Positions 1-64,000 of a DNA stretch of 64,000 bases are shown one piece after another. The first letter of the stretch is position 1. Each line of letters begins with the position of its first letter. The notes under the pieces were generated by a model that searched no databases, was not told the DNA's origin, and was given only the letters and a program-made list of their open reading frames with translations. Source of the stretch: Neophaeotheca triangularis (lineage: Eukaryota); assembly GCA_054600435.1 (NCBI GenBank), contig BAAIJX010000067.1:1-64000 (forward strand), written 5' to 3'. The translations under genes and the position numbers were made by a program.

Positions 1-174
1 AAAAGCCCCCTTCCATCTGCACCCGCGAGCTTCACCTCCCCACCACCTTCCCCAAAGAACCACCACCCCTCACCTACGCCACCTCACCCGCGTCACTCCC
101 AACCCCCCATCATCCCCGCATAAGCCCTTAAAAAAAAAAAAAAAAAAAAGCTAACCTCCCCCCCCCACCTTCAG

Positions 175-396
175 GCCCGCCTCGCCCGCAACTCCGTCAC
201 CCTCTCCAACTTCCAGCGGCCCTTGCAAATCAGCACTTTCATCAAAGACTTGCACGCCGGTTTCCAACTGTTGAATTTGAAAAACGACTCGCTACGGAAG
301 CGGAGCGATGGGGTCAAGTACCGGGTCAAGGAGGTCGAGGATGTGGTTTATGATTTGAGTTTGAGGGGGTTGGTTGGTGGGGGTGGGGGGGAGTAG
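175..396 (+). CDS. TSN: Translin family protein, last exon (5' part lies outside the window)
   Basis: After branch point CTAAC (151) and acceptor CAG (172-174) the frame reads ARLARNSVTLSNFQRPLQISTFIKDLHAGFQLLNLKNDSLRKRSDGVKYRVKEVEDVVYDLSLRGL, the conserved translin C-terminus. TAG at 394-396. Confidence 0.9.
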   Translation, partial: ARLARNSVTLSNFQRPLQISTFIKDLHAGFQLLNLKNDSLRKRSDGVKYRVKEVEDVVYDLSLRGLVGGGGGE

Positions 397-1717
397 GGTA
401 GAGTAGAGTAGAGAGTAGAGAGTAGAGAGGGGGAAGGGGAGGTGGATCAGGCTGAATGTGTGGGGAGTGGTTTGCGGAGGTGTGCGCGGTTGAGACTCAT
501 AGGTAGCTAGCCTCGGATACTATTCGCTCGGATTGCGTCGAATGGGGGGAGTGTCGCTGCGAACTGTGATCCAAGACCTCTAATTTCCTTTTCCGCTCAA
601 GCGGAAGCAACAAAGCTGCTTATATCCGGGAGTCTGTCATCGATCTATGCAGTAGGATTCGGGGCTTTTGGCCAGACTGGCTGGGGATTCGTTGGCTCTA
701 AGGCTTGAGCTTGTGAGGGGAGCCTTGAGAGGGTTGATGGGTCAGTCCAGCCCGTGTCTACCAGTCCCTACCAGCTGACATATAGCCGAACGCCGTCCCT
801 TCTTTCTCGCTTTTCTGGGTGAAGACGACTGCCGCGGCGGAGCGTACAGCCGATGTAAGAGGAACATCGACAATCGCCCGTCCGAACCGAGCAGCGCGAC
901 ACATCTCCTCGTTTTTTTTTTTTGATGTGAACGGCTGACCGACCAAGTGGGGGTATCATTGGAGAAATGGGCGCAACCAGATTATCCCCGTAGGAAAATG
1001 AAGCGGGCTGATGATGGGAGTCGGTAAGGGGTTAGGTCGGGGGTAAGTAACAAGTGTAGCTTTCATTACGGTTGTGGCTACAAGCTGCCGTTTTGCTGAT
1101 TATGTTTCTGTCGAGGTGTTCAGGGCTCAGCCTTATGGATGCTGGAGAGGGCGGCTCTGGGCCTCGGGCGTCTAATATCATGCAGGCTGTCAATGGACTA
1201 TTGGCCAGGTCATCAACAGCTTGGTCTTCTACACTTCTTAAGTTTGAATACTTGCCGTTTCTGATACTTCAAAAGAAACGGGGAAACGGAGCCATGGGGT
1301 TGGATGGAGTGGGACCCTTCCCGTACGCGAAATACCTGGGATGCAGTTTACGTTGAGAGAATGGCCTCGCTGTCTTCGATTACCATTCCCCTTCAACTCA
1401 GTGTCGTCTACAGTGGAAGGGTAGATGGTAGTAACTCGTCCAGTCTGTGTTGTGCAACCCAGCATTGGGGTGTGGGATATGTTGCTTCCCACTCTTTAGA
1501 CGAATGGAAGAATGATGACGGTGATCCGTTTCCTTGTCCTTTTCGGGCTCGGGGCAAAAGGGCGGGGATGACTTTAAATAAGTGGTATTCAGTGTGCTAG
1601 GTATCGTTACATTCTCCTACTGATATATCAAATAAACATGATAGGGACACACATAGCTACGGTAGGTAACGAAAAGAGCGGTAGGTGAGGTACAGTACCT
1701 AGTGGGCTGCTGTCACT

Positions 1718-1790
1718 GCCAAGCCAGGCCAGCCGTGAGACTAGAGGTGTTCGACAGCCACAGCCAGCCACAGCGGCTTAGCACAGCCAC
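1718..1790. promoter_or_regulatory. Cluster of PacC-type (GCCARG) and Crz1-type (CACAGCC/CAGCCAC) motifs upstream of the microprotein gene
   Basis: GCCAAG 1718-1723, GCCAGG 1723-1728, CACAGCC 1759-1765 and 1782-1788, CAGCCAC x3. Motif match only. Confidence 0.35.
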
Positions 1791-2206
1791 GATAAACACG
1801 ACAGCGCCGTCGAGGTCTTCACAAGCACAACCTTAGCTCATCAAGCGTTACTACTACCTTCTTACCCTCCCTTCTCGCCTTCGCCTCGACCTCGTCTCTT
1901 CCAAAACATCTTAAAAATTGCCGTAAGTGGTTCTGCATCCCCAATAGAACCCGGGTAAACGCATTTACTAAATCCAGACCACAGCCCCAGGATCTCATCC
2001 AAGCTCCGTCTCCAAAACCTCCTCAACAACCACCGCTCGGAGCGAACCCACCAGATCAACACCACCCCCAGCTACATCCACTCTCTCTCTCTCTCTGCAT
2101 ACTCTTTCTACCCAGCGAGCTCAAACTACCGCTCGGAACTACCTCTCCAAACCCACGACCTCCACCACTACCAGCAGCCGACCCAACGGTACCGCCACCC
2201 TCAATC

Positions 2207-2705
2207 ATGGGCCTCATGTGGACTAAACACTGGGGCGGCAAACGCATGGGTAAGTGAGAAGTTTCCCTCGATGAAACATCCTCCGATTGTTGCCGTCTCC
2301 ACGACTGCACCAACCACCCTTCCTGCCTAGCAAATTCCTGCTTTCTTTCGCGTATTTCCTACACCCCCAAGCCCCTCAGCTCTCCCATCGTAACCTCCAA
2401 CCACCCGGCACCTGAGTATGGCAGTGTATAGGTCTTGCTACCCTACTTCCATGCTCGTTCTCCTGCCTACCCATCCCTCTCCCACTCCCAAGTTTCTTCT
2501 TCCACGCCCTTCTGCCGCCCCAAAACCAACCCCCCCCCCCCCCACACCCCCACCCAAATCGCGCACAAGGTCCATGTCCCCCAATAAAAAACAATTCTAA
2601 CACCCTCCCTCCTCCAAAACAGGCGGCGGCATCATCGTGGACAAACACGGCGTCCGCCGCGCGCCTTTCCGGTTCAGTTTGGGGAAACTGAATTGTTTCC
2701 GTTAA
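2207..2705 (+). CDS. Two-exon 41-aa basic microprotein MGLMWTKHWGGKRMGGGIIVDKHGVRRAPFRFSLGKLNCFR
   Basis: ATG in good context (TCAATCATGG). Exon 1 2207-2249, donor GTAAGT 2250, branch CTAAC ~2597, acceptor CAG 2620-2622, exon 2 2623-2705 in phase and ending TAA. C-ending codon bias like neighbouring genes. Confidence 0.7.
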
Positions 2706-4758
2706 GAGGAATGGGAGAGATTGAGAAGTGGTTTTGGTTTTGACTTTGGAGTTTCGATTTCGGGTTTCGGGTTTCGGTTTAATGCATTCATTCCTAGGGT
2801 GAAGCGAGGAGTCTATGGAGTTAGAGGAGTGCTTGGCAAGGGTGAGAGGAGGGGTTTGGGGAGTCACTTGGGCTAGGGACTTAAGGAGCGCGTTCGTTGG
2901 GCTGGGATTGCGGACTGTAAATCCAGGGCGGGTGCGGTCCGCAGACTTACCTACCTACTCTACCCTACCCACCTTAACGCTTCCCAAGGCTCTAGTCAGG
3001 AGGCGGGGATGTGACTCGCTCATCAGTCCACTCCCTTTTACCTCCAAACGGACGGCAAACGAGGGACTCAATCGCCGACGTATAGAGGTGCGAGCGTATC
3101 AGTCTTCCGCGCAGTGGTTCTGGCCTTGGCTGGGAGAGTCAGCCGTATCGAGCGAGGTTTCCACTCCACTGAAAAAGGGGAAAGCGGACACTTCTCCTTC
3201 CCGCTTCTGCTACTACACCTGTGGGAAAGGAAGGCGGGTTGCGAGAACGAAGCCGGGAACTTGCTAAGGTCAGATATCCGAGTATACTACAACCCTAACA
3301 ACGACAAAGGAATCTCGAATAGCAGAGCAGAGCAAAGCAAGAAACAAAGCAAAGCAAAGCAAACCTCCCATCCACCGCGGTAAGTACACACGGTAGAAAC
3401 ACAAAGAACAGCGAACTCCGCGCCCACGCTTGTCCGGTCCCAAGACCCAGATGTCTACCTACAAACCTCCAAAAGCCGCGAGCAGACAGTAATAAGTAGT
3501 AAGTACCTTGCACACCGTCCCCACCCTTCCGGAAGCCGCACATATCCCCCCCTGCACACGACTACGGCCCCATGGGCGCTTCCACAGAGGTCAGCAGCCA
3601 GCCAGCCAGCCAGCCAGTCAGCCAACTAACCAACCGGCTACGTAGGCATGCAGGCCAGCGAGCAGCCGAGAAGCCGACAGATAGCGAAAACTGCCGAAGA
3701 CGGCTTTTGGGGACGGGGAGTAGAGGCGCGTGTGCGGTGCCGTTGGTCGACTGCTACAGCTTCTCGCGGCCCTTGGGAAGGATTTATGGTTGGTGGAGGG
3801 GTTTTTGATGTTTTGCTTTGCTTGGGGTTTGGGCCTTTCTTTTCTTTTCTTTTTTTTTTTCTTTCACCGGCGGGTTTGGGGTGCTGGGTTGTTGGGGTGA
3901 CGGCGGAGGAGTAGGGGACGGAGTTGGCACGGCATGAGGGGGGAGAGGGAGGGGCTTGGGAAGGTAAGAGGGTGAAAAGAGAGGGGCTTGGGAAGGTGGG
4001 ATGTTTAGAGGGCGGGGGGGAGGTAAGGGGGTAAGATGGGAAGGATAGGAAAGAAAGGGAGAAACTCATTTACAGAATTTCCTGCTTTGCTTTGCTTTGC
4101 TTTGCTTTGCTTTCCTTGCCTTGCAATCATATCCCATGTCATTCAATCTAATTCGGCTGAACACCTCTCTTGCTTAGACCGGCTCCTGCTAGAGTTAATT
4201 TACTCGTCTCAACTACCACTCCACATTCTCGTAGACCACTGGAAGCACACCACGCCACGCCACGCCACGCCGAACCATACTTGGCAAAAACAAGATCCTC
4301 ATCTCCTCTCCAGTTCGGCCATAGCAAAGGAGGAAAGAAAAGACGTGGTGTAGTGATGATACACATGGACAAGAAAGTATAATATGGTATAATACAACCC
4401 CGGAACCAGCGGCGCAGGGCCTCGCACGGAAGATGCGCGGGAGTCGAGTCGCTTTCCCGCCCATCGCAAGTCCGGGATGGGGGACGAAGGGCGGCAAGAG
4501 GATTTTCGGGGGTAAAGGGGCTCCTCTCTTACAAGAACCCCGAACCCTTCACTCGGCTCAAAAAGTGCCGCCAGCTGCGAAAAGACCGACTGGCAGCAAT
4601 TGCGAACCGCATTACCAGCCCAGCCAGCCACGCAAAAGAAACCCCTTACCCGAACCCCAAACGTCCCCCACTCTTCCCACATTCCCCCCTTCCGCCCTCA
4701 CTTTCCAATCCGCTCAACCGCCTTCTCCCATCCTCTCCCCGAATCCTCTCCACCTCTC

Positions 4759-5227
4759 TTACCTCATACCCCCACTCTGCGCCATAGCGGCATTCTGCTC
4801 CTGGAACCGCTCGCCAAGCCTCTCACTGCTCTTCAAAAACTTATCTACGCACTTCATAACACAGCCCTCTTCCTTCTGCAGCAGGGATTTGGAAGTGAAG
4901 TCGTTGACGCAGTCGTTGAAGCAGCGTTGGACGAGGGTCGTGTACATCTGTTTGTCGGGAGAGGAGAGTCAGCCGGGGAAAGGGGGAATGGGGGGGGGAG
5001 GTTGTAAGGGGGTCGACGCACGTTCATAAAGTCTTTCATTTGTTTCTTTTCCATGCGTTGTTGCAGGTCGCGTTGCTCGGCGGCGTTGAGACTGGGGTTT
5101 GGCGGGGTTGGTTAGTTTGGGGGGTTCTTTTTCTTTTCTTCTTTTTTCTTATTCTTTGCGGTTGAATGGGATGGGGATGAATGGGGCAGGTAGTGAGAAG
5201 GGTGTCTTACCCTTCCATTCCGGACAT
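4759..5227 (-). CDS. TIM9: Mitochondrial intermembrane-space chaperone Tim9 (3 exons)
   Basis: Spliced product [81 protein letters not shown] with twin CX3C motif and canonical splice sites. Confidence 0.95.
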
Positions 5228-5716
5228 TGTGACGAGAGTTGTTTGGTTGTGGCTGTGGGCGTGGTGTTTGCGAGGGTGATGTGGAGGTCTTGGCGACTTG
5301 GTTGGTGGTTGCTAGGGTTGTTCCGTCTTTATGGATGTCGAGTATGGTTGTTGTAGCATTGTGCTCATGGTACGGATAAGGTATGCTCAAAGTCGAAGCT
5401 GCTCGCCGGCTGTTCCTCGGCTTGACTGCAGTGAGGACTGTCATTGGTTGCTCGGTGGAGGGCTTTGAGCTTCCGTGTGGTGAGGTCGTTGCGACTTGTA
5501 ACTTAAGCGACGGGAAAGCATTGCCGGGTTTAAGCTGTTACACGGCTTGAGAAGACCGCAGGATAGTAGGACAAGTAGTATATTTCTATAGGAGATGTGA
5601 ACTTGACACGGTGTACCAGGGTAGCTGAGAATATGCCTTTGTCCATTGCGACTAATGACATTCCGACTATTGTACAGTATGTACCGTACCGTACGGAAAC
5701 GATCGTTCGTTTGTTG

Positions 5717-5763
5717 AATCAATCAATCAATCGTTCAATCAATCAATCAATCAATCAATCAAT
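5717..5763. repeat. (AATC)n microsatellite, one interruption
   Basis: Directly visible tandem AATC units. Confidence 0.9.
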
Positions 5764-7292
5764 ATCCGTTTAGACTCTTAGCAGTCGGTTTGGTAGAATT
5801 CGAGGCGTTTACACATGGTTTAGCTAGGAAGTAAGTACTGATATTCATGAATCATAGAGAATACGACGAGTAAGTAATAATCTGCATCTTTCGTTTTTCC
5901 AGTAGGCAATTGGGTACGGAGCGAATTGATATTTTGATATATCTATCTATGCCTTACAATAGGTATGGCCTGGCTTGGTCTACATAGTCGAGATAGTCAA
6001 GAATTTAGGTAGCCTTGTCTCGGTTCTGCCTTTGATCTTTGCTTGCTGTCGCTACCTACTTCTTAACCCGGTTTCTCTGTTCTTGTCTCTAGGGTGCCCA
6101 CACACTACTAGTACTACTACTATCTATTGCTGTAATAATTATCAGGTCCACCCGCGTCCTGTCTGTAGTACAACCACTACTACCTAGTCTGTTAAGTGTT
6201 CTCTCCCTGCTTCGCAAAAAACAGCACAACAAACAGCCCCGTAGTTACCACCGAGTACTACTAGTCCAACCACCCTGACGGACACGGTACCGAGGATTCA
6301 GTTCAGTATTATTTATTATAAGATTAGACCAACATAAGCGAGCCGCCTCTTACTCTCCACAATTCTATCCATTTCGAGTGAATTATATTGTTATTATTAC
6401 TATCCATTATTATTGATGATTCGAGACTCCCACCGGCGCTAGAGGAAATCTTCATGCTCCCTCAGTAATTATCAATCAATATTAATCTCCCAAATTCCAA
6501 TGGGTCTTTCCAGGTTCTTACCCACGTCGAGGTCTTGGCAAAAGTCCTCAAAGCACCCGACCCGGCCTAGGCAGCCAGCCAGTCAGCCAGTCAGCCAACT
6601 CCAAGTTGGTACTAGGCCCTCCTCTCTCTCTCCAGCCAGCTCTCACTACTCTCTCTCGCGCTCTCTCACATTATTGCGACCTCACCTCAACCTCAACCTC
6701 ACCTCCTCCTCCCCCCAATTTCACTTACTTGGTTACTACTCTGCACCACACCAGCTAGTACTTACCTGATCCTTACCAGCTTTCTGGATATACCGACACT
6801 TGCACACCTCTCTCGCGACCTCCCCGCATTTGGATACAAAACAAACACACCATCTCGTTGTCGCCGCCCCGTCGCGCTTCACCACCAAACCTATCCCGTC
6901 GAGCATCGCTTGTCCAAAGCCTCACTCCCGCGGCGAAATACACGAGGCCTCGCTCGGACAGCGACGCGCGCTCGAGAAACAAACCTAGCGCATCCATTAC
7001 GTGGACAGAGTCATCCAAAAACGGGAAGCTGAGAGCTATTGCGCGCATCCAATCACCTCAACAAGCTATACAGAATACCGCACAACTATCCTAGACACTT
7101 CACTTCCGGCGCCATCCCTCCCAATAAACCGCGAAGCCACAACCACGCGCTGGACAAGCCACCCCTTTTACCGCACGCTCCCTCAAAATACATCGCCGAA
7201 CGAATGTCCTAGCACGCCCTCTAACAGCGCTACTCGCTTCGACAATACAACCTTCATCCACGCAACTTCGCCCAGTTTAACCGCTCACAAAC

Positions 7293-10200
7293 ATGTCAAG
7301 CGGTCTTCCGGCGCAGTCTGTCCTGGGTGGTGGTGGTGTTGGAGGAGGTGCGGCACATACTGCTGCGGCGGCCAGTGAGACTGCGCAAAGTAAGAAGGAT
7401 TTGACCAGTTGGTGGCGCAATTTTAAGCGCAGTGATCGGGATAAGCAGAAGGAGGTGCAAGAGATTGTTCAAGGTGAGCTTCTCCCATATCTTCATGTCT
7501 AGACAGGGTGGACGTCAGATTCTGGAGTTCTCTGGAGGCAGCAAGTGCGCGGGACTCGTCTGCTGAGTGCGCCGAGTGAGGGATACCGGAAGCACTCGGT
7601 GTGTCGTTTCGAGATGAGTAAGAAACTCCATACTGACACGACTTTCTCACCAGCTCCGCAAGGCATCTTCGGTATACCTCTGCAAACGAGTATAAGATAT
7701 GCGAATGTTGCCATCAGTCTCTTCAACGATGAAGGTCAGAGCTACATCTACGGCTACGTACCCATCGTAGTCGCAAAGTGCGGCGTCTTTCTTAAAGAGA
7801 AAGGTAAAACTTACAAGATCCCAACACACGCCCGACTCTGAAGCTCATCATTATCCCCATAGCAACCGATGTCGAGGGAATCTTCCGTCTCTCTGGCTCG
7901 GAGAAGCGCATCAAAGAGCTCAAAGTCGCTTTCGATTCACCCGACCGCTACGGAAAAGGACTGGACTGGACAGGCTACACTGTTCACGATGCCGCCAATA
8001 TCCTCCGTCGCTACTTCAACCAACTCCCGGAACCAATCATCCCCCTCGATTTCTACGAGCGCTTTCGGGAACCGATCAGGAATCACCAAGCGCAGGCTGT
8101 TGGCGCCATGGATGCTCAATCCCCTAGTGTGGGAGAGTTTGACCACGACGCAGCTATCGTAAAGTACCAAAACTACATCACTGAGCTCCCGCCACTGAAC
8201 CGGCAGCTGCTGCTGTACATTCTGGACTTGTTGGCTGTGTTTGCCTCCAAGAGTGATTTGAACAAAATGACTACACCCAATCTGTCGGCTATATTCCAGC
8301 CGGGCATCTTGAGTGCACCGCAGCACGACATGGCACCGCAGGAATACCGTCTCAGCCAGGATGTGCTCATCTTCTTGATCGAGAATCAGGACAGCTTCCT
8401 CATAGGGATGCAGGGAACTGCTGCCGATCCAGAGACTGTCAAGGAAGTGCAGAGTGGTGTCCCAACCCCTACCAAGCCAACCACGCCGACGACGCCAAAC
8501 AGGAACAAGACGATAATTGGACGGACTTCGTCGAACGCTTCCGTCGGTGCTGAGAGTATTCGTCGGTCGGGTGTTTTACGCCGCAACGTTAGTGTCAGCA
8601 GCAAGCATAGCAAGAAGAGTGACGCTTTCACTTCTACACCAATCTCGCCTGGCGGTGCGCACACTCCTACAGGAAATAGCGGTGGGATGCATCGCAGCAA
8701 CACAGTCCCTTCTAAACGGAGTGGCGCAACACAGTCTCCGATGTTTTCGCGCGACAAGCACTCTGATCCTCCCACGCCGAGCCCGAGTACTGTCGCAAAT
8801 ACGCAGGCTGTTACTGCGGACAAGGGAGACAGCTCCATCCAAAGCACTCCCGTCCCACCTACCACGGAGAGATTTGGAAGCGGCCTCGCCATGCCAAAAG
8901 TCACCTCCCCTTCTGCGCCTTCGAGCGAGGGGACGACCCCTCTGGCAGTTAGCAACAGCGACGCTCAGTCTGCGCTGAGCAGGGATACAGCTACTAGCAG
9001 CAGTAGACGCGACACGACCCCTCTCCTCGCTCCACGCTCTACCAGTCAAGTACCCCACGAGCCCCGTGACCGCAACGTAAGCAGCTCGACAACCTCTTCC
9101 CGTGGCTTCCTCGACACCTTTTTCAAGCCTGGCCACGGCGCTGTCGAGACTTCCGATCGCAAGCCCAACAAGCTCCAAAAACGCCGCATCCCCGGATCTG
9201 CTCTTAGCTCCGCACAGTCCTCCAGCCAAAGCCTGCAACACGAGCTCACAAACGAAAGCCAAAATCAGCCTTACTACAGTAATAATCGGGGCGGCTACAA
9301 CTACCCCCAAACCCCCGTCTCCCCCACCTCTCCAACAACCGAAAACCCTTCTCCCATCGAAGAGGCCTACTACACTCCCGCACAATCCACTCCGATCCAC
9401 ACTCTTCCCACCAATCCCCTCGCTGTAGCCGGCGCAACTGCCCCAACCCCACAACGCATGCCCACCGACGCGACCCTTCGCCCCTGTTCTCCTACCCACT
9501 CCTTCACCAGCGCCAGTCGCACCAGTGTCACAGACATTAGCGACGCAGATATGGTTGGCGACGACATGCCCCCGCCAGCTACGCCTTCCTACCACACCCA
9601 ACGTGGACAAAGTGAAAGCAGCAGCGCCGGTGGTGGAGGTGCAGGTGGAAGCAGTGTAGGCGCCAAAGAGAAGAAGAGGCACCGCTGGCGCTTCTCTAGA
9701 CATGAGCGGCAGCAAAACACACCTGGGGATCAGTCGCAGCAGAAATACAGCGAAAGGGATGCCCCGGCTTCCGCAGGAGGTACCGGCTATGCAACAGCTC
9801 TGGCAGGCAGCAGCCGTAGCACCGTCGGTAGTGGCAGCGCAGGCAACCGCCGCAGTTTCCAAGAAGCCGCCGCCCCTCTGTCGTACACAGACCAAAACAA
9901 CACGCCCACGCACGCGCCACCACCTCCACCCGCCACGAGCGCGGGTTTCACTTCCACTCCCACCACAGCTGCCGGTACTGCCAGCGATACCGGCGTCTTT
10001 TCCGACAGTGAGCGCGAAGCAGGTGGCACGGGCGGCAAGAGAGGTCTCTTCTCCCGCTTTCGCAGCAAGATTCGCGAGAGGGGCAAGACAACGTCCTCTG
10101 CTTCTGGAGGCGAGGGCGGGGGAAAAGGCAGCGAGAGTGTCGAGAGCAGTCGTGGAAGGGGGGAGAGTTTTGGCGAGCAGCGGAGGGAGAAAGACCGGGA

Positions 10201-11206
10201 GGAGCGGAAGATTGAGAGCGACATGCCAGTCAGAAGTGCCGGCCGGGAGGAGCAGGTACTGTCTGGAGAGCAAGGACAACACCAGCAACAGCAACAACTA
10301 CAACAACCTCACGCCGTCCAGACTTCGACCCCCACGATCCGGGAAACTGAGGAGTCCACAACCGCCGCCGTCACAACTGACCCTTCTCGCCCTTCTCAAC
10401 TCGCCGTCATGGTCCCCCAGACCGAAGACCAGCCCGTCTCAACATCACCAACCGCCGAGACCGCTCCCAGCCTCGAACCTAGCCAGCGCGACGTCAGCGC
10501 CGGTCTGGGAGCGGGTGATGTTGTTCCGCTACCACAAGAGCCTGCGACTACAGGCTTGGGAGGTAATGGCACTGCTGTAGAGAGGACCAGTGGTGACGGT
10601 GAAGCGGTTGGCGCGAGAGACGATGGCAGCGTTACGGTTGCTACTGTCGATTCCGCCCCTCCCGCCACTTCTTTGAATGCTTTGCCAACTTCTGCTGCTG
10701 CTGGTGGGGTAGGTACGGGTGTGGGTACGGGTTTGGGCGCTACAGGCGCTGCTGCCACCGATCTGGGGACTGCCATTTCCGCGCCAACCGAGACGAACTC
10801 TACTGTTGTCGGTTCTGCGCCGACTTTGGTGGCTGTGGATGAGGCGGCCACGGTTGATACTGGCTCTACCGCTGCTGCTGCTGCGAGCGGAGTTGAGCCG
10901 GTGGGGGGTGCGGTTGAGGGTCCAGGGTCGGGCCAGGGTCAGGGTCAGGGTGATGGCCAGGCGGAGCTGGCGGGAATGGGAACGGGAATGGCCCCCAGTG
11001 ACGCGGACGCGAAGGCTACCGAAGAAACTGCCGGGCGTGGGTTGAGTGAGACTGAGACTACGGCCGCTACTGCGACTGAGGACGCTGCTGCTGCTCCCGG
11101 GCTAGACAACGAAGTGGATCGTGGTGTCGTGGCTGAATCGGGGCCTGGGATTTCAACCGAAGGTCCCTTGGGCGAGGACCAACCGACTCCGAAGCCTAGG
11201 ACTTAG
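7293..11206 (+). CDS. Rho GTPase-activating protein, Sac7/Bag7-like (exons 7293-7473, 7654-7803, 7863-11206)
   Basis: GIFGIPLQ...YGYVPIVVAKCGVFLKEKATDVEGIFRLSG (arginine finger) ...RQLLLYILDLL...NKMTTPNLSAIFQPGIL is a RhoGAP domain, followed by a long low-complexity tail. Confidence 0.9.
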
Positions 11207-12024
11207 AACTTGAGATGCCCGAGGCGGAGTTGTTTGGTGGGGTGGGTGGAGAGATTCCGGGGCTCTTTTGGATCTGGTTAATGGGAGGAAGAGGAAGAAG
11301 AAAGAGGAAGAAGAAGAAGAAGAAAGACGGACGGGGCTCTCTCTTACTGTTGCATCTTTGCCGCCGCTGGGCCCGGGTTCTGGCTTCCGACGGTGGGTTT
11401 GCTTGGTGGCACGGCTTGCGGGTTCCTCCCAAAGTCCATGCCAGCTGTTTGAGGGCGCGTGGAGGCAACGTGGAGACAGCGTGGAGGCTCATTTGTGGAG
11501 TTGGCTGCCTCGCGGTTCGCATCTCTAACCTCGGTGTGGCTGGGTTACCAGAACAGGGCGTGGCATGGGTTGGTTGAAAAAGCCTTGGTCGGTCGGGCGG
11601 CTGGGCTGGGAGGGAGTCTTTTGGGAAGTCGTTTTCCCCTGGCAAGAGGTTTTGCGAAGGTGCTGCTCTTTTTTTTTTTTTTTTTTTTTGACGGGGTGTG
11701 TTCTTTGTAGTGGGAGGGGGGAGGTCGTTTTTGGGTCGGTCTGGACGGATGGTATGGTATATTCGACCGCGTGCTCTAGGGAGGTGTTCCTAGGGACCTC
11801 TCGAATGTACAATCTGGGTTTCTGGGTTTTCTTGAAGTTCTACCGTTCTAGGACTCTAGGGTTCAGGCCTATAGCCGTCTCCCCGAAATTTCTGCACCTG
11901 CTGTCCCGGGTCCGACCCGGGTCTTGGTTCTTGCTTTGCTGCTTTCCCGAATCTTTCATTCTTTTCCCTTTTGTCCCCTTCGAAGGCCCTTTTTGACGTG
12001 AGGATGAGTAGAACTGGCAGACTC

Positions 12025-12070
12025 ATGTTTGATGTTCTATGTTTTATGTTTTATGTTCGATGTTCAATGT
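12025..12070. repeat. Degenerate 7-bp tandem repeat (ATGTTYN)n
   Basis: atgtttg atgttct atgtttt atgtttt atgttcg atgttca atgt. Confidence 0.75.
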
Positions 12071-13967
12071 CCTAGTTACTTGGAATTAGCAAGCTCTTCC
12101 CCCCCCTTCCCTTCCCCTATCTTCCGGGGGTCTTGATTAATGAATGGACTTACATGTTTTTACTGAGTGAGTGTTTCTTTCGTGCTTTTCTTTTTCCCTT
12201 ACCTTTGGGTTCCTCTACTCTCTGTTTCTTTTACTATCTTTGTTCCAAGGGGGTTAGGGGGTTATTTTTCTCTTTCTTTTTTTTAAGGATTTGCACTTTC
12301 TTCTCTTTTACTTTTCTCTCTTTTGCTAGGAGGGAGGGAGGGAGGGAGGGGGGAAAGGAAGGAAGGGGGCGGTTTATCAGTGGTCTACATGGGTTGGATT
12401 TGGTTTGATTTGATTTGTTTTGGGTTTGTTGGGGTTGATTTGGTTTCATTGGCTTTGCATTTTGCTTGGGGGGCCTTTGAGGGTTGGTTGTGGTTTTAGG
12501 GTGTTAGAGGTTTTCTCATATTAAGGGGGGTTTTATAGGGGAGGGGTAGAGAAGGGGGATAGGGGGCTTAGGGAAGAGGGGTAATAGAGGAGCCCCGGTA
12601 GAGAGGGGGGAACAGGGGTAAAGAGGGGTGGTGTTGGTAGTAGTGTTGGTTATAGGTTTAATGGGGTTAGAGAGGGGTTGATCCTTCGAACGGACGTAGC
12701 TGTCGAGGGCTTTTTGGGTCGGGGAGGTAAGGGAAGGGTTAGGTCAGGGTTAGGCTGGGGTACACAGGCTAGGGTTACATGTTGGCTTGCGCCTCGGGTC
12801 TTCCGTTTTGAACCTCGTTTTATATTGTAGATAGATAGCTAGGACGGATGCCAGCTTCATATACTCCCAGCCAGCCGGTCGTGTTGTTCTATCAGTCTAG
12901 TTTTCACTTTCAGCGAGTGAGGTGGGAGAGAAGGGTGTGGATATAGGGAGGAAGAGAGAGGAGAATAGTAGCTTTGAAAAGAGAGGGTGGAGAAGAAGTG
13001 TCAAGGAAGTGGAGAAGAAGAAGTAGAGGCAACAGAAAAGGAAGAGTAAAGAAGCGAAGAACCCAAGTCGCTAATGGAAATGGAATTAGCAGTTCTAACT
13101 AAGAGAAGAAGTAGCAGAGGATAGAAATCTTGTCAGAGTAAATGGAAACCCCGATGTCTAGCCAAAGGGTTAAGTAAACAAGAGAAAGCATCTGTAAGCT
13201 CGGTTGAGAGCCCTGGGAGATCGTGCGAGTTTGTCTAGAGTAGGTACTTACCTACCTGTAAGGGTGAGGCGTGTGAACTTGAGAGCATTAGGGGGGGATG
13301 AAGCTGGGTAACATAAACTGTTCGCGGGAACGTGGAGGCCGGAAAGAGACCCTAGACAAGCGGAGTAGTAGTTTAAGATTTAGGTAGGGATGGGAAGAAA
13401 GGGGTAGGAGGTTACAAGGGCGGGGGATAGTAGAAGGGTAGATAGTAGTGTAGAAGGGTCAATATGATGGTAGAAGGTAGGAGAGGAGAGGAGAGGAGGG
13501 CACAGGGGGGCAGAGGAGAATAGGAATAGGGTAAGGTAGACGCTAAAGTAGAGCAGAGAAAGTTTACCGCCATCGTAGCCTACCATGACACCGCTCTTCG
13601 GCCTATACGAACATTGCACCTTGCCAACGCAAAAATAGAAAGAAGCAACCACATGCCTCAATCTCTCCCACTCTTTCTCTACGAGCGCAACAAGGTCTGC
13701 TCCGCCCTCAGCTTCTAGATTCGCGTAAATCATTGGCGAGCATACCCGAGAGAAAGGGAATGTGTCGAATGAGAAATACTAGTATGCTGCATTTATCGAT
13801 GACCCGCTAGATACCGTGCCAGGGGCCCAAGTAAAGCTGAAAGCTCCTCCCGCAGGCTTCAAGCCATGCTTCGAAAATGATCACACCTGTTACAATGCAC
13901 CATGGTACCTCTTACCACATGCACGTCCCGCTAAACCCCTTCCACTCCTCCCCCTAGTTGAACTCCC

Positions 13968-15346
13968 TCATGCCCTCTCCAACCTTCTCCTCAAATTCCT
14001 CGTCCTCTTCATCAACTTCTTGTACTTATGCTTCTTCATCTTCAACTTCCGCTGCCTCTTGACCGATATCAACAACATCCTCCTCCTGCCCCCCTTGGCT
14101 CCAGGCTCCCGAACACTCTTAGTCCTACCGCCTTCGATACTGCGACGCAAAGCCTGCAAGGGCGAAGAACGTGCTTTGATCTGTTGAGCGCGGGCTTTCT
14201 GCGATAGGTACGCGATCTCGCGTTTGCGCATGCGTTCGAGGTAGGGGCGGCGCGGTTCGCGCATTGTTGTCATTGTTGAAGAGGTAGGTTCGGGGATGCG
14301 CACGATGGGGGAGGAGCTGGCAGACCAGGTGCGTTGCCCGTCGGCGGATGTGGACTCGGTTACGACGATGGTTGTGGTGTAAGATTTCTTCTTGGCCTGG
14401 GTGGATTTGGCCGAGGTTTTGCGGGTGGGCTTGGAAGGGGAAGTTTGCTTGTTGGAAGTGGAGTGGGATTCGAGCGGGAAAGCTTGCGGTGGTGGGGGTG
14501 CGCGGAATGGTTTGAAGTTCGCGACGACTTCTTCCAGGCTCTTCATGCGGAAGGGTTGTTGCGTTGGGGCGCCATCGAGGTGGCGTACGCTGCCTTGATG
14601 TTCGTTGTTGCTGGAGCTTTCGTTGACAATCTCCCAGCGGAGGTCGGCTTCTTCGCCTTCGGCATCTCGTAGCTTGCCCCGGGGGATTTGAGTGTTTCGT
14701 TGCAGAGCTTCCGGGTGGAGAGTGAAGATGATGTCTTCAGGACGGCGTTCTGCGGAGTTGCCATTCTCCCAGCCAGTCGTTTGGGCGGTCGGGGGAGTGA
14801 AGATCTGCTCAAAGTCTTGCTGGGTCGAGGGTGGAGGTATGGGAGGGGTGAGCGATAGAGGGCGGTGGAGGGAGAAGAACGAGCTGACGGAGATGTCTAT
14901 TATTACAATGTTAAGCAGGATGTACTTCAATCGCTCACGCGCACTTCAAACATACCTCCAGAGTGCAAATGCTGCACACCAGGCACACTCGGCAAGCCCG
15001 CAAACTTCTCCGCTTCCTCCCTCTTCTTTCCCTCATCAAAACTCTCCGTCTGCCTCTCTGCGTTCTCGCTACTCCTCTTTGACTTGCCCATGCGCTTGGC
15101 AGGCCTCACAGTGGCGGAGGTGTTGGAAGCTCCGTCGGAGGCGGCCTCAGGCTTGGTAGCGGGCGCATTCTTCCCGTCGTTATTCGGCGGACAACTCGCT
15201 TTACTCGAGCTGTCTCTTCGCTGACCGCGACCTTGCTGCCGATGCGCGGCCAAGCATGTCTGCGGCAGGGCTGCAGCGGTTTGGGAAGGGTTAGTGGCGA
15301 GAGCACGGTGGGCGCTGCGAGCGATTCGAGGAGGTAGCAGTGCCAT
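13968..15346 (-). CDS. COX24: Mitochondrial small ribosomal subunit protein mS38 / COX24-like (2 exons, intron ~14897-14955)
   Basis: Arg/Ala-rich presequence MALLPPRIARSAHRAL, a conserved SSFFSLHRPLS block, and the C-terminal LISVKRQRKLKMKKHKYKKLMKRTRNLRRRL signature. Confidence 0.85.
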
Positions 15347-16910
15347 ATTGATGGTTGTATCCCCTTCCTCTGGTGGGTGTTGGAGGTTGAGGAGATGTTC
15401 GCAGCAGTATGCTGTAGAGGAGGGGGTGTGACCTGTTGACGCAAGGCAGGATGAGGTCGCCAGCGAACTCGGTCTCCCGTCCGCTTCGGTCATGGCACGG
15501 GCTTGGCAAATCGCGTTATCAGATCATGAGTGGCTTCATCTTATCTCCGCCTTCCGCGGGCTGAGTGGGTGTCCGCCAGTGGGCTCCATTACCTATACTT
15601 GGGACGACAACACCGCCAGTCCACCACCGAAGGTACCTTACCAACTACCCTGGTACCGCCTAGACGTCCAAGGATTAACATGACCTAATCAGGCATCAAG
15701 AAGCCCTCCGCTCCCGACGACACACATGTTAATAGAGCCGCTGCCAAGGAAGAGCAATGTCCGATATCGTTCCTGTAGAACTGACACGCTGATATGCAGG
15801 AGGCCCAGCTGCCTGTACAGTTCTGGAGTTTCTCCTCGACAGACGTGTCTTCCGCATCACCTCACGGGTACCGACATGTGTTCGCTCTTCTCGGACGGAT
15901 ATCGAGACCCCAAGTCGGTACCCAGAATTGGCTATATTTCTACGACGCAGGCTGCCGTATTAGCTTGGAACTGCCAGCTCCAATCTACGCTTCGCTATCC
16001 GATGCTTTCATGTCTGTGCCAGAAGACAGTCGAAGGTATCTAAACTGTCATCACCTGTGACAGCATGTTGTGAGACTTACCGCCTAAATTCCATCCCGAT
16101 ATCTTCTACTACGAAGGCGTAGCGATAGCCCGACGGTGTTGGGCATCCGCGGCAGAAGCTGCAGCCATCGGTCTCGCAACAGTATGGTAGAGGGCGGGTC
16201 ATTGCGTCTATCGAACGGAAGCCTGCAGTCTATGAACGGGCTGGAGTTGCGGGTGTGGGCAAGGTCATTCAGGAGAAAAGAGAGAAAGATTTCCTTTCCG
16301 TCGAATGGCAGAGGCTGGCCCCTATCTTTCGTCCGTTTCTTCCACCTCAGACCATTATATTTACACTTCTCAACAACTTTATCAACCCTTCTTCTCGAGG
16401 GTTTCCAGTCTATCCATTCGTCCTCTTTTCATTTCTTATGCACAGATAACATACTTTTATATACTGTGGCTAGTAAGCCAAACGTCAAGGTCCTTGACCA
16501 ACAAGAAACGCACAGCAAATGCTGGACCTGGCTCACGTCAAGCAGTCGAGACTTTGAGCTTTCGAGGACCTCGACGCAAAACGTGACGTCGCTGCCATGA
16601 GCACGAAGGCCACGCACATCGTTCGTCTGCCGATTGCGAGTCCGCCATTGTCAGGTCTGGCTTCACAGGCACAAGCTTTGATGTAACTACGACTGCTAAT
16701 CATGGTGGTCGGTACTCTTGCTAACTCGCCGATTTGCCAGCCTGCGTACCTGTACCTTTCTGCACCACTGCATGGCGAGGATGACATTGACAGGAGGTAT
16801 CCTCCAACAACTCCCACTAGGCCTCGGGCGTAGCCTAGAAGCAAGGCGAAGCCGCCAAAGCTGGGTTCACTGCTATCAACACCACGCCTGATTTCACCCC
16901 AACCAATACA

Positions 16911-17890
16911 GTGCCTGAGTTCACTGCCGCCAGCGTCGTAGCCGTGTCCCCTACCGGCTCCGTTAGGACTTGCTTCGCCATGGCTCCCGAGCACCCAGAC
17001 GATGGCGTCGACAACGCCCACGCTCGCGACCAGGGAACCCAGGCCACCAGCACCGACAAGACCCACGATGCTGCCCCAGCCAGAGTGAAGTCGAACCAGC
17101 CACGAAGACCAACGAGGCCGTCCCAGCCAAAGCGAAGTCGATCGTCAAGCACGACACCGACGAAGCCGGCGACGCGGTTAAGAAAGAGGCATCCCAGGAC
17201 GCTGAGCCGGTCCAGTGCCTGCGCAAGGAGTCAAAGGGCTCCTCCAAGACCTCGCAGACCGACAAGCCAGGCCGAGCGCGACTCCGCCAACAAGGGACAC
17301 CAAGAGCTTCGACACCGACATCTCTCCCAACAAGGACATTCTCCTTACCATGGTAAAGTAATAACCCGGGTACGAGGACTTGGTTATGCAGAACACCATC
17401 ATCAAGACCCGTACCGGCTCCCTGATTTAAGAGGGCCATTCTCGACTTTCAGACCTTGTACGAGTACGCTCGTTCGCAGCCAGTTGATTGAGTGTGTTGA
17501 CGCAGCAGTTGGGCCATTCATTGCTGCGAGAATCTGACTCGTGTGCCTTTCAAAGGCATTCACAACTCCACGATCAAGGCATTTTGGCAGCCGCTTGATC
17601 CTTGGGAGTACAGGAATGATGCGCTCTTTGTCCAGCCCTATTAGTCTCTCATATCCGACCAGATTCTTCAGACTCTATCACCATCCACCAATTTCAGATA
17701 ACACTTGTGTCAAACATATCCGACAGGGCCATCGAAAGGACCATTCAGAACTCACCTTACGATCGGGAAGCATGATACTATTCTCACCCCTTAGCAACCC
17801 GAGCTGAACAATATTCTTCATCTTGGGCAAGAGCGAAAGTGGCGACCTGGCGCTATACGCCTACTCGATGAGCAGCACCATCGGAACCTG
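16911..17890 (+). pseudogene. Possible decayed gene of unknown family
   Basis: Coding-like ORF pieces in overlapping frames (16911-17537, 16970-17356) that continue in one frame across single stops (17541-17807 and beyond). No recognisable domain. Confidence 0.25.
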
Positions 17891-18809
17891 AATCCTGCAT
17901 CTGTACGTGGCGATGCTTGTTCGTGCCTGCTGTGTCTGCGTTTTGGCCGGTGGTGTTTGACTGGTCGAAGTCAAGATCTTTACGTGAGGACCAGGATCTG
18001 AACGCAGACACAGACGCTAAGAAGCATCGCCGCATGCAGATGCACGATCCAGGCTCGGTAAAGGTGAAGCCTTGGGCCAACAGCTCACAATCGAGCAAAA
18101 GGAAACCCCCAGTCTCGAGACTAGAGGGAAGGAAAGATCCTATACAGGATTTTCACTTTGTTGATTGGTCGAGTCGGTTCGGATCGGTTCGGTGGGGCGA
18201 GAAGGAGGGTTTGTCGTTTCGCTAGGTCGGTCGCCTTTATCTATAATTCCGAATCAATCTTATATATATCCAAGCTCTTTCTGACGACAGAGAGGTTCGA
18301 ACACAGCACCTTCATCCGGAATAGGAAGTCCCGCAATACCTGCTCACTTGCCTCGAACTGAGCAAGTGAGTTTGACTTGGATTGGGACGTCCTAAACTGT
18401 TGGGCTACTGTGACTCTCGTAATGGATGTCCTGTGGAGGTAGTTTATATACTTTGGTTGCTTATGGCGGTCTCGAGGAAGGTTTCGACGGCGACGATGAC
18501 AGACTGCTGTACGCCATCCATTCGCTCGGAAGGTATAGCATGTGTCCAGGTGTTCTATGCCTCACTGTGACGCAAAGTCTCTTCACTTCATCTCTCTTCA
18601 CTTCACATACCTAAACCTCCTCGTGTCCTAACCTCCTCGTGTCCTCACCTCACCAACCTCACCAACCAATACAAATTCCGGCGCCCATGTCTCTGACCAG
18701 ACACCCTCGGTCCATCTTCCAATTTCAGGCCACGATATCCACCTTGATTCAACGCCTCGAAAGTAACCCCCGAACACAACTACCACAACTACCACAACTA
18801 AGCCAAAAT

Positions 18810-19967
18810 ATGCCACCATTCACCCTAACCACAGCCCTCTTCCGCCAGCGTAGTTACCTTCACCAGCCATACCTCAAGTCACATCCCGGCCTCTACAACA
18901 GCGCCCGCAACCTCATATCCAACACCAGTGCCCCCACCTCTCGTACCAGAGTCCCCCTAACCACAAAGCCCACCCCACCCGAACAGCCCCGCCCCCTCGA
19001 CCTGGAGATCCTAGGCTTCAAACTCTCCCTGGCACGGAATTTCCCAAACCCAAGCACTACCACCTCTGCCTCAGCGGAGCCAATCGACCTCGTTCCAGCA
19101 TTCGCGGCAACCACAACCCCCAGCAATACGACCAAGAGCACCACCGTCACGTCTCTCAAAAGCGCTGAAGTCAGCCTGACGGCAATCCAAGCTCAGCCCG
19201 AACCCGCCAAACTCTTCGACCTCGAGATCCTCGGTTTCGCCATCAAGCCCTCGGGCACCTGGGCCTCCGCTCTCATCAGCAGCACCGGCACCGCATCCGC
19301 TCCCGAAACTACAACCGCCCAGCCCTCCGTCCCAACCTCCAGCGGCCGCGACCACAGTGCTAACGCTCGAGTCCCGCCAAGCGCGCCCATCAACAGCACT
19401 CGCGCTGTCTCCAGCGCTGTTGCCACCACAGTCAGCGGCTCGCAACTAGGGCCCCTGGGGCCTAGACGCGGTGTCCCCATCCCCATTCCCAGCAGCCGTG
19501 CAGATTGCAACTTTGGCCCTGACGACAGTGCCGAGGAATCCGAGTCAGGACCAGGCCGTTTGGCCCGAGCGGCTGCCGCGGTGACCTGGTTCGCTTACTG
19601 CTACCTCGTAGCGGCAGTGGTCTGCGAGGGGTTTGAGAGGATGGCTGAGAGGGAGAAGGTGAAGAACGGGGTTTTCGCCGGTGGCCGTGAGGGGAGAGAG
19701 AAAGCGACGGGGGTTCTTGATGAAGAAAGAGAGGAGGGGGTAAACGGGAGCAAAACTACGGGGAAGAAGGAGAGCGAGGGTCTTTTGCATGTTCGTTGGT
19801 TTGAGCCTCTTGCAAGTGGGCAAGGAAGGGTGATCGGACGGGGCGGAATGCTAATGATGTTGTGTAGATTGCTTCTGAAGCGGAAGGAGTCCGGGACCAG
19901 GACGGTCGTGGAGATGGAAAGACATCGGAGGCCGAGGAGGAGGAAAGCGAGAGTGATGAGACTTTAG
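18810..19967 (+). CDS. Hypothetical protein with presequence-like N-terminus, duplicated (L/F)DLEILGF motif and one hydrophobic segment
   Basis: Long ORF with ATG at 18810 in good context, an Arg/Ser/Thr-rich acid-free N-terminus, and a TM-like AAAAVTWFAYCYLVAAVVC. The 3' end is uncertain. Confidence 0.55.
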   Translation: MPPFTLTTALFRQRSYLHQPYLKSHPGLYNSARNLISNTSAPTSRTRVPLTTKPTPPEQPRPLDLEILGFKLSLARNFPNPSTTTSASAEPIDLVPAFAATTTPSNTTKSTTVTSLKSAEVSLTAIQAQPEPAKLFDLEILGFAIKPSGTWASALISSTGTASAPETTTAQPSVPTSSGRDHSANARVPPSAPINSTRAVSSAVATTVSGSQLGPLGPRRGVPIPIPSSRADCNFGPDDSAEESESGPGRLARAAAAVTWFAYCYLVAAVVCEGFERMAEREKVKNGVFAGGREGREKATGVLDEEREEGVNGSKTTGKKESEGLLHVRWFEPLASGQGRVIGRGGMLMMLCRLLLKRKESGTRTVVEMERHRRPRRRKARVMRL

Positions 19968-20339
19968 CTGCTTTGAGGTGAGTTTTACCTTTCGACACCT
20001 GCCTTGTGTCTGTGAAGGCATACTGATTTCTGTTGGAGTAACTTGACGCGACCTTGAGAAAGATGATGGGGAAAGATTGTCAGATGCAGTCGAGCATTTT
20101 CGCTGTGACCTACTGGCAAAGCGTATACGGCCGTACTGGGGTGATGATTGCCGCCGAAGTTCAATAACGTGAAACCCGAGAGACACGCGAGGCGGGCGAA
20201 AGCTCCAGACGGTGTAAACACGGGGTTTGTTATACAGCTCTAAACCATCCCCTGAGCACGCGAGCTCGCACACAGTATACACAAGTCTAGCTCTTTGGAA
20301 TCCCCTTCAATGATTCGCTGCCAAAGCCACACCGATTCC

Positions 20340-20889
20340 CTACTCCTCGTCACCAAACTCAGCTCGGCCTTCCTTCGAGTTGAGGTATTCATTCCTGTAG
20401 ACGTATCACGATCAGCACATATCCCAATGACACAATGCTACAATCCCGCCATCTCCAATCCCCCCAACTATCGTCCATGGCCCCTCCCTCTCCTTTCGAT
20501 GCGCCTTCCAAAACCCCAGCCCCATGTCCATTGTACCTCCTCTGCCCGCTCTTCGTCTGTGTAACTCACCTCTCAATAGCCCAGCTCATGCACTGGTAAG
20601 CAATGACCAACGGCAGCCCCCAGTACAAAATCTGGCCGCGTGTCCGCCTCCAGGTGTTGAAAACTGCCGCGTTGGCTGCGCCCGCGAGGGGGGCTTGTCG
20701 GTTCTGCGCGAGGCCGTAGGTGGTGATACCCTTTTGTGGGGGAGAGCCGAAAGCACCCCACCAGCCCATGTACCTGGAGTGTAGTTGTTAGATGTATGTC
20801 TTGAGGAATGGGGGTGTTGTGGTAGGTAAGGCGTACTGGCCAGGCTTCTTGTCGCCGCCGCCGCCGCGGAGGATCTGAGTCGCGCGCAT
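20340..20889 (-). CDS. QCR8: Cytochrome bc1 complex subunit 8 (3 exons)
   Basis: Spliced MRATQILRGGGGDKKPGQYMGWWGAFGSPPQKGITTYGLAQNRQAPLAGAANAAVFNTWRR...WAIERNEYLNSKEGRAEFGDEE. Confidence 0.95.
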
Positions 20890-21268
20890 TGTGAGTGGTT
20901 TGGTAGTCGGAAGGGGGGTTTGGTTATCGTGGTGGGACCGGTATTTGAGAGGAGAGTGTCGCGCTTCAACGGGGTGGAATGCGGATAGGGTAGGTATGTA
21001 GTTCAGGTAATCGTCTCGAGAACGACTGGCTTTCGGAGGTTGAAGTGAACTTCGGGAAGAGCCGCTGGAGCTAGCCTAGTCGAGACGCTCCCCAAGCTTG
21101 GCATCGGCTGAAGCTCGACTTCAGAGCATCATCCACCACCAAACGACGACTGTCTGTACCAGCTGCTGCACCCACGCCGTATCTACCACCACCACCACCA
21201 CCACCGCCACCACTACCGATACACCCCTCCGCACCTCCTCAGTACTCCTCCCTCGACTTTCTCCCGAA

Positions 21269-22208
21269 ATGGCAGCCAAAGCTCTCAACACCATCTACCG
21301 CTGGGCGATCCCAGGCGCCATCGTCTTCTCAGGCGCCTCGGCGGCAATGTACGATGTCAAGGGCGGATCGCGCGCAGTCATCTTCGACCGTCTCTCCGGT
21401 GTCTCGGACCAAGTCAAGAACGAAGGCACCCACTTCCTCATCCCCTGGCTGCAAAAAGCCATTACCTTCGACGTGCGCACCAAGCCCAGGAACATCTCCA
21501 CCACCACCGGCTCCAAGGATTTGCAGATGGTGAGCTTGACGCTGCGAGTGCTGCATAGACCCGAGGTCGGCATGTTGCCCAAGATATACCAGGTTAGTCT
21601 TACATCCCAACAAAGGCGGCCCCGCCGCAACCGCGAGCAGAAACAGCCAAGCTAACCCCCACTCCTCTCGAACACAGAACCTAGGCCAAGACTACGACGA
21701 GCGTGTCCTTCCCTCCATCGGCAACGAAGTCCTCAAAGCCATTGTAGCCCAGTTCGACGCCGCGGAACTTATCACCCAGCGCGAAGCCGTCTCGAATCGC
21801 ATCCGGACGGAACTCCTCAAGCGCGCCAATGAATTCAACATCGCCCTCGAAGACGTTTCAATCACTCACATGACTTTCGGCCGCGAGTTTACTAAGGCCG
21901 TCGAGGAGAAGCAGATTGCGCAGCAGGAAGCCGAGCGCGCGCGGTTTATTGTCGAGAAGGCCGAGCAAGAGAGGCAGGCAAACGTCATTCGTGCCGAGGG
22001 TGATAGTGAGGCTGCGGATGTCATTTCCAAGGCTGTGACCAAGAGTGGTGATGGTTTGATCATGATTAGAAGAATCGAGACGCAGAAGGATGTTGCGCAG
22101 ATGTTGGCGAACAACCCGAACATTACGTATTTGCCGAGTGGTGGACAAGGCGGCGAGGGAGGTGGAAATGGTGGGAAGGGCAACTTCTTGCTTGGTTTGA
22201 GGTCGTAG
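21269..22208 (+). CDS. PHB1: Prohibitin-1 (intron 21593-21677)
   Basis: [18 protein letters not shown]...[21 protein letters not shown]...[19 protein letters not shown]...[20 protein letters not shown], an SPFH/prohibitin domain. Confidence 0.97.
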
Positions 22209-22808
22209 GGGAGCGAAAGGTAAGAGTCTTCGGGGGAAGAAAGGGCTATGGTTTCTTGTAGATATAGCACGGCGTGTACGAGGCTGTGGCGTACGGGCAT
22301 AGCATGGTTTATTGGGCGTGGGCAAGTGTTCAATCTACTCTTTTTACCTTCCTTGCTGCTCACTTTCGCACTGATTCGTGTTCTAGGCCATTGCAGGCGA
22401 GATCCAAGGTGTAAAGTCTGGAATGTGCTGAGGCCAGTGGGTTGCCTGCCGTTTCTGGCTTCTATGCTAATAGTTCAGATCTCCCCTTCTCACACTTCTC
22501 AAGCCACTACTGGCAGAGGCCTGTGGCTCCAAGAATACTTCCAAGGTTACAGCTTTTTACTCACATAATTTTCAATCAGCACCGGAAGCCCTCAACTCAA
22601 CCTTGGAAGTGAACTATGCCAAGGAACCTACTGCTGCTGCCGCGCACGGGCCCACTCGACTTCTCGAGGCGGTCTCGCGACTGGGATGACTCTGACCGCC
22701 TGCACAACATCCCAACGCTGTCAAATGTTCTTTGTTTTTTGTGTACTCCCGGACAGGGCACCGAGACAGCGCCGTTGATAAGCATCTTTAGCTCCGACCA
22801 TCGCTACC

Positions 22809-23649
22809 ATGGCCCCCAAAAAGCGCACCAACCAGCCCGATGCCAGCACCTCACTGCCCGCTGACAAGCGAACAAAGTTCACGCAAGACGTCAGGACGAG
22901 CGTCAAGCGCTCTCCCAAGTAAGCAAAGCCTTGAAGATATCCTGGACGGGCTCACAGCGCTAATCTACCTGGACAGGGTCGACGGTCCCACTTTTGGCGT
23001 GATCGTTAGCAACACGGAGAAGCGGTATGATGTCCACGAAGAGCTTTTGAAGCAACACTCCGACTTCTTCCGCGCGGCCATTGATGGTGGCTTCAAGGAG
23101 ACTACCGATCGGGTTGTAAAGATCCCTGGAAGCACGACTCAGGCTTTTGATACTTTCTGCCAATTTCTCCTCACGGGCAAGATCTTCATGGAAGAAGGAG
23201 ACTCGTATGCACAGGCGCAACTACAGCGAACACATTTGGTCCTGGCCTGGCATCTAGGAGAGTACCTGCTTTCCATCTCCTTCAAGGATGCTGTTGTGGA
23301 CGCATTGACTCTTACGCTAGTCGAGAGCATTTGGTGGTATCCAACCTGGCACCGAAATATTTATTGCATTAGCTCGGGATCCTCCGGTATTCGCAAGTTG
23401 CTAGTTGACGAGGCCGTTCATGGAAACAACACGAAAGAGAGTTTGGAGCGCATGGCAGAGGAAGGAAAGGACCATGAGTTCTTCTTCGATGTCGCGGCTG
23501 AGCTTGTTAAGTGGAAGAAGTATGATCGAGTGCACCATCTGACGGAAGGCTACAGCGAGCCTGGCTCTTATCGATTGACTTGCGCCTACCACGAACATCT
23601 TAACGGAAAGGGAAAATGCTGCTACAAGGAGATGTTTTCTATAGCTTGA
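22809..23649 (+). CDS. BTB/POZ-domain protein, copy 1, intact (intron 22919-22976)
   Basis: FGVIVSNTEKRYDVHEELLKQHSDFFRAAIDGGFKETTDRVVKIP...F...LLTGKI...AWHLGEYLLSISFKDAVVD, with C-terminal CAYHEH...CY. Confidence 0.85.
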
Positions 23650-24432
23650 GAGTCGAGTCTTTGAGACAGTCCAAGTTGTGGCCGCGGTGGTTTCTTGAAT
23701 CATGCCTACCCTGGCACCTCGTGAACAAGCCCGCGTAGTAGAACTCAGTGTCTCCGCTTCCGCCACTGGCCGAGCGCCATTAGATTGCGATTGAGGAGAG
23801 AGCGATCACCCTCCGTCAATTTGCAGGGCGAGGGCGGTGGCTGGCGGTTGGCCAAACTTTCACTACGCCCATTAAGCAGGCCTGGCTTCGAGCTCTGCGT
23901 GTTGTCCAAGGGCTTCCAAACGTAGAAGGGGCAAAGTCCATGGTTGCTAAGGGAAGGACACACCATTGAAGGTCTTAGCGTGAGTATTAGGTACTTTCCA
24001 TTTTGATGTCAGCTCTTTGCTCTAAAATGGAAAGCTCGGTTTTTTGTCCGCTTTTACCTTCGTCTACTTTGACGCTCGCTATCTCACCCTCGCCGCTTCG
24101 TGCGCGCTAAGCGTAGTGAGCCCGCCGACTCTGTCATTCACGAGCCTGGCATGGGCTTTCCTGCTTTGCCACTCACTTCGCTTTTGACTGAAGTTGAGCC
24201 CCTTGAATTCTTCAGCCTGCTCAGCCACCTTCGAAGGGATAATCGCTCTTCTCCGAGCTCACTACACTCTCGCACAACATTACTGACTGCAAAGTATTCT
24301 TGCGCTTTCAGTACTGCCCATACCGTGCGACTTTCAACACTCCATTGCAAACAAATCCTTCTCGACTCGGCCTCTTCAATTTCAGACGCAAATTGTTTCG
24401 CACGGCTCATACCGTACCACCAACTCTCTACC

Positions 24433-25280
24433 ATGGTCAAGACCAAGAAGAACACTCGCATGGCTGAGCAGCATGCGGCCTCCGCCGCTGCCAAAGGCAG
24501 GAAACTCGACGTCGACGTCAGAGGCAAGCTTGAGGTCGCTCCTCCGTAAGCTGAACACACTCCGCAAACTCAATACTGGAACTCTGACTAACAGCAGGTG
24601 GCTAGGCTAAATGGTCGCATCTTCACCATAATCGTCGGAACTGCTGGGAAGCGCTTCGAAATCTATGAGGACCTGCTGAAGAAGCACTCTGAATACTTCG
24701 CTGCAGCTATCGACGGGAAGTTTAAAGAAGCTGAAGAGCGCGTCGCCACCATCCCCAGCGGGATGTAGACGAGTTGGGCGATGGCAGTCAAAGTCGCGAG
24801 GCGGAGGCTTTCGAGACTTTCGCCCGCTTCCTCTACACCGGCAAGATCTTCACCCACTGCACCGATTCCTCAAACAAGAACCACTGTGAGACGCACAGCC
24901 TTAAGAACGCCTGGGTTATAGGAGAGTATCTCCTCTCTACTACGTTCAAGGACGCCGTCGTCGACACCTATGGCATCAGCAAATTAGCCCTACGTGACAT
25001 GTACAAGACCGTCTACCGCATCAGCCAGCCAACCTCCGGAATCCGCAAGCTCCTCGTCGCTGAAGCCTTATACTGCGAAGATAAGGGATGGTCACTAAAA
25101 CACCACGACCCGGCGCACGAGTTCTTCTTCGACGTTGCCAATGCATTCGTGGCGAACCTGATGGAAAAGCCGAACAACGTGCTCAGTGGGCAGGGCCGGT
25201 ACGAGAGCATGACTTGCGAGTTCCACGAGCATGTTGGGAAGGAGGGCAAAGTGTGCTACAAAGATTTGTTGACTGCTTGA
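24433..25280 (+). pseudogene. BTB/POZ paralog copy 2 with one frameshift (intron 24546-24605)
   Basis: FTIIVGTAGKRFEIYEDLLKKHSEYFAAAIDGKFKEAEERVATIPSGM stops at TAG 24766-24768. Homology resumes in the -1 frame (AFETFARFLYTGKIF...CEFHEH...CYKDLL). Confidence 0.75.
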
Positions 25281-26180
25281 GAGTTCGCCTTACCCCCCCT
25301 AGTAATCATCATTGACGACGAAACAAGCGAGAGCAAACTTGATAATGACCACCATCCTGCTTTGTCTTCTTCAGCATGCAACACCGACGCTGTTCGATAA
25401 AACGCTACCCCTGTTTGCACGGCTTGATGGAATCACTACGCAACAGCACCAGTGCACCGGGTGTCGTCTCTCGCGATCTTGCCCGCGACTATCTACCGGA
25501 AGGCACGCACTTCCATGGACGGAGCACCCAAGGGTTCACTACTGTATCTCGAGCCGACTTGAAAATCGAGAGAGCAGGAGAGGTAGCAAACCGAGGCTTA
25601 AGCTCATCATCAAGGTCTCTTGTACCCAGGTCGCATTCACACTGCATACTCCTCGGTATCATTGACTAGATCTCGATGTTCCCCATTCGTGGTGCTAGCC
25701 CCTACGGCTTATCGAGGACCTGTTTACAAAGCCTGTGAGTGTGCACCGTTGTACCACGTCCAATTCATGGCTGTGCGGCCCCCCGGCGCGATCTACCGAA
25801 GAGCCTAAGAATATAGTGCCCTTGCCAGGACACCTGCCACTTTCAAACCCATTCATAGATATCTGCTCTCTTTGACATTCACTTCTTCAAAGAATCTGCT
25901 GACTACTTGCGGAATCTATGCTAGAACTCTTCTTCTACCTTCTCATTTGCAACAACCTCCCAAACCATACAAAAACGAGTCCCTCACGGAAGCCGTCCAG
26001 TACGGCGCCGCCCTCTGCATATCTTTTCCAACTTCAAGCAAGCACATTCGGTTTACTCGATCTTATTTCGTGTTCCGTCTTTAGGCCGAGCACTTCACAC
26101 CTTTTTAGGCAACCCGAACGCAACAAGCTGACAGTACTACCTACATCCCTACTCACAGCTCCACCTAGTCCCCTTGTACG

Positions 26181-26682
26181 ATGACTGGACCTCAAAGCTA
26201 TCCCGAAGATTACAACCCCGACCCAAACACCCAGCCGAACGGCGACGTTGAAGCCCAGTAAGCCGCAGGCACGGAAGGAATGTATCAAGGCACTTTTGCT
26301 AACAGCATTGGAGATCTACTGGTCAGAGTTTCGGCATTCTAGTAGGCCGCGACGAGCAGCAGTTCGATATCCACGAACATCTGTTGAAAATCCTGAAAAT
26401 CCACCCCCAGTTCTATCACATGTTGATCAACAGCAACTTCGAGGAAGCCACAAATCGCATCGTAAAGCTTCCTGAGCATGGGACCGACGCATTCGACACG
26501 TTTCGAAAAACTTCATGTACACCGGGAAGATCGCCATCGGGCCAGAAGATGAGAGAAATGCCTTCGGTTTCCGGACGGACGATCTCCCCTGAATCGCCAC
26601 CGCCTGGCACTTGGGAGAATACTTCCTCTTCAACTCTTTGATCTTTATGACGTCCCTCGCCGACGGGATTTTACTTTCATAG
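26181..26682 (+). pseudogene. BTB/POZ paralog copy 3, frameshifted and truncated
   Basis: Same phase-2 GTAAGC intron (26258). Reads FGILVGRDEQQFDIHEHLLK...NFEEATNRIVKLPEHGTDAFDTF, frameshifts in an A run at ~26506-26510 to NFMYTGKI, has an in-frame TGA at ~26590, then AWHLGEY. C-terminus missing. Confidence 0.8.
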
Positions 26683-27262
26683 CACCATAGCATTTGGCAA
26701 TCATTCCTTCACAACGAAATGCGCATGGACTGAGCGATTAGAGCATGCGATTGATATTTCTGAGAGCAAGGGCCGCGAAAGGCGCACGAGGGAGTTGAAG
26801 AGCCGAGTCAAAGTATATATCGTATTCTTCGCTGTCCCTTTCTGTTGTATTCATACTAAGAGCGGCTCCATCATTTGCTACCCGTTTCCCCCGTAATTTG
26901 ATACCCCTAAGCTTCGCTGCGTCGCACGGGTAATATAGGTAGAACTGAGTGCTTACAAAAGCAAGGCTGGCACGCTGGACGTCACCCCCCTTTTGGCTGG
27001 GTTCAGGTAGCTTTGACATGTTTCATTCACTCTAGCAGTGAAGGTGGTCCATTAGTGCTTGCTCACCAATCCTTTCTTCCCTTTTTAGGATCTGCAGCGA
27101 GATTTGGTCGTCTGGCCTCTTACCTACTGCTTCCATATCACAACCTCATCCCTTGAGCTCGTCGACTAACCCTAAGTCATTACCGTACTCCATTCGCACC
27201 TACTGCCTCCCCCCAATCTCCCCCGAAACCCCTCAAAACCCCTCAAGACTTCCAAAGCCTGA

Positions 27263-29372
27263 CTACCTCCAAAGTCCCTCCCTCAAACTTAGCAACCCCT
27301 GCACACAATCCAAATCCTCCTCCTGCGAACTTGAATGACTAGCCCTCTTGACGCCTCTAGAAGCTCCCGCACCCTTAATAGCGCCAACTTCACTACTACC
27401 ATGACCGTCCCCTCGACGATCGCCAGCAGCAGCAGCAGCAGCAGCCCCCTCACCGCTGCCGCGCATAAAAGCCGCGACCTCCTCATCATCCTCATCGTCT
27501 TCATCTTCCAGCTCTTCATCGTCGAGGCCGGCGTGATCGGCACTGGTGAAACCGCGACCCCGCCCGCCTCCGGAAACTGAGACTCCCAGCTTCCTCTTCG
27601 CAGAAGCCAACGGCGAAGTACCCGGGGCAAGAGTACTTCTCAAGCCACTGACGCGAGGTGTGCCGCTCGTACTCACAGCGGTAGTCACGTTGCCGGCATC
27701 GGCATTAGCACTGACGCCGGGGTTCCGGTTCCGTTTTTGAGAAGCCGCAGTCCCCAAAGCAGGTGGCGCCGGAGGGGGGTGTGCGTGGCCGTGGTAGAGT
27801 TGGCGAGGGCGCTCGGGTGACCAGTTTTCCTTGTCGCTGTCGTTGCCTGGGATATATACGCTGACTTGGGAGCCGGTATACTTGAGTTTGGGCTTGGGTT
27901 TGCGTTTGTCTGCGTCGGCGGTGTTTGGGCCGGTTGCCGAGGGCTGCCATGTGCTCGCTCTTTGCAATAGCGGGGTTCTGTTGTCGGTGGAAAGGCGGCG
28001 TCTTTTCGCACTCGTCCCTGTCCCGGAGTGTTGGTGTTGCGAGAGGCGCTTGTGGTTGCTGCTCTGGCTGGCGCCAAGGATGGATCTTCGGCCGCTGTTG
28101 GAGCGCATAAGACCGATAGCTTCGGCCGCGTCGTTTTGGGTAGGCTGAGAAGAGACGGCCTCTTTCTCTGCTTTCTCTGCTTCCAGGCGGGCATCTTTGT
28201 CGCACCAGAATTCCCAGGTTCGAGAGTCGCGAGAACGGCCGCTTGCTGAACGACGCAGCTTTTTCTGCGCGTTGGCGCTGGTGGTGCTGTCGAGGCTTTG
28301 GCGGAAGTTCAAGCTCGAAGTTCCGGATTGGTTGCTGCCGGTGCTGAGACCGAAGGCGCTTGGTGGGAGTTGAGCGGCTCGTGGAGGCGACGGATCGGTG
28401 CTATCTTTGGTTGAAACGACGGCTTTGCCTTCGGAATCCATAGCTAAATGGACGGAGGCTACGCGTCTCAGAGAGCGCGGAGGAGCCGCAGAAGGTGGGG
28501 TTGTAGTCGGCGGGATTGTAGACTCGACTGCTGGAAGTGGTTCGTTTTGTGAGGAGCGGAAGAATGAGCCGCTGCGACGGTTGGAGAGATAGCCCATTTC
28601 ATGCGAATTGGAGGGTGCCGGGAAAGAGGAAGTAGGCGGTTCGTACGCGACGCGCTCTTCTGCCTCCCTCAAGACGGCGCGAGCGCGGTCGCCGACCATG
28701 TCTGCGGAGGGCGCAGCGTGAGGTGCCTGCAGCTCAGATGTAGTTTTTTCCAACGTCGCCTTCTTCTCACGCTCGGACAGACCATCCGCGTCCGTCTGGC
28801 GGAGCACCTCAACTCCAGATGCATCAAGACTGGATCTGAGCTCGCTATCGTCGCCCGAGCCGAAAGAAGATCGTCCGAATTGATACTGGGCGATTTCGTG
28901 GGGGAGGAGGGGTCGGGCTTTGCGACGGGAGCTCTGACGACGGTTCTGGAACCAGATCTACAGCGCGGCGTTGGTGATTGAGACTATGAGATTGACTAGT
29001 ACTGATACTCTTACCTGCACTTCCTTTTCACCAAGCGCGACTTGGTCGACGATTTCGAGTCGCGCAGCGCGGTCGGGTTTTGGGTCGCGCTTGTAAGCAG
29101 CCTCGAGGACGGCTTGGTCTTCGGGACTGCGACGGGCAATCAGTACAAATGTGTTAATTCGCGAGCAACGGTAGGTGGCTCTACCTCGTTCTCTTCCGCT
29201 TTTGTCGAGTCAATGCCTTGTTGTCGATCACTGGCGGCTGTTTGTTGGGTAGAGTCTCGCTGTCATGGTTGAGAAACGGGTAGCCTTGGGATGCTAATGG
29301 TGGAGCGGTGGACCTTGCGACGGCCTCTTCGGTCAAGTCGATGGTGTTGTCCGACGAGTTGTTGTCGCTCAT
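27263..29372 (-). CDS. Homeobox transcription factor, Yox1-like (exons 29372-29185, 29126-29015, 28957-27263)
   Basis: Spliced RQKRKRTSPEDQAVLEAAYKRDPKPDRAARLEIVDQVALGEKEVQIWFQNRRQ homeodomain, a later DKENWSP (KEN box) and C-terminal DLDCVQGLLSL. Confidence 0.9.
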
Positions 29373-29727
29373 GGCGGAGCGGGGGAACAATGAGTTGGGA
29401 GCGGAACCAGTTGTGAATGGGGTGTGGGAGGGAAGAAGACGAAGAGAAGTGGGTAGTAAGGTAGTCGCGATATGGTATGTAGAGACGCGACCACGAAGGA
29501 AGGCGCGACTTGCGCCAAGCGCACGGTCCCCCAACTCTGCAACATATCGGTATGCAATATGCAAGTACATGCCACAACACGATCCCTTTATTTAAACACC
29601 ACCTGCAACTTCAAATACTCATATCGACCTCGAATTCAATCGAGTACATCAGGGTTCGAACCGGATCACCATCCTTCCAAGTCGATAGCACACTTACGGA
29701 CACGTTGCCCGTGCAGGGCATACAGAA

Positions 29728-30469
29728 ATGCCAAAGAAATCCCTCCCCACTCACCAAACACGCCCCCTCCGCGCTAGCACGTGACCAACCAGAGCTTCGT
29801 CCGATTCTCGCCGAAACATGTCTCAAGCCAGACCTCACCTGCTCTCTCGGCGCCGCTCGATTAACCTCACTGCGATATCTCGAGCCCAAACCTGCCTCAA
29901 TACTGCCATCAGCTCCCGTCTGAGGCACTGGACTACACCGGTATATCGTCTCACAAGCTGCTAGGGCGACCGTCAATCTACCACCCTGCCACCGCTGATA
30001 TTGCAAGAGCAAGGGCGATGGAGCTCAGGATCATCACGCTGCTTAGCATTGCATCCTCTCGGCGCCTGTTGCTATCAAAGTCGTACACATAGTCAGCTAG
30101 GTATTTCTTACTGCGTCAACTCGTTTTCGTTCTCCGTTTATTTTCAAAAAGATGGCAACTTTTCACCGTTAGCTCTGCGCAAGCCTTTGAGTCTCTTCAA
30201 GATCTATGTATGCTGTCAGCGACTCGCGTCCGGGGATTCCGAAGTTGGTTGTTGCGTACGCGGACAAGGAGTTTGCGAAGAGCGGTGGTGTTAGCATGTT
30301 GGAGTTTGCACGCAAGCGGATTGGCAAGGGGCATGAGTTCTATATTGATCTCTTGGCTTAGACTGTTAAAGGGGATCTCCAGGTTGAGAAGCATGAGCAA
30401 GTTTGATGTTTGTTCCTTGAGCATGTGGATCGTGACGGGCAGGGGTGTTACACGACGATGTTTGCTTAA
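29728..30469 (+). pseudogene. BTB/POZ paralog copy 4, heavily degraded
   Basis: Manual translation gives KIYVCCQRLASG/IPKLVV...GKGHEFYIDLLA*...V*CLFLEHVDRDGQGCYTTMFA* (stops at 30359, 30404, 30467), which aligns to copy 1 IYCISSGSSGIRKLLV...GKDHEFFFDVA...CAYHEHLNGKGKCCYKEMF. The 5' limit is approximate. Confidence 0.7.
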
Positions 30470-31203
30470 GCGGACGCGGGCTAAAGAGCTGGATGGAATG
30501 GGGAGGTCTTAATCGCTTTGGGAGCGGCCGCCAGGTCGAAAGGTTCGTCTGCCGCGGAGAGCGGTGCGGGCGGGCGGCGCGTGGTGGGAAAAGCTCAGCT
30601 TCATATAAGACTTCACTCTGTCGCGGTTTTAGGGGAGGCATGGCAAAGAAAGGTGGTAGGAAAGACATCATCACCACGGAGGGAGACGTGAACCCAACAG
30701 AACGAATGGGAAGGTCATGTATATAGTCACGAATCGTGAAGCAAGTACTCCCTTTACTGCATTGTTTCCTCCAGCGCCGAGTCGCCCGTCCGGTGCCGTA
30801 CCACCTTCGTAGCAATGTTGCGGAAAGACGCGTGAATCGGAGGGTGTGGGAATGTCGTGATCCTTGTGCTTTCGAAAGCGACTTTGGGGGCGGTGTGGAG
30901 TGATTTTTTCTTTTGTGAGTCGTTCGTTTCGGTATGTATAGATGGCTGAATGCTGGAAAATGACTGAACCGCGCTTATGAGGATGGCAATGAGATGAGGT
31001 AGGTAGGGAGAGCGTGTAGTAAAGCGGCGCCGGCTGGACTGGGCTTCTTTAGGTATTGGTGGGAAAAGAAAAACCAGTTTCTACACCGTCTGCTATATAT
31101 GCTTAAGTCTCGCCGTATGCAGTCGCTTCCATATACAGCCGTCTCTTGACAGCAGTCGCTTGCGGGCTCTGGTGCGAGCTGTTTGAGCAGTTGAATCACT
31201 CCC

Positions 31204-32970
31204 TTATGCCCGCTTAGATACCTTGACCGGACATTCGCCAATCTGGTAGCTAAACCACGTACTCGCGTGAGTCCAGTGCTGTTTGGGATCGACAAGCTCG
31301 AACTGCAACCGATAAGTCAGCAAAAGACTCAATACACCCCGCAACGTCTCAGACTCCCCCGTGACAAGGAAACGAGCCAGAACATACCTCAAACCGCTTG
31401 AGCAGCGTCGATATGGTTTTCGTAACTTCCAACATCGCCATCCTCTTGCCCAAACAAACCCGACTGCCCGCCCCAAATGACAGAATACTCGCCCTCATCT
31501 TCTTACTCCTAACCGCAAACTCCTCCTCCCCCTCCCCTTCCTTTCTCAGCCACCTTTCCGGCACATACTCATCGCGATCCTCCCCGAACACCTCCTCGGT
31601 CCGCTGCACCACGTACGGGTTCATGCCAACAATAGTGCCAGGAGGGATCTGCGAGCCATCGGTAAGGATTAGGCCTTCTGGGCCCACGATGCGTTCGAGG
31701 AGGCCCGACACGCCCGGCCACGTTCGCGTGCCTTCTTGGATGCAGGCGTCGAGGTAGGGGAGTTGCAGAGCGGTTGTGTAGTCGGAGGGGAAGGAGAGGG
31801 GGGTGGCGTCGAGTTCGGCTACGAGACGGTTTTTGATGCGCGGGTTGCGGATGATGTTGTAGAGGATTGCGTTGAGGGTGATGGCTGTCGTGTCGCCTAA
31901 AAAGGGTGTCAGTGTTGGCTCGACGGGGCTGTGGTTGGGGTTCGGTGGTTTTGCAGGCCGATGATGGCGAGATGGAGACTCGACCTTTAGCTAGCAGACT
32001 TGCATCCCGATGCTGCCGCGACACGATGGGTGAGAGACCTACCAGATGCAAGAACGTTGAGAGTGGACCAGCCAAGGACAGACACGTCACTAGCCGCAAC
32101 CTTGGGGTCATTCTTGAGCGAGACAAAGAAATCGAGGAAGTCGTTCTTCTCCAGCTCAACCCCCTTCGTCTTAGCCTCCTCAATCTCCGCGAACCGCTCG
32201 CCCAGCTTCGCCATGCAGTACTCGACAGCCCACAGCGACGAGCCGGAAGAGAAGTTGACATACCCCCTTAACATCTTAGTAGCGGGCCAATCGATTCTAG
32301 ACCCCATCTGGCCCTTCTGCGCCATCCAATAAGTGCCCTTCTCCCCACTCTCAATCTGCGAATTGATATCGTGACCAGCATCCAACATGCCAATGCGCTT
32401 GCTAAACGTAAACTCGGAAGCGACATCGTAAGCATAGAACTTCATCATAGCTCCCAAATCCATGGTCTTGCCCGTTTTGACGAAGCGCTCCTCCAGCAAA
32501 CCGCAGAAATACGTCAGCGTCTCATCAATGCGCGGTTGCAGCGCGAGCATGCGCGGGTGCGAGTTATAGAAGGCGTGGATGGGCGCCACCATGCCGCGGT
32601 GGGTTTCCTTGTTGCGCACGCCGAAGACGTTTTGGATCACTTTGCCTCCTGGCAGCATGACATCTTGGGCGGAGTAGAAGTCGGATTTGACGAAGGCGCT
32701 GGAAAGTCGGGAGCCGTAGATTTTGGGGATCAGAGAAGCGTCGGCGATGGAGACGAGATTGGGCCCGTAGCGGACTGCGGCGCCGTGGCGGCGGTGCTGC
32801 TCCAGGAGGATGGTGTGTTGTTGGTCCCATTTTGTATAGCGGAACCAGTCGGTCAATCGAGCAAGGGTTGGGCCGGGGTATCTGGATAGCGGAGAGAAGA
32901 ATAAGGTGTAGAGGTATTGAGAGAGAACGATGAGGGCCAGGGCGATGCCTGCAAGCACGAGGTTGAACAT
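31204..32970 (-). CDS. Cytochrome P450 monooxygenase, ~511 aa (exons 32970-32043, 31896-31388, 31302-31204)
   Basis: N-terminal anchor plus PLSRYPGP, I-helix ASGDTT, ExxR (EGTR), PERW and heme motif FGAGSRVCLG. Confidence 0.93.
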
Positions 32971-34554
32971 GGTGGCGGCGGTGGCGGCAGATCTGGGGGA
33001 GTTGCTTGTGAGAGGGGAACCACGCCGCGGGCGCGAGGGGGAAGCCTCTTTTTGACGAGGATCCTGAGGGGCATCTTGTCGGATTAGAAGCTCTTTCGTT
33101 GGAGGGAACTAATCGTGAGGCCCTTCGCTTGTATCCTGCGACTCCTGCTCTCTGCTTCCGCGGTTGCCGGTTTTTGTGGAGAATGAGCGTAGAGCAGTTC
33201 GTCGAAGGATGAGCGGTCGCTTCATGAGGTGGGGCGGGCGCATAGGGAGTACACGTATGAGGTGATAACGGGAACAAAATTACACAAGGATATCGTGGAG
33301 CCCAAGTGATTGATACCGTATGCATTGACCTGACGTTGGACGGTTGGAGCCAGCTTAGGGTGTCAAGTTAGCAGCACCGGCGTTCGGGCCGGGGGACGGC
33401 AGACGGCCGCCCGCAACGGCTTCTCCGCATCTATATATCTTCCGTGCAATCAGTTTTGCGGCTTACTGTTTTGTGGTTATCAAGCAACATCACGTTACTT
33501 CGCCTATTTCCGCCAAGATGCTGTGCACGCGAGGCGAAGGGTTGTCGACGTCTGCCATGTCAAAGTGCCGGCATGATAAGCGGTGGCGTTTCAACGAAGC
33601 TTTGCTGCTGCAATCCTGCTGTCGGTACTGGTGAATTCTTCGTCGGCTTCTATCTCAGCAGTGCCGTACTGAAATATGTGGATTCTGGATTTTGGCATAT
33701 TTCCTCGCTCAAGTGAGAAAGCTGGAAAGCAGACGAATCGTTCCCTGTCTAAAAGTAACGAAGTCCACGGGGTCAAACGTCGAGTTACTAAACGTCGGAC
33801 GTGCTTTGATCAACGCTTGGTAACAAGACTTATCCCTCGACTCGTGGCCCACCGCCTCTTCTTTCCTAGTGCACTAGCCCGGAGCTCTGCTCATAGTAGG
33901 TGTTAGCTGTATCCTAGTGAGACTGGTGCTACCCATAGTCTCTTCTCCCCCTTGTAGCTTTCATTTGGCTCCCCCTTGATCAACACGTTCTCCGCTACCT
34001 TCTGCAGTCATGACCTGCCATTCGTGAAAAGCCGTCCGAATCTCGTGGCACCACATGGTATGAGCAGTAAACCTGGTGCGTAGCGTGGCCGGAGTTTCCC
34101 ACCTCGACTCGTCTTCCTTGGTTTCGCCCTCTTCTTGTCAAGCGAACTTCGACTGCCTACTTAGCATGTCGATCTTTTTCGAGGTTTGCACAGGTTCGAA
34201 TTGCCAGGTTCAATCATGTGAAGCCCGCCCCTTTTGTTTTATACATGAGTCTGTACCGCTATGTCGCCAATTGAACATTTGCCACGTCCCTAAAAATGTG
34301 TTCCCACCATTTCGATCACAGCGGGTAGATCACCAACCAGCGCCCCTTCAGCGTTGCGAGTTTCGAGCTCCTTTTTCTCTACTAAGTCTTGGTTGTTGTG
34401 ATCTGCTGCAAATCGCTCTCCCGTACCAGACGTTACGGCCCTTTTCATCTCAGCTTCAACAGGCGGATCCAAACCGACTTCTACGGCCCCGATTCATTCC
34501 CTGGACCTAGGCCCAAAAACAATCCATCGAGAGATCGCCCGTGAGTATTTCACG

Positions 34555-35724
34555 ATGGCCAACGCCCTCGGCGGCCGCGGCCCCGTCATCATCATTGTCC
34601 TCTGGGTCGAATCCATCATCGCCTGCATCACCTGCGCCCTGCGCGTGCACACGCGCATGAACATTTCCAAAGCGCGCTTCGGCTGGGACGACGGACTCTC
34701 AGTGGCATCGGGAGTCGTCCTCATCGGCGCCGCAGCGACGGGAACCTGGTCAACACTCGAAGGCTACGGGCGCGCCACTGAAGACGTCCTGGCTATCGAC
34801 CCGCGGCTTGTGCCTCGGGCGCTGTTGGCACGCATTATCAGCCAGGCGTTTATGATTGTAGGGATTGCGACGAGTAAGGCGAGCGTTGCGGCGTTTTTGC
34901 TGCGCATTGTTGCCGTCCAGTGGCATAAGGCTGTGTTGTGGTTTACTATGCTGAGTCTTGCAACGCTGACGACGATTATCAATGTTCTGAATTTTTTGCA
35001 GTGCACGCCGCCGCGGGAGACGTGGGAGCGAACGGGAGATGGTTATTGCTGGCTCGATATCACGCCGCCGTCCCTGACGCTGGGCATTTACTGCACCATT
35101 GTCGATTTTGGGCTGGCATTGTTTCCCTGGCTCGTGGTGTGGAATCTTAACATGCCCAAGAAGGATAAGATCAATATTGGGTCTGCGCTGAGTCTGGGCG
35201 TGTTGGCGGGAATTGCGGGTGCGATTCGCACGTCTGAGATCCCAACCTTGGGGAGCCGCGACCAGCTGTGAGTAGCATAGCACTTCTTTCATGCCTCCAA
35301 AGACTCAAATACTAACCAATGCGCTAGACTGGACACTGTCCGCTTCTTCCTCTACAGCAACTCGGAGCTGGCAATCACCGTCATCGCCGCCAACATCGCC
35401 GCCCTGCGCCCCTTGTGGAAGAAATGGCTCGGCCGCCGCACCAACGTAACCTCAAGCAAAGCCAGCGCACCCTTGGGACACGCCACCATCGGCGGTACGG
35501 AGCCCTCCCGGCACCGCACAGCCGGCAGTCAGGGTTGGAACGAGCTGGACAAGTTCGGCGCGGGCTTGGGAAACAAGGGAAGAGGGCATAATCAGGCTAG
35601 TGCCGTGGGCCCAGAGAACACGAGCGAGGAGAACATATTGCAGCCTAAGGATGGTATTAGGGTGAAGGATGAGTTGGATGTATCGGTGGAGAGCAGGTAC
35701 TCACTAGAGAGTGGGAAGCGGTAA
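34555..35724 (+). CDS. PTH11/SAT4-like fungal rhodopsin-domain integral membrane protein, no CFEM domain (intron 35268-35327)
   Basis: LRVHTR...FGWDD...GYGR...SKASVAAFLLRI...QCTP...W...C...DFGLALFPW...LNMPKKDK...ELAITVIAANIAALRPL, with about 7 hydrophobic helices. Confidence 0.9.
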
Positions 35725-36493
35725 AGTCAGTTATAGGGGATTTCAGGAGTCAGGAAGGTTTTCCGGGGAGGTTGAAAATGTTGATGTACTGAATAGACGT
35801 ACTATAAGACTCAATATAGAGCCATAGACCATGCTTCTGGGCGGTGGGTCGAGAGTGAGGCCCAAACTCGGTAGATTTCGAGGTGTGGTTTTCTCTTGAA
35901 GGTACTCGCGGAGTACCGAATGTTATTCGAGTGACTTGAATGCCTCCCTATTACTCACATTGCATCAGTAAAGCTTCTGCCGCCAAACCATATTTCACTC
36001 ATGGTTGGTACAGGATTACGTTTAGTTTTCTGCGCAGAGCCGAGATCTAAGCACAACAACTGGAGTTTTCTCCCTCTGTCCCAGCGCGGACTGTTCCGCT
36101 TTGGAATTGAAATGGCAAGAAGGCCCGATCAGGTACAAGGTCGTGCTGGGCGAACAGGGCGCTCGCGACTGGCGTACCGCGATCGTGCGCCGTTACTAGC
36201 TTTCATGCATGAGATATTAGCACTAACAGAAACATATTTGTTGTACGGGAAACCTCGGCTGTCATTGCGCAGCCCGAGACTCTTGAGCTAGCAAAGGTGT
36301 TGGTAGGGCTTGTCTCTGCTATGTACATCCTGCTAGAACTGCATGCCACTCCAATAGCAGCCATCGTTCCTCCTCTTGATCCCGCTGTTGTGTAGGCGCG
36401 CGGAAAGAGCTGTTGATACAGTAGAGTCATCGCTCGAAAATCGCCACTTATCGTTGTCTCCATCTCCGACTCGTCTCAGTCTCGGTCTTCCGT

Positions 36494-37034
36494 TCATGGT
36501 CGCATAGTACGCAGGCCTTGTCTCGAGGGCGCCGACGCGCGCTTGAAGCTCTGTTTGCGTGAAAATGGTCAGTCACATGTTCACATCGTGGTACCCGCGC
36601 CCTTGTCCCTCAAGCCTTGTAAGATCGTCCTCGTCGTATCCCTTGAACGCTACGGAGTTTATCGTCTCTTCCCTCCGTTCAGATGTGCCACCCCCTCGAT
36701 TGGAATCCATAACTTACGCTATCGCATTCTTCCCAAGCCCTTCCGGCACCAAATCCCAGCCCTGTGAACACCGGCCAAGCCCGCCTCTTGAACAAGATAA
36801 CCGAGAAGATGACGCCAAAGGATGCACCCAAAGTGCTGCGGATGAGGAGGGTGCTGAGGCAGTGGTCCCACTGTGAATGAAAGGAGAATGTTAAAGGTTT
36901 GAATTCACGGGCGAATTGCGGGTTGCTTGTGAGCATTCTCTTACCTTCTCGTTGAGCAATGCCTCGCTCATGGGCCTGCTTGCGCGTGTTGCCGGCGCGG
37001 CGACGGTGGGGTTCGGGGTGGTGGAGTCGGCCAT
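36494..37034 (-). CDS. MIC10: MICOS complex subunit Mic10 (3 exons)
   Basis: Spliced ...SEALLNEK|WDHCLSTLLIRSTLGASFGVIFSVILFKRRAWPVFTGLGFGAGRAWEECDS|SFKRAS; FKRR loop and GxGxGxG motif. Confidence 0.93.
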
Positions 37035-37358
37035 TGCAGGAGAGTAGAAGCTCGCGTAGTAGTTCGAGACCTTTGGTATGTAGGCTGAGGAGGATATTGG
37101 TGAGAGGTGCCGGTGTCAATGTCGCTGCCCTTGTTTCTCCTACGCTTCCACTGCTTGAAGCTTGATGGAGGTGCGGTTGCTAGCTCCGTTCATGCAGTGC
37201 ACGGCCACGCCCGAAAGCGCTAACCCCATTGGGAAACTTTCTCTCGCTTTTGGTCTCGCAAAGTCCGACGTCTGACCTTTTCGATATCAGAAAGCCCCCC
37301 ACATTCCAGAAGGGAGTCTGATTTGGGACTCGGAGATCTGTGTAGATTCCCGGTCAAG

Positions 37359-40300
37359 ATGGGAGACATCACCAGCTCTTCGCTTGAACGTCTCAAGAAG
37401 CTCGACGACAACCCAAATCTTGAAGCGGCCCTGAAGGATGCGTGGGAGCTATGCACCCACAGTACCCGAGCCGAGTGGCTACTGAGATGGCTCCAGGGAA
37501 AGATACAAAGCAGCCACACTGTCAGAGACAAATCAATTCAGACTTGGCTCAACTACGAGAAGGCCCTCAAGCACCTCAGCAATAGCAAAATTGCCAACAT
37601 TCTGGACCCGGAGGGCTTGAGGAAGATCTGGAGGGTTCCCGACATCTACGAGCTCCCTGCGATGGGTTGCTACTTGCAAAGGGCTTCAGTTTTGGCGATC
37701 CTGCTGAAACGAGCTGCAGAGCCAAATGGGGCTCCGATCAAGGCTTTGCTTCGGTGGGACAGCAGCAAGGCGAGCGCTTTGGTTGGGTCCTGGTTGTCTG
37801 CCCTCATGTACGAAACGAGCTTGGTAGATTTTGCCAAAGTCGAAGGATCACGCCTGGTCCAGTCTTGCCTAAAGCTGTGGGCATTGCGAAAGCCCAGTGT
37901 CGATGAGGACGAGGATTTTGCTAACCGGATGCTGGGACCACTATGCTCGGCACTGGCTGGCTTGATTCATGCTGCGGACGTACGAAAGACCGACAGAAAA
38001 CGCAAAAGGGATCAAGACCCTGAGAGTGATGAGTTTCAAGCTTGCATCAAGGGTATAGAAGCACTCATCGCTCGTCACGTCTTCATGCCCGCAAGAGCGG
38101 CTTTCTTTGCTTCGAAAATTCCTCCTCCTACCGAAGGAGAAGGCAGACAACCGCCAAATACCAGTCTGTACTCCAAATTGTCGCACTTGCGGGAAGGGTA
38201 CATACGCCGTGGCGTTGTAGTGTTCTCGTGGATGGAAGTGCTCCCGATTCTCACAAACGTTGCGCTGCGATGTGTGAGCTTGCCAACACCAAGACAAAAG
38301 CTCAAGGAACAGCCATGGGTCGAGACTCTGTACACTGCTTTCTTGAACTGCCTTGTACACCCTGACATGATCGAGAGTAACAATATCGAAGTACAGACAG
38401 CAATACTCAAAGAAATAAGACAACACGCAACGCTATCTACCGATTTCCTCCGCGAGGTCGTCAAAAGTAATGTCACATTCGCCGATGAAGAGTGGGAAAG
38501 GCACATGGAGCTTTGCGCCGAAGTCATTGAGCTCGATCCGGAAGTTTTCGCTCTCGACGAAACGACGAATCTTAGCGACAAGCTCTTCAAGGCTCTGACC
38601 AAATACGGCAAGCAAATCATTCCTTTGAACGAGACATCTGCTTTCGTTTCGGAGAAACAAAAGCTCTGCAAAGACGGGGTAGCAGCTCCTCTCTTGCAAG
38701 CTGCTGCCAAGACACGGAAGCTCCCCCAATTCATTGCGCGATGGCACGCCGAGCTCGCGGCCATGGATGACATCCGAGTTATCGACTGGTGTGTCTGGAC
38801 AGATCTGCACGATGCACTGGCGGACGTGCTTGAAGTGAGCTTGACCCAAACACAAATTACCGAGTCGATTGAACTCTGCTACGAAGATATAAAACCCCTT
38901 TCCGCTGCGATCAGCCGTGATTTGACCAGCATACCTTCCGGAGAATACGAGGAGAAGCTGCGCCGGTTCAATGCCAGCGTCATCGTGCTCAAGGCAGTGG
39001 TTGCAGGAATCGAAAAGGACAAGCTTGAAGATGCTGCATTCGAAAGGATTGAGGAGGTATATGACGAGCTGGTGCGCAATGCCGACATTCTTACGGCCGA
39101 CCCGGCTAGAGCATACTGGCTACTCGATTTTGACAGGAGATTCTGGCCTTTGGCAAGTAGACTCTTCGAGATCTGGTTCCCGGCGTGGTTATCTAAGCAA
39201 CCAAGTTCATCAAGGGCCGAGAAGGGCGCTGTTGCGCTCATCAAAGGAGGTATTTGTCCTGCAGCCGTGATTAATGTCAGCCTAAATGCCGACCAAGTTA
39301 CGATGCAGAAGCGCCGACACAAGATGGCCCTGAGCAAATTTGGCAGACACGAGACACAAAAACTTGCTGCCGACTTTATTGCTTGCCTGTGCGGACGCCT
39401 TGTTCATTACGAGGGCTGCCAGACCCAGGTGAGGGACTTTTGCTCTGCTGTCCAGCAGGCCAAGCCAGAGCTTGCTGAAAGGACCCTGATTGCCTACCCT
39501 CATCTCCTACAATGCTTCCCAGGAGGCATCGACGCAAAAGAGCATGGATCGCTTGATGCTCTCGAGAGGATGGCGATAGATGCGCCCCCGACACCTGCAG
39601 AACTCGATGCGATGTTTGTCGAGCCAGCCAAAGCACGAATGGCTGCTTTCGCCGGAGACGAGAGCTTCCAGACAATTATCAACTTCTACTCCGATTCTTT
39701 GCGCGAGGGCAGTACGGAAATCAAGGAGCACTTTGCGCTGAAGGCGCTCAGCTCAATTCCTACGAGTCGCTTCCCCCGGCAGCAACGGGAAAGCCTTTTG
39801 AACACATGCGCAACCAGGCTTGATCACCCGTCTCGTGGATTGCAGACCGCGGATCGACTCTGTCTACGCTTCGCCTTTATGGTCAAACTGTTACAAGCAC
39901 CCCACGGTACAGCGGAGATAACCACCAATGCTTCCGTCCTCTGGAAGCTCGCACGCTTTGAAGTGGTAATATCTTCATGGGCCGAAGGCTTTGCGGGGAG
40001 AGCGAAGACCGTGTGGAAACTCTTCAATGAGGTTGTGAATCTTGTTCTTCAGCCTCTGACCGCAAATTGGAAGCAGGAGCGGAACGAGAAAGTCCTAGAG
40101 AGCCACCTTCGAAAACTACAACGGATGGCAGAAGCTACTTGCAGACCCGAGACTTCGACCATAACCACTGGCGAGCTCATATGTGCAGCTGCTTTGCTCG
40201 AAGAATGTTCTTCAAAGGGAGTGAAACGAGAAGGGCTGCAGTCCGCGCTTGAAAGCCGTGTGCTGCCGGTGTTAAGGTTGAGGATTGCTCCCGTCCCTGA

Positions 40301-41543
40301 CTCTTTGCAAGCCGGACAGGGGCACCCACCTGGTTATACCGTGGATCTTGATTTTGTCTTACGAACATGGATGTACATTGTTCGGGGAAGCACCAACAAC
40401 ACTCCTGGCGTCCAAAACAAGTTGCACACCGAGTTGTCAGGCTTGATCGCTTCTATGCTGAGTCTCTGGGATTCTAAATACAGGCATGCAGACGAGACTG
40501 AGTTTCCCAACTCCTGCTTGCCTTGTTTGTTCGAGCAAGCTACTCAATATGCCGGTTTCAGTCAAAGCAAATTGGAGGAGACGATGACTCCGGCGCTTTT
40601 CCATCACGCGCTGGAGGCCCGTGTGAGCAATAGTGACCGGCAACGTATTTCCCATTCCATTGCGAAGTGGATGGACAACTGCATACACATCACGGATGAT
40701 GTCCTCGCGGGATCTGTAGCTGACCTTGATCAAAGCACCATCACCACTGGAGGACTGAGATTTCTCCAATGCTGCATACGCCGCCTGACCTACGGTGAAG
40801 ACAAAAAAGTGGCGGCTGTTCCCAGCATTCTGCCGGCTTTGCTCAAATTCCTCAAAACTTGCAAAGACTTCGGCCAATATCGCGCAGCCTTTGCCTGCGT
40901 TTCCGAGATGCTTCGCAAGCACAACAACCGCACGAACCAATTCACAATCGAGCAAACCATCACTGTCCTCCACTCCTTCGTCACCACAAGCCCGGCTGCT
41001 GAAGCGGACAGCCTCATCTACCTCGACGTCTGCCATCTCGCCTCAACGCTTCTCCTTCAGTACCGCCCGCGCCTCAAAGGCCGCTATCACCTCCTGCTCG
41101 CCTTCTTCCAGGCGCTCCTCACCCGCCTCTTCAATCCCAACAAGCCGCCACAAAATCGGTCCCATAGGCCCCTCGGTCCCAAACACGCGCATGCCTTCAC
41201 ACGCCTCCTGACTCTCTTCACGAACCCTCCTGCTTCTCGCAAGACCAAATCCCGCGATTCCTCCAACAACCTCATCGATGAATCCCGCCTCGCGCGCGCC
41301 CGCGTTGGAGAGTTTCTCCCAGCGCTGCTGCACCACTACTGCGCTCTCGTATTGCAAAGGACCATGTCCGAAGGCGTTCGGGAGGAGCTTATGCCGGGGC
41401 TGTGGACGGTGCTGGAGTGTATGGAGCTTTTCGACCAGGAAGCTGTCAAGGTCTTGAGTTCGGCTGTCAATGCTAGTGAGAGGGCTGTGCTCAGGGGTGT
41501 GGTGGAGGAGTGGAGGGTTCTCGGGAAGTGGAAAGGGGCGTAG
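37359..41543 (+). CDS. URB2: Nucleolar pre-ribosome assembly factor Urb2/Npa2-like, single exon
   Basis: ~1390-aa helical ORF with N-terminal AEWLLRWL and a C-terminal Urb2-type block (RYHLL...FTRLLT...LMPGLWTVLE...RAVLRGVVEEWRVLGKWKG). Confidence 0.8.
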   Translation: MGDITSSSLERLKKLDDNPNLEAALKDAWELCTHSTRAEWLLRWLQGKIQSSHTVRDKSIQTWLNYEKALKHLSNSKIANILDPEGLRKIWRVPDIYELPAMGCYLQRASVLAILLKRAAEPNGAPIKALLRWDSSKASALVGSWLSALMYETSLVDFAKVEGSRLVQSCLKLWALRKPSVDEDEDFANRMLGPLCSALAGLIHAADVRKTDRKRKRDQDPESDEFQACIKGIEALIARHVFMPARAAFFASKIPPPTEGEGRQPPNTSLYSKLSHLREGYIRRGVVVFSWMEVLPILTNVALRCVSLPTPRQKLKEQPWVETLYTAFLNCLVHPDMIESNNIEVQTAILKEIRQHATLSTDFLREVVKSNVTFADEEWERHMELCAEVIELDPEVFALDETTNLSDKLFKALTKYGKQIIPLNETSAFVSEKQKLCKDGVAAPLLQAAAKTRKLPQFIARWHAELAAMDDIRVIDWCVWTDLHDALADVLEVSLTQTQITESIELCYEDIKPLSAAISRDLTSIPSGEYEEKLRRFNASVIVLKAVVAGIEKDKLEDAAFERIEEVYDELVRNADILTADPARAYWLLDFDRRFWPLASRLFEIWFPAWLSKQPSSSRAEKGAVALIKGGICPAAVINVSLNADQVTMQKRRHKMALSKFGRHETQKLAADFIACLCGRLVHYEGCQTQVRDFCSAVQQAKPELAERTLIAYPHLLQCFPGGIDAKEHGSLDALERMAIDAPPTPAELDAMFVEPAKARMAAFAGDESFQTIINFYSDSLREGSTEIKEHFALKALSSIPTSRFPRQQRESLLNTCATRLDHPSRGLQTADRLCLRFAFMVKLLQAPHGTAEITTNASVLWKLARFEVVISSWAEGFAGRAKTVWKLFNEVVNLVLQPLTANWKQERNEKVLESHLRKLQRMAEATCRPETSTITTGELICAAALLEECSSKGVKREGLQSALESRVLPVLRLRIAPVPDSLQAGQGHPPGYTVDLDFVLRTWMYIVRGSTNNTPGVQNKLHTELSGLIASMLSLWDSKYRHADETEFPNSCLPCLFEQATQYAGFSQSKLEETMTPALFHHALEARVSNSDRQRISHSIAKWMDNCIHITDDVLAGSVADLDQSTITTGGLRFLQCCIRRLTYGEDKKVAAVPSILPALLKFLKTCKDFGQYRAAFACVSEMLRKHNNRTNQFTIEQTITVLHSFVTTSPAAEADSLIYLDVCHLASTLLLQYRPRLKGRYHLLLAFFQALLTRLFNPNKPPQNRSHRPLGPKHAHAFTRLLTLFTNPPASRKTKSRDSSNNLIDESRLARARVGEFLPALLHHYCALVLQRTMSEGVREELMPGLWTVLECMELFDQEAVKVLSSAVNASERAVLRGVVEEWRVLGKWKGA

Positions 41544-41983
41544 AATATCATGGAGTGTGAAGGGTGGAGTCGGGAGAGGTACGTGTGTACAGCTTCCGTG
41601 CGAAGTTTGGGTGACTACCTAGTGCTTTGTCGTTTGCCGGACGCTTTGAAGCGGCAATTGCTGTGCGCGTTCGACGCCTGTATAATTACTAGGAGCGGCG
41701 CAAACTGTCACTGGAATGGGACTCCTATGTGTATATCTTCAGACTTTTCTCTCTCTCGACCTACTCCCTTCTTCCCTCCTCACCAATCTGTTTACTTTCG
41801 AATTAATCTATACCCTGGCTTTACTTCTTGTGCTACTTGGACAACTTAGGACTAATTCTGAGCGAAGGACGACATTCCATCCAACCACCCATCTACAATC
41901 ACAGTCAACCATCGATCCATCGATACCCAGCAAGCCTACCGCTGCCTTATCCATTACCACCACACTAACAGTGTACTACAAAA

Positions 41984-43303
41984 ATGTGCGAACACACCCT
42001 AACCGTCTACCACGCCTGCACGCACCCGGCGACCCGCCACCACATCCACCGCTGCCCCCTTGCCCCTCTACCATCAAACACCCCTTGTCCACCTCCCGCC
42101 CCTCCGTCCCCTGAGCCCGAGCCCGAGCGGATCCCACCCGCCAGTTCCGATGACTCCATCGTAGGCTTCCCCGCGCTGTCGCAGGTCGCGATCGAGGAAA
42201 CTTTTGAGCAGATTATCGAGAAGCCGGCGAAGAAGGTTTTGGAGCCAGAGGTTTTGGAGTCGGTTTGTTGGCAGTGCTATGAAGAGGGAGGTTGGGGGTT
42301 GTATGTCAGGGGGAGGGAGGAGAAGAAGCTGGACTGGAGGGGGTGGGTGGAGGTTAGTGTTGCGCTTGGAAAGAGGGTCAGGAGAAGGGGGTTGGAGTGG
42401 GTTGGGTCGAAAGATGAGAGGTTTGGGGAGGGGTGGGAGGGGAAGCGGTTGGATTCGGTTGAGCTGGAAGATGAGGGATCTGAGGTCTATGTGATGGCTG
42501 AGGGGCACGCTAATGTCCAGGAGACGGAGACCGTCCAGGAGCCTCGAGAAGGGAGTGATTGCCGTAATCTGGGATCAAAGGGATTGACACAATGCCTCGA
42601 AGACGCCAACAGCGGAGACGCTCAGCGCGCTCGCGCAGACAGCGGAGAGTCGCACTACTATAGTTTGGGGGAAACCGAAACATCAGCAGTCAGCGTGGCA
42701 GGCGATGGAAGCCCAGTATCTCTCGACAGTGGATGGAATTCCTCGGTGTACCGCGAACGACGAGCCGAAAGGACATGGCCTCAAGAACAACACAACTCAG
42801 CTACTATAACTCGCTTGCTGCACCAAGCAGAGGCCAAAGAGCTCGAGCGCTGGCAAGCTCATTATATCCCAGGCTGGATGCTGGACCACGATCTCGACTA
42901 CGAGAATCCAATATTCGCCTGGTCTTCGCCGCCGCTTTTCCCAGAACTCGAAGGGACATTGGCTTCTACGCCGTCGTCGCTCTTGTTGAGATCCCGCCGA
43001 CACCCTGCCGAGATTCCATCTCCGGAAGCATGGCTCTCCATCTCGCAACGCACTTCTCCCCTCGCCGTCCCAGCTCGCGTCGTTCCCGAGCTTATGTCCG
43101 AGCTCAGTCTCGGACCCCCGGCCTCCCCGGCCTCGATGTTCACGCCTGGCTCCAGAATATCCACCGAGAACGTGCTCGCCAACGAAGAAATCGAGGATGT
43201 GCGACAGCGGGAGCTGACTGGATGGTCTGTAAGTCCGGGAACACCTCGTTCGGGCAACCTGAGCGATGTTAGCGTGGCTAGGGAACCGTTTCCAGATTTC
43301 TAA
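41984..43303 (+). CDS. Hypothetical 439-aa protein with N-terminal Cys/His cluster
   Basis: Uninterrupted ORF, strong start context (CAAAAATG), MCEHTLTVYHACTH...HRC...CWQC. Confidence 0.6.
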   Translation: MCEHTLTVYHACTHPATRHHIHRCPLAPLPSNTPCPPPAPPSPEPEPERIPPASSDDSIVGFPALSQVAIEETFEQIIEKPAKKVLEPEVLESVCWQCYEEGGWGLYVRGREEKKLDWRGWVEVSVALGKRVRRRGLEWVGSKDERFGEGWEGKRLDSVELEDEGSEVYVMAEGHANVQETETVQEPREGSDCRNLGSKGLTQCLEDANSGDAQRARADSGESHYYSLGETETSAVSVAGDGSPVSLDSGWNSSVYRERRAERTWPQEQHNSATITRLLHQAEAKELERWQAHYIPGWMLDHDLDYENPIFAWSSPPLFPELEGTLASTPSSLLLRSRRHPAEIPSPEAWLSISQRTSPLAVPARVVPELMSELSLGPPASPASMFTPGSRISTENVLANEEIEDVRQRELTGWSVSPGTPRSGNLSDVSVAREPFPDF

Positions 43304-45549
43304 TCCCGTCTGACCTCTGTCTGAGTCGAGGGAGTAGCCAGGTTAAGAGCGTACTACGGCCGATTGAAGTATTAGATTTTGTGAAAGATAGTTTTCCTCA
43401 GGACATTCCCATGTTAACACTTTATTAATGCGACTAGTAGGTTTATGGGCGACTAGGTCACTCCAGGATTGTTAATAAGGTAGCGAAGTAGCAAAATTTT
43501 CATGAGCTCCCTCATGCATCCTAAGACACACCTCCTCTTACTATGGTACGACTCAAGTATCAAAGTCGAATGGCCTGTTACTCGAATGCACATCGGTGGT
43601 CTCAACAACCTTCCTACTGATACATGCTCTAAATGAATGCCCCAAGATCGACAACGCTCGACTCAGACTCCTCGAAAACATCAAAACACTTCCACCCGCC
43701 TCCGTGAGGTGCCAGAACGCTCACGACCAGCCTTGAACTACCAGATGTCTGGACAGGCGAGAGGAAGAAAAAGACGACGCTCGGGACGATGCTTTTGTCC
43801 CAGGCAAGGGTTGATGCAGATATCCGTCCGTACGTCGTAGATGCGCTCGAGCTCGAAAGATCCGCGGGGTTCATCCTCGCCACGCGACAGCTCCATTTCA
43901 TAGAAGGCAGATGGCATGTAATAAGTCACTACCCTGTATCGGGTTCTGTTCATAGGGCGCAAAGTAAGTCGGCGCGATGACCTTGAGACGCGGATGCCTT
44001 AGGTTCACTGAGCTGTGGTCGTATGTATCAGCTCTCTTGCAATAGCGTATATAATGTGTCAATCATCCTCCCATATCGATTTTTTTGAGTATTGGGGAAA
44101 CGTGCTGAGTTCGCCTGCGATGGTAGGAGGTAGCACTGTTCGTGAGCTCACGCGGCTAGCGGGTAACAGCAATGGCTTCGTAGGCTTCCACAACTAACAT
44201 TCAAGAGGTGCGGAGAACTGCTAGCACTTGATATTCCCGCGCGCTGAAATGGCCTTACTGCTCGACAAGATTGGCAAAAGAGACTGATCGAAGAGAGACG
44301 ATGATGGTAATACAGTTTTTCGTTGCTATGATAGGGCTATTGCCCGGCTCCTTCCCTTGAAGAGCTCTTGCAGCCGAGTAGTAATCGCATCATCATAGTT
44401 TTTCTTCGCCTGCACCGTCATCTGAGATTCCTACGCGGAATACACAGAGAGGAGCCAAGCGATGGCTCTACACGAATGTATCACGCACTGCAGTAAAGCA
44501 GCTCGTCGAGGTGTCCACAACCAACCTGACAGGGCAAAACCCAAGTCGACCGTTACCGAACAAAGTCCAGGATTCTGTTGGACATCCCTGGTCCTTTGAC
44601 AGCCCTACCCCCTCCCGTTTTCCAAACCTTCACGTGTTCGCGAAAGGGGAATCGCACGAAACCCGTCGTACAGTACCTGAAACATAGTGCAAAGGAAAAA
44701 ACCGCCGCGTCCGCCTCGCCCACCTTCTTCCTCCGTCCACGAGTCTTCGTTCCCAGAGTCCAGCCGGGAATATATCTCGAGAGTCTTGACATCTGGCTGG
44801 ACCCGACATCGCGGGATAAGGTCCTTCGCGCTGCGCTCACGGTCTGATGAGTTCCGCCAGAAATCTCCAGCAATGCCTAGCTAGTCTAGGTAGAGAGGGC
44901 AGCCGCGGCGCTTAGATATTGATGAGACGAGACTGGCGCGGACGTCGTAAACGCGAGACTTTTTTGGCTGCATAACTACCTACCTGCTCTGCTTTGTTTG
45001 GCTGGTTCGGGTATGTACACACAACCCCTGGGTCCGGGGGGGCTGCAGGGTATAGGACCAGTTTGAACGGCAAGGGGAAGGAGGGATGGCTGAAATTGCT
45101 CTTTTCGGGAAAGGCTGCGGATTGTGGGAAGGAAGCGTTGCGACCACTTGTAGACGAACAGATTTTTAGAAGAGGCGAAAGTCAATAGAGACGAAAGCAA
45201 AGCAAAGCAAAGCGAGAAATCAAGAATAATAAACAAAACCTTCTCAATCGTTCAATTCATTCTCATATACTACAGACCCCCCCAAAGAAGTATCAAGGAA
45301 CCCAAAACGCCTCATCCATCTAGCCAACCCTAAACCATCAACCCCAAGGGGCCGCGTCGCCAGCCCTAAATTCTCGTACAAACAACCGCACCCCGCGGCG
45401 TCCGCTTCGCTATGTAAACGCGGGCAAAAAGAGAGGAGACAAAGAAAGAAGAAAACGGGCCCAAAAAAAATATATCCCTTCACACCCATAAGAAAACCAG
45501 CATCGCCCTCCGGCCGCATCCCATCCAAAACCGACTCTACTCTCTCTCT

Positions 45550-48500
45550 CTAAGCAGGCACGAGCGTCCTCTTCTCCCTAAGCGTGGGCAAGCGTCCCAG
45601 CTCGCCCGGCCTCTCCGACTCAAACTCCTCGGCTGGCCAACCCTGACAAACCACGCCCTCCTCGACAGTCTCGCCCGCCATGACAAGCGTGTGCTCCAAC
45701 AGCACGCTCTCGGCTTCCATCCTCGCGCCGGGTAACAGCCGACTCCCGCTGCGCATGGCCGCGCCGTCGCCGACGTAGAGCTCGTTGAGTTCGAAATGGC
45801 CGCGCGTGTTGATGTGGCCGACCAAGCTCGCGTCGTCGATGGAGACGTTGTTGCCGAGGGTGAGGAGGTCGGGTTCGGTGAAGGTCAGGGACGGACGGCC
45901 GGAGGAGAAGAGGGAGCAGTTGCGGCCGATTTTGGCGCCGAGGGCGCGGTAGTAGAGGATCAGGTAGTGGGTTGAGGTTAGGAGGTCGAGGATGCCGTTG
46001 CCGCCGTAGCAGGACCGGCGGAGCGTTTCGAGTTTGAGGTAGAGTTGCCAACGTTGGCAGTAGGAGGAGCGGTCCCAGCTGTAGTTGCCCGGGCGGCGGC
46101 GGCCGATGAGGATTCTTTTGGCGCCGAGGAGGAAGAGCAGGGCGAGCAGAGCTTGGGTGGTCATGAGGACTGTTATTAGGGCTGTGAAGAGGGCGTAGAC
46201 GAGGAGGGGGCGGTGGGGCGCCGAAGGGGAGAGGAGGATGGGTTTTTCGTGCCGGAAGATACCTTGGGATTGGAAGTCGAGGGAGAAGAGTTGGAGCGCG
46301 AGGAGGGAGCCGAGATTCCAGTAGAGGGCGGTCAGGGTGATGATGGTGGTCGAGTAAAAGGCAATGGTCCATTGGCCCCAGACGCGGTAGGGGGCTCGGT
46401 TGAGGTAGAAGGCGCGGCCGAACGGGGAGGAGGATTCGAGGCTCGAGGCGGGTTTGGTGACGAGGGATTCAGTTGCCGAGGCGTCCTCGGAGCCATTGGC
46501 AACGGAGTAGCTGTCGCTGCTGTCGCTGCCGGATGCTCGGACGTAGTTGGTCGATTGCTGCAGCATTTCTATGCCCGACGTCAAGTCTGTGAGGGTATCG
46601 GCTGATGAGTTCATGCTGAGCAGCTGGTGTTTCTCCGACGCACGCGTGCCGTATGGGTGGGGGTGTTGCTGAATTAGCGCGTCCGATTTGTGATGCTGGC
46701 CAGCAGCCACGGACTTGCCGCCTTCGGTCAAGCAGATGGCATCGTTATTCTTGCTGCCGACCCACGTGGTGAAATCCTCGTAAAAGGCATCACGTCGAGT
46801 CAAAGCTCCACTGCCCATAACCACCCTTTCACCCAGCGTCACACCCGGCAACAACACAACCCGATCAGCAACCATAGTATTGGCTCCAATCTTGACGGCC
46901 CCGCTCCCAATGCCATCAGAAGTCACGATATGCGACCGGGAACCGAAAACAACATCATCTCCAACCTCCACAAGATCGAAATCCTGGATACTGGGTCCGG
47001 TCCCAGGCCAATACACCCGTTTCCCGACCTTGGCACCCATCATGCGAGCCAGAATCGACGTCATTTCGTAGTGCGCGCCGAATAGATCGGTAAGCTTGTG
47101 GAATTGCCGAGGAGGCATCAAGTCCCGCATGAGCTGCATCCGGAAAACCGTCATGTTGGATCTCTGCCGTGCTGACCCGGGCCGAATGGGCCCGTACCTT
47201 GCGTCGAAGACTCGTTTGACGAGCACGACTGCTGCAAAGTAAAACGCCGGGCCCAAGGCCGTGTGTGCCGCCAAAGCAAGCACATGCAACCCCACCCGCT
47301 CGGGGCTGGCGAACCAAATAATAGCGTCGCGGAGGCCATCGTAGCGCTCACCGTAGACTTCGGGTTCGTGGAGGACGAGCGGGACAAGGCAGGAAAGCCA
47401 GGGGACAGCGGAAACGAATTTGCAGAAGATCATGATCGGCCAACCGAGGAAAACGCGGAGCAGGAGATGGGATTGTGGGATTTGACTCGCCCCGAGGTCG
47501 CGCATTGAGCCGTCGTCGCTGGCGTCGTCGAGTTCCCAGCTGCTAGAATTAGGGCCAATGCTTGCGCCAGGGGGGACTGTAGTGCCGGGTGCGACTGTCG
47601 AGGCGAGCCCGACGCTGCTGTTGGCGTGGAGCGTGATGCGGCCGAGGTACATGCGGGTTTTCTTCTCGGCGGCGAACGCGCGGACGGTGCAGCGCTCAAG
47701 GACGGTATTGGGGCCGAGAGTGATGAGATCGTGCTCACCTAGTTCGGCGCCCTTGGCTATAGTAACGTTGCGGCCGATGCTGGCGCCGAGGAGGCGGTGG
47801 TAGAGGACACGGGAGAAGTTTGACCAGTTGAAGACGCCGAGGCCGCCGATTGCGAGGGCTTTTTGCACAAGCCACCAACGGGTGTGGTAGGTCGAATACA
47901 TCGGGAAAAGGCCTTCGCGGTAGCGGCCGATAATCAGCCATTTGAAGAGAATGGCGACAATGGGTGCGACTGTCTTAACAACGAGCTGACCAACGGCAAG
48001 GGCGTAGACGAGATCGATCAGTCTCCCGGCTATGTGTTCGTGCAATTTCCATCCCTGCGTTGATACAAGGACAAAGGCAAATGTTGTCCAGCCGAGAGCG
48101 CGTTTGAGAGGAAAGAAGACGGAGATTGGGAGGAGGTTGAGAAGGAGAAGGAGGATGTTGGTGGATTCATAAACGCGTTCGTCCTCAGTTCCAGGCGCGG
48201 GCTGAGGGCCAGAGGTGGGTTGAGTTGGCTGGTTGGCATTCGCAGCTTCACCATTGCCGACCATCTCTGAGATGAAGGCTGCAATGGTAGAGACCCGGCG
48301 CTGGGTGAAGAGAAGATCGACCGTCAGGCGGGTCTTAAACTCCTTCTTAAGAGCCGAAAGAACCCGTCCAGCGGTTAAGCTATCTCCTCCCAGCTCGAAG
48401 AAATCGCTATCGCCATCAATCTCTTCTTCGGGAACGGAAAGCACGTTTGCGAAAATGCCAGCGACTGTTTTCTCGGCGGCGGAATGATCCTTGTCCTCGC

Positions 48501-50995
48501 CACGCTTCGGCATCTGTGGATGCGAAATCCGCAACAGATGCCCCCGATCGACTGTTCCATCTGCACTTCTTGCGAAAGGCTCCTCCAGCAAGTGAACGCG
48601 CAAAGGAACATGATAACCATGCACCTTGCCCCTCAGCCTCCTCTTCAAAGCCTCTCCATCCACGACAGTCTCCGCACGCACCGTCTTGGGCGCAACCCAA
48701 AGCTCCGGAACGCCTCCACGCGCGTGATCAACTCCTGTGGCAACCTCCATACCCTCGCCAAGTATATCTTCGCAAGCTCTTGTCAACACCTCCTCAGCGG
48801 TCTCGGCGCCTTCCACGGGCTGGCTCGGGATGGGGACTTTCAGCGAAGTGTCGGGCGGCGGGCATTGTGCTTCCCAATGCGTGCGACGCACATCTGCGAC
48901 AAAGTCGACGGAAAGTTCGGGGAGTGCGAGGCGGTCGGCGAGGTTGATGCGCAGTATCTTGTTGTTATTGGTAGGTATGCCGCCCTCCATGTACACGATG
49001 AGCATTGGTATTTTGGCAGCAGCAAGATAAGGACGGAGGGAGTCTTGGAGGTCTTTCAAAGAGGGTCGGAGGGCATTGCGCGGGGTCGTAATGGCCACGC
49101 CGACGACTTCTTGCAGTACGTCGTGCGGGACGCTAAAGGCTAGAGCTTTGTCGACACGGTCGTGGATGGGAGAGGATGGGACTTTGGCGGAAGTGACAAT
49201 GGCGTCTTCTACTTCAAATGGAGAGATCAGTTCGCCGCCGCGGTTGATCACTTCTTTGCTGCGTCCGGTGATGTATAGGTAGCCTTCAGTGTCAAGGTAG
49301 CCTAAATCACCCGTCTCAAACCACCCAGCGTTGTCTGCGGAGAAGCACGAAGTATCCAGCGAGTCGTCGGGCAGCAAATAGCCTTCGAAAACGGGCGATC
49401 CTCGAACGTGGATGCGGCCTGTAGTTTGGGGTGGTAGGGAATTGGAGTTGGAATCCAGGATGCTGATTTCGGGTCCAACACTGCAGCCCGAGGTTCCGGG
49501 CTTCGACATGTTGTAGTCGCGCGGCGGTGAAGAAATTGGCATGCATTCAGTCATGCCATAGGAGGGAAGGACGGGGCAGGAGAAGGTTGCGCGGAGCTGG
49601 TGTGCGAGAGATGGGAGAAGACCTCCGGCTGCGTTTGCGATGAGTCTGAGCTTTGTTCGGGGTGGAGTTGAGGATGAAGAGCGATCGTGGAGGGCGGTGA
49701 GGTACCCTTGATGCATGGAAGGAGAGGCGTAATACCTAAAGTCAAGAGGTGTCAGCTTCCAATGTCATGGTTCAACAGGCTGATCAAGAGTCGCCATTCG
49801 AATGCCACTTCGCAGTTGCCAAGCCTTACCATGTAGGCTCGTAAGTCTCAATACACTCCCAAAAGCCTTCCCCATCGAAGCCTGGACAACAGATGATGCT
49901 GCCACCAGTCACCACAGGCGAGAACAGATTGCGGACCAGTCCACCGGAGTGGTTCAATGGCATTTGATTTAAACACCTCATCCCCGAATCCAGACCCCAA
50001 GACGCAGCCACCATGCCAACACCCGACAGAAGCGAGTGTAAGCGAAGGGGAACAATCTTCTTCTTGCCAGAAGTTCCCGAAGTCGTCAAGAGAATCGCAG
50101 CATCGTCTGGCCCGTTGGGTTGATTGCGGGTAGTGCTTTGCGATACCAGACCGTTGGAGAGTGACTGCAACTCGGGAGTCATGGTCTGAGGAGACAGCTG
50201 CACCAATGTCACCCGGATACCACTTTCCTCCAACCATGGCTTGCGCAGGCCAAGGCGCTCGACATCTTCAGGAGAAGCCATGATGTGAGAGGCCCGTGAT
50301 GCCAGGACATCAGACTTGAATTGCTCTGCGCCGACGTTTTGGCCGTGAGCAAGCGGTGCCGCCGTGTAGTGAGTGGCGGTGCACAGCACTGTAAGGGCCA
50401 GTAGGAAGCCATTAGGTAGAGAGATGGCGACGACGGGTTTGCGAGTTTTGCGGGATTTATTGCGATGTTCGACGGTGAGAGAAGAACGGCGTCGAGCCGG
50501 GACAGTGGTTTGAACGGGTAAGGAAAAGTCGCGGATGCAGGCGTAAAGATTTCGATGGGAGAGGGTGTTGCCAGTTTCAGGGTCAATCAGTGCTGTTTCG
50601 TTCGAAGATGGATGGAGGACGTCCAGAATGGAATTGTAAGTCGCCTTGCATCTTTTCAGCGTTTGGCGGGCTAGTTGCGCCCCGGGGTGATTGCGTTCGA
50701 CTGTTCTCGCCTTGCTGGCCTCGGGTAATTGCTTCCAGAGCTCAGTGTAAGTCTGATGTACCTGTAGGACCGGCCATGGTAAGTCTCGCTTTCGCTCTAG
50801 AAGAGTGGAGAGGGCGTGTAGCGGAAGATGTGATGGCCTGTCGGGAGAACGTGGTATGGACGCTAAAAGTCTAGCGGGATCATCCTGGAAGTTGATGTTT
50901 ACCAGAAAGGCGTCGAGCTTGTGTTGTTCATCAGAGCTCAGCAGACTCGAGTCTTGATGTTGAACATGGCTGCTGCTGGTAGCCATGTCACTCAT
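45550..50995 (-). CDS. Pls/PosA-type membrane-bound single-module NRPS, ~1783 aa (A-T-three TM/hexapeptide-repeat units); candidate poly(malic acid) synthetase-like enzyme (intron 49736-49829)
   Basis: A-domain motifs TTSGTSGKKK, YGMTE, FETGDLG, GRSKEVINRGGE. Carrier motif FFELGGDSL (Ser codon ~48379-48381). Three repeats of hydrophobic helices plus R(L/M/A)(L/M)GA(S/K)(I/V)G...DL...G beta-helix units, ending GWPA. Confidence 0.9.
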
Positions 50996-52564
50996 GCCGT
51001 GATGGTCAATGAGATGCGATTAGGTGTATATGACAAGAAGAAGTATTCACAAGGCGTGTGTAAGTATGGTGGCGAAAACAGCAACACCCGAAAAGTCAAA
51101 AGGCCGCCCAAAGCCCGGAAGAGGCAACCGAGAGAGGCCAGAGAGTGAGAAGGCCGACTTGGTGATGGTGATCAAGCAGTAGGAAAAGACGGTAATGGGT
51201 TGAGCTTGCGAGCCGATTGTCGGGGTGTATACGGACAAAGAAAAGACCGAACTCCCAAGGTATGCAATGCAATGCGAAAGGTGGGCTAAAAGAGAAGCAA
51301 AGCCGGTGGTGGTGGTGGTAGTGGTAGCAGTAGTGAGGGGGAGGATGATGAAGGATCGGGAAGTGCGTGCGCTTGTGACCAAACAAGGACAGGCGCTAGG
51401 TCGTGAATTAATTGAGATCCGAGCGGGGACGGGGGAGGGCGAGAGAAAGAGAGAGAGAGGCAGAAAGGCGGGACAGGCACTAAGGAAGATAATAACTAGC
51501 AATAATTAGCTTAGGAGAGAAATGATGTGAGAGACAGAGCAGTAGTAGTAGTGAGAGAGGAAATATTATTGAGTCCGGGCGGCGAGGGTCCGCGGCGGCG
51601 AAATCTAGTTTAGATAGGGTAGGGTAGGTTAGGTAGGATGACCGATGTGGTGGTTAAAAGGGGCCGATAATGGCTTGGGAGGGAATGAGAGTTTTGCTCG
51701 TCCTGAGTAGTATCTATCTCGTACTGACCGTCCGGGTATCTAGTAGTAGTTAGTATCTACGACAGGACTATTGAATAATCCCAAGGAGGCGGCGAAAAAT
51801 GTGGCCGACACTCGTGATAGGCGTGTGTTGTTATTATTATTGTTGTTGTTGTTTAGTTGGTCTCGTCTGCCGTCCCTAGACCGGTGCCGCATCATTAGGT
51901 TGGTATCCTTTCAATAAGCATTTAGCAGTAGCGGCGTTTTGCCGTAGTGCCATGTCTCCTCGAGGGGAAGGACACCTACCACCACAACAGAGTCTGGGGC
52001 AAAAGAAGGGAGAGGGAGGGAAAAAAAAAGAGAGTTGGAACGGGGTGGATTAGGCTGTAGGCTGTCCGCCTCTAACAAGATCGGCAACGCTTAGCTCAGC
52101 CACGCTTCTCCTTGCAACGACTTGGCCGTGTGAGCTTGACCCAAGCCACGGTGGGATGGTGGGTGAGGAAGCACTAGTCTCTAGGCAGGTGTGATAACAA
52201 CGTGACCTTTAGGCGAGGCGGAGGTGAGAAGCGACGGGTAGGTGGTGTGAAGAAAAGCTGTGAGAGGTCGGTTGCGAGCTTTGCTCGGCTTGGCTCCAAA
52301 AGTAGACTTTGTTCATGCAGGGGTACCACGACTTGCACGACTTGAGCGAAAGGAGACGGGACCTCCGACGCTAATGAGGCGGAGATGGTGTATGAATTAG
52401 GCCGCTGAGGATTGGCTGCATGTCCTTGGTTGGAGGAGTGTAGGAATTCTTTCCCTCTTTATTATTATTCATGACATCCGAGCTTGCCGACTACCTAGGT
52501 ACCTACCTACTACGTACTGTATGGTGGAGTGTGGCGGGCTTTGTGATTGATGGCATTTCCATAC

Positions 52565-52931
52565 CACAGCCACAGCCACCTCGTCTCGTGACCTTATTAG
52601 AGCGCTGCGAGCGATATCCATGTCAATAACCATCACAGCCACATGGCAAACATCCAAGGGTGATGAAGCCTGCTATGTACCTAGCAAGGAATTTGCTATG
52701 ACAACGACGAATTAAGGTTGCCCGCGAGTACCCCTCACTACTGCCGTCACTACCCTCAGCGTGAGATGAGGTAAGGTAGGTACGTTACCTGTAGCTACCA
52801 CCAGACAGAACGGGATTCGGTGGGACATGGCCAAGCATTCTCCCACCGGTGCCTCCCTGATTCCAAGCTTTTCTTTTCTTCTGGGGTTCACCGTTCGCAG
52901 CAGCAGCAGCGGCAGAACTGTGCTTGCCAAG
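52565..52931. promoter_or_regulatory. Crz1-type CACAGCC x3 and PacC-type GCCAAG x2 in the divergent promoter of the NRPS and hydrolase
   Basis: CACAGCC at 52565, 52571, 52634; GCCAAG at 52830, 52926. Motif match only. Confidence 0.4.
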
Positions 52932-53538
52932 AGAGTCACCACCTTAACTGTCATAGCCAAATCTAAACGCGAATCTACCTGGGCAAGCTGGGCTAGGTAT
53001 TATCTATCTTGTTGACTACGCAACGACCACGACCACGACCACGACCACGACACACGCACGCACGCACGACTTCTTGTTGTCCATCATTTCCCCTATCAAT
53101 TCTAGATGCGTTAATAAGCGGTTATCGCAATTTACCGCCACCTCCCGGACCACGTCTCAGGCACCTCAAGTCGTCTACCTCCTACCCTACCCTTTCTCGC
53201 CCTTTCTTCGGCTATTCTTTCATCACACGGGAAGCCCTTCCATTCTGTTCGATACCGCCCCCTCACTACCACCACCAAGTTACAACCACCACCACCACCA
53301 CCCCTCGGTTTCATCTTGCAGCGCCGGACATGTTGTGAGACAGGCTACATTCGGACCCTTTGACGTCCGGATACTGGAAGCATACCCTCGAGTTCGACAC
53401 TATCGACATTATTCCCTAGACTTGTCAAACCCACGTATACTGTCTTCGGCTTGCCGTCTACTACTATACACTTGCGTTGAGCAAGCCTGACTCCTTATAC
53501 CCCACAATCCAGTAACCCAAGTCTTCCACCACCTTAGA

Positions 53539-54909
53539 ATGTGGACATCTTCCCTGGCCTTGCCCGTGGCCGTCATCTTATTATTAACCATCTTCACCTC
53601 CCCACTGGCCGCACAACAACACGAGGGCGAACAAATACCCAATAGCTTACCCCCGATAGGAGGCGCTGAACTCACCTATTTCCGAATCAAGAACCCTCGC
53701 TATGATCCCTCAAATCATGCCACGGGCGAGGAATTCTACACCGCCACCAACTACGCCAACCTCCGCTCCGACGGCAGACGCCATGACCCCTCGGATATCC
53801 GTCGCGCCGTCATAGTCGTTCATGGCAAACATCGCGACCCGGAGACATACGAGACAAATATGCTCCACGGTCTGTCCAAAGTCAGCGAAAACGACGGCCA
53901 AGATATTTCTACCGACAATGTAGCAGTCGTCTCTCCCCTCTTCGCCAACGGTCATGATCGCCGTCGCGCCTATCCATGGAAACACCGCAAATCCCTCTCC
54001 TCCGCTCTTGTCTGGACAGCAACACAATGGTCTGCCGGTGCCGACACCCACTGGCCACGCAACTCCTCCATCTCCTCGTACGAAGTTTTGGACCAGATGG
54101 TCGCCTACTTCGACAACTCCACTCTCTTCCCCAACCTCCAACAAATAGTCGTCTCCGGCCACAGCCTCGGCGCCCAAGCCGTCCAACGCTACGCAGCCCT
54201 CACCACCCAAAATACCACCCGTCCCGTCAGCTACTGGGTCGCCAACCCAAACTCCTACATCTGGTTCTCAGACACTCGCCCCCTCCCTATCGCAGACTGC
54301 CCCGAATATAACGACTACCGTGCGGGCTACGCAAACTTCGAAAGCTACCCCATGACCTACGGCTCCCATCTCGTCTCACAAGGCGTCGAAGCCATCTACG
54401 CCAACTACCAATCCAAAGCCATTGCCTACGGCCGCGCCATCCGCGACTTCGGCGACAAATCCTCCTCGTGTGCCGCCACCACCAGCGGCAAAAATCGTGG
54501 CGAGCGTTTCCACAACTTCATCGCCGCTTTCCCACCCTCTTGCTCCAACTCCACCGACCCTTCCCTCCCCCACGACGACACTTTCCCCCCTCACGACTGC
54601 GACACCATCGACCTCGTCAACACTGGCCACAATTCCGCCTACATGATGGCCTCGGGCGCCGGCCGCCAGCGCCTCTTCCTCGATAACTGGGAAGGTGACG
54701 GCAGCCGCGCTTTTGACATTGGGTATCCGCGTGTCGTGCCTGCCGGTGGCGATGACCCTTTCCCTGACCCCTCTAAGCGGGCTGAAGCCGAGGAGTTGGG
54801 GCGCAAGGCGAGAGAGCAGGGTGCGAAAGTGCAGATTGGGCCTAGTCGTGAGAAGGGCGTTATGGGTGGGTGGTGGGAGTGGATTATAGAGATTCTTAGG
54901 GGGACTTAA
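53539..54909 (+). CDS. Secreted alpha/beta-fold serine hydrolase (esterase-like), 456 aa, intronless
   Basis: Signal peptide MWTSSLALPVAVILLLTIFTSPLAA, oxyanion-type VIVVHG, nucleophile elbow SGHSLGAQ (Ser codon 54163-54165), VANPNSY, candidate Asp in RDFGD and His in TGHNS. Confidence 0.88.
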   Translation: MWTSSLALPVAVILLLTIFTSPLAAQQHEGEQIPNSLPPIGGAELTYFRIKNPRYDPSNHATGEEFYTATNYANLRSDGRRHDPSDIRRAVIVVHGKHRDPETYETNMLHGLSKVSENDGQDISTDNVAVVSPLFANGHDRRRAYPWKHRKSLSSALVWTATQWSAGADTHWPRNSSISSYEVLDQMVAYFDNSTLFPNLQQIVVSGHSLGAQAVQRYAALTTQNTTRPVSYWVANPNSYIWFSDTRPLPIADCPEYNDYRAGYANFESYPMTYGSHLVSQGVEAIYANYQSKAIAYGRAIRDFGDKSSSCAATTSGKNRGERFHNFIAAFPPSCSNSTDPSLPHDDTFPPHDCDTIDLVNTGHNSAYMMASGAGRQRLFLDNWEGDGSRAFDIGYPRVVPAGGDDPFPDPSKRAEAEELGRKAREQGAKVQIGPSREKGVMGGWWEWIIEILRGT

Positions 54910-56311
54910 GAAGAGGGTTTTCAATGTATTCGTGCTGGGGGCGTGGAGATGCGGTGCTATCTGGGCTCTTTCGAATAGGAGCCTGGAAGCCTGCATACGA
55001 CGGGCGGGAAAGAGTTTGTGCGGGTTTCCCGACCTTTTCTGGAACTGCTCGTTGACGCGACTGTCACGCTCCCTCTTTTACCCGACGCCCAGCTCTGCTC
55101 CTCTCTTCTTCTCCGCTTCGACCGAGTCTTCAAAAGTCAAGCGCCCGGGGACCACACATTCCCCGCTACTACTAAGAAGCCGAGTCTCACTAGACCCTGT
55201 TTAAAGAGCCCGTTTCCCTTGACGGAGTTCCAGCCAGCGCGTCTCAACCGCCGCGGCTTAGTCGGGTCGACCGGGCCATTTCCCAATCACTAACGGTAAA
55301 AACTTCGCACCGTCTTCTCGGCCCCCTGGAATTACAAATGGCGAGCGAAAGGAAAGGAAGGACGGATCTGAGAGCAAAGCTGCTTCAGCTCCCTTTTAAG
55401 TTCATCCAGCCAACTAGTCACCGCATACCCACGTCAGCGGTATCCGCTTTGCTCTGTCCTCGGATCTGAGCTTGTGCTGAAGACACAATTTCCACCGCGA
55501 GCTCCACTCTTCTTGGCCCCCTACCTAGCTGTTCCCTTTGGCTCAGTAGCGGAATTTGGGGCATTCTGGGGGAGCTGGCCGGCTGGCTGGTGGATGTTTC
55601 GCTCGTCGTCTTGGGGATGGGAGGGGGTTGCTGTATTGCACTGCGTAAATATGTTATGGCATTGCACTGGGAAGTTGGAGATGGGGTTGAAGATTTGGTG
55701 TGTGGGCGGGTTGCCTGGGTAGCTTCATATCTTCGTGGTCTTTCTTTGGGCTTTGGCGTTGAGGTTGCGGGTTTGATTGGGTTGGATAGGGTTGGCTTGG
55801 ATTGGATTCAGTTGCAGCAGGTTGCATTGCATTCCCTGGACACTTCAGGCCGCTGCTGGCGCTCCTACTATGCTTTGCCACGGAGCGGGTGTTTGCGTTG
55901 TTATCTGTTCAGGGCTCAGAGGTCCACCCTTGAATAAGGATAGTTGGCTCGTCATGAAGATCTTGTATAACATCCCTACCCAGCCAGCCATCGACATCTC
56001 GCCATCAGAACCGAATAATCGGTTTCGGTACTCGAACTCCCTCACTCCCCTCTCTTCGTTCCCGCCCGCCTCGTTCAGACCCTTGCGCCGGGAGACCTAT
56101 ATACATAGTTAGGCCAAGGGGCTGCCATGAGGTATCGACACCCCCCGTCGTCTGTGAGACAGTGCAATAGCCTGGTGGTCGCCATTCCCTCGAGTTTCGG
56201 AGGTAAGAAGACGGGACTGGGAGATGTCGCTTTCGGGGATTAGATGGCTTGCCTTCATCGCGGGCGGAGGTGTGTATGCATGTCTCTCGACAGTCCGAGA
56301 CCAGAAAACCC

Positions 56312-56373
56312 CGCGCGCGCGCGCGCGTTTCTCTCCTCACGTTTGTATTCTTTCTCTCTCTCTCTCTCTCTCT
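56312..56373. repeat. (CG)8 tract followed closely by (TC)n
   Basis: CG x8 at 56312-56327 and a TC run at ~56353-56373. Confidence 0.85.
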
Positions 56374-56847
56374 CCCTACTCTCTCTCCCAACACACCTCA
56401 ACAATGCCAGATCACCTCGACATTCTAGATGGAAAGCAGGTACACGGGAATAAAGGAGGTTCTCGACGAATAACAAATATATTACTGTAGGTAAAAGGAC
56501 TTTTTCTCACCTAGGGATTCAATTATATAGGCGTGGTTTTTGACGTTCGGGGGTCTAAAGCTCGTGTTCTGTTTTTTGGTTGGGTGTCTACCACTTTGCG
56601 TGATCCGTGTAGTTGGTATGTATGGCCGTATCGTTTGTCTTTTATTTTTATTTTTATTTATCTTTTTTGGCTTCCCCCCGCGACGCAAACCCTTGCCCTA
56701 ATACGTGAACGCGCAGGTCGCTGCGATGGAATTTGTGTGTATGCGATTGGGTGGTTATTAGACTTTCCCATTACTGCCCGCTATGCCATGCATGTCGTTA
56801 TTATTATTGTCCCCCTAGGTACATTTGGCTTTAGGTACCTCGTTAAC

Positions 56848-56876
56848 AGGTAGGTAGGTAGGTAGGTAGGTAGGTA
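56848..56876. repeat. (AGGT)7 microsatellite
   Basis: Directly visible. Confidence 0.9.
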
Positions 56877-58289
56877 CATACTTTGTACTAACACTATGAC
56901 GACTACAAGTCTACCTTACACTTCGAACCGAGACTTCTACAAGTTAGCATGGCCAAGCAACGCGCATACGAGACGCTGGAGCTCAACAGTAGTTACAAAC
57001 CCTCTTGTCTTTTGTCTTTAGACCGAGACCTAGACCGGATACTACACGCTTGCCGCGTCCGTAATGCTCGGCAATGGGAAATGGAAACTCCTACCGTTCT
57101 CATGGCACCGTCGCGAGGGTGATGGGCTCTGGTGAGCTCTGGGTCTGAGATAAGGGGGTCTGGTTCGTGTCGTAGTGTTTTCTGCGACCGATGGTGTAGG
57201 GCTGGCGGCGTGGGGAGGTGTATGCATTTGATTTGTAGTCGCGGTCGTCAGATGTTCTGGGGGGATGGAATTCACAGACTGGATTAACAGCCCCCCCCCG
57301 GCGGATCCCCCTTGGTTCTTTTCAGTCCAGTCGACCGTTGTTCGTCCTGTCTAAGTGAGCATGACGACTGCGCGCGAGGTTGAAGACGGGGGGAAAGGTG
57401 CACCGTTGCTTCTCTTACGCGACAAGCCGTTGACCTTTGGCCGGGCGGGCGCGCATATGTCATGCTTGTGCAGTGAACTCCTTTGAGGGGGCAGACGTTT
57501 GCATTGGCTGTCAACTTTTGTCGCCACTAACACTGCGTATTCTGCTGACGGAGGGAGGCTCTACGGTGGCGGGGAATGCTTCTAGCTGTCTTGCATTGTT
57601 TGATCGCTGAAGGGTGTCGACTTCTCTTCCACGGCTTCTCGCTGAAGAACCTTCTCCACCCTATATATGCCACTCTGGACTGCATCGCTTTCTGAACAAT
57701 CGTCACTGATGCTGCTGGCCGCGCTGTGACTTATCACGGTGCCTACCTACCGATTCTATGCCCGAGACTATAGTTATGGCGCCGAGGTTTGATATTCGAC
57801 GAGCACTGAACTCATTGCGGACGCATCACGAAACGGTTTGGCACTTCTCTAAGATCTGAAAAGCTTACGCAAGACCAGGCTCAGAATCCACCACATCCCA
57901 ATGCAGCTTTAAGTTCATCAACAACGGGTACGCAAACTCGCATCTATGACTTCTTAAAGCTGAGTGTGAAGCAGGAGTCTCCGGTACACTAGATCGACAG
58001 GAAATACGCACCGAAAACAATGCCCATGTTATTCCCACGCAGGAAAGTGACAGCCCAAGTCAGCCAACGACTGACGCTGCATGTTTGCCTCGACAGTCGT
58101 ACTAGAGGGGAAGCTCACACTGTGATGCGGGTGTCCTGCCTGTAAAGAGCCCCCTTTCCCTCGCTCCCAAGTATTTACAATCCCCTCGCAACCGTGCAGA
58201 GCTAAATCTGCGGCCCATCGACCATACCTCCCTCACTCGAGCCTCAAGCATCTCTTGACGCAAGTGGCCCACAAGCTGTCGAGCCCAAC

Positions 58290-59743
58290 GATGAACTCGA
58301 AGTCTACGCCATCAACGACACCTTTTCTTCGCCAGGCGGCAGTGTCCTGGAAAGACCCAATTACCTGACCACGACGTCTGGCGCCCACAATCTCGTATAC
58401 GAGCGGGCCTCTTCTGCTGTTCTGGCTGGAGCCCTGCCGGCTCGCACCGTGAACGAAGGTTGGGGAGCCACAGTCGAGGACAAGACTTGCATGACCGAAG
58501 AGGCCAAGCGTGATCGATCATTCGACGGGAAGCTGTAGGTTGTAAAGGCGTCATGGCTTGTCCTATTAGCAGTCGTTCTATTACTGCTCATCATCGTCGG
58601 GGTGTTGTGCGGTGTCCTACTAACGCAATTGCCCAGCGGCTCCGACTCGTAGGAATCCAGTTGGTCTGTCCATGTCTCATGTCGTGCTAATGCGCTCTAG
58701 CTCCGACCGCACCTCTTCTGGACAATCCCCGGGCGTTTCGTGCTCGCCTTCAGCTGCTTTACCCTCGGCCTCGTCGCAGCTAGCGCCCTCGAGATTTGCT
58801 GCGCCGGAGTCCCCTCCCATCGCTACCGAGCAGAGTATGTCGAAAGCTTTGCTAGGCACTGGCCTCGCTCTAATCGACGCTCCGGGAGTGCCTGATCCCC
58901 TTCTCGCTATGCAGATGGGCAAATTGTAAAGCGGCGACTAGCCGGTGACCGCGTGAGACGACATTTCAGTCGTGGCTGACTATGGCGCCTCCAGGTACAC
59001 CCATTTCAGCAGTAGCCTACGATGGTTACGACAAGCGAGCTGTTCTTTTCGTTGACAACGAGCAGCGGATCCTGTAGTCGATGCTACCTGTGGCAGTCAG
59101 CGGTCTACCGTTGGGTCCATCCCTGAGTTCCCACCCGGGAGGCAGACGTTCCATCCTCGCTTGTCGAACAACAGCATGGCACTTACTGCGTGTTTCAACT
59201 TCGATCATGGGCCTAGATTCGTCTATGGTAATAGCGAGGGTTGGGTCCAAGAGCTGGTGTGGCTGGACTGGGAGGAGATTTGATCTAGGCAGCCGATCTT
59301 ATGGCAGTGATCTCAGCGCTGGCCTGGCTTGTCGGGCCACGATACCCGGAGCTGACGAGTCCGGTATCATCGTACTATCGCAACGCTACTGGTGGATACC
59401 TTCAAGAAAGACGGCGATTCGCCTCTGACAGTGTGCAAGCGAGCTGTTCAGAAAAGGTACTGGCGGCTCGATGTTAGCGTTGGAGCAGGTCCTAATCCTA
59501 CATTTATATCCAGCCGTTCCAGGTTTTACGGTGGCATTTAGCGACGTTGGAGGCGGCTGCGCGTTAGCAGTAGCATTGGACTCGGAAACCGGAGATTCGT
59601 TTCTGTGCTGGATAGATGACATCGTCCGTTTGGCGGGAACCAGGGTCATAGGGGCGCTTGCGGATGGCTATGAAGGTGGGACGATCGAGGTTGATCTTTC
59701 GAGCATAGGTATGGTGAGCAGACTCAGGGTCAGCTTTCGATAG
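58290..59743 (+). pseudogene. Decayed single-pass membrane protein, possibly with a fucose-lectin-like beta-propeller ectodomain
   Basis: Across stops and frameshifts: TM WLVLLAVVLLLLIIVGVLCGVLL (~58554-58622), Ser-rich linker, LLGTGLAL, then RFVYGNSEGWVQELVW (59215-59262). Confidence 0.4.
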
Positions 59744-60219
59744 TACAGTCTGTACAGAGCCTTTGCTGAAGCTGTCCAAAGGGCATGAGCACTAGGTAGT
59801 AGTATAGGTACTCTACATACCCACTCATATGCGTGTTTTTCGCTCGAGCTGATGATCATGCGACATGCCGTATGTCTTGCATGATGCATGAAGCTAATGC
59901 ATCTCCGGACCTCGATGGAGAAGCTTATACGGTACCTACAGCTGGTCTCTGATCTCACTGATCTTTGCCTCTGGCCTGCACCCGAGGACTAATAAGGTAA
60001 CAATGAGACCAGTCCGTCCTGAAGCTGTACTGTTCTATCTCCTAGTGCTAGCTCATATCTGGAAAACTGCTCTCCATCCATTCTCCCCGACTGCTCGGTC
60101 GACAACGGTTCTTGTCCCTTTTCTTTCAAGACACAAACCTTTCCAGGACACACACCCAGCCTGGCCAATCGAATCATTCAAACTTTTTCACCTTAGCCAC
60201 TCCGCAACTGATCATCGCT

Positions 60220-60972
60220 ATGAAGCTCACTACCATTTCCGCAGGACTGAGTGCAGGCTTGACGACCGTCGTGGCGGCTCCTCAAGCACGCACTCGCGCT
60301 GTGCCTCAGAATGCCAACGTGAGTCCATTCTGATGCTGAGACAGACAGCGCATCACTGATCATCTCCCACAGTTCGACGACATCCCCAACGTCAACCCGG
60401 TCCTTGGTTTCGCCCCACCAGACGGCTACAAACTGCAAGTACCCAAACCAACAATCTCCCCTTGCCATTCCATACTAACCATCCCCAGCCTCTCCTACAC
60501 AGCCTTCGGACTTGGTCAACCGGTCCCCAATACGCTCACAATCCAACCATCTTCTCGCGACAACGCCGTCTTTGCCCCTTACATCTTAACGGACCCCCTC
60601 GCAACCCCAGAAATCTATGTAGACTACCCCGGAAGCCAGACCGTCTCTTTTGACATGCGATCAATCGCCAGTGGCTGCTACGCCGCGACGCAGAACGGCG
60701 CACTCGCTCCCGCCATTTCTTGCACCATCCGCTACACTGGTACGAAGAGGGACGGCTCAGAAGTAACGCACGATTTCCGCTACCGCGTGCAGAAGGTGAA
60801 TTTGCTTGGAATCGCCCTTTCGGCGGAGAAAGTGCAGAAGACGACTTTCCCCAGCAGTTTCCGAGATTTGGTTAGTTTGAGGCCAGAGGTTGTTGGGAAA
60901 GACTTGCTCGGGGTTGATTTGGCGCAGATGGCTTTTGATGATGTCGTTTATGTTGCGCATGTCACTAAGTGA
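60220..60972 (+). CDS. Small secreted protein, paralog A, ~214 aa (exons 60220-60318, 60373-60434, 60489-60972)
   Basis: Signal peptide, then FDD...YKLLSY..F...SFDMRS...GCY...CTIRYTGTK...FPSSFRDL...FDDVVY. The second intron is GC-AG. Confidence 0.8.
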
Positions 60973-61451
60973 GAGGTTGTTAGTCGCCCGGGGATGTGGG
61001 TAGAGGGTAAACTTACCATGCTTGAGATGCTGACTCAATCGAGAAATGCTGACATTCTCTTCGGCCGACTGGGTTTGCCATGTCCTTTGCTCGATGTCAA
61101 CCGTAACAGACGCTTCTCGTCTTGCTTTGAGGAAGTTGCGGTCGCTGGCAATGGTAAGAGCTGACCGATGTGCTTTCTTCAGTTCCATGGGCGCTTTCCT
61201 TATGAATGATCGCTTCTACCCAAGATGAGAAGGAAGTAGGTATGCAGGTAGCCGGCGTGTTTACTCCTAAATCCCTTTTACTCGACACCTCGCCGCTCTT
61301 GATTCTGTTTCCCTTCTATTCATCCACAACAGCAACTCTTCCAAGTATCTTCTGCTTGACATCAACTTCTCATCCCAAGCAACAGTAGATTTACTACAGC
61401 ATCGGATTTCGTCCCCTTGAGTAACAACAACAACTCAACAGCAACCTCACC

Positions 61452-62317
61452 ATGCAGCTCCTCCTTATCATTGCGAGCCTGACCTCGTTCAGCACCGCTC
61501 TCACCACTTCCGCCCAGAAGCATGGCAAGAAAGAGGTCAAAGTCAATGCTACTGTAAGCCACCCTCTCCAACTCTGGCCACCATCAGTCCACGACCATGA
61601 TCTGCCATCAATCCCCTTCCATGATAGTCAAACGTCATCAAACACCCACTAACACCGCGAAAAACCAGTTCGACGACGTGCCCACCCGCGGCCCCTCGGC
61701 TCCAGGCCAACGCCACCCCATCGAAGGCACCTACAAATAGTACGTCCCTCCTCCCACACACCCTCCCGCCCATCTCCAAACTAACCCCCTTCCACAGCCT
61801 CCTCTGGGACGACTTCACCGTCGGCGCCCCCGTCCACGACAGCTCCAACAAATGCCTCTGGCAACACCACCACACTTCAGCCCCAGGCAACGAAATCGCC
61901 GCGATGTCCATCTCCAAATTCCACGCTCCCATCATCACCTCCTTCGACCTCCGCACCCTCCAAGCCGGCTGCTACAATTCCCGCCCCGAAACCGTCGGTG
62001 GTGAAGCCATAGGCTGCACAATCCAGTTCTCCGGCACCAAAGCCCGCGATCCCGATGACAAAGATGAGAAGCAGGAAGTCGTGACTTTCGACTTCGTTTA
62101 CAGGGTCAACGAGACGGATGGCAGGGGCGTTTCGGTTCTGTCGCAGGATTTGCAGGCTGTCAAGTTGCCCAAGAGTTTCAAGGGTTTGGAGCGTTGTGAG
62201 TTTAAGGTTTTGGAGGATGGGGTGCGCGGGGATAAGAAGATGGCGAGTCCGAGGTTGGTTTTTGATGATGTTGAGTACAAGATTAAGGGGAAGGGATTGA
62301 AGAAGGAGGGGGAGTAG
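61452..62317 (+). CDS. Small secreted protein, paralog B, ~230 aa (exons 61452-61553, 61669-61739, 61798-62317)
   Basis: Signal peptide, then FDD...YKYLLW..F...SFDLRT...GCY...CTIQFSGTK...LPKSFKGL...FDDVEY. Same intron positions and phases as paralog A. Confidence 0.85.
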
Positions 62318-62699
62318 GCGGGATCGAGTTGAGTGGGGAGGGGGACTCGGTTTGGTTTTGGGGGTCTGAATGACATGGAGGGTTGGAAGTCAGGCGGCAG
62401 GGGATTCAGGTTTCTTCCTAAGGATTGAGTGATTCAGTGGTAATGCCTAGGCGGAGAGTTTTGGTTGTGTTGCGTTATGTTTTCGTCGTTTTGACTAGTG
62501 TCCCTAATGTCTACCACTTACCATTGTCAAGAATGCAAGCTACCTACTCAATGTATTTGATCTCTTTCCCCCCTCCATTCTCGTTTCCGTCCAATGTACC
62601 TTCTCGCTCTAAGTGTCACGTCAGCTAGCTCGATGGATCTTGTAAACCACCTTCTCCTTCTTTATCCTTTCCAATCGAATCCCGATACACCGACGCCTC

Positions 62700-62880
62700 T
62701 CTCACGCCAAATTCGGAAAAGGCATAGCCAACACCGAAACCAGACCATTCACCCACTTCAACACCCCCTAAAAAGCAAGACCAAAACCGACCCTTCTCCC
62801 ACGCCATACTTGGAATAAGCAGAACCAACACCCAAACCAGACCATCCATCCACTTCAACACATCCTAGAAAGCAAGACCA
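62700..62880. repeat. Diverged tandem duplication, 97-bp period
   Basis: ccaacaccgaaaccagaccattcacccacttcaacac...gcaagacca (62728-62783) vs ccaacacccaaaccagaccatccatccacttcaacac...gcaagacca (62825-62880); the similarity extends about 28 bp upstream. Confidence 0.8.
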
Positions 62881-63875
62881 GCGTGCACCCACAGCGTCCA
62901 GACTGCTAGCATCAAAACCCCTAAATCCAAAATTCAACTCCAAGTCCGCAAATGGCCAACCAAGGCAATCGCCCTCAGCCGAAACAACCACGAGCGAATA
63001 ATAATATCAAGAGCGTACCTTAAGTAAGATCGACAGCGACAGCGACAGCGATAGCATACAGACCACACAGACTGCTAAATTTTACGAGAAACCTCAAGTT
63101 CAAGTCCGAAGACTGCCAGCTTTCCCCCGTTGGCCATGGCATCGGCAATCGATGGAGATGACTGAGGGCGGACGTGTCTCAGGGTGGGGGAGCGTGTTTT
63201 GGCGAGGGATTGATGGAGAATTGGACGGACTGATGGGGAAGCTTGTTTGCCGAGAAGCTTGTTTCGTGGTGTCTTTGTCCGGCTACCTAGGTGGCTGGTA
63301 CACACTGCACTGATGTAGATGGGTTCGGGTTAGGTTAGTTCAGGTCAGGTAACGTCAGCTGCCTTCCTTCCTTCCTTCCTTCCTTCTTTCTTTCCCGTAC
63401 CGTGGGCCAACTCAACCTAAGCACCTCGGGAGGTATGATGGGAGGAAACGACCCCTTTTTGGCGGAAATGGAACATCCATGTCTCTCCATCACAATTTAC
63501 CATTTGGGGAGGCGAGGGGAGAAAGGGTGTGTCAGGTTTCCGTTCGAGGCGGGTTACGCTTCTTTGCTGGACTTGTTTACTTGGTAGATGATACTTGTCA
63601 ACTTGTTAGCTTGATAGCTTGTCACTTGTTAGTTGGGCTTTTTTTCCCCCTATGCTTCTTTTTTGGTGTCCGAGATGAGTGAGAGTGTGAGCTCGAAGCT
63701 TGGAGGCTGGGACTGTAACCACCCGATGGTATAAGCGGGCGCGGTTGAGGGATATATTGCTGTGAGAAAGAAAGAGAGAGGGAGGGAGGCAGAGAGAGGG
63801 AGGCAGAGAGAGGGAGGCAGGGAGAGAGATGTGAGCGAGAGCAAAAGAAAAAGAGAGATGTGAGTGAGACTAAAA

Positions 63876-63906
<31 letters not shown>

Positions 63907-64000
63907 GGAAGAGAAACATACAGAGCAGCTTGCACGTCAGCGTGCAAAAAACCCCCGAAAGACGAAAGAGGAAGGAAAATAAGACTCCATGCTGGATTGA

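Follow-up and report, generated by a model that had tools for sequence, protein, structure and literature searches.

An intact gene of Neophaeotheca triangularis for a predicted membrane enzyme of the polymalate synthetase type

The minus-strand gene at 45550-50995 of the analysed window (the first 64,000 nucleotides of contig BAAIJX010000067.1 from Neophaeotheca triangularis) is likely to encode a polyester synthetase that is membrane-bound, has a single module and belongs to the Aureobasidium polymalate (PMA) synthetase family, and its substrate is probably malate, as judged from sequence comparisons. The gene is made of two exons separated by one 94-nt intron. Its predicted spliced product of 1783 aa contains an adenylation (A) domain, followed by a carrier domain and by a three-unit membrane module of the Pls type. 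This enzyme class is already known, and the present protein adds another member to it.

Gene structure:
45550..50995, minus strand: whole gene, with the ATG at 50995 and the stop codon at 45550-45552 (ORFs, splicing by coordinates and end-to-end BLASTP)
49830..50995, minus strand: exon 1, residues 1-389, with the intron falling inside the last codon; contains the N-terminal extension and the adenylation core up to about its middle
49736..49829, minus strand: predicted intron, 94 nt, GTAAGG...TTTAG; its excision restores the family motif PTWYYASPSMH
45550..49735, minus strand: exon 2; remaining part of the A domain, NRPS remnant, carrier domain and membrane polymerase module

The motif PTWYYASPSMH, which lies across the predicted exon junction, is conserved family-wide, and TWYYASPSMH (residues 388-397) is uninterrupted only once the intron at 49736-49829 is excised. 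An earlier note on this DNA had pointed to NQMPLNHSGGL, TWYYASPSMH, YGMTECM and GRSKEVINRGGELISPFEVE; all four were recovered in the minus-strand translation of 48950-50995, TWYYASPSMH having been quoted there already in its spliced form. A low-complexity insert at residues 1395-1487 could be taken as a mark of a decaying or silent gene that gives no product. This reading is very unlikely, however, because the frame stays open over 1783 codons once a single canonical intron is taken out, every catalytic motif is kept along with the carrier serine and the residues invariant in the family, and the protein is co-linear with its relatives over its full length. By these features of the predicted protein, this fungal gene is intact and specifies a membrane enzyme of the PMA synthetase type.

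End-to-end BLASTP alignments were obtained with P0003 (76% identity, residues 1-1783 against 1-1793) and with the Aureobasidium protein P0072 (45.7% identity, residues 3-1761 against 2-1672). A PMA synthetase was described for Aureobasidium in 2020 by Wang et al., as related in the available portions of three citing papers (PMC11905612, PMC11286673, PMC9210645). According to these same excerpts, the A. melanogenum gene measures 5049 bp and encodes A-like, T and C-like domains, with six transmembrane (TM) regions but lacking a thioesterase; PMA is lost when the gene is deleted. The evidence in them that ties enzymes of this type to PMA is genetic, and none of them describes in-vitro activation of a substrate. 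In its available text, a 2022 review calls the synthetase for polymalate not yet isolated or characterised (PMC9210645), and our literature search for in-vitro or heterologous work on PMA synthetase returned reviews and fermentation papers only. Since the enzyme type has been in print since Wang et al. (2020), the reading of the earlier note is right but not new.

The Aureobasidium relatives of the P0072 cluster are 1685-1690 aa long, a size that fits the 5049-bp gene. On size, architecture and species only, P0072 and its cluster are presumed to represent the published PMA synthetase QHD40385.1; this accession is not among the listed members of the cluster. Like the Aureobasidium PMA synthetase, the present protein is predicted to contain an A-like domain, a T domain and a six-TM C-like part, and no thioesterase. 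It differs from the P0072-type proteins in about 54% of its residues, is about 95 residues longer and has Asn348 and Ser350 in the A4 pocket stretch where they carry Phe and Val. In a tree of 141 sequences, which mostly tracks fungal classes, this protein and those of Aureobasidium fell into one clade (support 1.0), where nothing suggested that they are separated as paralogues, and the branch of this protein was long.

Adenylation domain:
48922..50440, minus strand: adenylation (ANL) domain of the oxalate-CoA-ligase type, residues ~186-660, in a range that spans the intron (Pfam AMP-binding on both exons, PDB phmmer, NCBIfam)
50057..50083, minus strand: A3 / P-loop TSGTSGKKK, residues 305-313
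49937..49969, minus strand: A4 region NQMPLNHSGGL, residues 343-353; His349 corresponds to AAE3 His214, the gate of the pantetheine tunnel, and Ser350 and Gly351 to the pocket residues Val215 and His216
49612..49644, minus strand: LIANAAGGLLP, residues 420-430; AAE3 Cys288-Ser289 replaced by Ala424-Ala425
49537..49560, minus strand: A5 YGMTECMP, residues 448-455; Gly449-Met450 correspond to AAE3 Ala313-Met314 and Pro455 to His319
49207..49266, minus strand: A8 / hinge GRSKEVINRGGELISPFEVE, residues 546-565
48949..48969, minus strand: A10 NNNKILR, residues 645-651; catalytic Lys648 corresponds to AAE3 Lys500

The ANL hallmarks of the A domain are complete (P-loop, A5 YGxTE, A7 Asp, A8 hinge and A10 Lys), and a Lys occupies the A10 catalytic position in 139 of the 141 family sequences. 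Affinity was judged by comparison of bit scores with solved structures and with P0420, a Pls/PosA-family protein from a Sphingomonas plasmid record that was the single bacterial Pls/PosA comparator. When the exon-2 product was searched against solved structures (PDB phmmer), the top three were the oxalate-CoA ligases 8aff (Pcs60; 1e-35, 126 bits), 5ie0 (AtAAE3; 8.9e-34) and 6qjz (LsOCS; 5.4e-33). The fourth, 8atd (71.5 bits), is a truncated oxalate-CoA ligase; among other families, MenE came next with ~70 bits. The best four of the eight solved-structure matches of the exon-1 product were also oxalate-CoA ligases. HMMER aligned MPLNHSGGL with LPLFHVHGL / MPLFHVHGL, and the top NCBIfam scores of the A domain were obtained with CoA-ligase models (FadD7 family, 139 bits). 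The likeness to Pcs60-type CoA ligases that had been claimed for this domain was therefore borne out and, in these alignments, is far above chance.

Pcs60, AtAAE3 and LsOCS have PLxHxxGL, TWYxAxP, YxMTE and KExINRGGEKISP in common with the A domain, which has also kept the catalytic Lys and the gating His. They are nevertheless stand-alone, soluble enzymes of ~515-545 aa that use free CoA as acceptor, whereas the present protein is a six-TM membrane fusion about three times longer, with its fused carrier domain as the proposed acceptor. A search for stand-alone ligases returned 740 matches, the best 120 being mostly entries that look like fragments of the present protein's own family.

The amino-acid adenylation model TIGR01733 scored 26.5 bits with the A domain, against a cut-off of 317. 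No phmmer match was found between the A domain (residues 101-660) and the A domain of P0420, which itself matches the A domain of the epsilon-poly-L-lysine synthase 7wew with 259 bits. The FD motif is absent, as the earlier note had stated; the corresponding stretch of P0420 reads SLAFDMS. The column of AAE3 Val215, which we take to be equivalent to Asp235, the amino-group-binding residue of amino-acid A domains, contains Ser350 in this protein and Asp in none of the 141 family sequences. Because it lacks a match to the P0420 A domain, is nearest to the oxalate-CoA ligases and has Ser instead of Asp, the A domain is presumably not an amino-acid activator. The proposal of a non-amino carboxylic substrate gains support from the same ligase affinity and from the low TIGR01733 score, and no grouping of the A domain with Pls/Epls domains emerged from the comparison with P0420.

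The pocket residues of AtAAE3 were taken as listed in the available part of PMC8905533, in which Ser289 and His319 are described as conserved only among oxalyl-CoA synthetases. Both oxalate-specific contacts are changed in the present protein (Ser289 to Ala425 and His319 to Pro455), and Ala and Pro are also found at these positions in nearly all 141 relatives. Further pocket changes are His216 to Gly, Cys288 to Ala and Ala313 to Gly. As contacts and lining are replaced by smaller residues, the pocket would be roomier than that of AAE3; the loss of the Ser289 and His319 contacts together with the smaller lining argues that the A domain is not an oxalate ligase. A Pcs60/AAE3-type ligase that charges oxalate onto its own carrier domain is thus highly improbable, even though the nearest solved relatives are all oxalate-CoA ligases and several relatives' records are named 'Oxalate--CoA ligase'. 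Neither the fused carrier domain nor the polymerase module would have a role in oxalate catabolism, and oxalate, which has no hydroxyl, cannot yield a polyester. The family-wide replacement of the oxalate contacts by smaller residues offers instead a concrete pocket hypothesis for malate.

Compared with the Aureobasidium proteins, 12 of 14 pocket positions are identical; at the other two, Asn348 replaces Phe and Ser350 replaces Val. Asn is the majority residue at the first of these positions (N 75, F 32, H 14 and Y 13; n=141), while the second is Val in 123 of the 141 sequences and Ser in two, this protein and its close relative P0003. The other 12 positions are almost invariant over the 141 sequences, which argues for a single common substrate. 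These data bear on the possibility that the same machinery polymerises or esterifies another carboxylic acid, be it a hydroxy or a dicarboxylic acid, or makes short oligo-esters or an ester conjugate on some acceptor only, which we consider rather unlikely. Although the rare Ser, the variable position before it and the long branch of this protein would agree with another acid, as would the contrast between the 2035 representatives found with the C-terminal module (E<=0.001) and the few organisms from which polymalate is known in the available text of PMC11905612, the near-invariance of the remaining pocket, identical to that of Aureobasidium, and a tree devoid of paralogous split speak against it. 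Malate is retained as the probable substrate.

NRPS remnant, carrier domain and membrane module:
48472..48771, minus strand: remnant of the C-terminal part of an A domain of the NRPS type, residues ~711-810 (BLASTP to P0420 residues 449-545)
48271..48468, minus strand: carrier (T / PP-binding) domain, residues 812-877 (Pfam PF00550, 2.2e-15)
48376-48390, minus strand: predicted phosphopantetheine Ser841 in GGDSL, within the carrier domain
47557..48132, minus strand: unit 1, with TM1 924-947, TM2 957-990, a helical linker and beta-helix 1 ~1053-1115 (AlphaFold2 model, hydropathy)
46726..47466, minus strand: unit 2, with TM3 1146-1177, TM4 1200-1236, a helical linker and beta-helix 2 ~1290-1392, which has a Pfam Hexapep match
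46441..46719, minus strand: Ser/Gln/His-rich low-confidence insert between units 2 and 3, residues ~1395-1487 (pLDDT <50, model residues 481-573)
45625..46374, minus strand: unit 3, with TM5 1510-1548, TM6 1561-1599, a helical linker and beta-helix 3 ~1656-1759 (BLASTP to the last P0420 unit)

The C-terminal module was modelled with AlphaFold2 (pLDDT 80.2, pTM 0.80). Together with hydropathy, the model predicts six TM helices arranged as three pairs, each followed by a left-handed beta-helix. The module matches P0420 in phmmer (120 bits, E 9e-34; 24-28% identity to this Sphingomonas plasmid protein) and the NCBIfam model TIGR02353 of the Pls/PosA terminal domain with 172.1 bits (E 1.7e-50), under the curated cut-off of 423.1. 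By these profile and model matches, the C-terminal two-thirds of the protein are a Pls-type membrane polymerase. Combined with the non-amino-acid A domain, such a module suggests a polymerase whose feed is not an amino acid. In structural searches the beta-helices resembled maltose, galactoside and serine O-acetyltransferases, with 9 matches at E<=0.001 and 2p2o_D as the best (E 3.1e-4, target TM ~0.5). These hexapeptide-repeat enzymes share their fold with all three soluble domains, and their acyl transfer from thioester to hydroxyl is the chemistry required of a polyester synthase. Here, by contrast, three copies occur per chain, each on a TM hairpin, and the proposed donor is a carrier-bound thioester. 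When bacterial genomes were searched with an alignment of the C-terminal module, six loci were found, covering the hexapeptide stretch only (56-94 query residues, 24-37% identity).

The remnant ahead of the carrier domain was delineated from pairwise and PDB alignments only, and Pfam gave no AMP-binding_C match with this piece by itself. Its GYHVP...DGTVDR aligns with the NRPS A9/A10 stretch DYMVP...NGKLDR, Thr replacing the A10 Lys, and phmmer matches to PvdL, gramicidin synthase and 5u89 begin ~60 residues ahead of the carrier domain. It is shared with the Aureobasidium relatives and found family-wide, the A10 Lys position being most often S, D, T, E, Q or N. Its position ahead of the carrier domain points to a domain replacement. 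It looks as though the protein derives from an NRPS of the Pls type in which a complete CoA ligase took the place of the amino-acid adenylation core, with a dead A9-A10 piece left behind. The remnant would then mark the exchange point of the two adenylation domains and provide a natural precedent for supplying Pls-type polymerases with new monomers.

The Pls/PosA NRPS (epsilon-poly-L-lysine and delta-poly-L-ornithine synthetases, fungal Epls) have the same layout, A-T and then three units of TM pair and beta-helix, with a homologous C-terminal module, and likely share with the present protein, by analogy, an iterative and thioesterase-free mechanism. They differ in having an amino-acid A domain where a CoA-ligase-type domain, next to the dead A9-A10 piece, is found here, and in forming an isopeptide bond where an ester would be formed. 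In the available part of PMC7179176, Epls shares 51% identity with Streptomyces Pls and has retained the lysine pocket, which makes it a lineage separate from this protein. An enzyme of the Pls, Epls or PosA kind that polymerises amino acids, making for instance epsilon-poly-lysine, could be invoked from the matching layout, the homologous C-terminal module and the existence of an NRPS-type remnant, but is extremely unlikely: the working A domain has neither a P0420 match, nor a TIGR01733 score near the cut-off, nor an Asp in the presumed amino-group-binding position, the remnant has neither the A10 Lys nor anything upstream of A8, and the lysine pocket is kept in the distinct Epls lineage.

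For the polyester synthetase that we favour, a cycle can be proposed. The oxalate-CoA-ligase-like A domain would activate a small hydroxy-dicarboxylic acid, most likely L-malate, with ATP, and the acyl group would be passed to the phosphopantetheine arm on Ser841 instead of CoA. By analogy with Pls and PMA synthetase, the three-unit module would then allow a free acceptor, either malate or the chain being built, to attack the thioester through its hydroxyl, so that an ester bond is formed, and the step would be repeated. In Pls the chain is untethered and a thioesterase is not known to be required. On the same analogy, the chain would never be tethered here, so a thioesterase would be unneeded, and growth at the membrane would permit release outside.

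Adjoining the gene, no malate-supply, export or hydrolase gene was recognised, and the neighbouring ORFs (Urb2, RhoGAP, COX24_C, Band_7, P450 and fungal rhodopsin domains, or no match) gave no sign of a gene cluster. The Crz1-type site GNGGCKCA had 13 matches in the window versus 22.5 expected, none upstream of the gene and one inside its coding sequence, and thus found no support here. In A. pullulans, a separate antiSMASH NAPAA region is present and was counted against the PMA-synthetase identification, as were the TIGR02353 score under its cut-off, the two pocket differences from Aureobasidium and the lack of recognised supply, export or hydrolase genes nearby.

Polymalate is a sought-after biodegradable polyester, and the gene provides one more intact ortholog usable for expression and assay. 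A bolder proposal, which we hold to be quite unlikely as a whole, is that PMA-synthetase-type enzymes form a large class of polyester synthases in fungal membranes that has hardly been studied, born when a complete Pcs60-like CoA ligase replaced the amino-acid A core of a Pls-type NRPS, and that the lineage with the unusual polar pocket of Ser350 and Asn348 builds a new natural polyester from some hydroxy acid that is not L-malate. Family members range from chytrids to lichen-forming ascomycetes. Their database records carry names such as 'hypothetical protein', 'acetyl-CoA synthetase-like' and 'Oxalate--CoA ligase', which mislead about the enzyme type.

The stretch flagged in the earlier note forms the 5' third of a long minus-strand gene, in which two open frames are joined by an intron:

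49826-50995, minus strand: open frame on the exon-1 side, 389 aa
49736-49829, minus strand: intron of 94 nt with GTAAGG and TTTAG ends, predicted from sequence
45550-49716, minus strand: open frame on the exon-2 side, 1388 aa, in tandem with the first

The spliced gene has 1783 codons. All four motifs that the earlier note had placed here are present in the minus-strand translation; TWYYASPSMH, quoted there as contiguous, arises by splicing. The protein is co-linear from first to last residue with its nearest database relative, P0003 (76% identity, 1-1783 vs 1-1793, BLASTP), and co-linear with the Aureobasidium pullulans relative P0072 (45.7% identity, 3-1761 vs 2-1672, BLASTP). By Pfam, both exons carry AMP-binding, and PP-binding and Hexapep are present as well. 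The protein carries an adenylation (A) domain, an NRPS (non-ribosomal peptide synthetase) remnant, a carrier (T) domain and a membrane module, in that order, with catalytic motifs and carrier serine intact:

Residues 546-565: A8 hinge, within the A domain's own C-terminal subdomain
Lys648: A10 lysine, within the same subdomain
Residues ~711-810: NRPS remnant of ~100 residues, after that subdomain
Residues 812-877: carrier domain (Pfam), Ser841 in GGDSL

The A domain had been described as CoA-ligase-like, and the searches bear this out. For the adenylation part, NCBIfam put CoA-ligase models on top (139 bits for the FadD7 family), and malonyl-CoA synthase scored high as well; TIGR01733, the model for amino-acid adenylation, reached 26.5 bits against a cut-off of 317. 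The best solved-structure matches of the exon-2 product were oxalate-CoA ligases, namely yeast Pcs60 (8aff, 1e-35, 126 bits), Arabidopsis AAE3 (5ie0, 8.9e-34), the grass-pea enzyme (6qjz, 5.4e-33) and, fourth, a shortened form (8atd, 71.5 bits); the next other family was MenE, at ~70 bits. The best 4 of 8 such matches of the exon-1 product were oxalate-CoA ligases too, and HMMER paired MPLNHSGGL of the window with LPLFHVHGL. This likeness, far above chance, indicates that the A domain is homologous to oxalate-CoA ligases.

A grouping with lysine-activating domains, which would have spoken against a non-amino substrate, was not seen. The comparison was one of bit scores with a single bacterial protein. 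That protein, P0420 ("Pls/PosA family non-ribosomal peptide synthetase", 1335 aa, from a Sphingomonas plasmid record), has an A domain of the amino-acid type, with SLAFDMS at A4; its scores were 557 bits against gramicidin synthase and 259 bits against 7wew, the A domain of Pls (epsilon-poly-L-lysine synthase). The window's A domain (residues 101-660) scored 655 and 581 bits against two family members and gave no match at all to P0420 in phmmer, and 7wew was absent from the 8 matches of exon 1 and from the best 60 of 123 matches of exon 2; the A domain therefore does not appear to group with lysine-activating domains. The C-terminal part (residues 901-1783) did match P0420 (120 bits, E 9e-34, phmmer), indicating that the membrane module is homologous to Pls/PosA and that the polymerase part is of the Pls type, though the A domain stands apart. 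For family-wide comparison, the protein was aligned with 140 relatives, each 1500 aa or longer, drawn from two relative searches, shorter ones being excluded. At the column of AAE3 Val215, which we take to be equivalent to the amino-group-binding Asp235 of NRPSs, Asp occurs in none of the 141 sequences (Val 123, Ile 10, Ser 2, Met 2, Thr 1, Ala 1, gaps 2), in agreement with the reported lack of the FD-motif Asp.

In the passages of PMC8905533 that describe it, the oxalate pocket of AtAAE3 comprises Val215-His216, Cys288-Ser289, Ala313-Met314, His319 and Lys500. The equivalent residues were read off HMMER alignments.

Pocket residues of AtAAE3 and their equivalents in the window's protein
His214: His349, gate retained
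Val215: Ser350, pocket
His216: Gly351, pocket
Cys288: Ala424, pocket
Ser289: Ala425, oxalate-specific contact lost
Ala313: Gly449, pocket
Met314: Met450, retained
His319: Pro455, oxalate-specific contact lost
Lys500: Lys648, catalytic Lys retained

An oxalate ligase is disfavored by these alignments, in which both oxalate-specific contacts (Ser289 and His319) are replaced and smaller residues stand at several pocket positions; such a pocket would fit a substrate larger than oxalate. The replacements are near-invariant among the 141 sequences (Gly 137, Ala 138, Ala 128, Gly 136, Met 133, Pro 137, Lys 139). The Aureobasidium relatives differ from the window's protein at 2 of 14 pocket positions, having Phe where it has Asn348 and Val where it has Ser350.

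The remnant was not detected by Pfam alone. It aligned with the end of the P0420 A domain (residues 449-545), continuing directly into the carrier domain (BLASTP), and phmmer paired the window's GYHVPLRVHLLEEPFARSADGTVDR with a 24-residue segment of PvdL that comprises the NRPS A9 and A10 motifs, the window having Thr for the A10 Lys. It is found family-wide: the proline is retained in 130 of the 141 sequences, and the A10-Lys column is most commonly Ser (36), Asp (16), Thr, Glu or Gln (11 each) or Asn (9). We read residues ~711-810 as a probable dead stump left from an ancestral A domain of the amino-acid type. On bacterial plasmids, the "Pls/PosA family" proteins of loci L007 (4449-6989) and L009 (3136-4422, 4719-7109), of 846 and 796 aa, consist of carrier domain and membrane module alone. 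On the Pseudonocardia one of these plasmids, an AMP-binding protein of 428 aa has its own gene directly upstream. Since the adenylating and polymerase parts can be separate genes, an A-domain swap is plausible.

The last 869 residues were modelled with AlphaFold2 from a 16-row alignment (pLDDT 80.2, pTM 0.80). The model predicts three units, each a pair of long membrane helices followed by a helical linker and then a left-handed beta-helix, and most of its helices are backed by hydropathy. In Foldseek against the PDB, the beta-helices alone were matched (9 matches at E<=0.001) and no solved structure covered the membrane part. The best matches were maltose, galactoside and serine O-acetyltransferases and GlmU, enzymes that carry an acyl group from a thioester onto a hydroxyl or amine. 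A low-complexity insert (46441-46719, minus strand, residues ~1395-1487; pLDDT below 50, disordered) lies between the second beta-helix and TM5, that is, between units 2 and 3. Since linkers beside the TM helices set chain length in Pls (Hamano et al. 2014, as reported in citing passages), this insert may by analogy affect product size.

Together, the CoA-ligase-type A domain and the Pls-type polymerase part support the earlier reading of a polyester synthetase fed by a non-amino acid. L-Malate would be the activated substrate and its acyl group would be loaded onto Ser841, after which the beta-helix domains might form the ester bond, with the hydroxyl of a free acceptor as attacker. Growth of the Pls chain is reportedly untethered (a finding attributed to Yamanaka et al. 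2008); by analogy, the polyester may also grow untethered and be released at the membrane. The published polymalate (PMA) synthetase of A. melanogenum (Wang et al. 2020) is described in passages of PMC11286673 and PMC9210645 as an NRPS encoded by a 5049-bp gene, with A-like, T and C-like domains and six transmembrane regions, without thioesterase; removal of the gene abolishes PMA, and control is by Crz1/Ca2+. A passage of PMC11905612 gives its accession, QHD40385.1, and an A. pullulans ortholog 96.5% similar. At 90% identity, the relatives from Aureobasidium fall into two clusters, one of 126 and one of 52 members. Most are 1685-1690 aa long, their sources include A. pullulans, A. melanogenum and A. 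subglaciale, and they share the NCBIfam profile of the window's protein. From size, architecture and species, we infer that they are the published synthetase. Enzymes of this kind were already published in 2020, and fungi commonly have relatives; added here are the AAE3 pocket comparison, the family-wide vestigial A9-A10 stump, which points to domain replacement, and two unusual pocket residues of the window's lineage.

Upstream of the gene start (50995), CAGCCAC, one Crz1 site type of the Aureobasidium PMAS promoter according to a passage of PMC11286673, occurs four times within 550 bases (52097-52642, plus strand; at 52097, 52567, 52573 and 52636). The whole window holds 23 copies against 10.1 expected, a count reached in 0 of 100 shuffles; a second cluster at 1755-1790 suggests that the motif may just belong to short repeats. 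For these neighbours within the window, no functional link to the synthetase was seen:

7808-11203, plus strand: RhoGAP protein
31352-33108, minus strand: cytochrome P450 pieces
34402-35268, plus strand: fungal rhodopsin-domain membrane protein
37224-41540, plus strand: Urb2/Npa2 ribosome-biogenesis protein

The exon-2 product has 1302 word-indexed relatives. Among the 120 listed, named sources are mostly Dothideomycetes, with Sordariomycetes, lichen-forming Lecanoromycetes, one Orbiliomycete and four chytrid proteins. Database names include "hypothetical protein", "acetyl-CoA synthetase-like protein", "Oxalate--CoA ligase" and "peroxisomal-coenzyme A synthetase"; the last three, borne by several full-length relatives, reflect the nearest kin of the A domain and take no account of carrier domain or polymerase module. 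With the C-terminal 869 residues as query, a full HMMER scan found 2035 cluster representatives at E<=0.001 (238 at E<=1e-30). The window's A domain matched all 50 proteins of at least 1200 aa among the 150 representatives listed, with at least 150 bits in 46; of the four weaker matches, three are apparently cut at the N terminus and one (P0364) is split into two segments. In this part of the family, fusion to a CoA-ligase-type domain is therefore the rule.

In a midpoint-rooted tree of the 141 sequences (FastTree, LG+gamma, 1600 columns), the window's protein and P0003 sit together on a long branch (support 1.0). Their sister is a clade in which Capnodiales/Mycosphaerellales-type names predominate (0.993, 61 tips), and the node that unites this group with the Aureobasidium/Elsinoe clade has 89 tips and support 1.0. 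The tree mostly tracks fungal classes, which fits a single orthologous gene. P0285 (1702 aa), paired with P0279 beside a clade with Stachybotrys and Drechmeria, retains the carrier domain and the whole membrane module, which scores 564 bits against that of the window, and has lost the P-loop, A5, A7 and A10 Lys of its A domain; it may be a dead copy, or a polymerase relying on a separate adenylating enzyme. Four proteins of chytrids (Geranomyces, Thoreauomyces) are nested among ascomycete (Dothideomycetes) clades, two Xylariales-labelled proteins lie within the clade of Capnodiales type, and Dactylellina is grouped with Kalmusia; such placements could reflect gene transfer, assembly contamination or tree error.
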